Shown in pieces: positions 1 to 64,000 of a stretch of DNA of 64,000 nt. Every line of letters starts with the position of its first letter. The first letter of the stretch is position 1. The position numbers and the translations under genes were made by a program. Origin of the DNA: Deltaproteobacteria bacterium (lineage in GTDB: Bacteria > JAGRBM01 > JAHCIT01); the NCBI GenBank assembly GCA_026129095.1, contig JAHCIT010000004.1:1-64000 (forward strand), written 5' to 3'. The notes under the pieces were generated by a model. It was given only the letters and a program-made list of their open reading frames with translations. It made no database searches and was not told where the DNA came from.

Positions 1-35
1 TAAGGGGCGCGGGGTGAGGCTTCCCGGCCCAAACG

Positions 36-91
36 AAAACCCCTCTCCAGTTCCTGGAGAGGGGTCAGGGGTGAGGCGTTGAGGCAGTTAA
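36..91. repeat. REP/BoxC-like hairpin element; direct repeat of 1062-1119
   Basis: ACCCCTCTCCAG-ttc-CTGGAGAGGGGT palindrome plus tail CAGGGGTGAGGC, just past the stop codon of A1. Confidence 0.85.
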
Positions 92-95
92 GGCG

Positions 96-932
96 TCAGT
101 CGTAGTCGCCGTTGAGGCAGTAGGAGGTGTCCGCCTCCAGCATGCCCGTGAAGTCGCTGCTGGTCAGGCCGACGTTGTAAAGACCGAAGAAGGTCGTGTC
201 GCCCTCCGAGAAGTTCACATATCCGGTCTCGGTGAAATCGAGCTCGATATCGTCGCCGTCATAATCGCCCTCGACGTAGCCCAGGGCGGACCCGCCGCAG
301 GTTTCAGCCGCGCAGCCCACGGTGAACACGCCCTCGGTAATGCCGGCGAATTCGTCACTCAGGAGCGCGCCGAAGAAACCGCCGTCCGCGCCGCCGACCA
401 GCATCACGAAGCCTTCTGTGTCGTGGGTGACGACCGAGACGGATTCGCTGAACGCGAACTCGCCGCAGGCAACGCCGATCTCGCCGTCACGCGGTTCCGC
501 CAGGAGGCCGATCCCTTCCACGATGCCATCGCCGGTATCACCGCCGAAGACGAATGCCACCGAACCGTCCTCCCGCTGGACGCCCGCGCCGGTCACGTTG
601 TTCTCGAAGTCGAGGTCGAGGCCGTCGCCCGACGCCTGGCCGGTCACGGCAAAGCTCTCGAACCCCTCCGGCAGGGATGCCGAAGCCGTAAAAGCACCGG
701 CGTCGTACATCTCGCCGCTGCCGGTCACCGAACCGTTTTCGGCCAGCGTGAGCGTCAGGTAAATGAAGATCGGCGTGTCGCCGTCAACGTTTCCGACCGC
801 CGCGCCCTGGTAGTCGCCCGGTGTCAGCGAGAACCCGCCGCTGCTGCCGCAGGCGGCAAGGCTTAAGGTCGTGATGGCGGCGAGCGCGAGGGTTGCCCCT
901 TTGATGGTTGCCCTGATGGTGGTGAGGTTCAT
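96..932 (-). CDS. Acidic lipoprotein of unknown function (paralogue A1)
   Basis: Start moved to ATG at 932, which follows AAGGAG. Signal peptide with lipobox LAAC. Very Asp/Glu/Gly-rich. Similar to 1123..1968. Confidence 0.8.
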   Translation of the reverse strand: MNLTTIRATIKGATLALAAITTLSLAACGSSGGFSLTPGDYQGAAVGNVDGDTPIFIYLTLTLAENGSVTGSGEMYDAGAFTASASLPEGFESFAVTGQASGDGLDLDFENNVTGAGVQREDGSVAFVFGGDTGDGIVEGIGLLAEPRDGEIGVACGEFAFSESVSVVTHDTEGFVMLVGGADGGFFGALLSDEFAGITEGVFTVGCAAETCGGSALGYVEGDYDGDDIELDFTETGYVNFSEGDTTFFGLYNVGLTSSDFTGMLEADTSYCLNGDYD

Positions 933-1061
933 GAGATACTCCTTGTAACGTGCTGAATAGATTGTGTTTCTGGCGATCCGGGCGGCACCCGCCGGACGAA
1001 CCACCGGGCAGCTTTCCGTATGCTCTTGGAATGATATGTTCCGGGAATCAAGGGCCCAAAA

Positions 1062-1119
1062 GAAAACCCCTCTCCAGTTCCTGGAGAGGGGTCAGGGGTG
1101 AGGCTTTCAGGCAGTTAAG
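1062..1119. repeat. REP/BoxC-like hairpin element; direct repeat of 36-91
   Basis: Identical palindrome and tail, just past the stop codon of A2. Confidence 0.85.
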
Positions 1120-1122
1120 CCA

Positions 1123-1968
1123 TCAGTCCCAGTCGTAGCAGTCCTCGGAATCACCGTAGAAGTAGCCGGCGTCGCCGCTGGTGAATCCGGCGTTCACTTC
1201 GAAGTAGTTGCCGTCGAGTCCGCCGTTGTTGATCACGGCGCTGGCCGAAACGTCTTCGCCGTCGAACCGGCCCGTCAGCGTTCCCTCGCCCTCGCCGTCA
1301 TCCATGTCCATCGTGCCGGTGAAGACACCGAAGTCGCCGTCCTCCCAGTCATAGAAGATGCCGATGAGGTCGCTGTCCCGCGCCAGGACCACGATGTCGC
1401 CTTGCGCGAGGTAGTTTTCATCCTCGTCGTTGACGCTGAAATAGCCGCAGGCCAGCCCCAGTTCCTCGCCGTCCACGACGACGCCGCCCGTGTAGCCGAG
1501 CGTTTCGGAACCTTCGTCATCGGTGCCGATGATCTCCCCCGTCAGGATGCCGTCCGGCGTGATCGTGCCCTCGATCGTCACTTCCGGGTAGTCCATTCCC
1601 ACATCCACGGTCGCCGTGAACGAGGTGCCTTCGACTGTTCCCTCCACGTCATACACGTCATCGATATATTCATTGTCGTCGGGAAGGCCTCCCGGATTGT
1701 AATAGGCGATATAGTCCATGAGGGTGCCGGTGATCGTGCCGTCCTCCTCCACCGTGAGTTCCAGAAGGCCATACCGGTCGCTGTCGCTGCCGAGATAGGC
1801 CGGGCTGATGCTCAGGGGCAGACCGGGCACTTCATAAATTGCCCCCGCCACGTAGTCACCGGGCAAGAAGGTGGCGTCCGGCGCGTTGCTGTCGCTGCAC
1901 GCGGCAAGGCCAAGTGTCGTGATGGCGGCGAGCGCAGCGCCCGCCTGTTTGATTGGGTTGAGGTTCAT
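1123..1968 (-). CDS. Acidic lipoprotein of unknown function (paralogue A2)
   Basis: Signal peptide AALAAITTLGLAAC. Shares PGDY, the GxACGxF motif and a C-terminal Cys with A1. Confidence 0.8.
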   Translation of the reverse strand: MNLNPIKQAGAALAAITTLGLAACSDSNAPDATFLPGDYVAGAIYEVPGLPLSISPAYLGSDSDRYGLLELTVEEDGTITGTLMDYIAYYNPGGLPDDNEYIDDVYDVEGTVEGTSFTATVDVGMDYPEVTIEGTITPDGILTGEIIGTDDEGSETLGYTGGVVVDGEELGLACGYFSVNDEDENYLAQGDIVVLARDSDLIGIFYDWEDGDFGVFTGTMDMDDGEGEGTLTGRFDGEDVSASAVINNGGLDGNYFEVNAGFTSGDAGYFYGDSEDCYDWD

Positions 1969-2076
1969 TGGTTTTCCCTTTCGTTTGCCCGGCGCGCCGG
2001 GGGTTCAGATCATTTGCGCGACATCCTAGAGCAGTGCTTCGCACAGGTGCAACAGAAAAACACACCGCCATTAGAG

Positions 2077-2345
2077 GCCTCACCCCCTGCCCCCTCTCCG
2101 GGAACCGGAGAGGGGGAGACCACTCCCCCTTGATCCCCCTCTCCGTAGTCACGGAGAGGACCTCCCCTTGATCCCCCTCTCCGTAGTCACGGGGGGTGCT
2201 GTGAGGGGCGGGGGTGAGTTTTCTGTTCCCGCCCTTCAGGGGGCGCGGGGTGGGCTTCCTGCTCCCTGCCTCACCCCCTTAAATCCCCTCTCCGGGAACC
2301 GGAGAGGAAAACTCGGTCCCCCTCTCCGTATTGCGGAGAGGGGGC
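2077..2345. repeat. Cluster of 4-5 REP-like CCCCTCTCC..GGAGAGG(GG) hairpins
   Basis: Hairpins at ~2091, 2136, 2174 (partial), 2285 and 2318. Internal ~31-bp tandem duplication 2123-2154/2162-2192. Confidence 0.85.
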
Positions 2346-2368
2346 AAAGCTTCACTGCCGTGGCCTTG

Positions 2369-3091
2369 CTACTGACCGGCCGGGGGCGTTTCGCCGCCGC
2401 CGGTCCCGGTGCCCTCGCCGGCCTTGCGTTCCTGGATCCGCTGCTCGATCAGCGGTTCGATCACGTCGGCCTGCTTGTGGAGCATCTTGCGCATCTCCAT
2501 GCGCCGCTCGCGGCGGACGTCCTCGGGGAGGTTCTTCACCTCCTCGATCCGCTGGACCGGCTCGGCCAGCGGGTTGGCAAACTCGGTATCGGGCGGCGCC
2601 TCGTTGTTGATGGCGGTGATCTTCCCGCGCGGGGCGCCGCCGCTGGTGATGTCGGTGACGATGAAATCAACCAGGTACGGCGTCCCCTTGGTCATGCCGT
2701 CAATGACGGGGAGGAACCTGTCGTCGAAGGTGAGGAAGGCGATCTGGTAGCTGCCGTCCACGGCCATCATGATTACCCAGTCGGGCTGGGCGCGGGTGTG
2801 GAAACGGAGCATGATCTGGGCGAGCTTGCCGATGGCTTCCGGTTTCCCTGTCTTATAGATCTGCGGGACGCGGGTGAAGGTGACTTCCGGGCCGGGGCCG
2901 TCCAGGGCCGCCTTGCGGGCGGCGTCGGCCGCTCCGGCATCGGACGGCGCGGCGTCGGCGCTGGCCGGAGCGTCGGCGGCCGGTTTCTGCGTGTCGGCCT
3001 TCCGGCAGCCGGTGAGCAGCCCCCCGGAAAGCCCCGCCGCGAGGAATACACCGGCCAGAAAAAGTGCCGCCTGCCTGCGCATGTCCGTCAT
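2369..3091 (-). CDS. Hypothetical lipoprotein
   Basis: Hydrophobic N-terminus ending LTGC, then an Ala/Pro linker and a globular region. Start approximate. Confidence 0.65.
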   Translation of the reverse strand: MTDMRRQAALFLAGVFLAAGLSGGLLTGCRKADTQKPAADAPASADAAPSDAGAADAARKAALDGPGPEVTFTRVPQIYKTGKPEAIGKLAQIMLRFHTRAQPDWVIMMAVDGSYQIAFLTFDDRFLPVIDGMTKGTPYLVDFIVTDITSGGAPRGKITAINNEAPPDTEFANPLAEPVQRIEEVKNLPEDVRRERRMEMRKMLHKQADVIEPLIEQRIQERKAGEGTGTGGGETPPAGQ

Positions 3092-3261
3092 ATGCATCCG
3101 TCCCGTTCCGTCGAACATCTATATTAAAGGTAGCAACACCCTGACTGATAGGTGCCCCCGCCGCCCGCTCCAAGTCAACCACCCCGCCGGAAAACGATGC
3201 AAATAAAGCGGGGTTAATGGCGAAGGGCTGGCAGCATTCAAATTAAACCGTTCTCTGGCTA

Positions 3262-3290
3262 TTGCCGGTTTTCTTAGACCCCCTTAATAT
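3262..3290 (+). promoter_or_regulatory. Putative sigma70 promoter TTGCCG-N17-TAATAT
   Basis: Both hexamers and the 17-bp spacing are conserved in the paralogous copy at 4250-4278, while the spacer has diverged. Confidence 0.65.
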
Positions 3291-3334
3291 AAGCCGCAAA
3301 TTCGCCCGAAGGGCCAGATTCAAGGAGCAGAAAA

Positions 3335-4141
3335 ATGATGAACCGTTTTCTCACGGCGGCCTGCGCCGCCACGATGGTATTCGCCGCCGGATGCGGCAGC
3401 AGCGGGGGACCCAACTACCGCCTGTTTGCCGCTGATGGCAGCTACGGCAGCTCAGGTTTCCTTTACGCGATCGATCCGGACGCCGGTGAAATCAAGGTGG
3501 TCGGCGGCTTGGCTGACAGTTCCGGCGACACCCTTTACTCGCTGACCGGGCTGGTGTTCGGCAGTGACGGGGTGCTTTACGGTTCCACCAGTGACGACGC
3601 CCCTGTACAGGACAATGTGTTCGTCTCGATAGACACCCAGACTGCTGAAGTGACGGAAATCGACATCGAAAGCGATGATGACGAATGCTTCGACGCCGTC
3701 GGAGATCTCGAAATCGTCGACGGGACCATTTACGGTGTGTCGGATGACGGCGCCGGCGACACGGGCTGCTTCCTGACGGTTACGACCGATGGCACGGTCG
3801 AGATGGTCACTGACGGTTTCGGATGGGCGGGCGGCCTTGCCTACGATGCCGCTGCCGACGCGCTTTACCACCTGACCGAAGGCGGCAGCACCCTGGACAC
3901 GGTGGACCTGGAGAGCGGCGAACTCGACGAAGGCATCGACGTGGATGATCCGGTCGATGATTACGACGGAATGGCATACAGCTACGTGAAGGCCATGGCG
4001 ATGGTGGACGGACGTCTGCTGGCTATCATGGGAACGTATTATGACAATTCCGTGCTTGTGGAGATCGACACCGATTCGGGCAACGTAACCGTGCTGACGC
4101 CGGTTCCCGACTCGATGGATGCGCTGGCGGCGATCCGCTGA
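3335..4141 (+). CDS. Acidic lipoprotein, probable beta-propeller (paralogue B1)
   Basis: Lipobox AAGC, AAGGAG RBS, and repeated GLxF/GLAYD/LxxID blade-like motifs. Confidence 0.8.
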   Translation: MMNRFLTAACAATMVFAAGCGSSGGPNYRLFAADGSYGSSGFLYAIDPDAGEIKVVGGLADSSGDTLYSLTGLVFGSDGVLYGSTSDDAPVQDNVFVSIDTQTAEVTEIDIESDDDECFDAVGDLEIVDGTIYGVSDDGAGDTGCFLTVTTDGTVEMVTDGFGWAGGLAYDAAADALYHLTEGGSTLDTVDLESGELDEGIDVDDPVDDYDGMAYSYVKAMAMVDGRLLAIMGTYYDNSVLVEIDTDSGNVTVLTPVPDSMDALAAIR

Positions 4142-4159
4142 TCCGTTAACTGAACGATC

Positions 4160-4213
4160 AACACCCTCCCGGCCCCTTTCCCCTTTGATGGGGGAAGGGG
4201 CCGGAGTGTTTTT
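4160..4213 (+). terminator. GC hairpin with T-tract after B1 (identical copy after B3)
   Basis: CCGGCCCCTT...AAGGGGCCGG followed by AGTGTTTTT. Confidence 0.55.
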
Positions 4214-4249
4214 GGGGAACACCGGTTTCAAAAAACCGTTCTCCGGCTA

Positions 4250-4278
4250 TTGCCGGTTTTGTTATTGTTCTTTAATAT
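4250..4278 (+). promoter_or_regulatory. Putative sigma70 promoter TTGCCG-N17-TAATAT
   Basis: Paralogous to 3262-3290. Confidence 0.65.
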
Positions 4279-4323
4279 CGAACCCACATTCCCCCGAAGG
4301 GGCCAGTTTCAGGGAGCAGAAAA

Positions 4324-5145
4324 ATGATGAACCGTTTTCTCACGGCGGCCTGCGCCGCCACGATGGTATTCGCCGCCGGATGCGGCAGCAGCGGGGGCGG
4401 GGCCCGTGCGGACATCTACCTCATTGACGGCACGGCCGGAGCCCAAGGGTTCATCTACAGCGTGGACCTTTCCACCGACCCCATCACCGTGGCGATCGCC
4501 GGGCAGGTGACGAGCGACGACGGCGACGTGCTGCCGATGACGGGGCTCGCCATCGGGCCCGGCGGCGTGGTGATCGGAACGACGTCTGCCGATGCCGACA
4601 GCAATGACCTGCTCGTCACGATTGACCTGGATACCGGCGCCGCCGAAGAGATTGACTACAGCGGTGACACGGACTGCATCTATGGCGTGAACGACCTCGC
4701 CTTCGCCGGCGACACACTCTACGGGGTCACCGGCGAGGACAATACGAACTGCATCATCACCATTGACGAGGACGGCGAGGTCACCGAGACCGACACCTTC
4801 GCCTCGTACGGCGGGGCACTGGCCTACGACGCGGCGGGCGATATCCTCCATTTCCTGGACTTCCCGGAAGGCCTCGAAGACGCCACGCTGAACACCATTG
4901 ACCTCGACGACGGCTCGATCGTGGACGGCGACGATATTACCGGCGGCGACGACCTGTATGACGACTACCCGCAACTGAATAGCGCCTACGTCAAGGGCAT
5001 GGCGTTCGCGGGCGGCCGGCTGCTCGCGATCACCGGCAGCGACTACGGCGTCTCGCTTCTGATCGAGATCGATCCCGAGGACGGCACGTTCGAAGTCCTG
5101 GGTATTGTGCCCATTGCCGCCGACGCCATCGCGGCGGCCAACTGA
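4324..5145 (+). CDS. Acidic lipoprotein, probable beta-propeller (paralogue B2)
   Basis: Signal peptide DNA is identical to B1; the body is closest to B3. Confidence 0.8.
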   Translation: MMNRFLTAACAATMVFAAGCGSSGGGARADIYLIDGTAGAQGFIYSVDLSTDPITVAIAGQVTSDDGDVLPMTGLAIGPGGVVIGTTSADADSNDLLVTIDLDTGAAEEIDYSGDTDCIYGVNDLAFAGDTLYGVTGEDNTNCIITIDEDGEVTETDTFASYGGALAYDAAGDILHFLDFPEGLEDATLNTIDLDDGSIVDGDDITGGDDLYDDYPQLNSAYVKGMAFAGGRLLAITGSDYGVSLLIEIDPEDGTFEVLGIVPIAADAIAAAN

Positions 5146-5186
5146 ACCGGTGCGAAGACATGACCATTTTTCAAGGAGCAACTGAC

Positions 5187-6002
5187 ATGAAACGGATTCT
5201 GATCGCGGCGATCGCCGCCACGATAACGACAATCACCGGATGCGGCAGCAGCGGCGGGGGAGCGGGCAATGCGGACCTGTACCTCATTGATGGCGCGTCC
5301 GGGACCCAGGGGTTCATCTACAGCGTGGACCTTTCCACCGACCCCATCACCGTGGAGATCACCGGCCAGGTGACCAGTGACGACGGCGACGTGCTGCCGA
5401 TGACGGGGCTCGCCTTCGGGCCCGGCGGCGTGGTTGCCGGGACGACGTCGGCCGCCGAGGAGGCCGATGACCTGGGCGACCTGCTGGTGGAGATTGACCT
5501 CGCCACCGGCGACGCCGAAGCGATCGACTGGAGCGGCGACACCGACTGCATCGATGGCGTGAACGACCTCGCTTTCGCGGGCGACACCCTCTACGCGGTG
5601 TCGGGTGGCGCCACGTGCATCATGACCATAGACGAGGACGGCGAGGTCGCCGAGACCGACACGAGTAATTACGGGGCGCTGGCCTACGACGCGGCGGGCG
5701 AGACCCTCTACTATTTCAACAGTTATGACATTGATGGTGCCTCGCTGGACACCATTGATCTGGACGACGGGTCCATCGTGACAGGCGACGTGGAGGTGGA
5801 CGCCGGCGACCCGCTAGGCGACTATCCGGATATAGAATACTCCTACATCAAGGGCGCGACATTCGTGGGCAGCAGGCTGATCGCGCTCGTCGGCTACTAT
5901 TACGGAACGAGCGTTCTGGTCGAGGTTGATCCCGAAGACGGCACAATCGTGGTTCTGGGCATTGTGCCCCCCAACGCCGACGCCATCGCCGCGGCCAACT
6001 GA
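5187..6002 (+). CDS. Acidic lipoprotein, probable beta-propeller (paralogue B3)
   Basis: Start moved to ATG 5187, which follows AAGGAG. Lipobox ITGC. High identity to B2. Confidence 0.8.
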   Translation: MKRILIAAIAATITTITGCGSSGGGAGNADLYLIDGASGTQGFIYSVDLSTDPITVEITGQVTSDDGDVLPMTGLAFGPGGVVAGTTSAAEEADDLGDLLVEIDLATGDAEAIDWSGDTDCIDGVNDLAFAGDTLYAVSGGATCIMTIDEDGEVAETDTSNYGALAYDAAGETLYYFNSYDIDGASLDTIDLDDGSIVTGDVEVDAGDPLGDYPDIEYSYIKGATFVGSRLIALVGYYYGTSVLVEVDPEDGTIVVLGIVPPNADAIAAAN

Positions 6003-6020
6003 TCCGTTAACTGAACGATC

Positions 6021-6074
6021 AACACCCTCCCGGCCCCTTTCCCCTTTGATGGGGGAAGGGGCCGGAGTGTTTTT
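6021..6074 (+). terminator. GC hairpin with T-tract after B3
   Basis: Part of a ~77-bp exact direct repeat (4139-4216 / 6000-6077). Confidence 0.55.
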
Positions 6075-6115
6075 GGGAAACGCCCCCAAATTAACTCGGC
6101 GCGTCATTTTTCTTC

Positions 6116-6143
6116 TTGACAGTAAAACGTCGGTGTATATATT
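6116..6143 (+). promoter_or_regulatory. Putative sigma70 promoter TTGACA-N16-TATATT
   Basis: Consensus -35 in an AT-rich intergenic region upstream of 6234. Confidence 0.5.
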
Positions 6144-6233
6144 GTCATACAAGGATGACGCGATGCGTCTCCCCGTATCTGTATAACAGGATTTCAGTTC
6201 CCATAACACAACCAAAACACAGGAGAATCAGCC

Positions 6234-6527
6234 ATGCCACAGTTCAATCTCGACAGCATCCGCGAAGCCGCCAACTACCTCACCAGCGACGAATTCCGCA
6301 CGAAGCTCGAAACCCAGGTCCGCGAGGCGGCCCGGCTCGCCAATGACACCGCCCAGCAGGGCCTTGAGGCGGCCCGCAAGGTGAGCGAGACGGCCATCAC
6401 CGAGGCGCAGAAGGTCCAGCGCGAGGTGGCCGGCAAGGTGCAGACGTTCACCCGGCAGGTCACTGACCAGGCCCGCGAAACGGTCGAAAAGCTCCGCAGC
6501 CACACCGATACCGGCGCGCAGGCCTGA
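6234..6527 (+). CDS. Small amphipathic helical protein (phasin/apolipoprotein-like)
   Basis: AGGAG RBS. A/Q/E/T/R-rich helical pattern. Family call is tentative. Confidence 0.65.
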   Translation: MPQFNLDSIREAANYLTSDEFRTKLETQVREAARLANDTAQQGLEAARKVSETAITEAQKVQREVAGKVQTFTRQVTDQARETVEKLRSHTDTGAQA

Positions 6528-6540
6528 TCGAAGGGCCCCG

Positions 6541-6604
6541 GCCTCACCCCTACTTCCCCTCCCCCTCTCCGGTTCCCGGAGAGGGGGATTTAAGGGGGTG
6601 AGGC
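6541..6604. repeat. Complete REP-like element with 10-bp terminal inverted repeats GCCTCACCCC
   Basis: The TIRs enclose the CCCCCTCTCCGG-ttc-CCGGAGAGGGGG hairpin. The right half is nearly the reverse complement of 2268-2307. Confidence 0.85.
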
Positions 6605-6735
6605 GGTTTCTTTCCCCTACTTGAAACCCGCCGCCCATACGGACTAGGTAGGGCCCGGTGCTGCCGGTCTGGGGTCCAGGCGGCGGGACCATCCCGCAGG
6701 GTAAAGACGCGGAACAAAAGCGGAAAAGGAAACAT

Positions 6736-7116
6736 ATGAGCGCCAAGCACGAAGAGGCGAAGAAGATCAAGAACTACCAGGCGGCCATCGGGAAGCAGCT
6801 CGAAAAGGCCCGCAAGAAGTTTGCCGACTTGGCCAAGAAGGCCGGTCTCGACCACTGGCCGAAGCTGGAAGACCTGCCCAAGGTGGGCGCGGTAAGCACC
6901 AAGATATCGGCCGAGCAGGCCAAGAGTATCCGTGAACCCGCCAAGCGCCGGGCCAAGGTCCGCAAGGCGGCGCTCGCCAATCCCGAGGTCCGCAAGGCCC
7001 GCAAGGAGCTGAAGCGCGCCCAGCGGGCAACGACCCGGACCCGGAAGCTGCTGGCCACCCGCACGAAGAAGGCCGAGGCGGCCCCGGCGGCGGCCGAGGC
7101 GCCCGCCGCCTCCTAA
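6736..7116 (+). CDS. Small highly basic Lys/Ala/Arg-rich protein
   Basis: AAGGA RBS before ATG 6736; host-like codon usage. Confidence 0.7.
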   Translation: MSAKHEEAKKIKNYQAAIGKQLEKARKKFADLAKKAGLDHWPKLEDLPKVGAVSTKISAEQAKSIREPAKRRAKVRKAALANPEVRKARKELKRAQRATTRTRKLLATRTKKAEAAPAAAEAPAAS

Positions 7117-7179
7117 CGGTCCCCTTAAGGGAGGCGCGGCCCCCTTCACAGGCGGGGCCGGGCGGCAACCGGCTCCGGC

Positions 7180-9720
7180 ATGCTCACCCGATTCAACTTC
7201 ATCGCGCGGTGGATCGCCGAATTCCTGTTCGGCGCGATGGACCTGAGCGACAAGCTCCAGGACCGCGTCTGGTCGCTCCGCAAGGAGGGAACGGTCGTCT
7301 TCGTCCAGCGCCGCCGGAGCTGGGTCGATACGGTCGTCTTCAACTACCTGTTCCTGAAGGCGAAGCTCCCGTTGATCCGGTTCGTGGGCGGCGAGATCGA
7401 CCTTTTGCTGGTGGGGCCGGTCCGCGAGATCATCAGGGCGTTTTTCCGCGCCATCGGGCTTGCCCGGCCGCTCCCCGCGCAGAAGCCCTACCTTGACCGC
7501 CTCGGCGAGGAACTGGCCGCCGGGCGCGAGTCGCTCGTCTTTCTCGCCAAGGGGCGGAGCATCGTCAAGGATTTCTTCTCCGGCAACGACCCGTTCCCGC
7601 TGCTGGTGAAACTGGCCCGGACCTCCGACCGGCCTGTCTACCTCCTTCCGCAGTACATCATCTGGGACCAGACGCCCGGCCACAGCCGCGCCACCGTCAC
7701 CGAACGGGTGCTGGGGGCCGAGGATGACGAGTCGGTCGTCCGCCGGGCGATCGCCTGGATCAAGATGCTCCGCTACGCCAAGGCCGACTGCGGCACGCCG
7801 ATCGACGTGCGGGCGTTCATCAGGCTCCAGGACGAGGGTCTGAGCGACCGGGAGATCGTCCACCGGCTGAAGCTGGAGCTGCTGATGGAGTTCGAGCGCG
7901 AGCGGCGGGTCTATTCGGGCCCCAGGCTCAAGCAGCGGCCGGACATGAAGGCTGATATCCTGCGCGACGAGTGGTTCGTGGGGCGGCTGCTGGAGCTGGC
8001 CGAGCGGACAAACCAGAACCGCGACATGCTGCTCTACAAGGCCAACCGGATGCTCGACAAGATGGCCTCCGACTACAGCCACCTGAGCACCCGTGCGCTC
8101 AACTTCGTGCTGACGCAGGCCTGGAAGCGGATGTGGGACGGCATCGAGATGGACCCGGCGCAGCTCGAAACCCTGCGCCAGGCGATGCGGGAGGGGCCGG
8201 TGCTGCTGATGCCGAACCACTCGTCGCATGCCGACTACCTGCTCATGTCCACCCAGCTTTACGCCCACGACATCATCCCGCCCCACATCGCCGCCGGGGA
8301 CAACCTCTCGTTCTGGCCGCTGGGGGCGATCTTCCGGGGATCGGGGGCGTTCTTCATGCGCCGCTCGTTCCGGGGCGACGACCTCTACAAGCTCGTCTTC
8401 GACGCCTACATCCGTTTCCTCCTGCGCGAGGGATACCTCGTCGAGTTCTTCATCGAGGGCGGGCGCTCCCGCTCGGGCAAGATGCTCGGCCCCAAGTACG
8501 GACTGCTTTCGACGATGATCGACCACTACTTCACCGGCGACTGCCCGAACCTCTCCATCCTGCCGGTCGGCGTCGATTACGACCGGGTGTTCGAGGAAAA
8601 CTCGTTCAAGAAGGAACTGGAAGGCGGGGCCAAGCAGAAGGAATCGGTATTCGCGCTCCTCAAGATCGTCCGGTTCTTCGGCGAGAAGCGGGGCCGCGTC
8701 TACGTGAAGTTCGGCGAGCTGCTGCGCCTGCGCGACTGGACGGCCGACCGGAACCAGACGATGGACGATGCCGACAACCGCAAGACCTTCACGGCCGATC
8801 TCGCCGCCGAGGTCGTCACCCGCATCCAGCGCGAGCGAACCGCCTCGCCCACGGCGCTTGTCTGCGCCGCCCTGCTCCCCGACCCCGGCGTGGCGATCGA
8901 CCCGATCCTGTTCCAGAAGCGGGTGGAACTGCTGCTCGCCGCCGTGAAGCGGATCGGCATGCGTCTACCCTCCTCGCTTGCCGGGGCGCAGACGGACGCC
9001 CTCCGCACGCTGCATGACCGGCTGCACGACCTTGCCCACTCGAAGGTGGTGAGGATTGACGAGAATACCGGCCACATCACCTTCGAGCGGCCCGCGACGC
9101 TCGTCCTCGACTACTACCGCAACACTGTCGTGAACCTGCTCTCGGAGCTGTCGCTCACCGCGCTGGCCCTGCTGGCGGGCGGCACGGAACCCGCCGGGGC
9201 GGCCGGGATCGAGCGGCGCACGGAGTTTGCCGATACGCTGCTCGCCGGGCAGTTCATCCGGCCGGTCCGCGTCTCCGGCGAGGAGCGGCTGAAGATGCTC
9301 GCCGACCTCGGAGCCGCGACGCTCGCCAACGGGGCGGCCCCGCTCACGGCCTGCCCCGCCGACACCGAATCGCTCCGGCTCATCGCCTCGCTCGTCCGGC
9401 CGAACATCGAAACCGCCTGGCTCGTCCTGGATTCGCTGCCGCTTCTGGACGGCACGCCCCTGAAGAAGTCCGACTTCGCCAAACAGGTCGTGAAGCGGTC
9501 GGCCGACTCCCTGAAGAACGGCGACATCCGGACGGTGGAGTCCATTTCCCGCGCCCGTATTGACGAGGCGATCGGCTCGCTCACGCATCTCAAAGTGATC
9601 GAGCCCGGCGCCGAGCGGGACGAAATCCGCTCCGGCCCCACCGGCAAGCGGCACCCGCTCATCACCGGGGCCCGCGACCTGCTCGACCGGACGGCGCTCG
9701 CCGCCGGAAAACCGCAGTAG
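7180..9720 (+). CDS. plsB: Glycerol-3-phosphate acyltransferase (PlsB/GPAT family)
   Basis: NHSSHAD (HxxxxD), GAFFMRR and FFIEGGRSRSGK motifs. Confidence 0.9.
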   Translation: MLTRFNFIARWIAEFLFGAMDLSDKLQDRVWSLRKEGTVVFVQRRRSWVDTVVFNYLFLKAKLPLIRFVGGEIDLLLVGPVREIIRAFFRAIGLARPLPAQKPYLDRLGEELAAGRESLVFLAKGRSIVKDFFSGNDPFPLLVKLARTSDRPVYLLPQYIIWDQTPGHSRATVTERVLGAEDDESVVRRAIAWIKMLRYAKADCGTPIDVRAFIRLQDEGLSDREIVHRLKLELLMEFERERRVYSGPRLKQRPDMKADILRDEWFVGRLLELAERTNQNRDMLLYKANRMLDKMASDYSHLSTRALNFVLTQAWKRMWDGIEMDPAQLETLRQAMREGPVLLMPNHSSHADYLLMSTQLYAHDIIPPHIAAGDNLSFWPLGAIFRGSGAFFMRRSFRGDDLYKLVFDAYIRFLLREGYLVEFFIEGGRSRSGKMLGPKYGLLSTMIDHYFTGDCPNLSILPVGVDYDRVFEENSFKKELEGGAKQKESVFALLKIVRFFGEKRGRVYVKFGELLRLRDWTADRNQTMDDADNRKTFTADLAAEVVTRIQRERTASPTALVCAALLPDPGVAIDPILFQKRVELLLAAVKRIGMRLPSSLAGAQTDALRTLHDRLHDLAHSKVVRIDENTGHITFERPATLVLDYYRNTVVNLLSELSLTALALLAGGTEPAGAAGIERRTEFADTLLAGQFIRPVRVSGEERLKMLADLGAATLANGAAPLTACPADTESLRLIASLVRPNIETAWLVLDSLPLLDGTPLKKSDFAKQVVKRSADSLKNGDIRTVESISRARIDEAIGSLTHLKVIEPGAERDEIRSGPTGKRHPLITGARDLLDRTALAAGKPQ

Positions 9721-9729
9721 CGTTTTTTC

Positions 9730-11421
9730 CTATTCGACCTGGGCGGCCTTTGACGGATCGGACGGGGATTCGTCCGTTTCCTTCGTTCCATCGGCCGGCT
9801 GGCCGAGGCCGAGCTGGGCGGTGAGCTTGTCGATCTGGGAGTCGAGGAGCTTGAGGTCCTTCTCGATGGCCGGCTGGACGGCCGTGCCAGGGTAGTCGGC
9901 GAGAAGCTGGTTGAGCTGTTTCTGCACGGCAAGAAGCGCCAGCCGCCGGGCGGCGGCGTCCTTGATCCTGAGGGCGCGCACCACGGCGTCGGCGGCCTGC
10001 TCGCGCTGGCGCTGGACCACGCCGTCAATGGCGGCGGGAAGCAGCTCCAGCGCCCTGCGGTTTTCGGTGGGCGAGCCCGACAGTTCGCGGAGCAGGTAGA
10101 CCGCTTCCGGGAACTTGCCCTCGCGGACGGCGAGCTCGGCTGCAAGAAGTTTCTGCCGGTCCAGCTCGGCCCGCTCGGCCGACGCCTTTCCCTTCTGGGC
10201 CTCCATCGTGCTGAGGGAGGCGGAGATCATCGGCTGGAGATCGGTTTCGGGGAAACGGTTCCGGAGCTCGCCGATCCTCCCGCGCACCGTGTCCAGTTCC
10301 GTCCGGCCGTGGAAGTAGCCGTCCTGGAGCGCCGACAGCTCGCGGCCGAGGAGGTCCAGCCGCCGCTGGCGGAAGCCTTCCATGATCTGCTGCGCGCGCT
10401 CGCGCAGGGCCGGGTCGCGGGCCTCGCCCATCACGTCGGCCACGAGGCCGTGCGCGGCCGAGTAGTCGGTGCCGTAGGCGAAGATCGCCTCGGCCTGGAT
10501 GAGCTTCGCCCGCCAGCGGGCATTCTCGTCCCGGTCGCGCCGCTCCAGCGCGGCGATGCGGTCCCGCGTCTGGGGGCCCAGCGGCTCCAGCGACTTCAGC
10601 CGTTCCATCACCGCCTGGTAGTACTGGCGCGCACGGTCGAGCTCGCCCACGGCGGCCAGATACCCGGCCAGCTCGCCCGTGAGCGTGGGGAGATCGTCGA
10701 ACTGCTGCGACGAGAGAAAACCCTCGAGATAGTGCGCCGCCCGCGCCGGATCGCCCGACCTTGCGGCCGCCCGCGCCACTGCGGGCACCACGTCCAGCGG
10801 CATCTCCTCCGGCGGAAGCTCGCTCACCGCCGTATCCCAGGCGGCGAGAATCTTCCCGTCGTCGCCCGACTGGACCGCCTGGAGCAGTTCCTGCCGGACC
10901 GACCCGCCGGTGCGGGCCGGGATCTGCCCCTCGCCGATCTCCCCGGCCTCGCCGGACGCGAGCCGGGCGGCGCGCAGCTTGGCGAGCCTCGTCATGGCTC
11001 CGATAAGCTGTTCCCAGCGGGCGCGGTCGCCCGCTTCGGTGCGGATCGTGTGGCGGTCGAGGCCGCTGGCCGCCTCGGCGAGGGCGACGAGCGCCTCCAG
11101 TTCCCCGGTGCGGGCCTGCTTCTGCGCGTCGGAAAGGGTGCGAGACTTGCGCGTCTCGTCGAGAAGCTTTTTCAGCGGGGCCGGGTCGGGGAGCTGGATA
11201 TCCACCTGCAGCGATTCGGGCGTCGCCGATTCGCCATAAGGGTTCACGTAGCCCTGCGCCGCCGCGCCGCCACCGGCCGCGCCCTCTTCCACCGGTGCGG
11301 GGGGCGGCGGCCCGCCGGGCAGCGTGACTCCGGCGCACCCGGATAGAACGGCGGCCAGCAGGGAAAGCCCGCTTCCGGCGGCCCGGAAACGGCGGATGAT
11401 CTCGGCCTGAAACTGCGGCAT
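9730..11421 (-). CDS. TPR-like all-helical lipoprotein
   Basis: Lipobox LSGC and TPR-like helices (GELDRARQYYQAV). Start approximate. Confidence 0.65.
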   Translation of the reverse strand: MPQFQAEIIRRFRAAGSGLSLLAAVLSGCAGVTLPGGPPPPAPVEEGAAGGGAAAQGYVNPYGESATPESLQVDIQLPDPAPLKKLLDETRKSRTLSDAQKQARTGELEALVALAEAASGLDRHTIRTEAGDRARWEQLIGAMTRLAKLRAARLASGEAGEIGEGQIPARTGGSVRQELLQAVQSGDDGKILAAWDTAVSELPPEEMPLDVVPAVARAAARSGDPARAAHYLEGFLSSQQFDDLPTLTGELAGYLAAVGELDRARQYYQAVMERLKSLEPLGPQTRDRIAALERRDRDENARWRAKLIQAEAIFAYGTDYSAAHGLVADVMGEARDPALRERAQQIMEGFRQRRLDLLGRELSALQDGYFHGRTELDTVRGRIGELRNRFPETDLQPMISASLSTMEAQKGKASAERAELDRQKLLAAELAVREGKFPEAVYLLRELSGSPTENRRALELLPAAIDGVVQRQREQAADAVVRALRIKDAAARRLALLAVQKQLNQLLADYPGTAVQPAIEKDLKLLDSQIDKLTAQLGLGQPADGTKETDESPSDPSKAAQVE

Positions 11422-11645
11422 CGTCGGCACCTCGTCCAAAAGCACCTGCTCCCCTGAATCCCGATGGTGACAGGCCCCTGTATACACGCCCGGAGCCACG
11501 GCCGTAAACCGGCGGCCGGGGGAGTACCAGAGGGGCCGCCACAGGTCAGTTGACAGTGGCGGCGTGAATCACCTAACTAGTGCAAATCTGTAGGTTTCCA
11601 CGGAATCGCAGAACCATCTAGAGGGAAGGTTATAGTTACGCCCAT

Positions 11646-12305
11646 ATGAGTGCCCAGGACGACGCCCTGTTCCAACGATTCGGAAAGGTTTTCCCCGCCG
11701 GCACGACCATCTTCGAGGAAGGCGCCGAGGGGCGCGAGATGTTCGTGATCCAGGACGGCAAGGTCCGCATCTCCAAGAAGGTGCGCGACGTGGAGAAGGT
11801 GCTGGCCGACATCGGCCCCGGCGCGTTCTTCGGCGAGATGTCGATCCTCCTCAACAAGCCGCGCTCGGCGAAGGCAGTGGTGCTGACCGATTCGAAGCTG
11901 CTGGTGATCGAGCCCAAGACGTTCGAGGCGATGCTCAAGGGCAACGCCGAAATCGCCATCCGGCTCATCAAGATCCTCGCCGACCGGCTCCAGGAGGCCG
12001 ACGAGCAGATCGAGAACCTGCTGCTGCGCGACGACTCCAGCCGCGTGGTCCACTTCCTCACCCGGCAGGCGGACAAGAAGGGCAAGCCCGTCGAGGGCGG
12101 CGGCCGCTTCATCGCCGGCAACAAGGATCTGATCTCCGCCCAGACCGGCACCGACCCCCGGCACATCAACGACGTGCTGGACAAGCTGGTGAAGGGCAAC
12201 CTGCTGAAAATCCAGCCCGACGGATTTGTCGTCGCCGAGACGGAAAAGCTCCGGAAGTTCCTGGAGTACCTCGCGCTCAAGGAGCAGTTCGGGGAGTTTT
12301 CCTGA
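11646..12305 (+). CDS. Crp/Fnr-family cNMP-binding regulator
   Basis: cNMP pocket FFGEMS...PRSA and a C-terminal HTH-like region. Confidence 0.88.
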   Translation: MSAQDDALFQRFGKVFPAGTTIFEEGAEGREMFVIQDGKVRISKKVRDVEKVLADIGPGAFFGEMSILLNKPRSAKAVVLTDSKLLVIEPKTFEAMLKGNAEIAIRLIKILADRLQEADEQIENLLLRDDSSRVVHFLTRQADKKGKPVEGGGRFIAGNKDLISAQTGTDPRHINDVLDKLVKGNLLKIQPDGFVVAETEKLRKFLEYLALKEQFGEFS

Positions 12306-12354
12306 TACCCCGCAGCGGGGGCGGCTGTCAGGAAAGGCGGAAACCGGGTTTCCC

Positions 12355-13125
12355 ATGCGTGTGAAGATCTGCGGATGCTCCGGCGGCGAGACACCGGAAA
12401 CCTCCCTGACGGGGTTTGTGATCGACGACACCCTGGCGCTGGACGCCGGTTCGCTGTGCAAGGCCCTCACGCTCGAAGAACAGTGCGCCCTCGACAACGT
12501 GCTCATCACGCACACGCACCTGGACCACATCAAGGACCTGGCGTTCCTCGCCGACAACATCATCGGGATCAAGAAGACGCCGCTCCACATCTGGGGAGCC
12601 GAGCCGGTCATCCGGGTGCTGCGCGAACACTTCATGAACGACCGGATCTGGCCGGACTTCACGAAGATCCCCACGGCCGACAACCCCACGCTCGTCTACC
12701 ACCAGATCGAGCCGGAAAAGCCGTTCGAGGTGGCCGGTTACAAGGTGCTGGCCGTGCCGACGAAGCACCCCGTTCCGAATACCGGCTACATCGTCTCCAA
12801 CGCCACGGGCGCGTTCTGCTTCACCGGGGACACCGGCGTCACCGAACGTATCTGGGAAGTGCTCAACCAGACGCCGAAGGTGCTGGGCCTCATCACGGAA
12901 GTGAGTTTCCCGAACATGATGACCGACCTGGCGAACCTGAGCGGCCACCTGACGCCGAAGATGCTGTTTGAGCAGATGGGGCGGCTCAAGAACCGCAACT
13001 ACACGGTCTACCTGTCGCACAACAAGCCCAATTTCCGCGAACTGCTCCACAAGGAAGTGGCCGAGACGGGGCTCCAGGACTACTACTTCCTTACCCGCGG
13101 CGAGCTGCTCGACCTCGCTCCCTGA
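12355..13125 (+). CDS. Class II 3',5'-cyclic-nucleotide phosphodiesterase (MBL fold)
   Basis: GCSGG...LDAG, THTHLDH, HFMNDRIWPDF, GDT and SGHLTP motifs. Start at ATG 12355. Confidence 0.85.
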   Translation: MRVKICGCSGGETPETSLTGFVIDDTLALDAGSLCKALTLEEQCALDNVLITHTHLDHIKDLAFLADNIIGIKKTPLHIWGAEPVIRVLREHFMNDRIWPDFTKIPTADNPTLVYHQIEPEKPFEVAGYKVLAVPTKHPVPNTGYIVSNATGAFCFTGDTGVTERIWEVLNQTPKVLGLITEVSFPNMMTDLANLSGHLTPKMLFEQMGRLKNRNYTVYLSHNKPNFRELLHKEVAETGLQDYYFLTRGELLDLAP

Positions 13126-13150
13126 AACCCGCCCCCGCAAGAAACCCACC

Positions 13151-14482
13151 TTGACCCTGCCCAGGGAAATCCGCTCCGCCGCCGACTTCGGCAGCCTTGA
13201 GGCCGGGCAGACGATCCGTCTTGGCCTGGAGCGGATGCGCCGCCTCTGCGAAAAACTGGACCATCCCGAACGGGCGTTCCGCGCCGTCCACGTGGCCGGG
13301 ACCAACGGCAAGGGCTCGATCTGCGCGGCGATCCATGCGGTGCTCGCCGGGGCGGGCGCGGAGCCGGGACTCTACACCTCGCCGCATCTGGTGAGCCCGC
13401 TGGAGCGTGTGCGGATAGGGCGGCGTGACTGGACCGAAACGGAACTCGTCTCGTCCGTCAACGAGGCGCTTTCGGCCGTTCACGGCGACACGGCCCTGTC
13501 GGCCGAGCCGCCCACGGTGTTTGAACTCGTTACGGCGGCGGCCTTTCTCGCGCTCGCCCGCGCCGGCGTGAAGCTGGCCGTGATCGAGGTGGGGCTCGGC
13601 GGCCGTCTCGATTCGACCACGGTCTGCCACCCGGAAGTGTGCGTCATCAGTTCCATCGGGCTCGACCACCAGCAGTATCTGGGGCCGGACATCCTCAGCA
13701 TCGGGCGAGAGAAGGCGGGGATCATCCGGGAAAAGGCGCCGGTGGTCACGTCCGCCGTGCAGCCGGAAATCCAGCGGCTCATCCACGACACGGCGATGGA
13801 GCGGCTCTCGCCCTGCTATCTGGGCGGCCGCCACTTCGACTACGTTTCGGCCGGACGGGAAGGCGGCAGCGAGGCGCGGTTCGACTACCTCGGCATCAAC
13901 ACCCGCTGGCCGGACCTTCCGCTGCCGCTGCCGGGCGCGCACCAGTTCCAGAACATGGCCGCCGCCTGCGCGGCACTGGAACTGCTCGCCGCCCGCGGCG
14001 TGGCGGGCCTTGCGCCGGAGACGGTGCGCTCCGGACTTGCCTCCGTGCGCTGGCCGGGGCGGCTGGAGCATGTCTCCACCTCGCCCGACCTGTGGCTCGA
14101 TGGCGCGCACAACCCGGACGCCGCCCGCGTCCTGGCGAAGTTTCTCGAAACGGCCGCCGCGGGCCGCCGCCTCCACTTCATCGTGGGCTTCCGGGCGGAC
14201 AAGCAGCAGCGGGAGTTCCTGGAGATCATCGCCCCGCTGGCCCACCGGATCACCGCGACCGGCGCCCCGGGGCTCATGCCGGCGGACGAGGCGGGCCGGA
14301 TCGCGGCGGCCGTTCACCGGAACACGGTCGTCGAGCCGGAACTTGCGAAAATCCTCGCCCAGCTTCACTGGCGGAAAGACGCCACCGAAACGGCCGTCGT
14401 CACGGGATCGCTCTATCTGGTGGGCGCGGCGAAGGCGTGGCTCGACCTCAACATGCCCGGCCAGCGTTCACCGGCCGCCTGA
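13151..14482 (+). CDS. folC: Dihydrofolate synthase/folylpolyglutamate synthase
   Basis: HVAGTNGKGS, YTSPHL, EVGLGGRLD, WPGR, LDGAHN and GSLYLVG motifs. TTG start approximate. Confidence 0.93.
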   Translation: MTLPREIRSAADFGSLEAGQTIRLGLERMRRLCEKLDHPERAFRAVHVAGTNGKGSICAAIHAVLAGAGAEPGLYTSPHLVSPLERVRIGRRDWTETELVSSVNEALSAVHGDTALSAEPPTVFELVTAAAFLALARAGVKLAVIEVGLGGRLDSTTVCHPEVCVISSIGLDHQQYLGPDILSIGREKAGIIREKAPVVTSAVQPEIQRLIHDTAMERLSPCYLGGRHFDYVSAGREGGSEARFDYLGINTRWPDLPLPLPGAHQFQNMAAACAALELLAARGVAGLAPETVRSGLASVRWPGRLEHVSTSPDLWLDGAHNPDAARVLAKFLETAAAGRRLHFIVGFRADKQQREFLEIIAPLAHRITATGAPGLMPADEAGRIAAAVHRNTVVEPELAKILAQLHWRKDATETAVVTGSLYLVGAAKAWLDLNMPGQRSPAA

Positions 14483-14506
14483 ACGGCTGGTTCGGGGCCG
14501 GAACCG

Positions 14507-15232
14507 TCAGGGCTGTTCCGCTTCGCCGGGCGGATTGGCGGCAGGCTGCCGGGCGGGCTCCTGCTGGTCATCCGGCACCCAGAGGCGGTCGCGGCGGAAG
14601 TACAGCTCCAGCGCGAGCTGCGTGAACGATTCGAAGACGCCCTCGCCCACTTCCTCCTGCCTGACGATGATCGCCTGGTCATCGGGGCCGATGACATGGA
14701 ACACCGGGGAGCGGACGAACATCTCCTTGGTCACCTTCCGCATGTTCTGGCGGTCGGCCCAGGTGCGGTAGGCGTCATCCCACGCGATCTCGCGCACTCC
14801 GAAGGCGTTCACCTCGCGGATCCCGGCGTCGTCCACACGCCAGTAGTGGGAAAAGTGGCTGATCGTCCGGTTGTAGAACACCAGCGAGCCCGCGAGCACG
14901 ATCATCGCCCACAGGGCGACGCGGCCGGGTTTCGGCAGGTTTTCCTGGGTGACGGAGCGGTAAGCCAGCGGGAACAGGAATCCCACGGCGGCCAGAACCC
15001 CGTACCAGATGGCGTCCACGAGGAAACTGAGCGGCGCGACCGAGATGATCCCCACGCCGGCCGCCGGGCTCTCGAACCGGTAGTAGGTCGTGCATCCGGC
15101 CGCCCCGGAAAGGACAGCCAGAACGGCGAGGCGGCGGGCAAAACCGCTGGCGAGACAGGTGAAACGGCGGCTATTGGGGGCGGCTCCGGGGCAAAACATC
15201 GGATCGGCTCTCTCCGTGGCATGTACGGCCAT
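14507..15232 (-). CDS. Hypothetical membrane (lipo)protein
   Basis: AAGC lipobox-like motif and two TM segments. Start uncertain. Confidence 0.55.
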   Translation of the reverse strand: MAVHATERADPMFCPGAAPNSRRFTCLASGFARRLAVLAVLSGAAGCTTYYRFESPAAGVGIISVAPLSFLVDAIWYGVLAAVGFLFPLAYRSVTQENLPKPGRVALWAMIVLAGSLVFYNRTISHFSHYWRVDDAGIREVNAFGVREIAWDDAYRTWADRQNMRKVTKEMFVRSPVFHVIGPDDQAIIVRQEEVGEGVFESFTQLALELYFRRDRLWVPDDQQEPARQPAANPPGEAEQP

Positions 15233-15396
15233 TCCCGCCAGGTCACGGGATTTGCAGAAACGGCTCTGTGTGATAGATTAACCGTTGCAGAGACAGAATC
15301 AAAAAACGTTAGTTATTATGATGACTTACAAGCCAAGGATGCGCCGCCCCTGACCGGGCGCCGCTGTCCCGGCCAGTGGCCGGGGCATGGGCGACC

Positions 15397-17274
15397 ATGA
15401 GCCTGCTCGGAAACCTGGAAGACCTCGGTCTGGGAGACATCCTCCAGATCGTCAGCCTCTCGAAAAAGAGCGGCGTGCTGCTGCTCACGGCGCGCAACCG
15501 CAGCGGGCAGGTCATGTTCAAGGAGGGGCGGGTCGTCTGCGCCACGGTCAGCACGATCGCCGGGGATCTGACCGAACTGCTGGTCCGGTCCGGCGGGGTG
15601 CCCGAGGCCACCGCGAAGGACGCCCGGCAGGTCTGGGACGACCTCAACCACACCCAGCCCCTCCGGCAGGTTCTCCAGAAAACCTACAAGGTCAGCCCCG
15701 CGCTCATTGACGACGCGATCCGCGAGCACATCCAGTCGGTCACGACGGAGCTGTTCACCTGGACCGACGGCGAGTTCAACTTCGACCTGCTCGACGTGGA
15801 CGACGTCATCTCGCGCCTCCCCCCGGCGCAGCGCGAGCTGGTCGTGACCGAGGGGATCAGCCCGCAGTTCCTGGCGATGGAGGCGGCCCGCCTGATGGAC
15901 GAGAGCGCCGGCGGGACGACCGGCCCCGCGGGCGCGGCCGCCGCACCGGAGCTTGGCCGGGTGATTCCGATGAAGCGCCCGGCCGTTCCGCCCGTTCCGG
16001 TCACGCCGTCCCGGCCCACCCCGCCTGCTCCCGCCCCGGCCGCTCCGGCCGCATCTTCCACTCCGGCTGCGCCCCCCGCGAAGGTGGCCCTGCCGCCGCT
16101 CCGCAGCCATGTGCCGGTGATCGTCGCGGACGACGACAAGCTGACGCTGAATGCGCTGGCCGCCTCGCTGCGCCTGCGCGGCTTCGAGACGCACCCGGCC
16201 GATTCGGTCGAGGGGGCACGGACGCTGGTCAACGAGTTCGAATCGCGGGGCCAGTTCTACATCGTGCTGGCCGACCTGCTGATGCCGCGCAGCGACGGCG
16301 CGGGAATCCTGGGCGGCATCGAGCTGCTGGAGTTCGTCCGCGCCCAGCCGGTTCCGAGGCCCGCCGTGCTGTTTTCCGACTACGAGAACGCCAGCGCCCA
16401 GCAGAAGGCGGTGGAACTGGGCGCCAGCGAGTTCCTGCACAAGCCGCGCAAGGCGGAGATCACCAGGGGGGCGCAGTCGGATGCGATCGTGAAGTTCGTT
16501 GCGGTGCTGGAGCCCCGGCTCGCCCGGTGGATCGAGGAGGAAACCGGCCAGCCGCTTCCGCCGCTGGCCGCCGCGCCGGAACCGGCCCCGCCACCCGCAC
16601 AGCCGCCTGCACAGCCAGCCGTGCCGCCGTCCGTGCCGGCGAAGGCCCCCGCGTCGCCGGACTCGCTGCGGGACATCGGCGGCGAGATCGCCGAGGAGAT
16701 CGGCGCCGAGTTCAAGCCGGCCCAGAAGGCGTCAAGCGCCGGGCTCTCCATGCTCCGCCAGATGAGCCAGGAACTGAACAACCCGGAATCGAACATCGAG
16801 ATCACGCTGCTCATCCTGCGGTTCGCCGCCGAGCTCATGTCGCGGGCGGTGATCTTCCTCGTGACCGACCGGGACATCCGGGGCCTCGGCCAGTTCGGGC
16901 TGGAGGTTCCGGGCGTCAACGCCACGCGCATGGTCCGCTCGACGCTGATCCCGCTGAAGGAGCCGGGCGCGCTGGCCGAGGTGGCGCAGTCGAAGACGAC
17001 CTACAAGGGTCCGCTCCAGCCGGGCAAGTGGAACGACTACCTCGTCCGGCAGTTCGGCGGGTTTCCGGTGCCAGAGGCATTCATCTCCCCGATCGTGAGC
17101 CGGAACCGGTGCGTCGCCCTGCTCTACGGCGACAATGCCCCCGAAGAGCTGCCCACCGGCGAGACCGAGGCACTCGAAATCTTCCTCGTGCAGGCGGGGA
17201 TGGCGATGGACCGCGCCGTGCTGGAGCGCAAGCTCGGCGAGCTGGCCCGCGCCGTGCCCCGGAGCAAGGGATAG
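15397..17274 (+). CDS. DUF4388 (PATAN-like)-receiver-GAF-like signalling protein
   Basis: GNLEDLGLGDILQIV...W.DGEF.F domain; REC (VADDD, DLLMP, KP); C-terminal GAF-like region (ALLYGDN). Confidence 0.85.
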   Translation: MSLLGNLEDLGLGDILQIVSLSKKSGVLLLTARNRSGQVMFKEGRVVCATVSTIAGDLTELLVRSGGVPEATAKDARQVWDDLNHTQPLRQVLQKTYKVSPALIDDAIREHIQSVTTELFTWTDGEFNFDLLDVDDVISRLPPAQRELVVTEGISPQFLAMEAARLMDESAGGTTGPAGAAAAPELGRVIPMKRPAVPPVPVTPSRPTPPAPAPAAPAASSTPAAPPAKVALPPLRSHVPVIVADDDKLTLNALAASLRLRGFETHPADSVEGARTLVNEFESRGQFYIVLADLLMPRSDGAGILGGIELLEFVRAQPVPRPAVLFSDYENASAQQKAVELGASEFLHKPRKAEITRGAQSDAIVKFVAVLEPRLARWIEEETGQPLPPLAAAPEPAPPPAQPPAQPAVPPSVPAKAPASPDSLRDIGGEIAEEIGAEFKPAQKASSAGLSMLRQMSQELNNPESNIEITLLILRFAAELMSRAVIFLVTDRDIRGLGQFGLEVPGVNATRMVRSTLIPLKEPGALAEVAQSKTTYKGPLQPGKWNDYLVRQFGGFPVPEAFISPIVSRNRCVALLYGDNAPEELPTGETEALEIFLVQAGMAMDRAVLERKLGELARAVPRSKG

Positions 17275-17278
17275 CGCC

Positions 17279-17656
17279 ATGCCCATTGCCCGCATCCTGC
17301 TCGCCGAGGACTCCCCCACCACACGGTCCATGGTCGTGTCGGCGCTGGAACTGATCGGCGATATCGAGGTGGTGCCCACCTCCAGCGGGTTCGAGGCCCT
17401 GAAGACGCTGCCGCGCTTCAAGTTCGATCTCATCATCACCGACGTGAACATGCCCGACATCAACGGCCTCGAACTGGTGTCGTTCGTCAAGCACAACCCG
17501 ATGTACCGGCACATCCCGGTCATCATCATCACCAGCGAGACCGGCGAGAAGGACGAGGCCCGCGGACGCGCCCTCGGCGCCGCCGAGTACGTCCACAAGC
17601 CGCTGAACCCGGACACCCTCCAGCAGGTGATCCGGCGCTACATCAGGGTGGACTGA
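17279..17656 (+). CDS. cheY: CheY-like response regulator
   Basis: AEDS, DVNMPDING, T and KP. Confidence 0.88.
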   Translation: MPIARILLAEDSPTTRSMVVSALELIGDIEVVPTSSGFEALKTLPRFKFDLIITDVNMPDINGLELVSFVKHNPMYRHIPVIIITSETGEKDEARGRALGAAEYVHKPLNPDTLQQVIRRYIRVD

Positions 17657-17661
17657 AGACC

Positions 17662-19689
17662 ATGGCGAAACTGTCGCAGGAGTTCGTCTCGGAGGCCGAG
17701 GAGATCCTCGACGAGCTGAACCGCGAGCTGTTCCGCCTGGACGGCATGGCGTCGGGCGAGGCGTTCAACCCCGAATGCGTGAACTCGATCTTCCGGGGCG
17801 CGCACTCGCTCAAGGGGCTCGCCGGCATGTTCGGCTTCTCCGAGCTCCAGGAGTTCGCCCACCATCTCGAAACCCTGCTGGACAGCCTCCGGCTGGGGCG
17901 CGTCGCCCTGTCGAAGGCGCTGGTGGACGCCCTGTTCCGGGGCGCGGCCCTGATGAAATCCCTCGTCGAGGCGCGGGCGGCCGAGAACGCCCTGCCCGAC
18001 ACGGCGGGGCTGCTGGCCGAGGTGGGCCGTGTCCTGAACGCGAAACCGGAGCAGGCGCAGGTGTCTCCGGCCGAGCAGGCGGGCATTGACCCGGCCTTCA
18101 CCTCCACGCTGTCGGAATACGAGGAGCACCGGCTGAACGAGAACCTCCGGACGGGGAACTTCGTCCACAAGGTGACGGCGGTGTTCGAGCTGGCGACCTT
18201 CGACACCGCGCTCGGCGATCTGATCGAGGCGGCCAAGACAAAGGGCGAGATCATCACGACGCTTCCCTCCGGGGCGGCCTCCACCGCCGACCAGATCGCC
18301 TTCGACGTGCTCGTGGGAACGAAGATCAGCCGCGACGAGCTGGCGACGCTGGTGGCGAAGATACCGGGCGCGGAAGTGACGACGCTGGGCGGCGGCGCGG
18401 CGAAGCCCGCGGCTCCGGCCGCCGGAGCGGGCGCTGGAGCACCGGCTGCCACGCCTGCCACCGACGACCGGGCCACGGCCCGCAGCACCGCCCAGACCGT
18501 GCGCGTCCACATCGGCAAGCTCGACTACCTGATGAATATCGTGGGCGACCTGGTGATCCAGCGGTCGGAACTTCAGCGCATCTCAGACCGGCTGAAGCGG
18601 GAGGTCGAGGCGGGCCAGCTCGCCATTGATTTCGACAAGGCGATCCGCAACTTCACGCGGCGGGTGAACGAACTCCAGACCGGCGTGATGAACACGCGGC
18701 TCGTGCCGATCGGCTCGGTGTTCGAGCGGCTGGCGACGGTGATCCGCCAGACGTCCCGCTCGCTCGGCAAGGACGTGCGGATCGAGATGTCCGGCGTCGA
18801 GACGGAACTGGACAAGCTGATCGTCGAGGAGCTGTCCGACCCGCTCATGCACATCGTCCGCAACGCCATTGACCACGGGATCGAGCTTCCGGCCGAGCGC
18901 GAGGCCGCCGGCAAGCCGCCGCAGGGCACGATCCGCCTGAACGCCTACCCGGAGGGCAACAAGGTCATCGTGCAGATCACTGACGACGGCAAGGGCATAG
19001 ACGCCGACCGCGTGCACCAGAAAGCGCTGGACCTGGGGCTCGTGGACCCCAACCAGCAGCTCACGAACGCCGAGAAGCTCGACCTCGTGTTCCTGCCGGG
19101 GCTTTCCACCAAGACCGAGGTGAGCGACCTCTCCGGCCGGGGCGTCGGCATGGACGTGGTGAAGAACAACATCGCCGGGCTGTCGGGCGTCATCCAGATC
19201 GATTCAAAGCCGGGCAAGGGAACGACCTTCTCGCTCACGCTGCCGATCACGCTCGCCATCATCAAGGCGCTGCTCGTGGAGTCCAGGGGACACACCTACG
19301 CCGTGCCGATCTACAGCGTGATCGAGTGCGTGCGCGTGCCCGCCGGCCGGGTGACGACGATCGAGCGGCGGGCGGTGTTTGAGCTGCGCGAGCGCAGCGT
19401 CCCGCTCATTGATCTCGGCAGCTACTTCCGGCACGAGGGCGAGCCGGCCACCGGGCCCTACGACTACGTGATCGTGGTGGGACTCGCCGAGCAGCGGCTC
19501 GGCATCCGGGTGGACACGCTCGCCGGGCAGCAGGACGTGGTGATCAAGCCGCTCGGCGACCTGCTGAAGAAGGCGCCGGGCATTGCCGGGGCGGCGGAGC
19601 TGGGCGGCCAGACGACCGTGCTCGTGCTGGACATAGGCCGGATACTCTCGGACGTGATGACGGGCGGGCACGGAGAGCGGGCCGCCTGA
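17662..19689 (+). CDS. cheA: Chemotaxis histidine kinase CheA
   Basis: HPt FRGAHSLKG; HIVRNAIDHGIE, DDGKGI and SGRGVGMDVV; C-terminal CheW domain. Confidence 0.95.
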   Translation: MAKLSQEFVSEAEEILDELNRELFRLDGMASGEAFNPECVNSIFRGAHSLKGLAGMFGFSELQEFAHHLETLLDSLRLGRVALSKALVDALFRGAALMKSLVEARAAENALPDTAGLLAEVGRVLNAKPEQAQVSPAEQAGIDPAFTSTLSEYEEHRLNENLRTGNFVHKVTAVFELATFDTALGDLIEAAKTKGEIITTLPSGAASTADQIAFDVLVGTKISRDELATLVAKIPGAEVTTLGGGAAKPAAPAAGAGAGAPAATPATDDRATARSTAQTVRVHIGKLDYLMNIVGDLVIQRSELQRISDRLKREVEAGQLAIDFDKAIRNFTRRVNELQTGVMNTRLVPIGSVFERLATVIRQTSRSLGKDVRIEMSGVETELDKLIVEELSDPLMHIVRNAIDHGIELPAEREAAGKPPQGTIRLNAYPEGNKVIVQITDDGKGIDADRVHQKALDLGLVDPNQQLTNAEKLDLVFLPGLSTKTEVSDLSGRGVGMDVVKNNIAGLSGVIQIDSKPGKGTTFSLTLPITLAIIKALLVESRGHTYAVPIYSVIECVRVPAGRVTTIERRAVFELRERSVPLIDLGSYFRHEGEPATGPYDYVIVVGLAEQRLGIRVDTLAGQQDVVIKPLGDLLKKAPGIAGAAELGGQTTVLVLDIGRILSDVMTGGHGERAA

Positions 19690-19728
19690 CGGCGGGCCGC
19701 CACACGGAAGAAGGACGGAGGGCCGGAG

Positions 19729-20571
19729 TTGTACGAGGAGTTCTTCCAGTTCACGGCGCGGCCGTTTTCCAAGACGCCCGACCCCGGTTTTCTCTACGAG
19801 AGTCCGGGGCACGCCGAGGCGCTGGCGCGCCTCGAACTGGCCGTCGAGGACCGCGAGCTGGCGCTGCTGCTTGGCGACGTGGGCTCCGGCAAGACGACGC
19901 TCACCCGCGCCCTCATTGACCGGCTCGGCGAGACGGTGACGCCGGTGCTGCTCACCAACCCCAAGCTCACCCCCGTGCAGCTCCTTCGCATCTTCGGCGA
20001 GCGGCTCGGCCTCTCGCCGCTGCCCAAGAACCGCATGGAGCTCCAGGAGCGGCTCTCCGACCGGCTCTACCAGCTCCACGAGCAGGGAAAGCCGGTGGTG
20101 CTGGTGATTGACGAGGCGCAGCTCATCCCCGGCAAGGCGACCTTCGACGAGATCCGGCTCATCACGAACTTCCAGCTTGACGACACGAACCTGCTCACGG
20201 TGATCCTCGCCGGGCAGCCGGAACTGGCCGGGCGGCTGGCGCGGCCGGCCTATGAGGCGCTGGCCCAGCGGATCGGCCTCACCTGCCGGCTGGGGCCCCT
20301 CGACCGGGCCGAGACGGCCCGGTACGTGGCCCACCGGCTTCAGGTGGCCGGGGCGGCGAAAAACCCGTTCACCGAGGAAGCGCTGAACGCCCTGCACCGG
20401 TTCTCGGCTGGCGTCCCCCGGCTTCTGAACAGCATCGCCCACGGCGCGCTGATCGATGCCTTCTCCCGTGACGACACGGCGGTCGGCCCGCAGCACGTCG
20501 AGTCGGCCGCCCGCGAGCGGATCGAGACCCGCGGCCCCCGCGGCAGCTCCACCGGCGAGGTGCGCCACTGA
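19729..20571 (+). CDS. ExeA/GspA-like AAA ATPase
   Basis: MYEEFF...PFSKTPDP N-terminus, GDVGSGKT, IDEAQ, LAGQPEL and GVPRLLN. Confidence 0.88.
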   Translation: MYEEFFQFTARPFSKTPDPGFLYESPGHAEALARLELAVEDRELALLLGDVGSGKTTLTRALIDRLGETVTPVLLTNPKLTPVQLLRIFGERLGLSPLPKNRMELQERLSDRLYQLHEQGKPVVLVIDEAQLIPGKATFDEIRLITNFQLDDTNLLTVILAGQPELAGRLARPAYEALAQRIGLTCRLGPLDRAETARYVAHRLQVAGAAKNPFTEEALNALHRFSAGVPRLLNSIAHGALIDAFSRDDTAVGPQHVESAARERIETRGPRGSSTGEVRH

Positions 20572-21554
20572 TGGACATCCTGAAGGCGCGGGCCAAGGCG
20601 AAGGCGAAACCGGCCGGCAAGCCGGAACAGCCGGAGACGGCGGCGGCGTCCGTCACGCCACCTGCCGCGCCACCTGCCGCGCCGGAAGCACCCGCGCCCG
20701 AAGCCGCCGCCAGGGGCAAGGCACCGAAGGCCAAACGGGCGGCGGCACCACCACCAGCGGAAGCCCCGGCAGCCGCCGGGCCGGAACCTGCCGTCACGGC
20801 GGCACCGGCACCCACGCCGCCTGCCAAACCGGCGAAGGCCGCCGCTCCGGCGGCCGAACCGGAAGAAGCGGGAATACCGGACTACCCCGCGCTGGACCTT
20901 CCCGATCTCGTGGAGCTGGAAGCGGATAGCGGCGGCGGGGAAGACGGCCAGAACTACGACGAGGAGGAACAGTTCCTCCATTCGTACGCGGCGCAGGCGA
21001 CGCGGGTGTCCGGGGCACGCAAATACCTCACCTTCGAGGTCGGACCGGAGCGGTATGGCCTGCTGCTCACCGACGTGCGCGAGACGATCAAGCTGTCTCA
21101 GATGACGCTCGTGCCGCGCTCGCCGCGATATCTGGCTGGCCTCATCTCGCTGCGCGGGACGATGGTTCCGGTGATTGATCTCCGGCACCGGCTGGGGCTC
21201 GATGCCGCGCCGCTCACCCGGCAAAGCCGCATCGTGGTTTGCGAGAGCGCCGGACACCCGGTGGGGTTCATCGTGGACCGTATCCACAAGGTCGTTGACA
21301 TGACCGACGCCGATCTCCAGTCGGCCCCGGCGAACCTCACGCCGGAAGAGCAGGAGGTGATCGAGGGGGTGGGACGGTTCCGGGCCCTGCTCGCGGCGAC
21401 CGCCCCCGGCCGCCCCGGCCGGGAGGCCGCGCAGCCCCGTGACAGCGACGCCGGCGGCGAGGAGGCCCAGGGCCCCGCCTGGCAGGTGGAGTTCTTCACG
21501 CTGCTCCGGGTCCCGGCGCTGGCACGGATCGAGTTCGGGGGGAGCGGCGCATGA
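20571..21554 (+). CDS. cheW: CheW with long Pro/Ala N-terminal extension
   Basis: VPRSPRYLAGLISLRGTMVPVIDLR motif. Confidence 0.88.
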   Translation: MDILKARAKAKAKPAGKPEQPETAAASVTPPAAPPAAPEAPAPEAAARGKAPKAKRAAAPPPAEAPAAAGPEPAVTAAPAPTPPAKPAKAAAPAAEPEEAGIPDYPALDLPDLVELEADSGGGEDGQNYDEEEQFLHSYAAQATRVSGARKYLTFEVGPERYGLLLTDVRETIKLSQMTLVPRSPRYLAGLISLRGTMVPVIDLRHRLGLDAAPLTRQSRIVVCESAGHPVGFIVDRIHKVVDMTDADLQSAPANLTPEEQEVIEGVGRFRALLAATAPGRPGREAAQPRDSDAGGEEAQGPAWQVEFFTLLRVPALARIEFGGSGA

Positions 21555-22060
21555 GGCCACCCCCCCAGCAGGCGGCCCGCTTCTCGGTGGGCGGAACGCA
21601 TTTCGGCCTGGACATCATGCAGATCAAGGAGATCATCGAGCCGCAGCCGGTGAAGCCCGTGCCGCGTGCGCCACGGTTTATAGATGGGGTTATCGAAGTG
21701 CGCGGCGCGGTGATCCCGGTGCTGGAACTTTCAAAGCGGTTCGGAACCTCCCCGGCTGCCGATCCGGCCGAAAAACGGTTTATCATCACCTCGCTGGCAG
21801 GTAAGCTGCTCGCGCTCGGAGCCGACTCCGTGACGGAGATCATCCGCATTGACCCGCAGGGGTGGCGGCCGGTTCCGTCGCTGCTCAGGCGGCCCGAAAC
21901 CCGGTGCATCACCGGCGTGGCCCGCTCCGGGCGCGACCTGGTGATGGTGCTGGACCTGGCGGGGCTCCTGCGGTCGGAAGACCCGCTGGACCTGGGCGGC
22001 ATGCAGGCGCTGGTGGACGAGGCGGGAACGCAGATGGAGAAGGAGGCGGGACACCCATGA
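21551..22060 (+). CDS. cheW: CheW
   Basis: VPRAPRFIDGVIEVRGAVIPVLEL motif. Confidence 0.88.
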   Translation: MRPPPQQAARFSVGGTHFGLDIMQIKEIIEPQPVKPVPRAPRFIDGVIEVRGAVIPVLELSKRFGTSPAADPAEKRFIITSLAGKLLALGADSVTEIIRIDPQGWRPVPSLLRRPETRCITGVARSGRDLVMVLDLAGLLRSEDPLDLGGMQALVDEAGTQMEKEAGHP

Positions 22061-24255
22061 ACATGGCGACCTGGATGAGCCGCTTCGGTTCCCTCAAGCA
22101 GAGGGCGTTCGGGTTCGTGTTCATCGGGCTGGTCGTCTCGCTCGGCATCGGGGCCTACCTCTATCTCGACATCCGCTCCAACATGGACGACGTGAGGCAG
22201 AAGTTCCTCGAACTGATCGAGGAGAAGCTGGTGTCGAGCGCCGAGAACTCCTCGACCTACATGGTCAGCGTGATCGAGTTCGGCAGCGGCGCCGAGGAGC
22301 TGATCCGGCGGCTCAAGGCCGATTCCAAGGGGGCCGCCGACTTCGTGCTGCTGCTCCGGCCACCGGCCGGCGGCGGAAAGATCTCCGAAGTCATCGCGGC
22401 CGAAGGCGTGGAACCCTCGCCCGAACTGACGACCATCCGCGAGGAGTGGACCCGCACCGGCGGCAGCCGGGCCATCACGTTCAACCACGAGGCCGCCAGC
22501 GGCGAGCACTACCGCGTCGTCGTCGTGCCCTACCGGCCCGGCGCCGACCTGATGGGCTTCGATTCGCACAGGGCCGGTCCCTCCGAACCGCAGGGCTACC
22601 TGCTGCTCGGCATCCGCGAATCCTACATCCAGAACCGGCTCCAGGGCATCGTGCGGACGGAGGAGTCGCTGCTCACCGGCATCTCGCTGGGCGGCCTGTC
22701 GGTCCTGACGTTGCTGCTCATGTCGGCCTTCGGCCTGATGGTGCTGATCCTCACGCCGCTGGAGGAGATGCGGGAGTTCAGCGCCGCCATCGCCCAGGGC
22801 GACCTGACGCAGGCGCTGGACCCGGACCTCACCGACCGGCAGGACGAGATCGGCGACCTCGGCCGGACCTTCACCGAGATGACCGGCTCGCTCGCCACGA
22901 TGGTCCGGCACATCCAGGAGTCGTCCGAGTCGCTGCGCCAGTCGGCCCACAAGGTTTCCGAAAGCTCGCTTGCCGTCACCACGTCCAGCCACAGGCAGGA
23001 GACGCAGGTGGACAGCACCATCACCACCATCACCGAGATCACCCAGGCCGTGGGCGGAATATCCGAGAACGTCTCCGAGCTGGCCGGCGCCAGCGAGGAG
23101 GCCGCCACCTCGGCCCAGGAGTTGGGCCATGCCAGGGCGGAGATCGCCCGGAACGTGACGGTGCTCGCCGAATCGGGCGACGAGACCACCTCGTCCATCC
23201 AGCAGATGGCCACCTCCATCCAGCAGGTGAAGACGAGCATCGAGCGGCTGTCGGCCGCGGCCGACGAGACGGCCACCTCCGTCGTCGAGATGGACCAGTC
23301 GATCAAGCAGGTCGAACAGAATGCCCGCGCCACCGAGGCGCTTACTGACGAATCGGCCCGCACGGCCGCCACCGGCATGGAGGTCGTCCACAAGTCCATC
23401 GAGGGGATCACCCACATCCGCGAATCGTCGGTCCGGGCCGAGACGCTGATGACCGCCCTCAGCCGCCGCGTCGAGGAGATCGGCAAGATCATCACCGTCA
23501 TCGAGGAGATCGCCGAGCAGACGAACCTGCTCGCCCTGAACGCCACGATCATCGCCGCGCAGGCCGGCGAGCACGGAAAGTCGTTCGCCGTCGTGGCCGA
23601 CGAGATCAAGGACCTGGCCGAACGCACCACCGAATCGACCAAGGGCATCACCCAGCTCATCACCACAATCCAGAAGGAAGTGAAGCAGGCGGTCTCCGCC
23701 GTGGGCCAGGCGGGCCGGCTGGTGGAAGAAGGCGTGAAGCTCTCCCGCGATTCGGGAGAGGTGCTGGAGAAGATCAACCAGCGGGCCACCGACTCGATGA
23801 ACCAGGTGCGCGAGATCGCCCGCGCCACTGTGGAACAGGCCCGCGGGTCGGCGCAGATCAACCAGGCGATCGAGCAGATCACCTACATGCTCGAAGGCAT
23901 CCTGAACGCCACCCGCGAGCAGGCGGCGGGTTCCCAGAACATCATCCAGGCGGCCATCCGGGTGCGCGACACGACCGCCCAGGTACGCGACGCCACGGCC
24001 GAGCAGGAACGGGGCGCGCGGGAAATCGGCAACGCCATCGAGCGCATCAACCAGATGGCCAACCACATCCGCCGCTCGGTCGAGGAGCACCGGCTCGCCA
24101 CCGACAAGGTGCGCGAGGCGATCGGCAGCATCCGCGAGTCCACCGTGCTGAACATAGATGAATCCACCCGGCTCGAAGGCGTCGTCGCCTCGCTCAACGA
24201 GCAGAGCCAGTCGCTCCAGGAAGCCGTAGGAAGGTTCAGGGTCCAGGGCAAATGA
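22057..24255 (+). CDS. Methyl-accepting chemotaxis protein with extended signalling domain
   Basis: Two TMs, HAMP, and hairpin QTNLLALNA..AAQAGEHGKSFAVVADEIK. Start at ATG 22057 overlaps the cheW stop. Confidence 0.92.
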   Translation: MNMATWMSRFGSLKQRAFGFVFIGLVVSLGIGAYLYLDIRSNMDDVRQKFLELIEEKLVSSAENSSTYMVSVIEFGSGAEELIRRLKADSKGAADFVLLLRPPAGGGKISEVIAAEGVEPSPELTTIREEWTRTGGSRAITFNHEAASGEHYRVVVVPYRPGADLMGFDSHRAGPSEPQGYLLLGIRESYIQNRLQGIVRTEESLLTGISLGGLSVLTLLLMSAFGLMVLILTPLEEMREFSAAIAQGDLTQALDPDLTDRQDEIGDLGRTFTEMTGSLATMVRHIQESSESLRQSAHKVSESSLAVTTSSHRQETQVDSTITTITEITQAVGGISENVSELAGASEEAATSAQELGHARAEIARNVTVLAESGDETTSSIQQMATSIQQVKTSIERLSAAADETATSVVEMDQSIKQVEQNARATEALTDESARTAATGMEVVHKSIEGITHIRESSVRAETLMTALSRRVEEIGKIITVIEEIAEQTNLLALNATIIAAQAGEHGKSFAVVADEIKDLAERTTESTKGITQLITTIQKEVKQAVSAVGQAGRLVEEGVKLSRDSGEVLEKINQRATDSMNQVREIARATVEQARGSAQINQAIEQITYMLEGILNATREQAAGSQNIIQAAIRVRDTTAQVRDATAEQERGAREIGNAIERINQMANHIRRSVEEHRLATDKVREAIGSIRESTVLNIDESTRLEGVVASLNEQSQSLQEAVGRFRVQGK

Positions 24256-25202
24256 TCGTCAACTGTCCGAGCTGCAAGGCCCGCTACGACCTCTCCGGGC
24301 GCGGGCAGATACCCGACAGCGTGCGCCTCCGGTGCTCGGCCTGCCAGACCGTGTTCGTGGTGAGGCGGAAGGCTTCTGTGCCGCCCGCCCCGGCGTCCGC
24401 GCCCCGCCCGGCCGCCGCTCCCGGCGCCGGGCAGCCGGCGATCATCCTCGTGGCGCACGATTCGGACGAGGTCCGCAAGCTCCTGCGCGACATCATCGCC
24501 GCCGAGAAGCACCTCCAGGTGGTCGAGGCCGGGGACGGCCCCTCGGCCATCGGCATCCTCCGCAGCTCGCCCGTGCAGGTGATCGTCGCCGACGTCGCCC
24601 TGCCCGGCCTGCTGGGGTTCGAGATTTCCTCCCGCCTGCGGGCCGACGACATCCAGGGCAAGCCCCGGATCATCCTGCTCGCCTCGATCTACAACCACAC
24701 CCGCTACAAGCGGGCTCCGGCGCAGCTCTACGGGGCCGACGACTATCTGGAGAAGCACCACGTCCACGACATGCTGGTGCCGAAGATCAACAAGCTGCTC
24801 TACAACCTCCAGGTCCACGACGACGCCCGCCCCGCCGCCCCGGCCGACGCCATGCAGGCGGTGACGGAGGAGGCGCCGGTGCCCAGGCTCACCGAAATGC
24901 AGGAGAACATCCTCAAGAGCCCGGAGGAAAATCCCGTCGGCGACCCCGCCTCGCCGGCGGCGCACGAGCACGCCCGGCGGCTCGCCCGGATCATCGTGAG
25001 CGACATCGCCCTCTACAGCGAGGAGCTGCTCGCCGAGGGACTCCGCACCAGCAACATCAGGGATTTCCTGGAACGCCAGTTCACCGAGGCCCGCGAGCTA
25101 TACAACCAGCGCGTGCCGGAAGCCGTGCGCCGGCGGAGCGACTACCTGGAGGCCGCCATCCAGGAATACATCAGCCGGGTGGCCGGCGGGCGGACGGCGT
25201 AG
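24252..25202 (+). CDS. Zinc-ribbon + receiver domain protein
   Basis: CPSC...CSAC; atypical REC (AHDS, DVALPG); C-terminal ARRLARIIVSDIALY motif. Confidence 0.85.
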   Translation: MIVNCPSCKARYDLSGRGQIPDSVRLRCSACQTVFVVRRKASVPPAPASAPRPAAAPGAGQPAIILVAHDSDEVRKLLRDIIAAEKHLQVVEAGDGPSAIGILRSSPVQVIVADVALPGLLGFEISSRLRADDIQGKPRIILLASIYNHTRYKRAPAQLYGADDYLEKHHVHDMLVPKINKLLYNLQVHDDARPAAPADAMQAVTEEAPVPRLTEMQENILKSPEENPVGDPASPAAHEHARRLARIIVSDIALYSEELLAEGLRTSNIRDFLERQFTEARELYNQRVPEAVRRRSDYLEAAIQEYISRVAGGRTA

Positions 25203-25237
25203 CGGACGGTTCCCGGCAGGGCCGGGAGGGGAACGGG

Positions 25238-27235
25238 ATGAGCGAAGCGGATTCCGCCATCGAGGCGAAGCTGGAGAACCTTGCCCGTTCGGGCGGCTCC
25301 CCGCGCTCGCTCGCCCTCATCATCGCGGGGCTGGCCGATCCCGAGTGGCGGGTCCGCAAGGCGGCCATCGAGGCCGGCTGCACCTACCCGGATGTCTCCG
25401 CGCTCATTCCCGAACTGATCTCCGCGCTCGCCGACCCGGAAAACGTGGGCCGCCGGAACGCCGCCGCCGAACTGCTGGCGGCCATGGGCGACCGGGCCGT
25501 GCCGGTGCTGATCCTCAAGCTGGAGGACATGGACCCCGACGTCCGCATCTTCGCCGCCAACGTGCTGGGGGATATCCGCGCCCCGGCCGCCATCCCGGCA
25601 CTCATCGCCCGCATCGGCGACCGGGACGAGAACGTCCGCATGGTCGCCGTCGAGCGGCTGGGGCTGTTCGACGACCCGGCCGTGGACCGGGTGCTGATCG
25701 GCCTGCTGGACAAGGACGACATCCCGCTGCGGTTCGCCGCGCTGGAAGCGCTTGCCGCCCATGACGCACGGATACCGGTGGAGGTGCTGGCACGGCTCGC
25801 GGGCCAGCTTGTGCTCCGCCCCGGCGTGTTCCGCGCCCTCCGCAGCGGACGCCAGCCGGAGGCCTGGGAGATCGTCGCCGGGGGCGTGCTGGACCAGGCC
25901 CGGTCGTCGAGGGAGATGGCGACGCTGGCCCTGAGCGAACTGGTGCAGAATTTTCCCGAACTGGTGCCGCGGGTGCTGGGGATGCTCCAGCCGAAGGCCA
26001 CGCCCGATTCGGTCACGCGGCTCGCACTGGCGGTATCGTCCGAGGACGTGACGCTCCGCCGCGCCACGGTGGACGTGCTCGGCCTGATGCCGAGCCCGGC
26101 GGCCGTGTCCCATCTCATCGCGCTGGCAGAGGACGACGACCTTTCGGACCTCGCCGCCATCGCCCTCGCCCGGCTGGCCCACCGGTTCGGACCGCTCATG
26201 CTGGAGACCTGGGACCAGGCCAACGACCGGGAACGCTCGCTCCTCGCCAAGGCGTTCGGCACGGCCCAGGTGGGGGCGGCCGCCGACCGGCTGATGGCGG
26301 CCCTCGATTCGGGATACGGACACCTCATCGCCAATGCGGCCCGCGCCCTGGGGGACCTGGGGGCCGTGGAGGCCGTCACCGACCTGGCGGTGCTGCTTGC
26401 CCACTCCTACCCGGACGTGCGGCTGGCGGCGGCGCTGGCCCTTCAGCGGATGGCGTCAGTGGACATGGACGCCGTCTCCCGCGCCGTGCTCCCCCACTCC
26501 GGGGCGGACGAGGCACGCACCCGCGCCGCGGCGGCGACCGCGCTCGCGGCCGCCGGAACGCCGGGGGCGAAGACGGCCCTCTACCGGCTGCTCAAGGACG
26601 CCGAGCCCTCCGTGCGGCAGGCGGCCGTCGAGGCCCTCAATCCCCACGCGCTCGACGGCGCGTTCGACTATATCGCCCCGCTGCTGGCCGACGAGTCGGC
26701 CGAGGTCCGGCGGACGGTGGTGGATGTGATCGGCAAGGTGCCGCACAGCCGGGTGGTGCAGGTGCTGGACGCCGCCCTGAATGACATCGACATCTGGGTC
26801 CAGGTGGGCGCGGTGCGTAGCCTGGGCATGCGGCCGGAAACCGGCGCCCTGGAACCGGTGATCCGGCTCCTCGGCCAGCCCGACCTCGCGCCGCCGCTCG
26901 TCGCCGAATCGCTAAGGGCGATCGAACGCCGCAACCCGGCCCTGCTGGCCGAGACGGCCCTGCCGCTGCTGACGAGCGCCGAGGTTGACGTGGTGCTGGC
27001 CGCACTGGAGGCGCTGGCCGCCGCCCCCCGCACCCCCGGCATCGGCGCCACACTCGAACGGCTGCTCCGTCACGACCACTGGGATGTCCGCAGCAAGGCG
27101 GCCCAGGTATACGCGCTGCACGCGGGCGAACAGGCGCGCCCGGCCCTGCTCGACCGGCTCCGCAGCGAAACCGACGCCCTCGTCCACCGGGCCATCCGGT
27201 TCGCGCTGGACCGCATCGCCCCCAAACGCCCATGA
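25238..27235 (+). CDS. HEAT-repeat protein
   Basis: Multiple D-x-x-x-x-VR-x-x-A-x-x-x-LG repeats. ATG at 25238. Confidence 0.9.
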   Translation: MSEADSAIEAKLENLARSGGSPRSLALIIAGLADPEWRVRKAAIEAGCTYPDVSALIPELISALADPENVGRRNAAAELLAAMGDRAVPVLILKLEDMDPDVRIFAANVLGDIRAPAAIPALIARIGDRDENVRMVAVERLGLFDDPAVDRVLIGLLDKDDIPLRFAALEALAAHDARIPVEVLARLAGQLVLRPGVFRALRSGRQPEAWEIVAGGVLDQARSSREMATLALSELVQNFPELVPRVLGMLQPKATPDSVTRLALAVSSEDVTLRRATVDVLGLMPSPAAVSHLIALAEDDDLSDLAAIALARLAHRFGPLMLETWDQANDRERSLLAKAFGTAQVGAAADRLMAALDSGYGHLIANAARALGDLGAVEAVTDLAVLLAHSYPDVRLAAALALQRMASVDMDAVSRAVLPHSGADEARTRAAAATALAAAGTPGAKTALYRLLKDAEPSVRQAAVEALNPHALDGAFDYIAPLLADESAEVRRTVVDVIGKVPHSRVVQVLDAALNDIDIWVQVGAVRSLGMRPETGALEPVIRLLGQPDLAPPLVAESLRAIERRNPALLAETALPLLTSAEVDVVLAALEALAAAPRTPGIGATLERLLRHDHWDVRSKAAQVYALHAGEQARPALLDRLRSETDALVHRAIRFALDRIAPKRP

Positions 27236-28101
27236 GCCCCCTCGACACCAGCCCGAAGATGTCGGACGAGGAGTTCCGCCTGATCAGGGACTTCCTCGTC
27301 GCCCGGGTGGGACTCTATTTCGACGAGCAGATGAAGTTCCTGCTGGAGCGGCGGCTCTACCGGCGGCTCGAACTCCGGCAGATGAAGGATTACCGGTCCT
27401 ATGCCCAGTTCCTGCGCTACGACCCCAAGGCAGCCGCCGAACTGGACGAGATGGTCGAGCTCCTGACGACCAACGAGACCTACTTCTTCCGCGAGGCCTA
27501 CCAGCTCGACGCCCTCACCGGGGAGGTGATCCCGGAGCTGGTGGAGCAGAAGAAACGGCGCGGCGAGCGGCGGCTCCGGCTCTGGAGCGCCGGGTGTTCC
27601 AGCGGGGAGGAGCCCTACACGCTGTCCATCCTGATGCTCGAACATCCCCTGCTAGCCGGATGGGAGACCGAGATCATCGGGACCGACATCAACCAGCGGG
27701 TGCTGGCGAAGGCGCGCACGGGCATTTACACGGAACATTCGCTCCGCGGCGTTCCGGAAGGACGCATGGACCGCTACATCGAGCGGTACCCGGACGGCCG
27801 GTTCCGCATCACCGACGAGGTTCGCCGCCCCGTCACCTTCGGCGCGGCAAACCTGCTCGACCGGTCGAAACTGGCGTTTCTGATGGATGTGGACGTGATC
27901 CTGTGCCGCAACGTGCTGATCTATTTCGATGCCGCCAGAAAGCGCGGCGTGATCGACCTGTTCCACGAGAAGCTCGTTCCCGGCGGCTTCCTCCTGCTCG
28001 GCCACTCCGAGTCGCTCCTGAACCTCTCCACCCGGTTCCAGCTCCGGCACCTGGCGACCGACATGGTGTACCAGCGGCCGCCGAAGGAGGCCGGAGCATG
28101 A
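27232..28101 (+). CDS. cheR: Chemoreceptor methyltransferase CheR
   Basis: TTNETYFFRE, WSAGCSSGEEPY, CRNVLIYF and LGHSES. Confidence 0.95.
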   Translation: MSPLDTSPKMSDEEFRLIRDFLVARVGLYFDEQMKFLLERRLYRRLELRQMKDYRSYAQFLRYDPKAAAELDEMVELLTTNETYFFREAYQLDALTGEVIPELVEQKKRRGERRLRLWSAGCSSGEEPYTLSILMLEHPLLAGWETEIIGTDINQRVLAKARTGIYTEHSLRGVPEGRMDRYIERYPDGRFRITDEVRRPVTFGAANLLDRSKLAFLMDVDVILCRNVLIYFDAARKRGVIDLFHEKLVPGGFLLLGHSESLLNLSTRFQLRHLATDMVYQRPPKEAGA

Positions 28102-29264
28102 GGGTACGCACTGCTTCCCCCGTCCGGTCCCTGCCCCGGAAGGTGCGGGTTCTGATCGTTGACGACTCCTCGTACAACCGCCAGCTCCTCACCGAGCACC
28201 TGTCGGCCCGCGAATCGCTGGAGGTCGTGGGCGCGGCCCGCAACGGCGAGGACGCCCTGAAGAAGGCGCTACAGCTCAAGCCCGACATCGTTACCCTGGA
28301 CCTCGAAATGCCGATCATGGACGGTTTCACGTTCCTCCGGATCGTGATGCAGTCGAACCCGGTTCCGGTGATCGTGGTGAGCAGCCGCAAGGAGGACCGC
28401 AGCGTCTTCCGCGCCCTGGAACTGGGCGCGGTTGATTTCATTGGCAAGCCGGAGGCGAAGAAGGCGTCATCGGTCACGTCCATCATCGACGAGCTGATCT
28501 ACAAGATCGAGAACATCGCCGAAGTGAGGATGGAGAAGGTCCGCTTCCCCGGCGCCGAGCTTCGTGTCCCGCGGCGCGTTCCGCCGGGAGTGGCCGTTCC
28601 GCGTTTCCCCGAACCGCCGCCCGTGCGCGTCCGGGCTCCGGCGGGCCGCGCCGAACGGACGGGACCGGTCGAACTGGTCGTCATCGGCGCCTCCACCGGC
28701 GGGCCCAGCGCCATCCAGCAGGTGCTCCAGAACTGGCCGCCCGAGATCACCGCGCCGGTCGTGATCGCCCAGCACATGCCCCCCGGTTTCACGCGCCATT
28801 TCGCCGAACGGCTCGGCCGGCTCACCGGCATGGACGTGGCTGAGGGGACGGACGGCGAAACGCTGCGGCCCGGCAGCTTCCGGGTGGCGCCGGGCGGATC
28901 GGACATCCTCGTCCACCGCGCCGGGGCAAGGGGCTACCGGACGGAGATCGCCGCTCCAGAGGGGAGCCAGGGGTTTGTGCCGAACGTGGACCGGCTGTTC
29001 CTCTCGGCTGCAAGGATTTGCGCCGGCGGGCGGGCGGCGGGCATCGTGCTGACCGGAATGGGGAACGACGGTGCGAAGGGGGCGGCGGCGCTCCACGACG
29101 CCGGTTCCCCGGTCATCGCCGAATCGGAAACGACGGCGGTGGTCTACGGCATGCCGCGGGAGGCCGCCCGGACCGGCAAGACCGACGCGGTGGTGCCGCT
29201 CGACCAGATACCGGCGGCGCTCAGGGCGCTGGCCATTCCCGGCAGGCCAAAGTCTTCGGAGTAG
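28098..29264 (+). CDS. cheB: Chemotaxis methylesterase CheB
   Basis: REC domain plus GASTGG, QHMP and LTGMGNDG catalytic motifs. Confidence 0.95.
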   Translation: MRVRTASPVRSLPRKVRVLIVDDSSYNRQLLTEHLSARESLEVVGAARNGEDALKKALQLKPDIVTLDLEMPIMDGFTFLRIVMQSNPVPVIVVSSRKEDRSVFRALELGAVDFIGKPEAKKASSVTSIIDELIYKIENIAEVRMEKVRFPGAELRVPRRVPPGVAVPRFPEPPPVRVRAPAGRAERTGPVELVVIGASTGGPSAIQQVLQNWPPEITAPVVIAQHMPPGFTRHFAERLGRLTGMDVAEGTDGETLRPGSFRVAPGGSDILVHRAGARGYRTEIAAPEGSQGFVPNVDRLFLSAARICAGGRAAGIVLTGMGNDGAKGAAALHDAGSPVIAESETTAVVYGMPREAARTGKTDAVVPLDQIPAALRALAIPGRPKSSE

Positions 29265-29326
29265 TTGACGGAGTAGTTGACCGCGCCCCGGCCTTCAGGG
29301 CATAAACCCAGACGAAACACCACGTT

Positions 29327-30151
29327 ATGAGCAATCCGGACGACAGCCTATCGAAGCGGGAAGAGTTCCTGACGATGTTCAAGCGGAGCGCCGACTTCGC
29401 CCAGGAACTGCTGGGCGAGAACGAGCGGCTGCGCCTGCGTATCCTCGACCTGGAACAGTCCCGCACCCGGATCGGCGAGAGCGCCGAGCCCCTTTCCGCC
29501 GAGGCCCGGCAGCTCATGGACGAGATCCAGCGGCTCCGCAAGGAAAAGGAGGAGCTGGTCCAGCGGTTCAGGGAGATCGAGGCGGAGAACCAGGATTTCG
29601 CCAGCCGCTACGTGGATATCGAGGAGGAGAACAACAACCTCGCCAACCTCTATATCTCCAGCTACCAGCTCCACTCGACGCTCGACTTCAAGGAAGTCCT
29701 CCAGATCGTCCTCGAAATCGTCATCAACCTGATCGGCGCCGAGATGTTCGCCGTCTACCTGCTGGACGAGAAGACGAACCAGCTGGAGCCGGTGGCCAGC
29801 GAGGGGTGCGAGGTGACGAGCCTGAAGGCCGTTCCTTCCGGCCAGGGGACCATCGGACAGGTGGCGACCTCCCGGGAGAACTACTTCGTCAGGGAGATCC
29901 CGAAGGACCAGAAGCTCGACCCGGAAAACCCGATCGTCGTCATTCCGCTCACCATCAAGGACAAGCTGATCGGGGTGATAGCGATTTTCCGGCTGCTCCA
30001 GCAGAAAACCCATTTCGCCAACGTGGACTACGAGCTGTTCACCCTGCTGGCTGGCCATGCGGCCACGGCCATTTTCTCGTCGAAGCTCTATTCGGAGTCG
30101 GAGCGCAAGCTCAACACGATCCAGGGCTTCATCAACCTCCTCAGCAAGTAG
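29327..30151 (+). CDS. Coiled-coil + GAF domain protein
   Basis: N-terminal coiled coil, then LHSTLDF...IPL...LIGVIAI GAF pattern. Confidence 0.85.
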   Translation: MSNPDDSLSKREEFLTMFKRSADFAQELLGENERLRLRILDLEQSRTRIGESAEPLSAEARQLMDEIQRLRKEKEELVQRFREIEAENQDFASRYVDIEEENNNLANLYISSYQLHSTLDFKEVLQIVLEIVINLIGAEMFAVYLLDEKTNQLEPVASEGCEVTSLKAVPSGQGTIGQVATSRENYFVREIPKDQKLDPENPIVVIPLTIKDKLIGVIAIFRLLQQKTHFANVDYELFTLLAGHAATAIFSSKLYSESERKLNTIQGFINLLSK

Positions 30152-30172
30152 GGAAAGGAACCGGACCGGGAG

Positions 30173-30550
30173 ATGGAGAACTTCAGTGTGCTGGTGGTCG
30201 AGGACTCGCCGACCATGCGGCAACTCATCATCTTCGCGCTCAAGCGCATCCGCACCCTCGACATCATCGAGGCCGGTGACGGCGTGGACGCGCTGAAGAA
30301 AATGTCCGAGCGGAAGTTCGACCTGGTGCTCACCGACATCAACATGCCCGTCATGGACGGCATCAAGCTCATCACCCTGATCCGCAAGGATGCCACCCAC
30401 GGCAGCATACCGATCGTCGTGATCTCCACCGAGGGGGCTGCCGAGGACCGCCAGAAGGCGCTCACCCTGGGCGCGAACACCTACATCACCAAGCCGATCC
30501 AGGCCGCCCAGGTTCTCAGTACCGTCAAGGAACTGCTGAACATCCAGTAG
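30173..30550 (+). CDS. cheY: CheY-like response regulator
   Basis: VEDS, DINMPVMDG, ST and KP. Confidence 0.9.
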   Translation: MENFSVLVVEDSPTMRQLIIFALKRIRTLDIIEAGDGVDALKKMSERKFDLVLTDINMPVMDGIKLITLIRKDATHGSIPIVVISTEGAAEDRQKALTLGANTYITKPIQAAQVLSTVKELLNIQ

Positions 30551-30632
30551 ACACCGGGCAGGCCGCGAAGCCCCGCGCCGTCAGGCCTGCGCCTTCAGTC
30601 CGGTTTTCAGTCCGGCCTGCCAGAACAGCCTG

Positions 30633-31907
30633 TCAGATTGACGGGTCGTTCCCGGCGATCTCCGGCGGCTTTCCGGGCGGCCCCTCGCCGGCCTCGGCCT
30701 CCTCGCCCGTGTCCATGAGGTATTTCGCGATCCAGTAGGGATAGATCACCTTCTGGACGAGGAAGATGCCGACGGCGATGTAGCCCGTGGCCCACAGGAG
30801 GTCGATCACGTAGTGGTGGTTCAGGTAAACGGCCGCGAACCACATGACCGCCGGATAGAGGAAAAAAAGCGACCGCTGCCAGACCTTCAGTTCCCTGAAG
30901 CCCCAGGCGCAGAAGATCGCGCAGGTGAGCGAGTGGCCCCCGTGGAGCGAGGGGACCGCGGCGAACCGGTTGGGGTTCAGCGTCCCCCAGACGAGCCCGA
31001 AGAAGTTGATGCCGAGCAGCTTGTCCAGCTTGGCGAGCCCCGCCGCCCCGCCGATGACGTGGTGCTCGATCTCCGGCTGGGCGAAGCCGTACTTGAGGAC
31101 GTACCAGGGCGGCGCGGCCGGCAGCAGCGCGTAGGTGACAAGGCCCATCAGGTTCAGGATCGCCAGCGTGTAGGTGAAGCGGAAGAACAGCTCCCGGTCC
31201 TTGCGCCAGCCCCAGAAGATGAACCCGACGATCCACGGCATGAAGAAGTGGACCGCGTAGGCCGTCCCGGTGAACACGTCGAGCACCTTCACCAGCAGCG
31301 TGCCGTCGTTGACGAGCTTCCACGCCTGCATGGCGAAGGGCGGGATGTCCCCCTGGAGGAACCCCTGCCACTGGCTCTGGTGGACGACGAGCCCCAGCTT
31401 GCACTCGATCATCGCCTCGGTGCTCTCGCAGCATTGGGGCGCGCTGGCATAGGCGCCGCACAGGTGGTCGTTCACCGGGCTGACCCGCTGGGCCGCCGCG
31501 GCGAGCGAGGGGGAGGCGGGGCCGGAAATCCAGCGGGTGATCCAGCCGACGGCCGCCCGCTCCCAGACGACCACTTCCTCGATGTTGATGCGGCGCATCT
31601 GGTCGGCGACGCCGCGCAGCATGTCGTAGCCCAGCCAGAACAGGAAATACGGCGTCCAGTCGCGCAGGAACAGCCGGGCCTTCGTCCGGCCGAGGGCCAG
31701 CGAGCCCATCATCACGATGGTGAGGATAAAGAGGACATGATCGGGCCGGAACGCCCGCAGCACGAAGCCGCCCGTCCAGAGCACGATGATCGCCACGATC
31801 CAGATCAGGACGATCTGTTTCAGCGTGAGTCTCTTGAAGTCGCGGAAGTAGTGAAGCAAGGGTCTTGATCCGTCCGGCCGGACGGAATAACCGGTTTCAG
31901 CCGCCAA
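30633..31907 (-). CDS. Aur1/IPC-synthase-like PAP2-superfamily membrane enzyme
   Basis: PAAPPWY, AAVPSLH and YLNHHYVIDL motifs; multiple TMs. Confidence 0.8.
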   Translation of the reverse strand: MAAETGYSVRPDGSRPLLHYFRDFKRLTLKQIVLIWIVAIIVLWTGGFVLRAFRPDHVLFILTIVMMGSLALGRTKARLFLRDWTPYFLFWLGYDMLRGVADQMRRINIEEVVVWERAAVGWITRWISGPASPSLAAAAQRVSPVNDHLCGAYASAPQCCESTEAMIECKLGLVVHQSQWQGFLQGDIPPFAMQAWKLVNDGTLLVKVLDVFTGTAYAVHFFMPWIVGFIFWGWRKDRELFFRFTYTLAILNLMGLVTYALLPAAPPWYVLKYGFAQPEIEHHVIGGAAGLAKLDKLLGINFFGLVWGTLNPNRFAAVPSLHGGHSLTCAIFCAWGFRELKVWQRSLFFLYPAVMWFAAVYLNHHYVIDLLWATGYIAVGIFLVQKVIYPYWIAKYLMDTGEEAEAGEGPPGKPPEIAGNDPSI

Positions 31908-31922
31908 GAAAAGCCCGTGAAC

Positions 31923-33404
31923 TCACGCGCAGTCGCGCCAGCGGCGCCAGGCGGCGACGCGCTTCTTGCGCTCGGCCCCGCCGATCTCCGGCCTGAAGCG
32001 GGCCTCCTCGGACCAGACGGACTCGATCTGTCCGGTGTTCTTCCAGTAGCCCACGCCGAGCCCGCCGAGGAACGCCGCGCCGACAATGGTGGTTTCCGTC
32101 TGGTGGGGGCGCACGACGGCCTGGCCGAGGAAGTCGCTCTGAAACTGCATCAGGAGGTCGTTCTGCGACGCCCCGCCGTCAACGCGCAGTTCCCGGATCC
32201 GTTTCCCGCCGCTGTCGGCGGCCATCGCCTCCAGCAGGTCCACGATCTGGAAGGCGACACCCTCCAGCACGGCGCGGGCGAGGTGCGCCCGCGTGGTCCC
32301 CCGCGTGAGGCCGGCAAACAGGCCGCGGGCGTCGGGGTTCCAGACGGGCGCGCCAAGCCCGGTGAGCGCCGGGACGAACTGCACGCCCCCGGTGTCGGGC
32401 ACCTCGCGGGCGAGGGGTTCGATCTCCGTGGCCGAGCGGATGAGGCCGGGGCCGTCGCGGAGCCACTGGACGGCGGCTCCCGCGATGAAGGAGCTGCCTT
32501 CGAGGGCGAAGGTCCGCGTGCCGTGCAGGTCGAGGGCGACGGTGGTGAGAAGCTGGTTGCGCGACGGGACGGGCTTTTTACCCACGTTCATCAGCACGAA
32601 CGCCCCGGTGCCGTAGGTGCACTTGGCCATGCCGGGCGAAAAGCAGGCCTGCCCCACCAGGGCCGCCTGCTGGTCGCCGGCCGCGCCGCCGATGGGCGTC
32701 CCGTCGGGCAGGATGCCCACGTCGCGGGTCTTGCCCATGACGCCGGCGTTGGGGACGATCTCCGGCAGGATGGCCTCCGGCACGCCGAACACCTTGAGGA
32801 GATCCCGGTCCCAGGCGCCCGTGTGCAGGTTGTAGAGCAGCGTGCGCGAGGCGTTCGTGGCGTCGGTCACATGGGTGCGGCCGCCCGTCAGTTTGGCGAT
32901 GAGCCAGCTCTCGATGGTGCCGAAGGCTAGCTTGCCGTCACGGGCGCGCCGCCGGACCTGCGGATCGTTGTGGAACAGCCAGTGGAGCTTGGTCGCGCAG
33001 AAGTAGGGATCGAGGAGAAGGCCGGTCTTCCTGCGGATCGCCTTCTCGATGCCGCGCTTTTTCAGCCTGCGGCATTCGTCCGCCGTGCGGCGGTCCTGCC
33101 AGACGATCGCCCGGCCCACGGGTTCCAGCGTCGAGCGGTCCCAGAGCACGGTCGTTTCCCGCTGGTTGGTGATGCCGATGCCGGCCACCGAGAGCCCCTT
33201 CGAGCGGCAGGCCGACACCACCTGCTCGACCACCGACAGGGTGACGGCCCAGATCTCCGAGGCGTCGTGCTCGACCCAGCCCGGTTGCGGGTAGTGCTGG
33301 GTGAACTCGCGGTCGGCGTGGGCGATCACCTCCAGCTTCTCGTTCACGGCCATGGCGGCCGTGCCGGTCGTGCCCTGGTCGATGGCGAGAATCACTTCCG
33401 GCAT
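31923..33404 (-). CDS. glpK: Glycerol kinase
   Basis: AIDQGTT, TNQRETT, WQDRRT, GDQQAA, KCTYGTG, ALEGS and RVDGG. Confidence 0.95.
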   Translation of the reverse strand: MPEVILAIDQGTTGTAAMAVNEKLEVIAHADREFTQHYPQPGWVEHDASEIWAVTLSVVEQVVSACRSKGLSVAGIGITNQRETTVLWDRSTLEPVGRAIVWQDRRTADECRRLKKRGIEKAIRRKTGLLLDPYFCATKLHWLFHNDPQVRRRARDGKLAFGTIESWLIAKLTGGRTHVTDATNASRTLLYNLHTGAWDRDLLKVFGVPEAILPEIVPNAGVMGKTRDVGILPDGTPIGGAAGDQQAALVGQACFSPGMAKCTYGTGAFVLMNVGKKPVPSRNQLLTTVALDLHGTRTFALEGSSFIAGAAVQWLRDGPGLIRSATEIEPLAREVPDTGGVQFVPALTGLGAPVWNPDARGLFAGLTRGTTRAHLARAVLEGVAFQIVDLLEAMAADSGGKRIRELRVDGGASQNDLLMQFQSDFLGQAVVRPHQTETTIVGAAFLGGLGVGYWKNTGQIESVWSEEARFRPEIGGAERKKRVAAWRRWRDCA

Positions 33405-33410
33405 GAGCCG

Positions 33411-33851
33411 TTACTCCCCGTCCCCTTCGTCGCCGCCGGGGGGCCCCTCCGGGTTCCCGAAAAACCCCTTCGAGGGCGCCGCGTCCGCATCGAGGTGCGG
33501 CACGTCGTCCGGCGTATGGACCCTGTTGATCCGGTTGAAGGGTATCTCCTTCGGACCGGACGCCATGCGGATGATGAGGGAGTGCTCGCCGAGGCCGCTG
33601 AGTATCCCCCGGTAGGAGATGCCGTTGGCCAGCACGATCACCTCGCGCTCCAGCAGCCGGGTGAGCGGCGGCCGGGAGCTGTCGGGCTCCTGGATGCGGC
33701 CGCTCACCCGCACGGGGCCGCCCTCGCCCTCCAGCGGCTTGTCCTCGCGGAGCGTGTCCCCGCCAGAGCTGCCCCCGTCCGGCGGCTTGCCGCCGCCGGA
33801 CTGACTGCCGGTCTGGCCGCCTTTCTTGCCGTCCGGTCCGCCGCCCGTCAC
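33411..33851 (-). CDS. Hypothetical protein with possible Sm/LSm-like core
   Basis: Overlaps the upstream stop (GTGA). Core EVIVLANGISYRGIL...EIPFNRINRV lies between disordered ends. Confidence 0.55.
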   Translation of the reverse strand: MTGGGPDGKKGGQTGSQSGGGKPPDGGSSGGDTLREDKPLEGEGGPVRVSGRIQEPDSSRPPLTRLLEREVIVLANGISYRGILSGLGEHSLIIRMASGPKEIPFNRINRVHTPDDVPHLDADAAPSKGFFGNPEGPPGGDEGDGE

Positions 33852-34606
33852 TTCAGTTCCTCCCTGAGCAGGTCAACGATCCGGGACAGCCGGCTGCGGA
33901 GCGTCCGCTGGTCGGCGTCTCCCTTGCCGATGTACATCGACGGCCGGAACTTCTGGAGCGCGGCATCGAGCTTGGGATCACGCCTGCGCCCGGAGAAGAA
34001 CAGGATCATCGCCGGATCGTATTTCTTCTGCTTTTCCACCTGCCGGAGCGTCTGCGCGGCGACAAGGCCGTTCATCACCGGCATTTCCAGGTCCAGCACG
34101 ACAAGGCCGATGTCGCCCCCGGCCTCCTTGATCTGGACATAGCCCTGGATCAGTTCGCGGCCGTTCTCGAAGCAGATCACGTCGCGGGCAAAACCGCGGG
34201 AACGGAACACCTCCTCGATCTCCGCACGGATGGTGGTGGAGTCGTCGGCCACGACCACCGTTTCGAGGAACCCCACCTCCGCGCCGCGGGCTTTCGCCGC
34301 CCCGGCGGCCGGGGCCTCGACGAAGGCGCTTTCGAGTTCGGCCGGCAGATCGGTCTTTTTCGAGGGCACGTCGGAGAGGAGCCTTTCCCAGTCATCGGCG
34401 CTCAGGTCGTCACCGGTCCGGGACGCACCGGCGGCGGGCGGCTCCCGCCGCTCGCCCGGCTTCACGTCGGGCGCAATCGCCCGGTTGCACAGGGTGCAGT
34501 GGGTCAGCTCGTCGCCGCGCTCCAGCAGGACGACCACCTCCACGTCGGCGCCACAGTAAGGGCACCAGCGGGTCGGTATCCGCCACTTTTTACTGGTCTT
34601 CAGCAT
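33848..34606 (-). CDS. Zinc-ribbon + receiver domain protein
   Basis: CPYC...CTLC; REC (ADDS, DLEMPVMNG). Confidence 0.8.
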   Translation of the reverse strand: MLKTSKKWRIPTRWCPYCGADVEVVVLLERGDELTHCTLCNRAIAPDVKPGERREPPAAGASRTGDDLSADDWERLLSDVPSKKTDLPAELESAFVEAPAAGAAKARGAEVGFLETVVVADDSTTIRAEIEEVFRSRGFARDVICFENGRELIQGYVQIKEAGGDIGLVVLDLEMPVMNGLVAAQTLRQVEKQKKYDPAMILFFSGRRRDPKLDAALQKFRPSMYIGKGDADQRTLRSRLSRIVDLLREELK

Positions 34607-34820
34607 GGGAAAAGTCGGGTTTCCTCGTTAATCCGGAACGCCGGAAGGCGGTATTGTCATCGCCAACCGCCGGTTGGGCAAGCCGGGCGGGCGGCAGAGA
34701 TATATTTTTGACACCTGCCCCTGCTGCCTATATATAGGTTCTTCCGGGACGGTCGTTCCTGAGCTGCTGGCGAGGGCCGGCGTGGCCCGACCGACCGGGC
34801 CGCCGGGAGGACAGCGACCC

Positions 34821-35339
34821 ATGCGACTCTACCGATCCCGTATACCCGCCATCGCCACCAAGATCGTGGCCACCCTTGTCGCCGACGGCGACATCGAAAT
34901 CAACCGGTCCCGGCTCGACGAGGTCGAACTGGACATCAAGTCGGTGCTGGACGAATACCTGCGGCAGGAAAACATCCTGCTCAATGCCGTCCGCGACCAC
35001 ATGGAGAAGCACCACCTCCCCTACCAGGAGTTCGGCAAGATCAAGAAACAGCTTGCCGAGGAGACGAACTTCCCCACGGGCGACGACTCGTTCTTCTGGC
35101 TGGCGAACCAGATCATCGAATCGTTCATGATCAACGAGAGCGTCGAGGAGGTGTTCGCCGCCGACAACCTGCTCCGCCGCAAGATCATCCAGGTGTTCCG
35201 CGAGAACCTGGTAAACGACGACGACCTGGAGCGAGAGGCGCGCAACCGGATCAAGAACATCAGCGAGGATTCGCCCGAGTGGAACCTTGAGTTCCAGAAG
35301 GCCCTGAAACTGGTAAGGGAGCGGCGGGGGCTCAAGTAG
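34821..35339 (+). CDS. DUF507-family protein
   Basis: MRLY...IA..IV..L...G.IE N-terminus and ...ERRGL C-terminus; GGAGG RBS. Confidence 0.78.
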   Translation: MRLYRSRIPAIATKIVATLVADGDIEINRSRLDEVELDIKSVLDEYLRQENILLNAVRDHMEKHHLPYQEFGKIKKQLAEETNFPTGDDSFFWLANQIIESFMINESVEEVFAADNLLRRKIIQVFRENLVNDDDLEREARNRIKNISEDSPEWNLEFQKALKLVRERRGLK

Positions 35340-35383
35340 CGCCTGCCCTTCGCTGACGAAGACAGGAGCGAGCAGCAGCCCGC

Positions 35384-38026
35384 ATGAGCCGAAAGTCCAA
35401 GGCACGTCCGGCGGCGCAGTCCGGCGGTTCCCAGCCCGGTCCGCCTCCCGGCACCGGCAACCCCCTCTCGGCCCGCCTGCGCGACGCCGTCGTCCGCTGG
35501 ACCCGCCTCACCGCCCGGAACCCCGTACAAACGCTTCTCGTCATCGCGGCGATCACCACCCTGTCGGCCGTGTTCGCCTACCGGCTCGTGACCAACGTGC
35601 GGACCGATTTCGCCTCGCTGCTGCCCGAGACCGACCGCTCGGTGCAGAACCTGAAAAAGCTCGGCGAGCGGTACGGCAGCGAGCGCGGGCTCCTCGTCGT
35701 CATCTACTGCGAGACGAAGAAGGATCCAGGCTGCTTCGAGGATTCCAAGCGGCTCGCCGGCGACATCGCCGGGAAGCTGAAGCCCCTGGAGGGCACCCTG
35801 ATCCGGCAGGTGGTCTACCAGAACACCGAGGACCACGAGTTCTACCGCAAGTACAAATACCTGTTCATGGACACCGAGGATCTCGCGGAGATCCAGGACC
35901 GGCTGGACATCAAGCTCCGGTTCGAGCGGGTGAAGAACTCTCCCGTCGCGGTGAAAGACCTGCTGGAAGACCCCGGCTTCGACCTGGCCGACATCGAGGA
36001 AAAGTACGGCGACCGGGAGAAGAAGCAGTCCATGTACACGGACGGCTACTTCACCAACGGCAATGGCGCGGTCCTGCCCGACGGCCGGGAACTCGGCCCC
36101 AACTCGGTCGTCGCGCTCCAGGTGACGGCCCTGGGGAGCGGGCTCGACTTCGGCGGCTCCGGCCGGCTGCTGAAGACCATCCAGGGGATCATTGACGGCC
36201 TCGCCCCCGCGAAGAACTACAACCCGCTGATGGAGGTGGGCCTCACCGGCTCCATCGCCCGGTCGAACTACGAGGTCACGGCCGTCGTCACCGACACCGT
36301 GCGCACGGCGGCGCTCACGATCCTGCTCTGCTTCGCCCTGATCCTGCTCTACTACCGGCGGTTCCGGCCGGTGGTGTTCATGACCGTCGCGGTGCTGGCG
36401 GCGATCTGCTGGACGTTCGCCGTGAGCTGGTTCCAGATCGGCTACCTGAACCAGCAGACGGCGTTCCTGGCCAGCATCATCATCGGCAACGGGATCAACT
36501 TCAGTCTGATCCTCATGGCGAGGTATTTCGAGGAACGCGAGCGCGGTCTTGTCCCCGAAGATGCCATTGTCAGCGCCGCCGAAAACACCTTCGAGGCGAC
36601 CCAGACGGCCGCGGCCGCCACGGCGGCCGCCTACGGCGTGCTCATCTTCACCTCGTTCAAGGGTTTCTCCCAGTTCGGCTTCATGGGCGGCCTCGGCATG
36701 GTGTTCTGCTGGCTCGCCTCCTACACGATCATCCCCGCCCTCATCACTCTCACCGAGCGGTGGCGGCCGATGGTCGCGCCGGGCCGGAGGCAGACAGACC
36801 ACGAGGGGCGGCTCGGCTCGGCCTGGATCGCGCAGGCCGTCGTGAAGGCCCCCCGCGCCATCATCGCCGCGTGCGGCGCCCTGACGGTCATCAGCATGTT
36901 CTTCGTCTGGATCTTCCTGAAGGATCCGTTCGAGTACAACTTCTCGAAGCTGAGGAGCCGCGACGACCCCAACGCGACCTACGTCCACTTCCGCCGCCTC
37001 ACCTGGGACATGAAGCTGGAGGGCGGCGGCGGCGGGTCGGTCTTTCTGGTGGACAGCGCCGAGGAGGCCGCCATGCTGGTGGAGGCGGCCAACGCCAGGC
37101 GGGACGAGCTGGAAGCGGCCGGCCCTCCGGGCTCGACCATCACCGGGGCCCACTCGATCTTCACGCAGCTTCCCGAAAACCAGGAGGAGAAGATCCGCAT
37201 CATCAGCGATATCCGCGAGATGGTCGAGCGGCAGCCGATGGGCTGGCTGTCGGAAAAGCACCGCAAGCGTCTGGACGAGTTCCGCGAGGCGTTCGACATC
37301 CGGCCCGTCACCATCGCCGACCTGCCGGAGAACATCCGCAAGCGGTTTACCGAGCGTGACGGCACCTTCGACAAGGTGGTGCTGATCCAGCCCAAGCCTG
37401 ACGTGTCGCTGTCGAACGGCCGGAACCTGCTCCGGTTCGCCTCGGAGATCGAGAGCTACACGCTGGAAAACGGCAAGACGGTCCATACCTCCGGCGACGC
37501 GATGCTGTTCGCCGACATGCTGGCCGCCATCAGCCGGGACGGGCCGGTCGCCACGGCGATGTGCCTCATGGGCGTCTTCGGCATCATCTTCGTCAGCTTC
37601 GGGGGCCTGAAGAAGACCGTCTTCATCCTCTTTTTCCTGCTCTACGGCATCCTGCTGCTGGTGGGCTGCATGGGAATCTGGGATCTCAAGATCAACTTCT
37701 TCAACTTCGTCGTCATCCCGATCACGATCGGGATCGGCGTGGACTACCACATCAACGTGTTCAAGCGGTACGCGCTGGAGGGCCCCGGCTCCATCGAGAA
37801 GACGCTCCACTCCACGGGCGGAGCGGTGCTGCTCTGCGCCGGGACGACGATCATCGGCTACGCGATGATGACGCTCTCGCTCAACCAGGCGATGCAGAAC
37901 TTCGGGTGGATCGCCATCATCGGCGAGATCACCTGCGTCACCTCCGCCCTGCTGTTCAAGCCGGCCGTGATCCTTCTGGAGGAGGAACGGGCCAGAAGGA
38001 CCGGCGGCGCGATGCTGGTGGAGTAG
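35384..38026 (+). CDS. MMPL/RND-superfamily transporter
   Basis: Two TM modules with GNGINF/GIGVDY motifs and large periplasmic loops. Confidence 0.88.
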   Translation: MSRKSKARPAAQSGGSQPGPPPGTGNPLSARLRDAVVRWTRLTARNPVQTLLVIAAITTLSAVFAYRLVTNVRTDFASLLPETDRSVQNLKKLGERYGSERGLLVVIYCETKKDPGCFEDSKRLAGDIAGKLKPLEGTLIRQVVYQNTEDHEFYRKYKYLFMDTEDLAEIQDRLDIKLRFERVKNSPVAVKDLLEDPGFDLADIEEKYGDREKKQSMYTDGYFTNGNGAVLPDGRELGPNSVVALQVTALGSGLDFGGSGRLLKTIQGIIDGLAPAKNYNPLMEVGLTGSIARSNYEVTAVVTDTVRTAALTILLCFALILLYYRRFRPVVFMTVAVLAAICWTFAVSWFQIGYLNQQTAFLASIIIGNGINFSLILMARYFEERERGLVPEDAIVSAAENTFEATQTAAAATAAAYGVLIFTSFKGFSQFGFMGGLGMVFCWLASYTIIPALITLTERWRPMVAPGRRQTDHEGRLGSAWIAQAVVKAPRAIIAACGALTVISMFFVWIFLKDPFEYNFSKLRSRDDPNATYVHFRRLTWDMKLEGGGGGSVFLVDSAEEAAMLVEAANARRDELEAAGPPGSTITGAHSIFTQLPENQEEKIRIISDIREMVERQPMGWLSEKHRKRLDEFREAFDIRPVTIADLPENIRKRFTERDGTFDKVVLIQPKPDVSLSNGRNLLRFASEIESYTLENGKTVHTSGDAMLFADMLAAISRDGPVATAMCLMGVFGIIFVSFGGLKKTVFILFFLLYGILLLVGCMGIWDLKINFFNFVVIPITIGIGVDYHINVFKRYALEGPGSIEKTLHSTGGAVLLCAGTTIIGYAMMTLSLNQAMQNFGWIAIIGEITCVTSALLFKPAVILLEEERARRTGGAMLVE

Positions 38027-38044
38027 GGGGCGGCGCGGCCCCTC

Positions 38045-39388
38045 CTACCTGCTGACGAACACGGAGAGCTGCGCGCCGGGGCTGGAGACGAGCGACAGGT
38101 AGATGTCCCAGATCCCGTCGCCGTTCACATCCGAGGCGGCCACGTTCCAGGCGGGGCCGCTGGTCACCAGCGCCGCCGCCGGAGCGAACAAGCCCGTGGG
38201 AACCCCGTCCGCCCCCTGTCCCAGCATGATGATGGCGAAATCGCCGTTCCCCCCGATGGGGAAGACGAGGTCGGGAATGCCGTCGGTGTTGAAGTGCCCC
38301 GCGGCGATGAATGGCCCCGACCCGGAGGGCACGATCCCCGCCCGGCTGTCCGTCTCCGTCGGCACGGATGACCCGGGGCCCGGCCGGAAGGTTCCGTCGC
38401 CCCTGCCCAGCAGCGTGTGGACCGTGCAACCCGTGGCCGAATACTCGATGATGGCGAGGTCGTCGGCCCCGTCCCCGTTGAAATCCCCGGCCGCCGCCGA
38501 CCGGATCCCGGTGCCCGCGCCCCCGGTGGAGACGGTGCCGCCGGGCAGCGAGACCACCTCGTGCCGCGGGGCGGAGAACGTCCCGGCGAGGTTCCGCGGG
38601 AGACAACCCGGCGGGGGGACGGCGGCCCCGCATCCGAGCAGGACCGATACGCTGCCGTCGCCGTAGTTCACCGTCACCACGTCCGGCCTGCCGTCCCGGT
38701 TGAGGTCCAGCGGGGGCGGGTGGCCGGAAGCCGGGCCGAACCCTTCGGCAAGCAGGAACTGGGGTTTCAGCCCCACGCCGATGACCGGCTGGACGGGGTG
38801 CGGCTCGAACCGGCCGGAACCGGCCGCAACGAAATGGTGGACCTCGCCCAAACCGTACATGGCGACAAGGATCGCGCTGGCCGGGCGGCCGCCACCGATG
38901 ACGGCGACCGAGACGGGGCCGCTCTCCGGCGGGAAGCCAATCACCTGCCCGGTGCGGAAATGGCCCTCCCCGTCGTTCAGCATGACCGAGAGGGAACCGG
39001 GCGAATAGCCGACGACGGCGAAATCGAGCAAAGCGTCGCCGTCGAGGAACCCCGGCGCGGCGGACCGGACCAGGTTGACGCCCAGAGGGCCGCTGGACCG
39101 GAGGGTGAACGTGCCGTCGTGGATGCCGCCTCCGTCGCGGCCGTCGCCCTGGTGAAGCCACCAGGAGTTCGAGAGCGCATCCAGCACCACGATGTCGTCG
39201 AGTCCGTCCGCCCCTGAAAAGTCCCCGCGAATGAGCGTCGTGCCCTCGCCGCCCTCCATGGTCCGGTAGGCGGTTTCCCGGTCGAAGCGGGCGGCCGTCG
39301 CCGGATCGGCCCGCACTGCCGGAGCAGGCGCCACGAGGGCGGCGGCCAAACATCCGGCCAGCACCGGCCATAGCGGCTTCTGCTTCAC
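38045..39388 (-). CDS. Secreted FG-GAP/VCBS-repeat protein
   Basis: Repeated GDFxGDGxxD/DLNRDGRPD motifs. GTG start at 39388 follows GGAG and gives a signal peptide. Confidence 0.8.
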   Translation of the reverse strand: MKQKPLWPVLAGCLAAALVAPAPAVRADPATAARFDRETAYRTMEGGEGTTLIRGDFSGADGLDDIVVLDALSNSWWLHQGDGRDGGGIHDGTFTLRSSGPLGVNLVRSAAPGFLDGDALLDFAVVGYSPGSLSVMLNDGEGHFRTGQVIGFPPESGPVSVAVIGGGRPASAILVAMYGLGEVHHFVAAGSGRFEPHPVQPVIGVGLKPQFLLAEGFGPASGHPPPLDLNRDGRPDVVTVNYGDGSVSVLLGCGAAVPPPGCLPRNLAGTFSAPRHEVVSLPGGTVSTGGAGTGIRSAAAGDFNGDGADDLAIIEYSATGCTVHTLLGRGDGTFRPGPGSSVPTETDSRAGIVPSGSGPFIAAGHFNTDGIPDLVFPIGGNGDFAIIMLGQGADGVPTGLFAPAAALVTSGPAWNVAASDVNGDGIWDIYLSLVSSPGAQLSVFVSR

Positions 39389-39600
39389 TCGCTCTCCCTC
39401 TGGCCGGGCAGCGGCCCGGACTGCCGACGGCGCACATCGCGCCTCTGTAATAATATTTGAGAATCCGTTATTCTGCCGTGACACGAGGCACGGATGGGGG
39501 CGAAGCGGACCGGAAACCAGTTCATGTTTATGCTTGATTAGGCCCTGCTTGCCGATATAAAAATGAGCGGGCTAGCGCGGCAGATGTGGGGTTGTTCCCA

Positions 39601-40071
39601 ATGCGACCAAGAGGTTTGATTTCGTGGAACCTTAGCGAACTCGCCCTCGCCCTGAAAATCGATGAAAAAGATGTGCGAGAATATTTTACTGACGGAAGGC
39701 GTATCTCCTTCCTGCTTGAAAGACGGCTCGCGGCAGAGGTCGGTGGGCAGCTTGCACCGTCTGAAGGAGCTGGGTTCGACTTGATTGACGCCCAAGGTCA
39801 CAAGTGGGAAGTGAGGAGTATTTCCAAGGGGGGAATTTATTTTTGTCCCAGCTACATGGTCGGCTCAGGACGAGCCTTCGTAGAAACCGGTTTCATTGAA
39901 AAGCTTGACCATATTGCCGGATTTTTGGTGTCCGATATCGAAGCTTTTCCGGACGTCCCATATTGGGAAATACCGCATTCAGCCGTGCGGCAGTGGTGGA
40001 ATCAAAATCAACTGGGTACAACAACAAAAGTAACCCGGGGCAAGGCATTAACGCTGATATCCGATTTGTAA
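39601..40071 (+). CDS. Putative type II restriction endonuclease, PD-(D/E)xK-like
   Basis: EGAGFDLIDAQGHKWEVRSI motif; low GC; directly upstream of the MTase. Confidence 0.55.
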   Translation: MRPRGLISWNLSELALALKIDEKDVREYFTDGRRISFLLERRLAAEVGGQLAPSEGAGFDLIDAQGHKWEVRSISKGGIYFCPSYMVGSGRAFVETGFIEKLDHIAGFLVSDIEAFPDVPYWEIPHSAVRQWWNQNQLGTTTKVTRGKALTLISDL

Positions 40072-40080
40072 TTTATAACC

Positions 40081-41385
40081 ATGAAAGCACTTCAACACGA
40101 TTTTTTTGATACCCACAATTCCGGTCATGTGGACGCGCAGTTATCTCCAAACCTACTGAAAGACGAACTTTCACGTTTCAGCGAGTTTGGCAAACAGACA
40201 ATAGTCAATTCCAATAGCACCATTGTTAATGCTTCAAATAACGAAACATTTCATATCAGTTATTACATAAATGAATTCTGGACTGCAAAGCAACGTGCTG
40301 CTCATTCAATTCATGAGATCTCTTACCGCGCCTGTTTCAAACCGCAGTTACCGCGCTTTTTCATTGAGCGGCTGACCAGTCCAAAGGATATGGTTTATGA
40401 CCCGTTTATGGGGCGCGGGACCACCATAATCGAGGCCGCATTGCTGGGCAGAACCCCGGCAGGATGCGACGTAAACCCGCTAAGTCAGGTCATCGTGAGA
40501 CCAAGACTGGAACCGCCGGATATAAATGATATTGAGAAACGGTTACGCACCATAGATTTCGATTCGCCACAGGATATCCCTGACGATTTGCTTGTATTCT
40601 ATCATCCCCGAACATTGCAGCATATTTGTGCCCTTCGAAACTACTTGCTGCACAAGGCGGGGAATAAATCCCTGGATAAGGTGGACCGATGGATTCAGAT
40701 GGTTGCAATAAACAGATTAACCGGCCACTCCCGCGGTTTTTTTTCCGTATACACCATGCCGCCTAACCAGGCGGTTTCGGTTGAAACCCAGCGCAAGATC
40801 AATTCTCAACGAAACCAGTCCCCAGATGAGCGTAACATCAGTGCAATCATACTTAAAAAAACAAAGTCTCTGCAAAAGGATCTGACCAGAACTGATCTAG
40901 AGCGCCTCACCAGTGCATCATTACGATCGTTACTGTTAACCGGGCAATCCAGCAATACACCGGATATCCCATCGGAATCGGTTTCCCTAGTCGTGACATC
41001 CCCGCCTTTTCTGGATGTGGTTGATTATGCCGGAGATAACTGGTTGCGTTGCTGGTTTTTGGGAATTGATGCTCAATCGCTCGCAATCACCATGTCCAGG
41101 AAACTTGCTGACTGGATGAACAACATGACCGCCGTCCTGAAAGAAGTGTGTCGTGTCTTGAAGCCCGGCGGCTATGTCGCATTTGAAGTCGGCGAAGTAA
41201 GAGGCGGAAAAGTCCGCCTTGAAGAGGCAGTCGTGCCATGTGGCATATCTGCTGGACTGGGCCCGGTTCTGGTTCTCATTAATGACCAGAAATTTACCAA
41301 AACAGCGAATTGCTGGGGCGTGGACAACAATTCAAAGGGCACCAATACCAACCGGATCATAGTATTCCAGAAGCCCCCTACCTGA
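40081..41385 (+). CDS. Amino-DNA methyltransferase (probably N4-cytosine; motif I before motif IV)
   Basis: DPFMGRGTT SAM motif, VTSPPF catalytic motif and RVLKPGG; low GC. Confidence 0.85.
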   Translation: MKALQHDFFDTHNSGHVDAQLSPNLLKDELSRFSEFGKQTIVNSNSTIVNASNNETFHISYYINEFWTAKQRAAHSIHEISYRACFKPQLPRFFIERLTSPKDMVYDPFMGRGTTIIEAALLGRTPAGCDVNPLSQVIVRPRLEPPDINDIEKRLRTIDFDSPQDIPDDLLVFYHPRTLQHICALRNYLLHKAGNKSLDKVDRWIQMVAINRLTGHSRGFFSVYTMPPNQAVSVETQRKINSQRNQSPDERNISAIILKKTKSLQKDLTRTDLERLTSASLRSLLLTGQSSNTPDIPSESVSLVVTSPPFLDVVDYAGDNWLRCWFLGIDAQSLAITMSRKLADWMNNMTAVLKEVCRVLKPGGYVAFEVGEVRGGKVRLEEAVVPCGISAGLGPVLVLINDQKFTKTANCWGVDNNSKGTNTNRIIVFQKPPT

Positions 41386-43300
41386 TCCCGTAGCGGGCGA
41401 TCTTCTTCATGAAGCCCTGGCGGGAGAAGCCGAGGAGTTCGGCGGCGCGGGTGCGGTTGCCGCCGGTGGCGAGCAGGGTTTCCTGGAGGATCTCGCGCTC
41501 GCGCTGCTCAAGGAGCGCCTTCAGCGTGCCGTTGCCCCGGTCGGCGTCGCCCTCCCCGCCCGGTCCGCCGTCCGTCACGCGCTCCGAGAGGTGCTCCGGC
41601 CCCACCTCGGTCCCGCCGTCCAGGTTGATGACGGCCCGCTGCATCTCGTTCTCCAGCTCGCGCACGTTGCCGGGCCAGCCGTAGGCCAGTATCGCCTGCC
41701 GGGCGGCTTCCGAGAGCACGGGCGCCGGGCGGCCGCCCTCGCGGGCGAGCTTGCGGAGAAAATGCGCGGCGAGCAGCGCGGCGTCCTCGCCCCGCTCCCG
41801 GAGCGGCGGCACGCGCACGGGGAAAACGCTCAGGCGGTAAAAAAGATCCTCGCGGAACCGGCCCGCCTTCACCTCCGTTTCGAGGTTCTTGTTCGACGCG
41901 CTCACGATCCGCACGTCCGCCTTGCGGGTTTCGGTGGCGCCCACCGGGCTGAACTCGCCTTCCTGCAACACCCGGAGCAGTTTCACCTGCATCGCGGCCG
42001 GCATGTCGCCCACCTCGTCCAGGAACAGCGTGCCTCCGTCGCAGATCTCGAACAGCCCCTTCTTGTCGTTCATGGCCCCGGTGAAAGCGCCCTTGACGTG
42101 GCCAAAGAGCTCGCTCTCCAGCAGCGTCTCGGCCAGCGCGGCGCAGTTGACGGCGCGGAACTCCCCCTGCGCGGCCCTGGGGCCGCCGTAGTGGATGGCG
42201 CGGGCGACCAGTTCCTTGCCGGTGCCCGTCTCGCCCTCGATGAGCACGGTCGTGTCGGTGCCGATCACCTTGCGGAGCTTCTCGAACACCGCCTGCATGG
42301 GGACAGAGCCTCCCACGATGTCCCCCAGCGAGCGGCCGAACTGCGAGCGCCAGTAGGTGTTCTCCTCGGCGAGCCTGTCGGCCTTCTTCCTCAGTTCCTC
42401 CACCAGTTCGAGGTTTTCCACCACCCGCGAGGTGACGCCGGAGATCACCAGGAGAAGGTCCAGGTCGCGCTCGTCGAACGCCCTCGCCTCGGTCTTGTTG
42501 TCGATCTGGATGATCGCCCGGAACTCGCCCTGGCTCATCACCGGGGCGCACAGGCAGGACAGTATCTTCGACGCCGCCACCGACCCGGCCGTGGGGAACC
42601 GGGCCGGCACGTCCTCGACCAGAAGGCATTCGCGGCGGGCGGCCATCTGCTCCAGCAGCGAGCGCGAGAGGATGAAGGGCTCCTGCGGCGCCGCGCCCGA
42701 CTGGGTGCGCGAGACGGCCGCCTCGAACCGCTTGCGGCGGTTCTTCACCAGGATCGTCACCCGCGAGGCCTTCTCGAAGGCGGCCACGGCGGCGTCGGCC
42801 ACCGCCTCCCAGGCTTCCTCCGGGCGGCGGACCTGTTCCAGCTTCCGCCACAGCCGGTAGACCTGCGCGAGGGCGGCCGTGTCGCGCCCGATCCGGCCGT
42901 CCACGGTGGCGCGGTCCTCGGCCTTGCGGACCGACAGCACCGTCCGGGTGTCGTCGCCGGGGTCCGCGCCGCCGGTCTCCGGCAGGAGGACCGATGCCCG
43001 GAACGACATGTCCGACTGGACGCCCCCCAGGGTCAGGATGTCGCCGGGGAGGATTTCGAGCCGTTCGGACCTGAACAGCCGGTCCCTGCCGTCCCGGGTG
43101 AGGACGGTCCCGTTGGTCGAATCGAGGTCCGAAAAGTAGAGCTTTTCGCCCGACCGGTAGAGCTGGCCGTGCTCGCCCGACACGTAGGGGTTGTCAATGG
43201 CGATGTCGCAGGAGGCCCGCCGCCCGAAGGTGACGGCCTCGCGGTCCATCTCGACCTGTTCGCCCTTGCGGGGGCCGGCGATGAATTCGATCCGGATCAT
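41378..43300 (-). CDS. Sigma54-dependent activator, FHA-GAF-AAA-HTH
   Basis: FHA (FGR, VSGEH, STNGT), GAF, GETGTGKE, GAFTGA, WPGNVREL and Fis HTH. Confidence 0.93.
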   Translation of the reverse strand: MIRIEFIAGPRKGEQVEMDREAVTFGRRASCDIAIDNPYVSGEHGQLYRSGEKLYFSDLDSTNGTVLTRDGRDRLFRSERLEILPGDILTLGGVQSDMSFRASVLLPETGGADPGDDTRTVLSVRKAEDRATVDGRIGRDTAALAQVYRLWRKLEQVRRPEEAWEAVADAAVAAFEKASRVTILVKNRRKRFEAAVSRTQSGAAPQEPFILSRSLLEQMAARRECLLVEDVPARFPTAGSVAASKILSCLCAPVMSQGEFRAIIQIDNKTEARAFDERDLDLLLVISGVTSRVVENLELVEELRKKADRLAEENTYWRSQFGRSLGDIVGGSVPMQAVFEKLRKVIGTDTTVLIEGETGTGKELVARAIHYGGPRAAQGEFRAVNCAALAETLLESELFGHVKGAFTGAMNDKKGLFEICDGGTLFLDEVGDMPAAMQVKLLRVLQEGEFSPVGATETRKADVRIVSASNKNLETEVKAGRFREDLFYRLSVFPVRVPPLRERGEDAALLAAHFLRKLAREGGRPAPVLSEAARQAILAYGWPGNVRELENEMQRAVINLDGGTEVGPEHLSERVTDGGPGGEGDADRGNGTLKALLEQREREILQETLLATGGNRTRAAELLGFSRQGFMKKIARYGIR

Positions 43301-43512
43301 CTCTAAGGGGGTTATCCTACACGGGCATGGCCCGAAAAGGGTATTTTCGGCGTAACTGCCTGATATATTTATGTATTTTAAGTTTCAGCCGGTTCCCAAG
43401 CGAATAACCGTTGCCGCCCGCCCCCGCCTCCGTTAGGCTCTTGTGCTGCTTTGGGGAAAGAACAGCCTCTCCTTTATAACGCAACGCGACAGGCAGCAGG
43501 CAAACGAACCGT

Positions 43513-44376
43513 TTGAAACTCAAGAACCTCACCTACCCGCTTCTAAAGAAGGCCATAGACCTCTATGTGGCCCGGGCCTATCCGGCCAAGATCATCCCCG
43601 AACGGCTGCTGGGCATCCTCGAACTGAGGGGCCTCGAAAAAAAGAGCGGCTGGAAGGACGTGGTCCAGTGGCCCGAATGGGAACGGACCCCGCCCAAGGC
43701 CGGCCCGGCCGAGGTGACGCGGCTCCAGCTCCGGCTGGGGAATGCCTCCTATCCGCACATGAAGCTGTCGCTCGACCGGATTTCGGACACCGACGAGTTC
43801 ATCTGGAGCGTTGATACCCACGACCAGAAGGTGATCGAGCTGGGCGGCGGGACGGAGAAGTACAAGAAGCTCCAGGAGGAGAACCAGCGGTTCCGGCACG
43901 AAATCGAGGCCGACTGGACGGCCGCCGGGATCAGCACCCAGAAGAGTTACTGCGAGGAGATCACCGAGCAGACGCCGCCCCCGGCCCGGATCAGCGAGAA
44001 CGCCGCCCGCGCCCTCCTCATTGACGACGATGACGAGATCCTCTGCCTGGAGCGGGTGCTGCTGGAGCACGAGGGGTTCCGGGTCTTTACCGCGAAAAGC
44101 TCCGCGGAGGCGGTGCAGGTGTTCGAGCAGTCCAAACCGTTCGACATCTGCCTCGTGGACGTGATGATGCAGGACCGCACGGGCGTGGACCTGCTGAAGG
44201 AGCTCCGCACGCGCCACGGCCTCAACTGCCCGGTCGCCTTCATCACCGCCATGATCGACCCGCCCGTCAAGCCCGAACCGAACCTCGCCGTCATCAAGAA
44301 GCCCTTCGACTCCCGCGAACTCCTCAAGACCGTGCACGACCTCATGGAAGGCAGCAGGGACCAGCGCGCCGGATGA
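43513..44376 (+). CDS. Response regulator with uncharacterised N-terminal domain
   Basis: C-terminal REC (IDDD, DVMM, TA, KPF). TTG start. Confidence 0.8.
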   Translation: MKLKNLTYPLLKKAIDLYVARAYPAKIIPERLLGILELRGLEKKSGWKDVVQWPEWERTPPKAGPAEVTRLQLRLGNASYPHMKLSLDRISDTDEFIWSVDTHDQKVIELGGGTEKYKKLQEENQRFRHEIEADWTAAGISTQKSYCEEITEQTPPPARISENAARALLIDDDDEILCLERVLLEHEGFRVFTAKSSAEAVQVFEQSKPFDICLVDVMMQDRTGVDLLKELRTRHGLNCPVAFITAMIDPPVKPEPNLAVIKKPFDSRELLKTVHDLMEGSRDQRAG

Positions 44377-45542
44377 GCGGCCCCCTCCTGGCAAGCGGCC
44401 AGGCCCGGTTCAGGACCTGGCTGCCGACGCGGATCTTCGGCGGCGCGGGCTCGGCCGGAAAGGCCGCCAGAATCGCCGCCGACACCGGCATCCGCAAGGC
44501 CATTCTCGTCTCCGACCGGGGCCTTGAGGCCGCCGCCCGGACACTCGCCGAAGCGCTCGGCCCCCTGCACGCCTGCACCTTCCTCGACGTGGAGCCCGAT
44601 ACCGGCGTCGAAATCATCGACCGGGCGACCGAGCTGGCGCGCCGCCACTCGGCCGATGGTGTCGTGAGCCTGGGCGGCGGGTCGGTCATGGACACGGCGA
44701 AAGGTGTCGCCGCGGCCCTGAAAACCGAAGGCTCCGTGCGGCCGCTCATCGGCACCGGGACGATGAAGGGAAAGACGGCCGCGCCGCACCTCGGCATTCC
44801 CACCACGGCCGGCGCCGGCAGCGAAGTGACCTGCGCGGCGGTGATCCGCGACGGCGCGGCCAAGCTCGTCTTCTGGGACGACGCCCTCTACCCCGCCGCC
44901 GCGATCCTGGACCCGCTGCTCACGCTGAAGCTCCCGGCCCGGCTCACCGCCGCCACCGGCATGGACGCCCTCACCCACGCGGTCGAGGCGGTCCATTCGC
45001 TCTCGTCGGGGCCGCTCACCGACGCGCTGGCGCTCCATGCGGTCTCGCTCATTTCGGGCAGCCTGCGCGAGGCGGTCCACCTGCCTGGGAACCCCGACGC
45101 CCGGATGTCGATGCTTGTCGCCTCGAATCTCGCCGGTCAGGCGATCTCGAACGCGTTTCTGGGGTCGGTCCATGCGCTCGCCCACAGCGTGGGCGCGCAC
45201 TGCCGCGTCCACCACGGCACGGCGAATGCTATCCTGCTTCCCCATGTGATGCGGATGAACCTGGAACTGAACCCGGAGTTCTGCGCCCCGCGCTATGCCG
45301 CCGTGGGCCGGGCGCTCGGCGTGCCGCACGGAAGCCCGGAGGAGCTTTCGCTCCGGGCGGTCCAGCGGATCGGGGCGCTGATCCGCGAGGTGGACCTGCC
45401 CTCACGCCTGCGCGACGTGAATGTGCCGCCGGGAAGCGGCGCCCTCCTGGCCGAGGGGGCGATGGCCGACATCTCCCACCGCACCAACCCCGTCCCCATG
45501 ACCCGCGAGCTGTTCGAGCAGCTTGCAGAACGGGCGTGGTGA
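44373..45542 (+). CDS. Iron-containing alcohol dehydrogenase
   Basis: LGGGSVMDTAK, IPTTAGAGSEVT, GMDALTHAVE, HALAH and HHG. Confidence 0.92.
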   Translation: MSGPLLASGQARFRTWLPTRIFGGAGSAGKAARIAADTGIRKAILVSDRGLEAAARTLAEALGPLHACTFLDVEPDTGVEIIDRATELARRHSADGVVSLGGGSVMDTAKGVAAALKTEGSVRPLIGTGTMKGKTAAPHLGIPTTAGAGSEVTCAAVIRDGAAKLVFWDDALYPAAAILDPLLTLKLPARLTAATGMDALTHAVEAVHSLSSGPLTDALALHAVSLISGSLREAVHLPGNPDARMSMLVASNLAGQAISNAFLGSVHALAHSVGAHCRVHHGTANAILLPHVMRMNLELNPEFCAPRYAAVGRALGVPHGSPEELSLRAVQRIGALIREVDLPSRLRDVNVPPGSGALLAEGAMADISHRTNPVPMTRELFEQLAERAW

Positions 45543-45562
45543 GCGGGGGGGGCTGATGACCC

Positions 45563-46636
45563 CTACCCCACCGGCAGGACGATCCTGAACACGGTGCCGC
45601 CTCCGGGCGGGCAGTCGGCGCTGATGGTTCCGCCGTGGAGCAGAACCGCCCGGCGGGTGATTGGCAGGCCGAGGCCGGTCCCGCGGCTCTTGGTCGTGAA
45701 GAACGGGTCGAAGATCCGCTCCCTCGCCTCCGGCGGAATGCCCGGCCCCGTGTCCCTGATGGTGATCTCCGCCGCCGCCCCGCTCCGGGCCACGCCGATG
45801 GCGATGGAACCCTGGCCCTTCATCGCCTGCGCCGCGTTGAGAAGGAGGTTCATGACCGCTTCCCTGAGGAGGTCGGGATCGGCGTTCAGCCGCACGTCGT
45901 CGCCGGAGACGCGGACACTCACCCCGCCGCAGGCGGGATCCCGGTCCAGCAGGGCGCCCGAATCATTGAGAAGGGGCAGCAGCCCGATGCGCCGGAAGCT
46001 GGGCGGCCGGGGACGGCCGTAGACCAGCAGGTGATTGACCGTATCGTTCAGGCTGGCGAGCCGGTCCATGATCTCGCCGATCACGGCCCGGTCCCGGCTG
46101 TCTTCCGGGAGGCGGCCGCCGATGATCTGTATCGCGCCGCCGATTCCGGCGAGCGGGTTCCGCACCTCGTGAGCGACGACCGTGACCATCTCGCCGAGGT
46201 GGGCGAGAGCCTTCTGCTCCACCAGCGACGCCTGGGCGTCCTCCAGCCGCTTCTGGAGCCGCCGGAAAAACCACAGCCCCGCCGCCGTTGCCCAGACCGC
46301 CGTCAGCGACATCATCCGGTTGAAAATGGCGAACTGGTCGAACTCGTGGCCGAGCGTGGGCTTGAGGAAATAGCCCAGGACCGCCAGCAGCGTGACCGCC
46401 ACTGTCACCGCGAACATGGCGGCCGTGCCCCCGGCCTGGAAGGCCAGCAATAGCGGGATGATATACAGCACCGGCACGGCCAGCCCCCGCGGCGTCAGGC
46501 AGTCGGTGGCGAAAATGGCCGCGGCGATGGCGATGGTGGCCGCCACCAGCACCCACCGGCGCGCACCGGGGCTGTTCAGGGATTCAGGCATTTCAGGTCC
46601 GGTCCTGCGGAACCCTCCCGGCCCTTCGGCCATCAT
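45563..46636 (-). CDS. Membrane sensor histidine kinase
   Basis: About 4 TMs; AHEVRNPL, NLLLNA, DTGPG and FFTTKSRGTGLGL. Start may be 46591. Confidence 0.9.
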   Translation of the reverse strand: MMAEGPGGFRRTGPEMPESLNSPGARRWVLVAATIAIAAAIFATDCLTPRGLAVPVLYIIPLLLAFQAGGTAAMFAVTVAVTLLAVLGYFLKPTLGHEFDQFAIFNRMMSLTAVWATAAGLWFFRRLQKRLEDAQASLVEQKALAHLGEMVTVVAHEVRNPLAGIGGAIQIIGGRLPEDSRDRAVIGEIMDRLASLNDTVNHLLVYGRPRPPSFRRIGLLPLLNDSGALLDRDPACGGVSVRVSGDDVRLNADPDLLREAVMNLLLNAAQAMKGQGSIAIGVARSGAAAEITIRDTGPGIPPEARERIFDPFFTTKSRGTGLGLPITRRAVLLHGGTISADCPPGGGTVFRIVLPVG

Positions 46637-46703
46637 CCGGGAGATTTCAACGCAAAACCGTCTTGCTGGATATGACGAATGACAGGTACCCGGCGGGAAA
46701 GGG

Positions 46704-49094
46704 CTATTTCTCGATGGCCCGGAGGATCTCGTCCTCGTGGGCGGCCCACTCCTTGTCGTAGACCGCGCGCTCGTCCGCCCCCACATCCACCTCGCGGACC
46801 AGCCGCCCGGCCCTCGACAGGACGAACCAGACCATCGGAATGACACCCCCGAACAGGAACAGCGTTCCGCCGATCTTTCGCAAGTGAGCCAGGGTCTGCC
46901 ATACCATCCCGGTCACGAAGTCGTTGGTCCGGGCGTACCACAGGCCGTGCTCCACCACGGCCGCGAGCTGGTAGAGCCCAATGGGGAACAGGTTCAGCGT
47001 CATCATCAGCACGATTCCCAGCTGGAGCGACCAGAAGGACCGGTTGATGAGCTTCTCGTTCCACGAGGCCCTGGGAAACAGGTGCTGGCAGCAGAACAGC
47101 ATGCCCGCCAGCGCCACGTTCCCCTTCACGCCGAACATGGCGGCATGGGCGTGGTTTCCGGTGAGGTAGGTCGAGTGCTCGTAGTAGTTGATGATGGGCA
47201 GGTTGATGAGCGATCCGAACACGCCGGCCCCGATGATGTTCCAGAAGTTGACGGCGAGGATGAATCTCCACACGCCTTCCATCACGAACTTCTGCCTGCC
47301 GCCGGCATGGTTCGCTCCGGCGCGCACGATCTCGTTCCGCATCCGCCAGGCGTCCAGGGTGATGAGGAGCAGCGGCAGCACCTGCAGCGTCGAGAAGACA
47401 CTGCCCAGGGCGATGATTCCCGTCGGCTTGCCGATCCAGTAGAAATTGTGGGAGATGCCGACCGTCGCCGTGACGAGGAACATCATGACCGCCAGGAAGA
47501 TGACCCGTTCGGCCATGGCGCGGTTGATGAGCCCCATCTGGACGAGCATGTATCCGACGATGCAGGTGGTGAACACCTCGAAGGTGACCTCGACCCACAT
47601 GTGGACGGTCATCCAGCGCCAGTAGTCGGAGATGGCGAAGTTGGTCCTCGCCGTCGCCCCCAGCCCGAAAAATAGGAACAGGACCATGATCGCGCTGCCG
47701 TAAAAGAGCCAGGCGGGAACGGACCAGAGGTTCTGCTTCGAGATCCAGGGCCGGACGCCCCGGAAGATGATCACGATCCACAGGACAAAGGACACCAGCA
47801 TCAGGATGTGCCAGAACCGCCCCAGCTCCATGAACTCCCATCCCTGGCTCCCGAACCAGTAGGCCAGGGTGTCGTTCATCAGGCCCATCTGGCCCGCATA
47901 GATCCCGAAAAACGCGCCCGCGCCGACGGTCACGCAAAGGGCGAACAGGAGTTCGATCAGGAAACGCTGGCCTTTGGGCACTGGTGCGAGCTTGGGCAGG
48001 AAGAAGATCGTGTACCCGACCCAGCACATGAAGAACCAGTAGATCTGAAGGAGCGTGTGCCAGGACCGGACGACGTTGAAGGGGATGGAAAGCCCGAACA
48101 GGCTGACGACCGTCATGCCCGGACCGCCTTCGAGGAAATCCTCGGCGCTCAGGATGCCCGCCAGCACCTGGACCAGGAACAGGAGCATGGCGAAGGCGAA
48201 GAACTTGTACGTGGATCTCTGGGTGGGACGGACGAAGTCGTGGCCCTTCTCCAGCTCAACCGTGGTGAGCGTGCCGCCATTGGCCCCGTTGAACGGGTCG
48301 CCGGGGAGTTCCTTCATCTGGCCATAGATGTAGAGAACCAGCATGATCCCCAGGAACAGCGCGAGGATCGAGACGAAACTCCACAGGACCGTGGGCATGG
48401 TCGGGTGGTTGCCGGCATCCGGGTCGTAGGGCCAGTTGTGCGTGTAGCTGAAGTTCTCCCCCGGCCGGTCGGCCCCGGAGACCCACCCTCCCCAGAAGAA
48501 AAAGGCCGTCAGCGCCTGCAGGTCGTCCGGGCTGGAGATGTAGTTGGGAAAGGTGAACGCCTCGGAGTAGGAGGAGTCGGTGAACATCCGCGTGTAGTGC
48601 TTTTCCAGCTCCCGCAGCGCGAACACCTGGGCGTCGTTGATGCGGATCAGGTCTTCCTCCGGGGAATATCCGTTCTCGTGGATCTCCTGCTGCACCCTCA
48701 TCCTGATCGCGTTCCGGTCCGCACCGGTCAGCTCGCGCTCCCGGCTGATCTCGTCCTCGTAGTAGGTCCGCATCGCCAGCACCGTCCGGTGCAGCGCGTC
48801 GGCGGTGAAGTCGGGGCCCCGCTCCGCGCCGTCGCCCCAGAACGATCCCCACGACATCAGTCCGCGGAGATGGAATATCTCCTTCCCGCGATCGACCCTT
48901 TCGGCGGGAATCACCGTTTCCCCGGCGGGCGAGACGAAGTTGGCGATCGGCGGCGCCCCCTCGTAGGTCCACGATCCCAGGGCGACGAGCCCCACGATGC
49001 TGATTCCGGCCACGACCGCGAAATGGAGCCACCAGGTCTTCTTGTCCAGAAGCCACTTGGCGAACGTCCGGTTCCTGTTTCCAGCTCCACTCAT
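46704..49094 (-). CDS. nod: Putative nitric oxide dismutase (Nod; atypical qNor, heme-copper oxidase superfamily)
   Basis: qNor architecture (YTHNWPYD, HMWVE, NHAH) with SHN for HH, TLQV for ALEV, and loss of the quinol-site His and Asp. Confidence 0.88.
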   Translation of the reverse strand: MSGAGNRNRTFAKWLLDKKTWWLHFAVVAGISIVGLVALGSWTYEGAPPIANFVSPAGETVIPAERVDRGKEIFHLRGLMSWGSFWGDGAERGPDFTADALHRTVLAMRTYYEDEISRERELTGADRNAIRMRVQQEIHENGYSPEEDLIRINDAQVFALRELEKHYTRMFTDSSYSEAFTFPNYISSPDDLQALTAFFFWGGWVSGADRPGENFSYTHNWPYDPDAGNHPTMPTVLWSFVSILALFLGIMLVLYIYGQMKELPGDPFNGANGGTLTTVELEKGHDFVRPTQRSTYKFFAFAMLLFLVQVLAGILSAEDFLEGGPGMTVVSLFGLSIPFNVVRSWHTLLQIYWFFMCWVGYTIFFLPKLAPVPKGQRFLIELLFALCVTVGAGAFFGIYAGQMGLMNDTLAYWFGSQGWEFMELGRFWHILMLVSFVLWIVIIFRGVRPWISKQNLWSVPAWLFYGSAIMVLFLFFGLGATARTNFAISDYWRWMTVHMWVEVTFEVFTTCIVGYMLVQMGLINRAMAERVIFLAVMMFLVTATVGISHNFYWIGKPTGIIALGSVFSTLQVLPLLLITLDAWRMRNEIVRAGANHAGGRQKFVMEGVWRFILAVNFWNIIGAGVFGSLINLPIINYYEHSTYLTGNHAHAAMFGVKGNVALAGMLFCCQHLFPRASWNEKLINRSFWSLQLGIVLMMTLNLFPIGLYQLAAVVEHGLWYARTNDFVTGMVWQTLAHLRKIGGTLFLFGGVIPMVWFVLSRAGRLVREVDVGADERAVYDKEWAAHEDEILRAIEK

Positions 49095-49207
49095 GGCTGC
49101 AACCTCTAATCAAGACCCAAACGGGTGACTTTCAGAAACTACGCCCAGTGGAATGTACGGTAACAAGCAGCGGCAATGTCCATCAATCCGCCAAATGGCT
49201 CATTTGC

Positions 49208-49225
49208 CTGATGCAAATGCATCAG
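49208..49225. promoter_or_regulatory. Perfect inverted repeat CTGATGCA-aa-TGCATCAG upstream of nod
   Basis: 8-2-8 palindrome in the divergent intergenic region. Confidence 0.5.
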
Positions 49226-49276
49226 TACCCCCCATTTCCCTCCCCGCCCCCGGCGGGTGTACGCTTGAGGGCAGTC

Positions 49277-50089
49277 ATGGCCGGACCCGACACATCGCGC
49301 CCGCAGGGGGAGCCGAAACCCGAAACGGCCGGCACGCAGCCCCTGTTCTTCTCGACCGCGCTCGGCGAGAACTACCGCGAGTTCTGGTCGAACATGGCCA
49401 GCACGCCTGAGGGGGCGCGGCTCGCCGTGTCGGGCCACCCGTTCGGCCAGTATCCGGACGAGCGGCTGGTGGACTTGCAGGGGCTCCCGGTGGCGCGGCT
49501 CGTGAAGGAGTCGCTCGACCTGGACGGCACCCAGCGGCTCCTCGAAGTCGGCTGCGGCATCGGGCGGCTCGCCCGGCACCTCGCCCCGTGGGTGGAGGAG
49601 TACCACGGGGCGGACATCTCGCCGGCCATGTGCCTGAGGGCGTCACACCGGCTCTGGGGGGTGCGGAACGCCTTTTTTCACGAACTGCCGGAGCCGGACC
49701 TTGGCGTCTTCCCCGGCCAGTCGTTCGACGCCGTGATGTTCCAGCACGTGCTCATTCACCTGGACCCGCCCGACGCCGAGCACTACCTCGCCGAGGCGTA
49801 CCGGGTGCTCCGGCCCGGCGGAAAGCTCTACGCCCAGTTCTACAACCGGCGGCACCCGCAGGGGTTCGACGAGACGGTCCACGCCGTGGACCAGCGGCTC
49901 CGCGACGGCCGCGCCCAGCGGGGCCGCGTCTTCTGCCACACGAGCCACGAGGTGCGCGCCATCGTCGCGCAGGCGGGGTTCGAGATCGACCGGGAGAAAA
50001 GCCACCTGGAACCCTGGCGCCAGAACCGGCGGTGGTGGCCCGACAACGACTTCTTCTTCTGGTTGATTGCCGTGGGGACGAGGCGCTAA
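49277..50089 (+). CDS. Class I SAM-dependent methyltransferase
   Basis: LLEVGCGIGR, GADIS, FDAV and RVLRPGG. Confidence 0.88.
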   Translation: MAGPDTSRPQGEPKPETAGTQPLFFSTALGENYREFWSNMASTPEGARLAVSGHPFGQYPDERLVDLQGLPVARLVKESLDLDGTQRLLEVGCGIGRLARHLAPWVEEYHGADISPAMCLRASHRLWGVRNAFFHELPEPDLGVFPGQSFDAVMFQHVLIHLDPPDAEHYLAEAYRVLRPGGKLYAQFYNRRHPQGFDETVHAVDQRLRDGRAQRGRVFCHTSHEVRAIVAQAGFEIDREKSHLEPWRQNRRWWPDNDFFFWLIAVGTRR

Positions 50090-50101
50090 GAGCGCCCCGT
50101 C

Positions 50102-51097
50102 TTGTACGTGCCCAAGCACCATTACTTCGACGTGAGGGCCCCGGAGGCGGGGATGCGGCTGGACCGGCTGGTGCGGAAGCTCCTGCCGGACGAGACGCTC
50201 GGCAACATCCACCGGATGATCCGCAGCGGCATGGTGCAGGTGGGAAAAACACGGCGCGAGAACAGCTACCGCGTGAGCGAGGGCGAGGTGGTGGTGCTTC
50301 CGCAGCCGCCGAAACTGGTCCGCCCCAAGCCCCCGCCGCCCGAGACAAAAGAGTGGACCGCGCCCGCGCCCCAGGTGATCCGCGAGGCCCCCGGCTGGAT
50401 CGCGCTCCACAAGCCGGGCGGGCTCTCCGTTCAGGGCGGCACGGGACAGGGCCCCTGGAGCGTCGTCAACTGGCTGAAGGTGAAATACCCGGAGGCGGAG
50501 TTCGCCCCGGCGCCCGTCCACCGGCTCGACCTGGACACGACGGGGCTCCTCATCGCGGCGCGGACGCCGCAGGCGGCCCGGTGGTTCCAGCTTCACTTAA
50601 GCTCGCGCACGATGCGGAAATACTACCTCGCGCTGGTGGAAAGCCGCCCCCGGTTCGAGCACACGATGGTTGACGGGCCGCTCTACCGGGCGACCTCCGG
50701 ACGGATCAAGATGAGCGTGGATACCCGCGGCGTCACGGCGCTTACCGAGGTGTGGACGCTCTCCCGCGGGGAGCGCAGCTCGCTCGTCATGGCCTTTCCG
50801 CACACGGGCAGGACGCACCAGATCCGGGCGCACCTGGCGCACCTGGGCCACCCGATCCTGATGGACGAGCGGTACGGCTCGACGATGCGGCTGCCCGACG
50901 GCCTGAGGCCGTTCGAGCGGATCTACCTCCACGCCTGGCGGCTCGACTTTCCCGCCCCGCCCGGTTCGGAGGGCGAAGGCGAACGCATCCGGGTGGAGGC
51001 CCCGCCCGACGGCCTGTTCATGAAGGCGATCCGGGCGACCGGAAACCGCCTCACCCCAGCCCCCTCTCCACCTGAAGTGGAGAGGGGGAAGGAATGA
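50102..51097 (+). CDS. RluA-family pseudouridine synthase with S4 domain
   Basis: RLDR S4 domain, HKPGG, HRLDLDTTG, TGRTHQIRAH and YLHA. Confidence 0.9.
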   Translation: MYVPKHHYFDVRAPEAGMRLDRLVRKLLPDETLGNIHRMIRSGMVQVGKTRRENSYRVSEGEVVVLPQPPKLVRPKPPPPETKEWTAPAPQVIREAPGWIALHKPGGLSVQGGTGQGPWSVVNWLKVKYPEAEFAPAPVHRLDLDTTGLLIAARTPQAARWFQLHLSSRTMRKYYLALVESRPRFEHTMVDGPLYRATSGRIKMSVDTRGVTALTEVWTLSRGERSSLVMAFPHTGRTHQIRAHLAHLGHPILMDERYGSTMRLPDGLRPFERIYLHAWRLDFPAPPGSEGEGERIRVEAPPDGLFMKAIRATGNRLTPAPSPPEVERGKE

Positions 51098-51155
51098 GAA
51101 AGGGGAAAAGATGCCTTTCCTGTTCCCCTCTCCGGTTTTCTGGAGAGGGGTCAGG
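51048..51155. repeat. Two REP-like hairpins, the first inside the 3' end of the RluA gene
   Basis: GCCTCACCCC..CCCCCTCTCCAC-ctgaa-GTGGAGAGGGGG, and CCCCTCTCCGG-tttt-CTGGAGAGGGG. Confidence 0.8.
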
Positions 51156-51167
51156 CAAGGTCGTAAA

Positions 51168-51191
51168 ATTATTCGGATATATTCGAATAAT
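51168..51191. promoter_or_regulatory. Near-perfect 24-bp palindrome, candidate operator
   Basis: ATTATTCGGATATATTCGAATAAT (one mismatched pair), upstream of the pqqD-like gene. Confidence 0.5.
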
Positions 51192-51303
51192 CATTCGAGT
51201 ATGGTGAAATCTCTGGAATACTTCCTCGACTATACGTCACCCGCCGCAGGCGAATCCCGATTCCCCCTTCGCTCCCGCCGTTCATGTTCTACACTGGCGG
51301 GCC

Positions 51304-51573
51304 ATGACGGCCTACCAGCAGAACCGGGAGATCGCGTGGCGGGAGGTGGACGGGGAAGCGATCCTCGTGGACCCGCTGGCGCGCCAGCTCCGCGTGCTGA
51401 ACCCGGCGGGGACGTTCCTGTGGGCGCAGCTTGAGGCGCCCCGGACGGCGGAGGAACTCGCCGCGCTGCTCACGGCCGAGTTCGACGTGACGGCCGGGGA
51501 GGCCCGCCGCGACGTCGAGGGCTTCCTTGCCCACCTTCTCGGCAAGAAACTGGTCAGGGAGATCACCCGGTGA
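51304..51573 (+). CDS. PqqD-family RiPP recognition element protein
   Basis: REVDGEAILV..LNPAGTFLW..L.AEFDV..DV..FL..L pattern. Confidence 0.88.
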   Translation: MTAYQQNREIAWREVDGEAILVDPLARQLRVLNPAGTFLWAQLEAPRTAEELAALLTAEFDVTAGEARRDVEGFLAHLLGKKLVREITR

Positions 51574-52016
51574 AAAACGCCCAGCTCCAGCAGGCGGTGG
51601 GGGAAATCCTGCGCGAGGAGGTCGCCCGGCGCGGCAAGGTGAACTTCCGCGTGACGGGAAACTCGATGGCCCCGCTCCTGAAACCCGGCGACATCGTGAC
51701 CGTGCGGCGGGTGCGCCGCCGCTGGCGGCTCCTGCCGGGCGACATTCTCGTTCTCTCTGGCGACGGCCCCCTCGTCGTCCACCACTTCCTCTACTGGACG
51801 CTCAGGGACGGGCAGCCCCACTTGCGGACGGCCGGGCGGAACGGTAAGGCGCTGGACCGGCTCTGGCCCCGCGAGGCGGTGATCGGCCGGGTGGTGCTCC
51901 GCGAGCGCGGCAAGCTCTCCTTCCGGGGCCCCACGGCCCCGCTGTGGCTGGCCAGTTCCCTCTTTGCGGCGCTGGGCGGCGTGCTCACCGCCAGACTGGA
52001 GCGGCTGCTCAAGTGA
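51570..52016 (+). CDS. S24/S26-family peptidase-like protein
   Basis: GNSMAPLLKPGD...GDIL...VVH...VIGRV. Confidence 0.78.
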   Translation: MKNAQLQQAVGEILREEVARRGKVNFRVTGNSMAPLLKPGDIVTVRRVRRRWRLLPGDILVLSGDGPLVVHHFLYWTLRDGQPHLRTAGRNGKALDRLWPREAVIGRVVLRERGKLSFRGPTAPLWLASSLFAALGGVLTARLERLLK

Positions 52017-52846
52017 CCGATGCCCACGCGACAGGCACCGCCCGCCCCGCCCTGGCCGGACACCCGCTCGACATCGCCGCGCCGCCGAAACTCGCCGGGG
52101 CGGCGGCGCGGATCACCGGCCGGCCGGAGGGCGCCACGGGCCGCCCCTACCGGATGATGCTGCTGGAACGGCGGACGCTGAACTACAGCGACCCCTACAA
52201 GGTGACGGTCACGCGGCGCGAGCACGGTTTCTCGGCCGCGTCATCTGCGTTCCGGGCCGACATCGAGTTTCCGGGCCGCAACATCCGCATCGAGATCGCC
52301 CCGCCCCCTGCCGCCGGGAACCCGGCCAACGCGCTGGAAAACGCCCTGCGCCTGGTGACCCAGTGGCTCGCCTGGGAGCACCGGGGGCTCGTCGTCCACG
52401 CCTCTGCTTTTGTGCGGAACTCAGGCGGCGCGGTGGTGGCCGTGGGGCCGTCGGGCGCGGGGAAAAGCACGCTCGCCCGCCGGGCACTGGACAGCGGACG
52501 GCCGGTGCTGGGCGACGATCTCGTGATTCTCAGGATGGAAAAGGAAGGGCTCATGGTGGAGGGGACGCCGTTCTCCGGCTCCGACCCCCGGATTCCCTTT
52601 ACCGCCGGGCGGCACCCGGTGGCGATGCTCGTCACGCTGGAAAAGGGGGCAGGCACGGAACTGCTGCCCCAGGCCCCCGCCGAACGGCTCACGGCGCTGC
52701 TCGCCCAGGTGCAGGGGATCGCCGACCGTTCCAAAACGGAAACGGGCGCGCTCATGGATGCCCTCATACCTCTCCTCGGAACGCTGCCCGGCGGGACCCT
52801 CCGCTTTGCCCTCGACTCGGACCTCTGGCAAACTCTGGACAGCTAA
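52013..52846 (+). CDS. HprK-related P-loop kinase
   Basis: VVHASA, GPSGAGKST, LGDD and GTPFSG. GTG start overlaps the previous stop. Confidence 0.78.
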   Translation: MTDAHATGTARPALAGHPLDIAAPPKLAGAAARITGRPEGATGRPYRMMLLERRTLNYSDPYKVTVTRREHGFSAASSAFRADIEFPGRNIRIEIAPPPAAGNPANALENALRLVTQWLAWEHRGLVVHASAFVRNSGGAVVAVGPSGAGKSTLARRALDSGRPVLGDDLVILRMEKEGLMVEGTPFSGSDPRIPFTAGRHPVAMLVTLEKGAGTELLPQAPAERLTALLAQVQGIADRSKTETGALMDALIPLLGTLPGGTLRFALDSDLWQTLDS

Positions 52847-52852
52847 GAGGTC

Positions 52853-53863
52853 TTGCCCATTTCCACGTTCGACCAGATCCGCGAAAAGCTGGTCGCCACG
52901 AACCGGTTCGTGACGACCCAGCTCGAACTCACCTACCGCTGCAACTACGAATGCCTCCATTGCTACTGCGTGGACCAGCCCGCCCGCGAGGAGCTTTCGA
53001 CGGCGGAGTTCAAGGCGGTCATTGACGAGCTTTACGCGCTGGGCTGCATGAACATCACCTTCACCGGCGGCGAGGCGATCATCCGCAAGGATTTCTTCGA
53101 GCTCGCCCGCTACGCCCGCGACAGGCGGTTCGTGATCCGGCTCTTTTCCAACGGGCATCTTCTGGAGGGTGCGCGGCTCGAACAGCTCCTGGAGCTGAAG
53201 CCGATCTCCGTGGACATCTCGCTTTACGGCGGGAGCGACGAGACCTACGAGGCGGTGACGGGCGAGAAGAACCGCTTTGAGCGCGTCCGGCGGAACGTGG
53301 AAGCCCTCGTCGCCCGCGGCCAGCGGGTGATCGTCAAGATTCCGCTCATGCACGAGAGCTACCACGACATCGGCCGGATGATCGGCTGGTGCCGGGAGAT
53401 CGGCGTGCCGTACCTCACCGACGTCTGGATGACGCCCAAGGATGACGGCTCGGTGAAGCCCGCGCTGCACGCGCTCACCGACGACGAGATGACCGACTTC
53501 TTCCGGCGGTTCGGCACGAAGGCGAAGAAGCTCGTCCGCGAGGACGACAAGGCGATCTGCACGTCGGCCTGCTCCTCGCCGATTGTCTCGCCGCACGGGG
53601 ACGTGTTCGCCTGCACGCAGAACAAGGTGCCGGCCGGGAACGTGCGCGAGACGCCGCTCGGCGAGATCTGGCGCGGCGCCGGATGGATGCAGGAGATCCG
53701 CGAGGTGAAGTGGCACCGGTTCACCGAGTGCCGTACCTGCGAGTTCCAGGAGACCTGCTTCATCTGCCCGGCGATCAGCCTCTACGAGAACGGCCGCCTC
53801 GAAGGCCCCAACTCCCACGCCTGCCGCGTCGCCCGCATCCGCCACGAGCTGGGACAGGTGTAG
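52853..53863 (+). CDS. Radical SAM/SPASM-domain peptide maturase
   Basis: CNYECLHC and TGGE; SPASM C..GDVFAC..CRTC.....C..C...C. Confidence 0.9.
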   Translation: MPISTFDQIREKLVATNRFVTTQLELTYRCNYECLHCYCVDQPAREELSTAEFKAVIDELYALGCMNITFTGGEAIIRKDFFELARYARDRRFVIRLFSNGHLLEGARLEQLLELKPISVDISLYGGSDETYEAVTGEKNRFERVRRNVEALVARGQRVIVKIPLMHESYHDIGRMIGWCREIGVPYLTDVWMTPKDDGSVKPALHALTDDEMTDFFRRFGTKAKKLVREDDKAICTSACSSPIVSPHGDVFACTQNKVPAGNVRETPLGEIWRGAGWMQEIREVKWHRFTECRTCEFQETCFICPAISLYENGRLEGPNSHACRVARIRHELGQV

Positions 53864-53890
53864 GGGGGACCTCTCCCCGGCCCTGGCGGG

Positions 53891-53936
53891 CCTCCCCCTC
53901 TCCGTATGACGGAGAGGGGAACAAGGGGAGTGGTCT
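53891..53936. repeat. REP-like hairpin
   Basis: CCCCTCTCCGT-atg-ACGGAGAGGGG plus tail AAGGGGAGTGGTCT (similar to the reverse complement of 2117-2159). Confidence 0.8.
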
Positions 53937-54028
53937 ATTCCCCCTACGCCACGAGGATCCCCATCAGTTCGTCTTTCGTCGTGGGGCCGTTCATCACGCG
54001 AATGGCCACACGGTCGATGGTTTTCGGG

Positions 54029-54239
54029 TGGTGGCGGGGCAGTAAACAGCAGGCAGGCCGCAGGGAATACCGGCGGGTGCCTCAGCCGGCCGGCGAGCCG
54101 GTCGCCACCTGGTAGGGGAGCTGCCCGCCGGTGATCCGGTCGTGCTCGCGGCCCTGGGGCCGGTAGTAGGTGTTCCGGTGGTGGGCGAGATTCAGCGCGA
54201 GATACAGCAGCGGGTGGCGGCGGTTGTTCCAGAACCGGC
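54029..54239 (-). repeat. 211-bp direct repeat, copy 1 (duplicated 3' end of the B12-rSAM gene)
   Basis: Matches 55620-55830 with 4 mismatches. Confidence 0.92.
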
Positions 54240-54854
54240 CGCTGGCTCGCCAGGGACCCGATCCTGTTTGGCGGCGGCACGGCCAACCTGTACGAATACT
54301 GCGGAAACGATCCGGTAAATTGTACGGACCCGAGCGGGACTGTTCCCATTCTGGCCGTCGCGGTGGTGTGGGCGGGGGCGGAGCTGGCCCTGTCGGCATG
54401 GGATGCATACGAGACATATGCCACGCTGACCGACCCGGAGGCATCGGTATCGGAAAAGTCGCTCACGCTGGGGCTGTTCGCGGTTGGGGCCCTTCTTCCC
54501 GGTGGCGGCTGGACGGCGAGCGGGAAGAAGATCGTAAAGTCTTCTTCTAGAGTACTGGGCCGTGCCTTAGAAGCTGCTGGGCATTCTAGGCCTGCAAACT
54601 CTGCAGCACACCATATTGTTGCCGGTTCTGCCGCTGCTGCCGAACCAGCAAGACGAGTATTAAATAAACTGGGGATCGGAATAGATGACGCTACCAATGG
54701 TATATTCTTACCAATGCAACAACATGATATGCTGCACACAACTGAATACTACTCAGCCATAAACAAAGCTTTGCAGGGAGTATCGACACGCCAGCAAGCA
54801 ATGGACGTTCTTGAAGCTATTGCGCAGAAATTAAGGAATCAGAAATTTCCGTGA
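54237..54854 (+). pseudogene. Orphan Rhs C-terminal fragment with AHH-family (HNH/EndoVII) nuclease toxin domain
   Basis: In-frame GRWLARDPILFGGGTANLYEYCGNDPVNCTDPSG, then AAHHIV..NGIFLP..H...H. The Rhs body is missing. First in-frame start is GTG at 54363. Confidence 0.82.
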
Positions 54855-54870
54855 TGGATAAGGATGCAAT

Positions 54871-55347
54871 ATGGAAGATCCGAAAGTATTAGCAGATTTG
54901 TTTTCGAGGCTGGGTGCTAGGCATCCAGAAAGATGGGCCAAATCGCAGATTGAAGAGGGTATCCCTCAGCTTGCTAGGTATTTGTTCCTACGGCAGGCGT
55001 GGAAGCACGTGGTGGATCCCAATGGCGACTGGATTGCAGATTCAATTACAACGGAAAACCGTGACCTTCCTGGCGGTAATATAGGCCCTGCGCTTAATAG
55101 AATCGTGGCGCAGGGAGCGACACACGCTGATATCAACACCATAGTTCGTATCAAACAATGGGAATTGCTCTCCAGACTTTGTCACCTGATTGACGATCCA
55201 GACTTGGAAGAGGATGAAGTGAAAAGTATCGGATGGCGACTATTTTTGGTAAATGAAAATGATGAGCCGATCGAGATCATTCCAGGGCTTCATGAGTCTG
55301 TTCTAGAAGTTGAACCTACTGGTTATGAGATGCGGCCTGCTAAGTGA
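54871..55347 (+). CDS. Putative immunity protein
   Basis: Low-GC acidic ORF 16 bp downstream of the toxin CT; AAGGA RBS. Confidence 0.7.
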   Translation: MEDPKVLADLFSRLGARHPERWAKSQIEEGIPQLARYLFLRQAWKHVVDPNGDWIADSITTENRDLPGGNIGPALNRIVAQGATHADINTIVRIKQWELLSRLCHLIDDPDLEEDEVKSIGWRLFLVNENDEPIEIIPGLHESVLEVEPTGYEMRPAK

Positions 55348-55434
55348 CTTCCCGCGACACTGTGCGCCAGGACACCGGGCAGTCGCTGGCGGGACGCGGG
55401 GGCATGATCGGTGGCGCGCCACCGGTGTCGGCGC

Positions 55435-55585
55435 AGATCTGGACGTATGCCTACGACCTGAACGGCAACCGTGTGCTGGCCGGGGAGGCCACCCACTATG
55501 GCATCAATATCTGCACACGGCAGCACACCTACGACGGCAACGACCGGCTGGTGGCGGTGAGCCACACGGGGTGCCGGACCGAGCG
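55435..55585 (+). pseudogene. YD/Rhs-repeat remnant
   Basis: WTYAYDLNGNRV...HTYDGNDRLVAV, cut off near the direct repeat. Confidence 0.65.
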
Positions 55586-55619
55586 GCGCCGGGGAGCCGC
55601 CTGTGGCAGCGGGCGGGGC

Positions 55620-55830
55620 TGGTGGCGGGGCAGTAAACAGCAGACAGGCCGCAGGGATTTCCGGCGGGTGCCTCAGCCGGCCGGCGAGCCGGTCGCCACC
55701 TGGTAGGGGAGCTGCCCGCCGGTGATCCGGTCATGCTCGCGGCCCTGGGGCCGGTAGTAGGTGTTCCGGTGGTGGGCGAGATTCAGCGCGAGATACAGCA
55801 GCGGGTGGCGGCGGTTGTTCCAGAACCGGC
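55620..55830 (-). repeat. 211-bp direct repeat, copy 2 (3' end of the intact gene)
   Basis: Matches 54029-54239. Confidence 0.92.
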
Positions 55831-57025
55831 GGGCGATGCTGCCCAGCGAGAAGAACTCCCGCCGGAACTCCAGGTAACACCGCTCCAGTTCCTCGGTGGT
55901 CATGTTCGGATGCCTCCAGATGAGGCGCCCGCAGGTGTAGTGCTCGTAGTTGTAGTCGAGGATGTCGCCGTCCCTCTCCATCCGTGCGTGCGTCACGGTG
56001 CCGGGGAGCGGCGTCAGGATGCCGGGGTTCACCATGAACAGCCGGTTCCGCATGACGAAATCCATCGTGTCACGGAACGTCTGGGGCGTGTCCTTTTCCA
56101 GCCCGAAGATGAACGCGCCGAAGACGGCGATGCCCGCGTCGTTCAGCTTGCGGATGCCGGCATCGTAGCGGTCCACCTTGTTGAAGGTCTTGCGGTTGGC
56201 GTTGAGGTTCTCCTGGTTGACCGATTCAAAGCCCACGAACAGTGACGCGCAGCCGGAGCGGACGGCCAGCTTCAGCAGTTCGCCGTCCCGGCAGGCCAGC
56301 TCCAGCGAGGCCTGGCTCCCCCACTTGATCCGGAGCGGAATGAGCGCCTCGAACAGGCGGTAGGCGTATTCGTGGGAGAAGAAGATGTTGTCGTCAACGA
56401 AGAAGAACGCCTTCTTCGGATACCGGCGGATCTCCTCGACCACCTGCTCCACGGGCCGGGTCCGGTAGAGTTTTCCGTACATCTTCGTGACCGTGCAGAA
56501 ATCGCAGCCCATCGGGCAGCCGCGGGAACTCTGGATGACGCCCGCGTCGAAAGTGGTCCGGCCGCCGGGAAACAGGTCCTTGCGCGGGACCGGAACCTGG
56601 GACAGGTCCAGCGGCGCGGAGCCGGTGTAGTGCTTTCCGGAAAGGTTCCCGCCGGAAAAGTCGGCCATGATCTGCGGCCAGAGCCCCTCGACCTCTCCCT
56701 GCACGACGGCGTCGGCATGTTCCAGCGCCTCGGCCACCATGAACGACACATGCGCGCCGCCCAGGATCACCTTCGAACCCCGCCTGCGGAAATAGTCCGC
56801 CAGCCAGTACCCGCGGTTCGCCTGGCAGGTCATCATCGTGATTCCGACCAGATCCGGGGTCTGGTCGAGATCCAGCGGGGCGAACATCTCCTCGGCGATC
56901 TCGATCTCGGAGAAGTAGGGCTCCGCCAGCGCGGCGAGGATGGCGAGGCTGAGGTGATGGACCGACTTTCCGCTGACGCCGTGGACTTCCTGGCTAACCG
57001 GTGCGATCAGGAGAAGCTTGCTCAT
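55673..57025 (-). CDS. Cobalamin-binding radical SAM protein
   Basis: B12 domain (DLVGIT..LGGAH..GEVE), SRGCPMGCDFC, FVDDN, GFES and PLPGT. Confidence 0.9.
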   Translation of the reverse strand: MSKLLLIAPVSQEVHGVSGKSVHHLSLAILAALAEPYFSEIEIAEEMFAPLDLDQTPDLVGITMMTCQANRGYWLADYFRRRGSKVILGGAHVSFMVAEALEHADAVVQGEVEGLWPQIMADFSGGNLSGKHYTGSAPLDLSQVPVPRKDLFPGGRTTFDAGVIQSSRGCPMGCDFCTVTKMYGKLYRTRPVEQVVEEIRRYPKKAFFFVDDNIFFSHEYAYRLFEALIPLRIKWGSQASLELACRDGELLKLAVRSGCASLFVGFESVNQENLNANRKTFNKVDRYDAGIRKLNDAGIAVFGAFIFGLEKDTPQTFRDTMDFVMRNRLFMVNPGILTPLPGTVTHARMERDGDILDYNYEHYTCGRLIWRHPNMTTEELERCYLEFRREFFSLGSIARRFWNNRRHPLLYLALNLAHHRNTYYRPQGREHDRITGGQLPYQVATGSPAG

Positions 57026-57140
57026 GTGGACACGGCCCTTCGGCTCCGGCTGGTTCCGCCGGGAAAGGCCAACTGTCGCAGGGGGTTACCTGCCCCGATA
57101 TGACAGGTGTCATCCCGGGACTGAATGAAACGGCGCCCCC

Positions 57141-57341
57141 CTACTCCGGATCGAGGGCGGTGAGGGCGGCGTATTTCTCCTCCAGCCAGCGCTTGAGGTC
57201 GAGCTCGTTGAAGATGCGCGTGCCGCCTTCCATGCGGTAGGGGATCATCCCCGATTCGATCCACAGATGGACCGTCTCCACCGGGATGCCCAGCACGGCG
57301 GCCAGTTCCTCGGGCGTGATGTTGCGTCCGGTGGTCTGCAT
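57141..57341 (-). CDS. Small excisionase/MerR-like HTH protein
   Basis: TPEELAAVLGI..ETV..W...G.IP....GG...F...DL..WL; GAGGGAG RBS. Confidence 0.75.
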   Translation of the reverse strand: MQTTGRNITPEELAAVLGIPVETVHLWIESGMIPYRMEGGTRIFNELDLKRWLEEKYAALTALDPE

Positions 57342-57454
57342 CGGGTGTGTCTCCCTCGCACGGCCTATTACGGCCGCTCGCTTCCGCCCCCGGCCTTGAA
57401 GTATATAGGGATGGGGAGCGGGCGCAACGGAAAACGGCGCGGGATATTTTTCTG

Positions 57455-58009
57455 ATGGCACGTGAGGCACAGGCGGCCCGAAGGCCGCGAGGACTTTTCG
57501 GCAATCTCCGGCGGATCGGGCGCACCCTGTCGGACCCGGCCCTGTCGCCGGCCGAGCGGGCCGAGCGGGCGCTCCGGCAGATCGCCCCCGGCGAATACGA
57601 ACGGGCCCGTCGCCGCCTCAAGACCTTCGAGGAACTGGCCCGCACGGAGTATTCCCGCATCCGCCTCGACCCCAGTTCGCCGGACCAGGAGGTCGAGGCG
57701 TTCATCGCGCTCGTCCGGGCGTCGGTCAAGACCTTCCAGAAGGAGCCGCCCCGCACCCGCGTGGGCCGCCGCATGGTGGACTGGGTTTCGAAGAACCTCG
57801 GCCAGATGGAGCACGCGCTGCTGCCCTCGCGGCAGGAGGCGTTCATCCTGCTCGGCATCGAGCACACCGACGATGTGGAGACGATCAAGCTGAGGTTCCG
57901 GGCGCTCGCCCGCGAGGCCCATCCCGACAAGCCCGGCGGCAGCCATGACCGGATGCAGAAGCTGAACGAGGCCTACAAAACGGTGCTGAGGATCAAGGGC
58001 GAGGGATAA
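57455..58009 (+). CDS. C-terminal J-domain protein
   Basis: AF.LLGI...IK.RFR.LA...HPDK.GG...M..LNEAY. Confidence 0.8.
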   Translation: MAREAQAARRPRGLFGNLRRIGRTLSDPALSPAERAERALRQIAPGEYERARRRLKTFEELARTEYSRIRLDPSSPDQEVEAFIALVRASVKTFQKEPPRTRVGRRMVDWVSKNLGQMEHALLPSRQEAFILLGIEHTDDVETIKLRFRALAREAHPDKPGGSHDRMQKLNEAYKTVLRIKGEG

Positions 58010-58017
58010 GGAAGGAA

Positions 58018-58122
58018 GCCTCACCCCGCGCCTCATCGGCGCGGCCCTCTCCAGAAACTGGAGAGGGCAAAACCCGGTTCCCCCTCTCCGTGACTACGGA
58101 GAGGGGGTTAGGGGGTGTGGTT
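58018..58122. repeat. Two REP-like hairpins between convergent genes
   Basis: GCCCTCTCCAG-aaa-CTGGAGAGGGC and CCCCCTCTCCGT-gact-ACGGAGAGGGGG. Confidence 0.82.
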
Positions 58123-58141
58123 TCCTTTATAGGGTGCGGGC

Positions 58142-58681
58142 TTATCCCGCTTCGGCAAGGTGCGCGTCGCCGCCCGCCGGGCGGCGGCGGATTTCGGTGG
58201 AGGAGCCCGCGCCGCGGCTCACGGCCACCTTGCCGGTGCGGACGAGCTCGCGGATGCCGAAGGGCTTCAGCAGGTTCATCACGGCGTTGATCTTCTCCTC
58301 GACGCCGGTGAACTCGAAGGTGTACGACGACGGCGAGACATCCACCACCTTGCCGCGGAAGATGTCGCAGATACGCAGGACTTCCGCCCGGCCGTCGCCC
58401 TCGGCGTGGACCTTGACGAGCGCCATCTCGCGCTCGACGTGCTCAAGGCCGGTGAGGTCCACCACCTTGATCACGTTGATCAGCTTGTTGAGCTGCTTGG
58501 TGATCTGCTCGATGATCTTCTCTTCGCCGCTCGTGACGATGGTCATGCGCGAGACGGTGGGGTCCAGCGTCTCGGCCACCGTGAGGCTCTCGATGTTGTA
58601 GCCGCGGGCCGAAAAAAGCCCCGCCACCCGCGAGAGGACGCCAAACTCGTTCTGCACCAGTACTGCCAGTGTGTGTTTCAT
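58142..58681 (-). CDS. ilvN: Acetolactate synthase small (regulatory) subunit
   Basis: [27 protein letters not shown] and ELVRTG. Confidence 0.95.
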
Positions 58682-58721
58682 CTCTTTTCTGCCTTCCTGC
58701 TTCCTTCACGCCTTCCCGACT

Positions 58722-60509
58722 TCAGGAGAGCGAGGCCGAGTTCGGGTCGTCCTTGACGTGCACCTTCAGCGCCTCGTCGGCAACGATCGGGTTGGCGATA
58801 CTCCCGCCGGCGGGGATCATCGGGAAAACGCTCTCCTTGGGGTCCACCCGGATGTCCACGAGGCAGGGCTTTGTCGTCGAGAGCGCCTCGTCGATCACGC
58901 CGGGCAGCTTCGACTTCTGCTCCACCCGGAAGCCCGCCGCGCCCATCGCGTCGGCCAGCTTCACCCAGTCGGGCTGGAGCGGGATGTGAACGGCCGTGTA
59001 GCGGTCGTCGTAGAACATCTCCTGCCACTGGCGGACCATGCCGAGGTAGATGTTGTTGATAATGAACACCTTGATGGGGAGCTTGTGCTCGGACGCGACG
59101 ATCAGTTCCTGGATGCACATCTGCACCGAGGCGTCGCCCACGATCGCGAGCACGAGATCCTTCGGCCGGGCGAACTGCGCGCCGATGGCGGCCGGCAGGC
59201 CGAACCCCATCGTGCCGAGCCCGCCGGAGGTCACCCAGCGGAACGGCCGGTCGAACTGGAAATACTGCGCCGCCCACATCTGGTGCTGGCCCACGTCGGT
59301 GGTGACGACGGGCGAGCGCGCCTTCGTCTTCCGGTGGATCTCCTGGATCGCCCACTGCGGCTTGATCACCTCGCCGGGGCTTCCCGGCGTCCAGTCCTGG
59401 TAGAACAGCGGGTGCTGCCGTTCCCACTCGGCGATCTGGGCGTGCCAGGGGGCGAGCGAGCGGCGGTATTTCGCAAGGTCGGGCTCCGGCGGCAGGTTGT
59501 CCAGCATCTTCTGGACCACCTTGCGGGCGTCGCCCACGATCGGCACGTCCACCTCGACGTTCTTGGAGATCGACGCCGGATCGATGTCCACATGGATCTT
59601 CTTCGCTCCCACGCAGAACTCGTCGAGCTTGCCCGTCACGCGGTCGTCGAACCGCGCACCGATGGCGACGAGCACGTCGCAGTTCGACATGGCGAGGTTC
59701 GCCCGGTAGGTGCCGTGCATCCCCAGCATGTCGAGCGACAGGGGATCGCTCATCGGGAACGAGCCCAGCCCCATCAGCGTCTGCGTCACCGGGATGCCGA
59801 GCCGGCGGGCGAGTCCGGTCACCTCGGCCGCGGCGTTCGACCAGATGCACCCGCCGCCCAGGTACAGCACCGGCCGCTTTGCCCCCAGGATGAGCGACAG
59901 GGCCTTTTTCACCTGCTTCAGGTGGCCCTCGGTCGAGGGGCGGTAGGAGGGGATGTCCACCCTGTCCGGCCAGGCGAACGCCGTCTTGTGGGCGGTGACG
60001 TCCTTGGGGATATCCACCAGCACCGGGCCCGGCCGGCCGCTCGTGGCGATATATTGCGCCTCGGCCATCACGCGGGCGAGGTCGCGCACGTCCTTCACGA
60101 GGAAGTTGTGCTTCGTGCAGGGGCGCGTGATCCCCACCACGTCCGCCTCCTGGAAGGCGTCGTTGCCGATGAGATGCGTCGGCACCTGGCCGGTGATGAT
60201 GACCATCGGAATCGAGTCCATGTAGGCCGTCGCGATGCCGGTGACGCCGTTCGTGGCCCCGGGACCGGAAGTGAGCAGCACGTAGCCCGGCTTCCCCGTG
60301 GCGCGGGCGTAGCCGTCGGCCATGTGGACCGCCCCCTGCTCGTGCCGGACGAGGATGTGCCGGATGCTGCCGTCCTTCTCGGCGAAGTGCAGCGCATCGT
60401 AAATGTGCAGCACCGCGCCGCCCGGATAGCCGAACAGGGTGTCCACTTTCAGTTTCTTGAGGGATTCGACGAAGATCTGCGCGCCCGTGAGTTCCACGGC
60501 GGACTCCAT
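58722..60509 (-). CDS. ilvB: Acetolactate synthase large subunit, biosynthetic type
   Basis: FGYPGG, RHEQGA, TSGPGATN, GMHG, DVGQHQMW, SGGLGTMG and TPP motif GDAS..NN. Confidence 0.95.
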   Translation of the reverse strand: MESAVELTGAQIFVESLKKLKVDTLFGYPGGAVLHIYDALHFAEKDGSIRHILVRHEQGAVHMADGYARATGKPGYVLLTSGPGATNGVTGIATAYMDSIPMVIITGQVPTHLIGNDAFQEADVVGITRPCTKHNFLVKDVRDLARVMAEAQYIATSGRPGPVLVDIPKDVTAHKTAFAWPDRVDIPSYRPSTEGHLKQVKKALSLILGAKRPVLYLGGGCIWSNAAAEVTGLARRLGIPVTQTLMGLGSFPMSDPLSLDMLGMHGTYRANLAMSNCDVLVAIGARFDDRVTGKLDEFCVGAKKIHVDIDPASISKNVEVDVPIVGDARKVVQKMLDNLPPEPDLAKYRRSLAPWHAQIAEWERQHPLFYQDWTPGSPGEVIKPQWAIQEIHRKTKARSPVVTTDVGQHQMWAAQYFQFDRPFRWVTSGGLGTMGFGLPAAIGAQFARPKDLVLAIVGDASVQMCIQELIVASEHKLPIKVFIINNIYLGMVRQWQEMFYDDRYTAVHIPLQPDWVKLADAMGAAGFRVEQKSKLPGVIDEALSTTKPCLVDIRVDPKESVFPMIPAGGSIANPIVADEALKVHVKDDPNSASLS

Positions 60510-60751
60510 TCACTGCTCTCGCGCCGGGATCTGCCGGACGCGGGCGTCTGGATCAAACACCGGGAGGTACCCCGGCCGGCCCTTTGGCCTGCCGCCCCCC
60601 GCTTTCCGTTGCCCCCTTCTGGTGAGGGAGCCCCCGGCGCGGGTAGCTGTTGGCGGCAGGTGGCCGTATCGCCTGCGCCATTCGCCAGAGGCGAAAGGCG
60701 CGACCCCGACATGATGCAGAAACCCGCCGGGCCTGTCAAATCAGCAAGCGG

Positions 60752-61105
60752 TTATGGAAGACGAAGATCGAGAACGATGCGGAGGCCGTCGTCAACACGC
60801 CGGAGCGTGAACAGGTCCAGCATGCCCACGTATTCGAGCAAACCCGACTTATCCACGGTCATGATCTGCGAAACATTCACCACCGAATCCCGTGCAAGGC
60901 CGCTCGATTCCTTCGGGACGAGGACGTTCCCGGGTGCCTTGGCGAGTTCCAGATTGCCGGTCAGCGCCGCCACGATGACCGTTGAAATCCGGCTGTCGTT
61001 GAACCGGTTGGCCTGAATCGCCATGACCGGCCGCCGGTAGCCGGGTGCCGATCCCGCCGGGGCCGGCAGGTCGGCCCACCAGATACTCCCGCGCCGGATT
61101 ACCAC
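60752..61105 (-). CDS. mazF: PemK/MazF-family toxin
   Basis: RGSIWWADL..P.GS.PGYRRP..Q...FN.S.I.TVIV and SGL..DSVVNVSQI.TVDK. Confidence 0.9.
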   Translation of the reverse strand: MVIRRGSIWWADLPAPAGSAPGYRRPVMAIQANRFNDSRISTVIVAALTGNLELAKAPGNVLVPKESSGLARDSVVNVSQIMTVDKSGLLEYVGMLDLFTLRRVDDGLRIVLDLRLP

Positions 61106-61335
61106 TTCTCGTCCGTCCGCGTCGCCCGCGCCTGCATTTCGACCAGCAGCGGGTCAAGAGCAGAGGACTCGCGGCTGTAGACCTCATTCAGCTTGCGTGT
61201 GATCTCGTCATCGCCGGGAGCAAGATAGTGCTCCAGTGCCCGCGTAATCAGCGCGCTCCGGCTGATCTTCCGGCGGCGGGCCTCCTTTTCGGCCTTCCTG
61301 AACAGTTCGTCGGGGATGGATACGGCAGTCTTCAT
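61099..61335 (-). CDS. Ribbon-helix-helix antitoxin
   Basis: MKTAVSIPDELF..AE..A....ISRS.L...AL..YL; overlaps the toxin start. Confidence 0.88.
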   Translation of the reverse strand: MKTAVSIPDELFRKAEKEARRRKISRSALITRALEHYLAPGDDEITRKLNEVYSRESSALDPLLVEMQARATRTDEKW

Positions 61336-61398
61336 GGTATGACCAAGTATAACCATAGTCATACTGGAGTCAAACCGAGGGTATAACCAAGTATAACT
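61336..61398 (-). promoter_or_regulatory. TA promoter (TTGACT-N16-TATACT) with five RGTATRACY operator boxes
   Basis: Boxes at 61336, 61346, 61357 (inverted), 61380 and 61390. Confidence 0.7.
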
Positions 61399-61478
61399 TC
61401 AATGGTACGGTAACGATATTCTCATCCGGTAACCCCGCCCCTGTGGTATCCTCTAGCGAAGGCGGCCAGAGGTGAAGC

Positions 61479-61682
61479 ATGAGGAAGCGGCGGCAGTTCA
61501 TTCGCAGCGCGTTGCCGCTCGGAGCCCGGTGGGTGGGCGCCGTCATTGCCTTCGGTCCGGCTGGAATTGTCGCCGCCGCCGATGACATCACGCTGGAGAT
61601 GGTGGCCGAAACGCTGCCGACCGCCCTCATCGGCGCGGCGCTCATGTTCCCGGCGCTCGGACTTCCGCTGGAGGGCGGGTAG
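61479..61682 (+). CDS. Possible small membrane protein
   Basis: GAGGTG RBS, basic N-terminus and two hydrophobic stretches. No family recognised. Confidence 0.35.
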   Translation: MRKRRQFIRSALPLGARWVGAVIAFGPAGIVAAADDITLEMVAETLPTALIGAALMFPALGLPLEGG

Positions 61683-61870
61683 GCGGCAGTTTCCCGCCCC
61701 GCCGCGTCCGGCTGCCCCATCTTCCCCCCCCCTTTCACCAAACCGCCGCTTTTTCCCCTGTCCAAGGGGGGCGGGGGGCGGTATACTGGCTCTTAAGAGA
61801 TATCCCACGAGGCGAGCGGTGCGGCATGCAGGTCCGGGCCGGACGCCCCAGAGGAGAAGCGTTCAAGAGC

Positions 61871-62482
61871 GTGACGGCGATCCCCCTTCGCATCTACTCC
61901 GACTTCCTCTGCCCCTACTGCTATCTGGCCGAAAAGCAGCTTGAGCGTCTCGCCGGCGAATACCGCTTCGTCGTCCACTGGACCGGCTTCGAACTGCACC
62001 CGGAGATCCCCGCGGGCGGGGTGAAGGCGGGGCTGATCGGCCCGGACTCCCTGAGCCACGTCTGGGAGCGGGTGGAGAAGACCGCCGCCGAACTGGAGAT
62101 CCCGATCAAACCCCCTTCCCGTTTGCCAAACACGCACCTGGCGCTGGAGGCGGCCGTGGAACTCGGCCAGACGGAGACGGGAGCGCGGTTCCGCTCGCGG
62201 GTGTTCGACGCGTTCTTTCTGGAGGACCGCGACATCGGGGCGCAGCCGGTCCTGCTGGACCTGGCCGCCGGGGCGGGGGCCGACACGGCCCGCCTCCGGG
62301 AAGCCCTCGACGGGCGCGTCCACTTCGATACCGTCGAGAGCAACCGGGAGGCCGGATACGACGAGCTTGTGACCGGCGTCCCCACGATTCTGGCCGGGGG
62401 CCTGAGGTCGCTCGGCGTGCAGCCGCTGGATACCTACCGGGGGCTGTTCGACCACTATCTCCGCAAGGCGGCCGACGCCTGA
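61871..62482 (+). CDS. DsbA/FrnE-family thiol-disulfide oxidoreductase
   Basis: YSDFLCPYCY, FELHPE, TGVPT and GVQP. GTG start approximate. Confidence 0.85.
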   Translation: MTAIPLRIYSDFLCPYCYLAEKQLERLAGEYRFVVHWTGFELHPEIPAGGVKAGLIGPDSLSHVWERVEKTAAELEIPIKPPSRLPNTHLALEAAVELGQTETGARFRSRVFDAFFLEDRDIGAQPVLLDLAAGAGADTARLREALDGRVHFDTVESNREAGYDELVTGVPTILAGGLRSLGVQPLDTYRGLFDHYLRKAADA

Positions 62483-62508
62483 ATGGATACTCCAGGGAGC
62501 CCACTTCA

Positions 62509-63945
62509 TTGATATTCTACGTACTCGACACCAACGTCCTGCTGTTCGACCCGCAAGCGATCGCCAAGTTCGGCTCCGAATACGTCGTCGTGCCGATCAC
62601 GGTGCTGGAGGAGCTGGACACCTTCAAGCGCGACCAGACGGAACTGGGGCGGAACGCCCGCATGGTGATGCGCTACCTGGACGCGCTCCGCTCCAAGGGG
62701 CTCATCAGCCACGGCGTCGAGCTCGAAGGGGGCGGGAAGCTGATCGTCGCCGTGGGGTTCGAGACGGATCTCCGCCTTCTCCCCGACGATCTCGACAGCC
62801 ACAAGGCCGACAACCGGATCCTTTCGGTCGCCCTCGCCATCCAGCAGGGAAACCTCTTTTCGCAGTTCACCGCCGACGGCCCCTCCATCCTGAGGACGAG
62901 CCGCCCGGATGTCTGCGTCGTCTCCCGCGATGTGAACCTCCGCATCAAGGCCGACGCCCTGGGCCTGAAGGCGAACGACTACCAGGTGGGCCCCACCCGG
63001 AACCTCGACGACCTCTACCGGCGCCTGAGGGAAATCCACGTGGAGCCGGAGACCATAGACCGGCTCTACCGCGAGGGGCAGATCCGCTACGAGCCGGAGG
63101 AAGGCGAGCCGCCGCTCGCCGTGAACGAGTGCGTCGCCCTCATTGACCGCTACGTGCCGAGCCACACGGCGCTGGCCCGCCAGCGGGAGAACGGCACCAG
63201 CGGGCTTTTCCTCGTCAAGCCGCCCAAGGAGTCGGTCTGGGGCGTGCGGCCCAGGAACCGCGAGCAGGTGTTCGCCATGGACCTGCTGCTCGACGACCGG
63301 GTATCGCTCGTCTCGCTCGTGGGGAAGGCCGGCACCGGCAAGACGCTGCTCGCCATCGCCTGCGCGCTCATGCGGACGGCCGACGACCACCGCTACCAGA
63401 AGCTCCTCGTCTCAAGGCCGATCTTCCCGCTGGGGCGCGACCTTGGCTACCTCCCCGGCGACGTGGACGAGAAGCTCAAGCCCTGGATGCAGCCCATCTT
63501 CGACAACGTGGAGTACCTGCTCGGCTCCGAGTCCGAGGGGTCATCGGGCAACGAGAGCGGCGGGGGCCGCCGCCGGGGCGGCGACTATGCCCGCGGCGGG
63601 CACAAGCGCCGCCGCTACCAGGACCTCATTGACCTCGGCATCCTGGAAATCGAGCCGCTCACCTACATCCGCGGCCGGACGATCCCGCACCAGTTCATGA
63701 TCGTGGACGAGGCGCAGAACCTCACGCCCCACGAGATCAAGACGATCCTCACCCGCGCCGGCGAGGGGACGAAGGTGGTCCTCACCGGCGACCCGCACCA
63801 GATCGACAACCCCTATGTCGATTCGATCTCCAACGGGCTTACCTACGTGATCGAGAAGTTCCGGGGCGAGGCCGTCGCCGGGCACATGGTCCTCACCCAC
63901 GGCGAGCGGAGCGAGCTGGCCGAGAAGTCGGCGAACCTGCTGTAG
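62509..63945 (+). CDS. phoH: PIN-PhoH (PhoH2-type) protein
   Basis: PIN VLDTNVLLFDP..DNRIL; GKAGTGKT, LGYLPG, YIRGR, DEAQN and LTGDP.QID. Confidence 0.92.
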   Translation: MIFYVLDTNVLLFDPQAIAKFGSEYVVVPITVLEELDTFKRDQTELGRNARMVMRYLDALRSKGLISHGVELEGGGKLIVAVGFETDLRLLPDDLDSHKADNRILSVALAIQQGNLFSQFTADGPSILRTSRPDVCVVSRDVNLRIKADALGLKANDYQVGPTRNLDDLYRRLREIHVEPETIDRLYREGQIRYEPEEGEPPLAVNECVALIDRYVPSHTALARQRENGTSGLFLVKPPKESVWGVRPRNREQVFAMDLLLDDRVSLVSLVGKAGTGKTLLAIACALMRTADDHRYQKLLVSRPIFPLGRDLGYLPGDVDEKLKPWMQPIFDNVEYLLGSESEGSSGNESGGGRRRGGDYARGGHKRRRYQDLIDLGILEIEPLTYIRGRTIPHQFMIVDEAQNLTPHEIKTILTRAGEGTKVVLTGDPHQIDNPYVDSISNGLTYVIEKFRGEAVAGHMVLTHGERSELAEKSANLL

Positions 63946-64000
63946 GGAAGCCCCTCAGTCCGCAATCGCCTTGCGGAAGGCGGGGCGGCCCGTTTGCCGC

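What the first reader, a model, noticed from the sequence alone, without database searches (positions are those of the whole stretch)
46704..49094. Putative nitric oxide dismutase (Nod) in a deltaproteobacterial/Myxococcota-like genome
Seen in sequence: the 796-aa qNor-type protein keeps the heme/Fe ligands His346, His498, Glu502, His549, His648 and His650. It has Asn550 where qNor has the third FeB His (GISHNFYW), Gln571 at a catalytic Glu (STLQVLPL), Glu318 at the quinol-binding His (SAEDF), and Gly743 at the quinol-binding Asp (RKIGG). Established, from memory: these positions match G. stearothermophilus qNor H560, E581, H328 and D746 with consistent offsets. The same substitutions define the Nod proposed for Methylomirabilis (NC10) and strain HdN1 to convert 2NO to N2 + O2. 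Nod activity itself has not been shown with purified enzyme. Inference: this organism may generate O2 internally from NO, in a lineage and gene context unlike NC10. An automatic annotation would call it plain norB/norZ.
Basis: partly seen in the sequence, partly recalled or inferred. Interest (0 to 1): 0.9.

Follow-up and report, generated by a model that had tools for sequence, protein, structure and literature searches.

The report
Putative nitric oxide dismutase gene
This gene encodes a Nod-type relative of nitric oxide reductase, the enzyme type proposed (never proven) to split NO into N2 and O2; it sits in a little-sampled denitrifying lineage, but such genes are already known from many phyla.

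Summary
An intact 796-aa ORF lies on the minus strand at 46704-49094.

The protein belongs to the NOD clade, not to canonical qNOR:
- It is 69% identical to M. oxyfera DAMO_2434 and about 31% to solved qNORs.
- It has the Nod-type residue at 9 of 9 discriminating columns.
- It sits in a 100%-supported clade apart from 17 qNOR rows.

The region is not a chimera. Its flanks are collinear with two family relatives, and an independent soil metagenome assembles the same junctions.

The lineage claim is only partly right. The genome belongs to a GTDB phylum with six held genomes. The nearest named relative is labelled Bdellovibrionota, not Myxococcota.

All six genomes carry nirS and cNorB, but only two carry nod. 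In this genome nod and a histidine kinase form a ~3.7-kb indel.

Nod-type genes occur in at least 545 species genomes and are published for 16 phyla. Catalysis remains unproven for any member. This is a new member of a known kind, of moderate interest.

The parts
46704..49094 (-). nod: 796-aa NOD-clade heme-copper oxidase. It has an N-terminal heme-less cytochrome c-like domain (residues 52-223) and a COX1 domain (295-744).
   Evidence: ORF and translation. Pfam. Alignment to 3AYF. 69% identity to DAMO_2434. Tree. Model TM 0.85/0.89 to 3AYF. dN/dS 0.17 and 0.135.
45563..46636 (-). Membrane histidine kinase (HisKA + HATPase_c), co-directional with nod and 67 nt downstream of its stop. It is probably co-transcribed. 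The listed ORF runs up to 46846, but the likely start is the ATG at 46636.
   Evidence: Pfam. Sequence. In the five other genomes of the order the matches cover only the catalytic half (residues ~128-356, at most 54% identity); no full-length ortholog was found.
45543..49250 (.). Indel of about 3.7 kb (kinase + nod) relative to family relative G007. There the alcohol dehydrogenase gene directly abuts the methyltransferase gene. The right boundary is approximate.
   Evidence: tblastn synteny. Junction alignment.
49095..49230 (.). Short divergent intergenic region upstream of nod, the presumed promoter. No recognisable sigma-70 or FNR/Dnr site was found. The right edge is uncertain because the true methyltransferase start is unclear.
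   Evidence: Relatives align to the methyltransferase only from residue 29-72.
44373..45542 (+). Left flank: iron-containing alcohol dehydrogenase, part of the block shared with relatives.
   Evidence: Pfam. 68% identity to G006 and G007 orthologs.
49148..50089 (+). Right flank: SAM-dependent methyltransferase, part of the block shared with relatives.
   Evidence: Pfam. 63-67% identity to relatives.

Best explanation
The gene encodes a member of the NOD ('nitric oxide dismutase') clade, which descends from quinol-dependent NO reductase. I put clade membership at about 0.95.

The protein keeps the qNOR scaffold, the two heme sites, and two His plus one Glu of the non-heme metal site. It lacks the third metal His (Asn550), the proton-relay Glu (Gln571) and the quinol-binding His and Asp (Glu318, Gly743). 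It therefore most likely cannot draw electrons from quinol (inferred).

In this organism NO would come from a cytochrome cd1 nitrite reductase (NirS) encoded on another contig (shown as gene content only). The most likely chemistry is electron-neutral conversion of 2 NO to N2 + O2. The O2 would then be consumed by the aa3- and cbb3-type oxidases or by other O2-dependent enzymes. I put that chemistry at about 0.5; it is unproven for every member of the clade.

The gene sits with a membrane histidine kinase in a ~3.7-kb segment that close relatives lack. It is thus an accessory trait added to a nirS + cNor denitrifier. Whether it was gained here or lost in the relatives is not resolved.
For: Residues and mapping to 3AYF.

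Identity: 69% to M. oxyfera DAMO_2434 (P0058 = CBE69496), against 28-31% to solved qNORs in the structural alignment.

Discriminating columns: Nod-type residue at 9 of 9 columns that separate 118 Nod-type from 17 qNOR-type proteins.

Tree of 56 rows: the NOD clade has 100% SH-aLRT support. The query sits in a 23-row clade (99%) that holds the three Methylomirabilis rows. All 17 qNOR rows, including Cupriavidus necator NorB, fall outside.

Species genomes: 80 of 80 kept loci carry H498/E502/H549/N550/Q571.

Selection and model: dN/dS is 0.17 and 0.135. The model has pLDDT 81.3 and TM 0.85/0.89 to 3AYF.

Genome content:
- nirS, nirF/N-like and nirJ-like genes, plus norC-norB-norQ, on contig C4. 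The norB product matches 4XYD at E 6e-117.
- CtaD-type and ccoN-type oxidases.

The locus is native. The flanks are collinear with G007 and G006 at 63-83% amino-acid identity. Contigs of DNA run X2, from a different study than the possible source, bridge all three junctions.

The mechanistic logic (no quinol site, altered metal site, impaired proton supply) is that of Ettwig et al. 2012 (PMC3413370, passages read).
Against: No NOD has been purified or assayed (PMC11549561 and PMC13386854, passages read).

Elbon et al. (bioRxiv 2023.11.21.568154, passages read) note that foraminifera expressing Nod produce N2O. PMC13386854 mentions 'opposing results'.

This genome and all five other genomes of its phylum carry a canonical cNorB. 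NO removal therefore needs no Nod, and multiple NORs per genome are common (PMC11214002, passage read).

No methane or ammonia monooxygenase was found, though the control for that search was silent. No obvious O2-requiring catabolic partner lies next to nod, and no gene neighbour is conserved across 80 loci.

nirS and nod lie on different contigs of a metagenome-assembled genome whose contigs range from 59 to 66.5% GC. nirS is nevertheless present in 6 of 6 genomes of the phylum.
Confidence: 0.55

Rival explanations
1. It is an NO reductase that still makes N2O. Electrons would come from a donor other than quinol, for example a periplasmic carrier docking on the cytochrome c-like domain. It would serve as a second, perhaps high-affinity or detoxifying, NOR beside cNor.
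For: The heme and metal ligands other than one His are intact. Other heme-copper NOR families work with altered metal sites, for example gNOR with His-His-Asp (PMC11214002, passage read). Foraminifera expressing Nod emit N2O (cited in bioRxiv 2023.11.21.568154, passage read). Many genomes hold several NOR types (PMC11214002).
Against: The Glu linked to catalysis and proton delivery is Gln in 118 of 118 Nod-type proteins, and the quinol site is gone. No electron-donor gene is conserved next to nod. The cytochrome c-like domain was not checked here for a heme-binding motif.
Confidence: 0.25
2. It carries out a different NO chemistry or role. Examples are dismutation to N2O + O2, as proposed for ammonia-oxidising archaea, or NO binding and sensing coupled to the adjacent histidine kinase.
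For: An N2O + O2 route exists in organisms without nod (PMC11549561, passage read). nod is followed 67 nt downstream by a co-directional membrane kinase with no recognised sensor domain.
Against: Kinase adjacency is not conserved: only 3 of 80 nod loci have even a weak kinase match, at 29-33% identity. High conservation of the whole 800-aa catalytic scaffold across phyla (63-83% identity) fits an enzyme better than a sensor.
Confidence: 0.1
3. It is an ordinary qNor (norZ), and the substitutions are neutral variation.
For: Automatic names of relatives say NorB or cbb3 subunit I. The fold is qNOR.
Against: Three defining qNOR features were tested and not met: the third metal His, Glu581, and the His328/Asp746 quinol site. 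The substitutions are fixed clade-wide under purifying selection. The clade is separated from qNOR rows with 100% support.
Confidence: 0.03
4. It is an assembly or binning artefact: the nod segment belongs to another organism such as NC10.
For: The genome is metagenome-assembled with uneven contig GC of 0.592-0.665. nod is absent from 4 of the 5 other genomes of the phylum.
Against: nod lies inside a 334,849-base contig. The genes on both sides are collinear with family relatives. An independent DNA run assembles contigs across all three junctions at even depth of 11-14. GC3 of nod (0.91) matches its neighbours at 0.85-0.94. The nearest Nod, at 83%, comes from the same order, while NC10 is at 69%.
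Confidence: 0.02

Closest known systems
Putative NO dismutase DAMO_2434 (CBE69496) of 'Candidatus Methylomirabilis oxyfera' (Ettwig et al. 2012, PMC3413370)
   Same: 69% identity over 99% of the length. Same Asn, Gln and Gly substitutions, and even the same Glu at the quinol-site His position. Same 99%-supported subclade.
   Different: The host is a nirS + cNor denitrifier from a six-genome phylum with no methane monooxygenase found. Only a single copy was found. A histidine kinase lies immediately downstream.
Nod of the order-level relative G010 (a MAG that NCBI labels 'Bdellovibrionota bacterium', MEW6775643.1 cluster)
   Same: This is the nearest homolog found, at 83% identity. It forms a 98%-supported trio with the query. 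That genome also has nirS and cNorB.
   Different: There is no shared gene neighbourhood. Only a weak 29-31% kinase match lies 3 kb upstream.
Quinol-dependent NO reductase (qNOR) of Geobacillus stearothermophilus, PDB 3AYF/3AYG
   Same: Same single-chain architecture and fold (E 1.6e-131; TM 0.85/0.89). The conserved heme and metal ligands are the same except for one.
   Different: H560 becomes N, E581 becomes Q, H328 becomes E and D746 becomes G. Identity is about 31%, and the two fall in separate clades.
Nod of marine Alphaproteobacteria UBA11136 and other MAGs from oxygen-deficient zones (Elbon et al., bioRxiv 2023.11.21.568154)
   Same: Both are NOD-clade genes outside NC10 in genomes with aerobic oxidases. 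That paper reports one Myxococcota MAG with nod + nirS. A locus from a MAG titled Myxococcota ETNP8_MAG_7 is among my hits at 63% identity (L084).
   Different: Those proteins belong to the subgroup with Thr-Arg at the quinol-site positions, whereas the query has Glu-Glu. Most of those MAGs lack nir, while this genome has nirS.
cNOR (NorCB) encoded in the same genome, contig C4
   Same: Both are heme-copper NO-handling enzymes. The genome's cNorB is 27% identical to Nod residues 280-729.
   Different: cNorB keeps the His-His motif and the Glu. It has separate NorC and NorQ genes. It is present in 6 of 6 genomes of the phylum, against 2 of 6 for Nod.

Membership tests
NOD clade (putative nitric oxide dismutase; Ettwig 2012, Murali 2024) | qNOR-type single polypeptide: N-terminal helix, heme-less cytochrome c-like domain, and a 12-helix heme-copper oxidase core | tested here: met
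   Pfam NorB_cytochrome_c-like (52-223) and COX1 (295-744). Alignment to 3AYF over residues 32-761. Model TM 0.85/0.89 to 3AYF. The absence of a heme c motif was not checked.
NOD clade (putative nitric oxide dismutase; Ettwig 2012, Murali 2024) | Retained ligands of the low-spin heme, the high-spin heme, and two His (plus Glu) of the non-heme metal | tested here: met
   H346, H498, E502, H549, H648 and H650 are present and invariant in 29 of 29 sequences. Which residue binds which cofactor is taken from the qNOR literature, not tested here.
NOD clade (putative nitric oxide dismutase; Ettwig 2012, Murali 2024) | Third non-heme-metal His replaced by Asn | tested here: met
   N550 pairs with H560 of 3AYF. 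Asn occurs in 118 of 120 aligned proteins outside the 17 of qNOR type and the query, and in 80 of 80 loci.
NOD clade (putative nitric oxide dismutase; Ettwig 2012, Murali 2024) | Catalytic or proton-relay Glu replaced by Gln | tested here: met
   Q571 pairs with E581. Gln in 118 of 118 Nod-type proteins and Glu in 17 of 17 qNOR-type proteins.
NOD clade (putative nitric oxide dismutase; Ettwig 2012, Murali 2024) | Loss of the quinol-binding His328 and Asp746 | tested here: met
   E318 and G743. None of the 80 loci has His at 318; 78 have Gly and 2 have Ala at 743.
NOD clade (putative nitric oxide dismutase; Ettwig 2012, Murali 2024) | Branches with M. oxyfera DAMO_2434 and apart from canonical qNOR | tested here: met
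   56 rows, IQ-TREE quick search. NOD clade 100% SH-aLRT; query in a 99% clade with three Methylomirabilis rows. Caveats: this was a quick search; the qNOR branches are long; HdN1 and Bacteroidota NOD references were not available by name.
NOD clade (putative nitric oxide dismutase; Ettwig 2012, Murali 2024) | Scores above threshold with the published NOD-specific HMM (Murali et al.) | not testable with these tools
   That HMM is not in any library offered here. As a substitute, the query has the Nod-type residue at 9 of 9 discriminating columns.
NOD clade (putative nitric oxide dismutase; Ettwig 2012, Murali 2024) | Catalyses 2 NO -> N2 + O2 | not testable with these tools
   This has not been shown for any member (PMC11549561, PMC13386854, passages read).
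Canonical quinol-dependent NO reductase (qNOR/NorZ) | Three-His + Glu non-heme iron site, Glu581, and the His328/Asp746 quinol site | tested here: not met
   N550, Q571, E318 and G743. The 17 qNOR-type representatives keep H/E/H..D at these columns.
Oxygenic denitrifier (organism level) | A nitrite reductase that supplies NO | tested here: met
   nirS on G000 contig C4 (401.5 bits to Cytochrom_D1, with an N-terminal cytochrome c domain). nirK was not found. nirS is in 6 of 6 genomes of the phylum.
Oxygenic denitrifier (organism level) | O2-consuming enzymes that could use internally made O2 | tested here: inconclusive
   CtaD-type and ccoN-type oxidases are present. There are five FA_desaturase-family hits of unresolved type. 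pmoA/amoA was not found, but the control was silent. P450 was not searched. The presence of such genes does not show that they use Nod-derived O2.

The most novel reading that the evidence does not exclude
nod and its own membrane sensor kinase were recently inserted as a two-gene cassette into a conserved chromosomal block of a nirS + cNor denitrifier. The host belongs to a phylum with only six held genomes. Close relatives keep the empty site (G007) or carry different cargo there (G006).

The lineage would then offer natural with/without pairs. These could show what Nod adds to a complete NO-reducing cell: a regulated switch from N2O-forming to O2-forming NO removal.
Probability: 0.2. Interest if true: 0.55.

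Novelty: new member of a known kind. Interest (0 to 1): 0.35.

Why it matters
If NOD enzymes really make O2 and N2 from NO, organisms carrying them bypass N2O, a greenhouse gas, and create oxygen in anoxic habitats.

This instance adds a well-assembled example: a 335-kb contig in a genome estimated 96.65% complete. The lineage is barely sampled, and in it nirS and cNor are universal while nod is accessory. Relatives show an empty insertion site.

That contrast is useful for comparative or enrichment studies. Sequences nearly identical to this locus turn up in activated-sludge, soil and biofilm metagenomes.

It does not by itself make the open biochemical question easier to test than the many other known nod genes do.

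Tried and rejected
- **NCBIfam.** It gave no family for the protein.
- **Conserved neighbours of nod.** ORFs of 80 loci were compared with window genes. Nothing recurs beyond 3-5 loci of weak radical-SAM or sigma-54 activator matches. That script wrongly excluded the kinase ORF, so I redid it: only 3 of 80 loci have a 29-33% kinase match.
- **FNR/Dnr box (consensus recalled).** There are 18 matches with up to 2 mismatches in the window, against 7.4 expected. None lies in 49095-49300 upstream of nod; the two nearest lie inside the nod coding region.
- **Promoter and terminator scan of 45300-49500.** It found 0 sigma-70-like sites. It found 5 terminator-like sites against 2.8 expected, all inside coding sequence. 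By eye I saw no sigma-54 -24/-12 element with correct spacing upstream of nod; this was not a tool result.
- **Dating the acquisition by synonymous divergence (G000 vs G010).** dS is 0.66 for nod, 1.60 for nirS, 0.94 for rpoB and 0.86 for ilvB. With GC3 of 0.8-0.94 and values near saturation I draw no conclusion.
- **Expression.**
  - RNA-library run X6 has contigs over 29 of 30 bins, flanks included. 30 of 40 pieces are only 95-99% alike. This is a related strain, and DNA carry-over is not excluded.
  - Runs X17 and X19, from two other studies, each have two short contigs (151-222 nt, 0-1 differences) inside nod and none of real length on the flanks.
  - The runs were found with this gene, and contigs cannot show transcription. 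I treat this as a weak hint only.
- **nosZ and pmoA.** Neither nosZ (nos_propeller) nor pmoA/amoA (AMO) was found in the genome. The control genomes were silent too, so absence is not shown.
- **C19 molybdoenzyme.** A 1161-aa type II DMSO-reductase-family subunit on C19 scores far below the narG cut-off (142 vs 1084 bits). The nitrate-reductase status of the genome is unresolved.
- **Literature searches.** One search was swamped by two generic terms and gave nothing. 'Nitric oxide dismutase' together with 'Bdellovibrionota' returned 0 papers.
- **Supplements.** I cannot say whether this phylum is already on that list.
- **Not done.** I did not run a repeat search at the indel boundaries, a check for a heme c motif, a P450 search, or a 'careful' bootstrap tree.
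Full report
**Observation.**
The window holds an intact 796-aa ORF at 46704-49094 on the minus strand, starting with ATG. A GAGG lies about 10 nt upstream of the start.

Pfam finds the qNOR-specific 'NorB cytochrome c-like' domain (residues 52-223, E 1e-46) and the heme-copper oxidase core (295-744, E 9e-51). NCBIfam finds nothing.

Against solved structures the best match is G. stearothermophilus qNOR 3AYF_A (E 1.6e-131, residues 32-761 against 33-763). The printed alignment pairs E318 with H328, N550 with H560, Q571 with E581 and G743 with D746.

**Is it Nod or qNor?**
A word-indexed search found 841 relatives among 8000 scored candidates. The best 120 listed are 63-83% identical. One of them, P0058 at 69%, is CBE69496 from the 2.75-Mb 'Ca. 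Methylomirabilis oxyfera' genome. Ettwig et al. 2012 list that accession as DAMO_2434, one of the two original putative NO dismutases (PMC3413370, passages read).

An exhaustive search of 50%-identity representatives gave full-length qNOR-type proteins at only 27-38% identity.

I aligned all 138 stored proteins of 700-900 aa, out of 270 stored. The result:
- 118 besides the query have Asn550 + Gln571, and 115 of these also have Gly743.
- 17 have the qNOR pattern His/Glu/Asp.
- 2 are odd (P0010 and P0090).

Nine columns separate the two groups (at least 90% one residue in Nod-type, at least 80% another in qNOR-type). The query has the Nod-type residue at 9 of 9.

I then built a tree of 56 rows. 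These were the query, 39 Nod-type proteins, 14 unnamed qNOR-type representatives plus Frankiales, Neobacillus and Cupriavidus necator NorB (the Frankiales and Neobacillus rows are among the 17), and the genome's own cNorB as outgroup. The remaining 84 of the 138 full-length proteins were left out. The NOD clade gets 100% SH-aLRT support. The query falls in a 3-row clade (98%) with P0002 and P0003, inside a 23-row clade (99%) that also holds three Methylomirabilis rows. The caveats are the quick search and the long qNOR branches.

An AlphaFold model (pLDDT 81.3, pTM 0.84) matches 3AYF with TM 0.85/0.89. The ten best PDB matches are all qNORs at 28-31% identity. dN/dS against two homologs is 0.17 and 0.135, so the gene is under purifying selection.

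**Is the locus real and native?**
nod lies inside a 334,849-base contig (C18) of a 3.67-Mb, 23-contig genome estimated 96.65% complete and 0.41% contaminated. GC3 of nod (0.91) equals that of its neighbours (0.85-0.94). The lower total GC over nod (61-63%) reflects first and second codon positions of a membrane protein.

Family relatives G007 and G006 carry the same gene block: sigma-54 activator, response regulator, Fe-alcohol dehydrogenase, methyltransferase, RluD-like synthase, S24 peptidase, AAA protein and radical-SAM/SPASM protein. Identities are 63-83%, and the order matches the window. Neither relative has a match to nod or to the kinase in those loci.
- In G007 the dehydrogenase match ends at 7504 and the methyltransferase match begins at 7565.
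- In G006 about 5.5 kb of other DNA, including an FGE-sulfatase-domain protein, sits at that junction.
- DNA similarity to the G007 junction stops right after the dehydrogenase stop codon and resumes about 150 nt upstream of nod.

Kinase + nod (about 45543-49250) is therefore a ~3.7-kb indel at a variable site.

Contigs of DNA run X2, from a different study than the possible source sample, cover the whole 7.6 kb at even depth of 11-14. They bridge the dehydrogenase/kinase, kinase/nod and nod/methyltransferase junctions.

**Which organism?**
IlvB from the window is 68% identical to that of a MAG that NCBI labels 'Bdellovibrionota bacterium'. It is 44-45% identical to MAGs labelled Thermodesulfobacteriota, 'Deltaproteobacteria' and Polyangiaceae, and 33% to an Archangiaceae MAG. 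Named database hits tell the same story, and two unnamed hits reach 85-87%.

A 942-aa part of RpoB from contig C1 is 73% identical to the same 'Bdellovibrionota' MAG and 68% to the Thermodesulfobacteriota MAG. Two markers on two contigs thus agree.

In the held GTDB collection the genome's phylum comprises only six genomes, in one order, two families and four genera. A request for up to 200 returned 6. The 'Bdellovibrionota' MAG is one of them: G010 and G001 share the 17,002-base contig. 'Deltaproteobacteria-like' is fair in the old broad sense, but 'Myxococcota-like' is not supported.

**Genome context for the proposed pathway.**
Contig C4 carries these genes:
- a Crp/Fnr-type regulator;
- radical-SAM (NirJ-like) genes;
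- a dihaem cytochrome c;
- cNorB (E 6e-117 to 4XYD, His-His motif and Glu retained);
- NorQ;
- a cytochrome d1-domain protein;
- NirS, with cytochrome c + d1 domains.

nirK was not found. A CtaD-type and a ccoN-type oxidase are present.

NirS is in 6 of 6 genomes of the phylum (75-84% identity). cNorB is in 6 of 6 (61-91%). Nod is in 2 of 6: this genome and G010, which belong to different families. The two nod genes share no neighbourhood.

The kinase downstream of nod starts 67 nt after the nod stop. It has no full-length ortholog in the order; matches cover only the catalytic half, at up to 54% identity.

**Mechanism.**
- Shown: the sequence features, clade membership, and the co-occurrence of nirS, cNor and oxidases.
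- Inferred, following Ettwig 2012: without the quinol site and the proton-relay Glu the enzyme cannot perform 2NO + 2e- + 2H+ -> N2O + H2O in the qNOR manner. An electron-neutral reaction such as 2NO -> N2 + O2 fits.
- Not shown anywhere: the reaction itself. Reviews of 2024 and a paper of June 2026 state that NOD has not been isolated or characterised and that opposing results exist (PMC11549561, PMC13386854; passages read). Elbon et al. note N2O production by Nod-expressing foraminifera (bioRxiv 2023.11.21.568154, passages read).

**Novelty.**
Nod-type genes outside NC10 are well documented:
- Murali et al. 2024 count 108 GTDB genomes (PMC11214002, Table 1 passage).
- Elbon et al. mention a Myxococcota MAG with nod + nirS.

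All 80 loci kept carry H498/E502/H549/N550/Q571. Their record titles span Acidobacteria, Binatia, Planctomycetota, Alpha- and Gammaproteobacteria, Chloroflexi and others, and 8 of the 80 are labelled Myxococcota taxa.

I found no paper that combines 'nitric oxide dismutase' with 'Bdellovibrionota'.

**Verdict.**
This is a correct and careful observation of a genuine NOD-clade gene. It is a new member of a known kind. Its value lies in the under-sampled host lineage and the clean indel contrast with relatives, not in a new type of system.

Noticed in passing
window 15376-28101: A chemosensory gene cluster: a DUF4388 response regulator, CheY-like, CheA, an AAA protein, two CheW, an MCP, a zinc-ribbon response regulator and CheR. 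From memory it resembles the Frz/Dif-type systems of gliding 'deltaproteobacteria'.
   Followed up: no
window 39800-41400: A low-GC island (43-49% against about 68% around it) holding a DNA methylase (N6_N4_Mtase, ORF 40081-41385). It is probably a recently acquired restriction-modification remnant.
   Followed up: no
window 54200-55400: A second low-GC island (49-57%) with an AHH-family HNH/EndoVII nuclease-domain ORF (54363-54854) followed by a 158-aa ORF with no family. It looks like a polymorphic toxin/immunity pair.
   Followed up: no
window 60752-61105: A PemK/MazF-type toxin ORF of a type II toxin-antitoxin system. The partner antitoxin was not looked for.
   Followed up: no
L102 (G006 contig C4) 6500-12250: At the junction where the window carries kinase + nod, relative G006 carries about 5.5 kb of different genes, including a 718-aa FGE-sulfatase-domain protein. 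Relative G007 has nothing there. The site looks like a hotspot for gene gain or loss.
   Followed up: partly
G000 contig C19 about 61160-66210 (L100): A 1161-aa type II DMSO-reductase-family alpha subunit with its iron-sulfur beta subunit. Both score far below the NarG/NarH cut-offs, so the substrate (nitrate, nitrite oxidation, chlorate, selenate...) is unresolved.
   Followed up: partly
G000, all contigs: Contig GC ranges from 0.592 (C1, 619 kb) to 0.665 (C11). The nod contig C18 is at 0.647. Markers on C1 and C18 point to the same nearest relative. Even so, the spread is large for one genome and deserves a binning check.
   Followed up: partly
whole phylum (G000, G006-G010): The GTDB phylum of this genome has only six held genomes, and all six carry both nirS and cNorB. 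This points to a small lineage of apparently obligate or habitual denitrifiers.
   Followed up: partly
P0122 (Planctomycetota MAG protein, 781 aa): This protein has the Nod-type Asn, Gln and Gly but keeps His at the quinol-site position 318. It branches as sister to the whole NOD clade with 100% support. It may be an intermediate form between qNOR and NOD.
   Followed up: no
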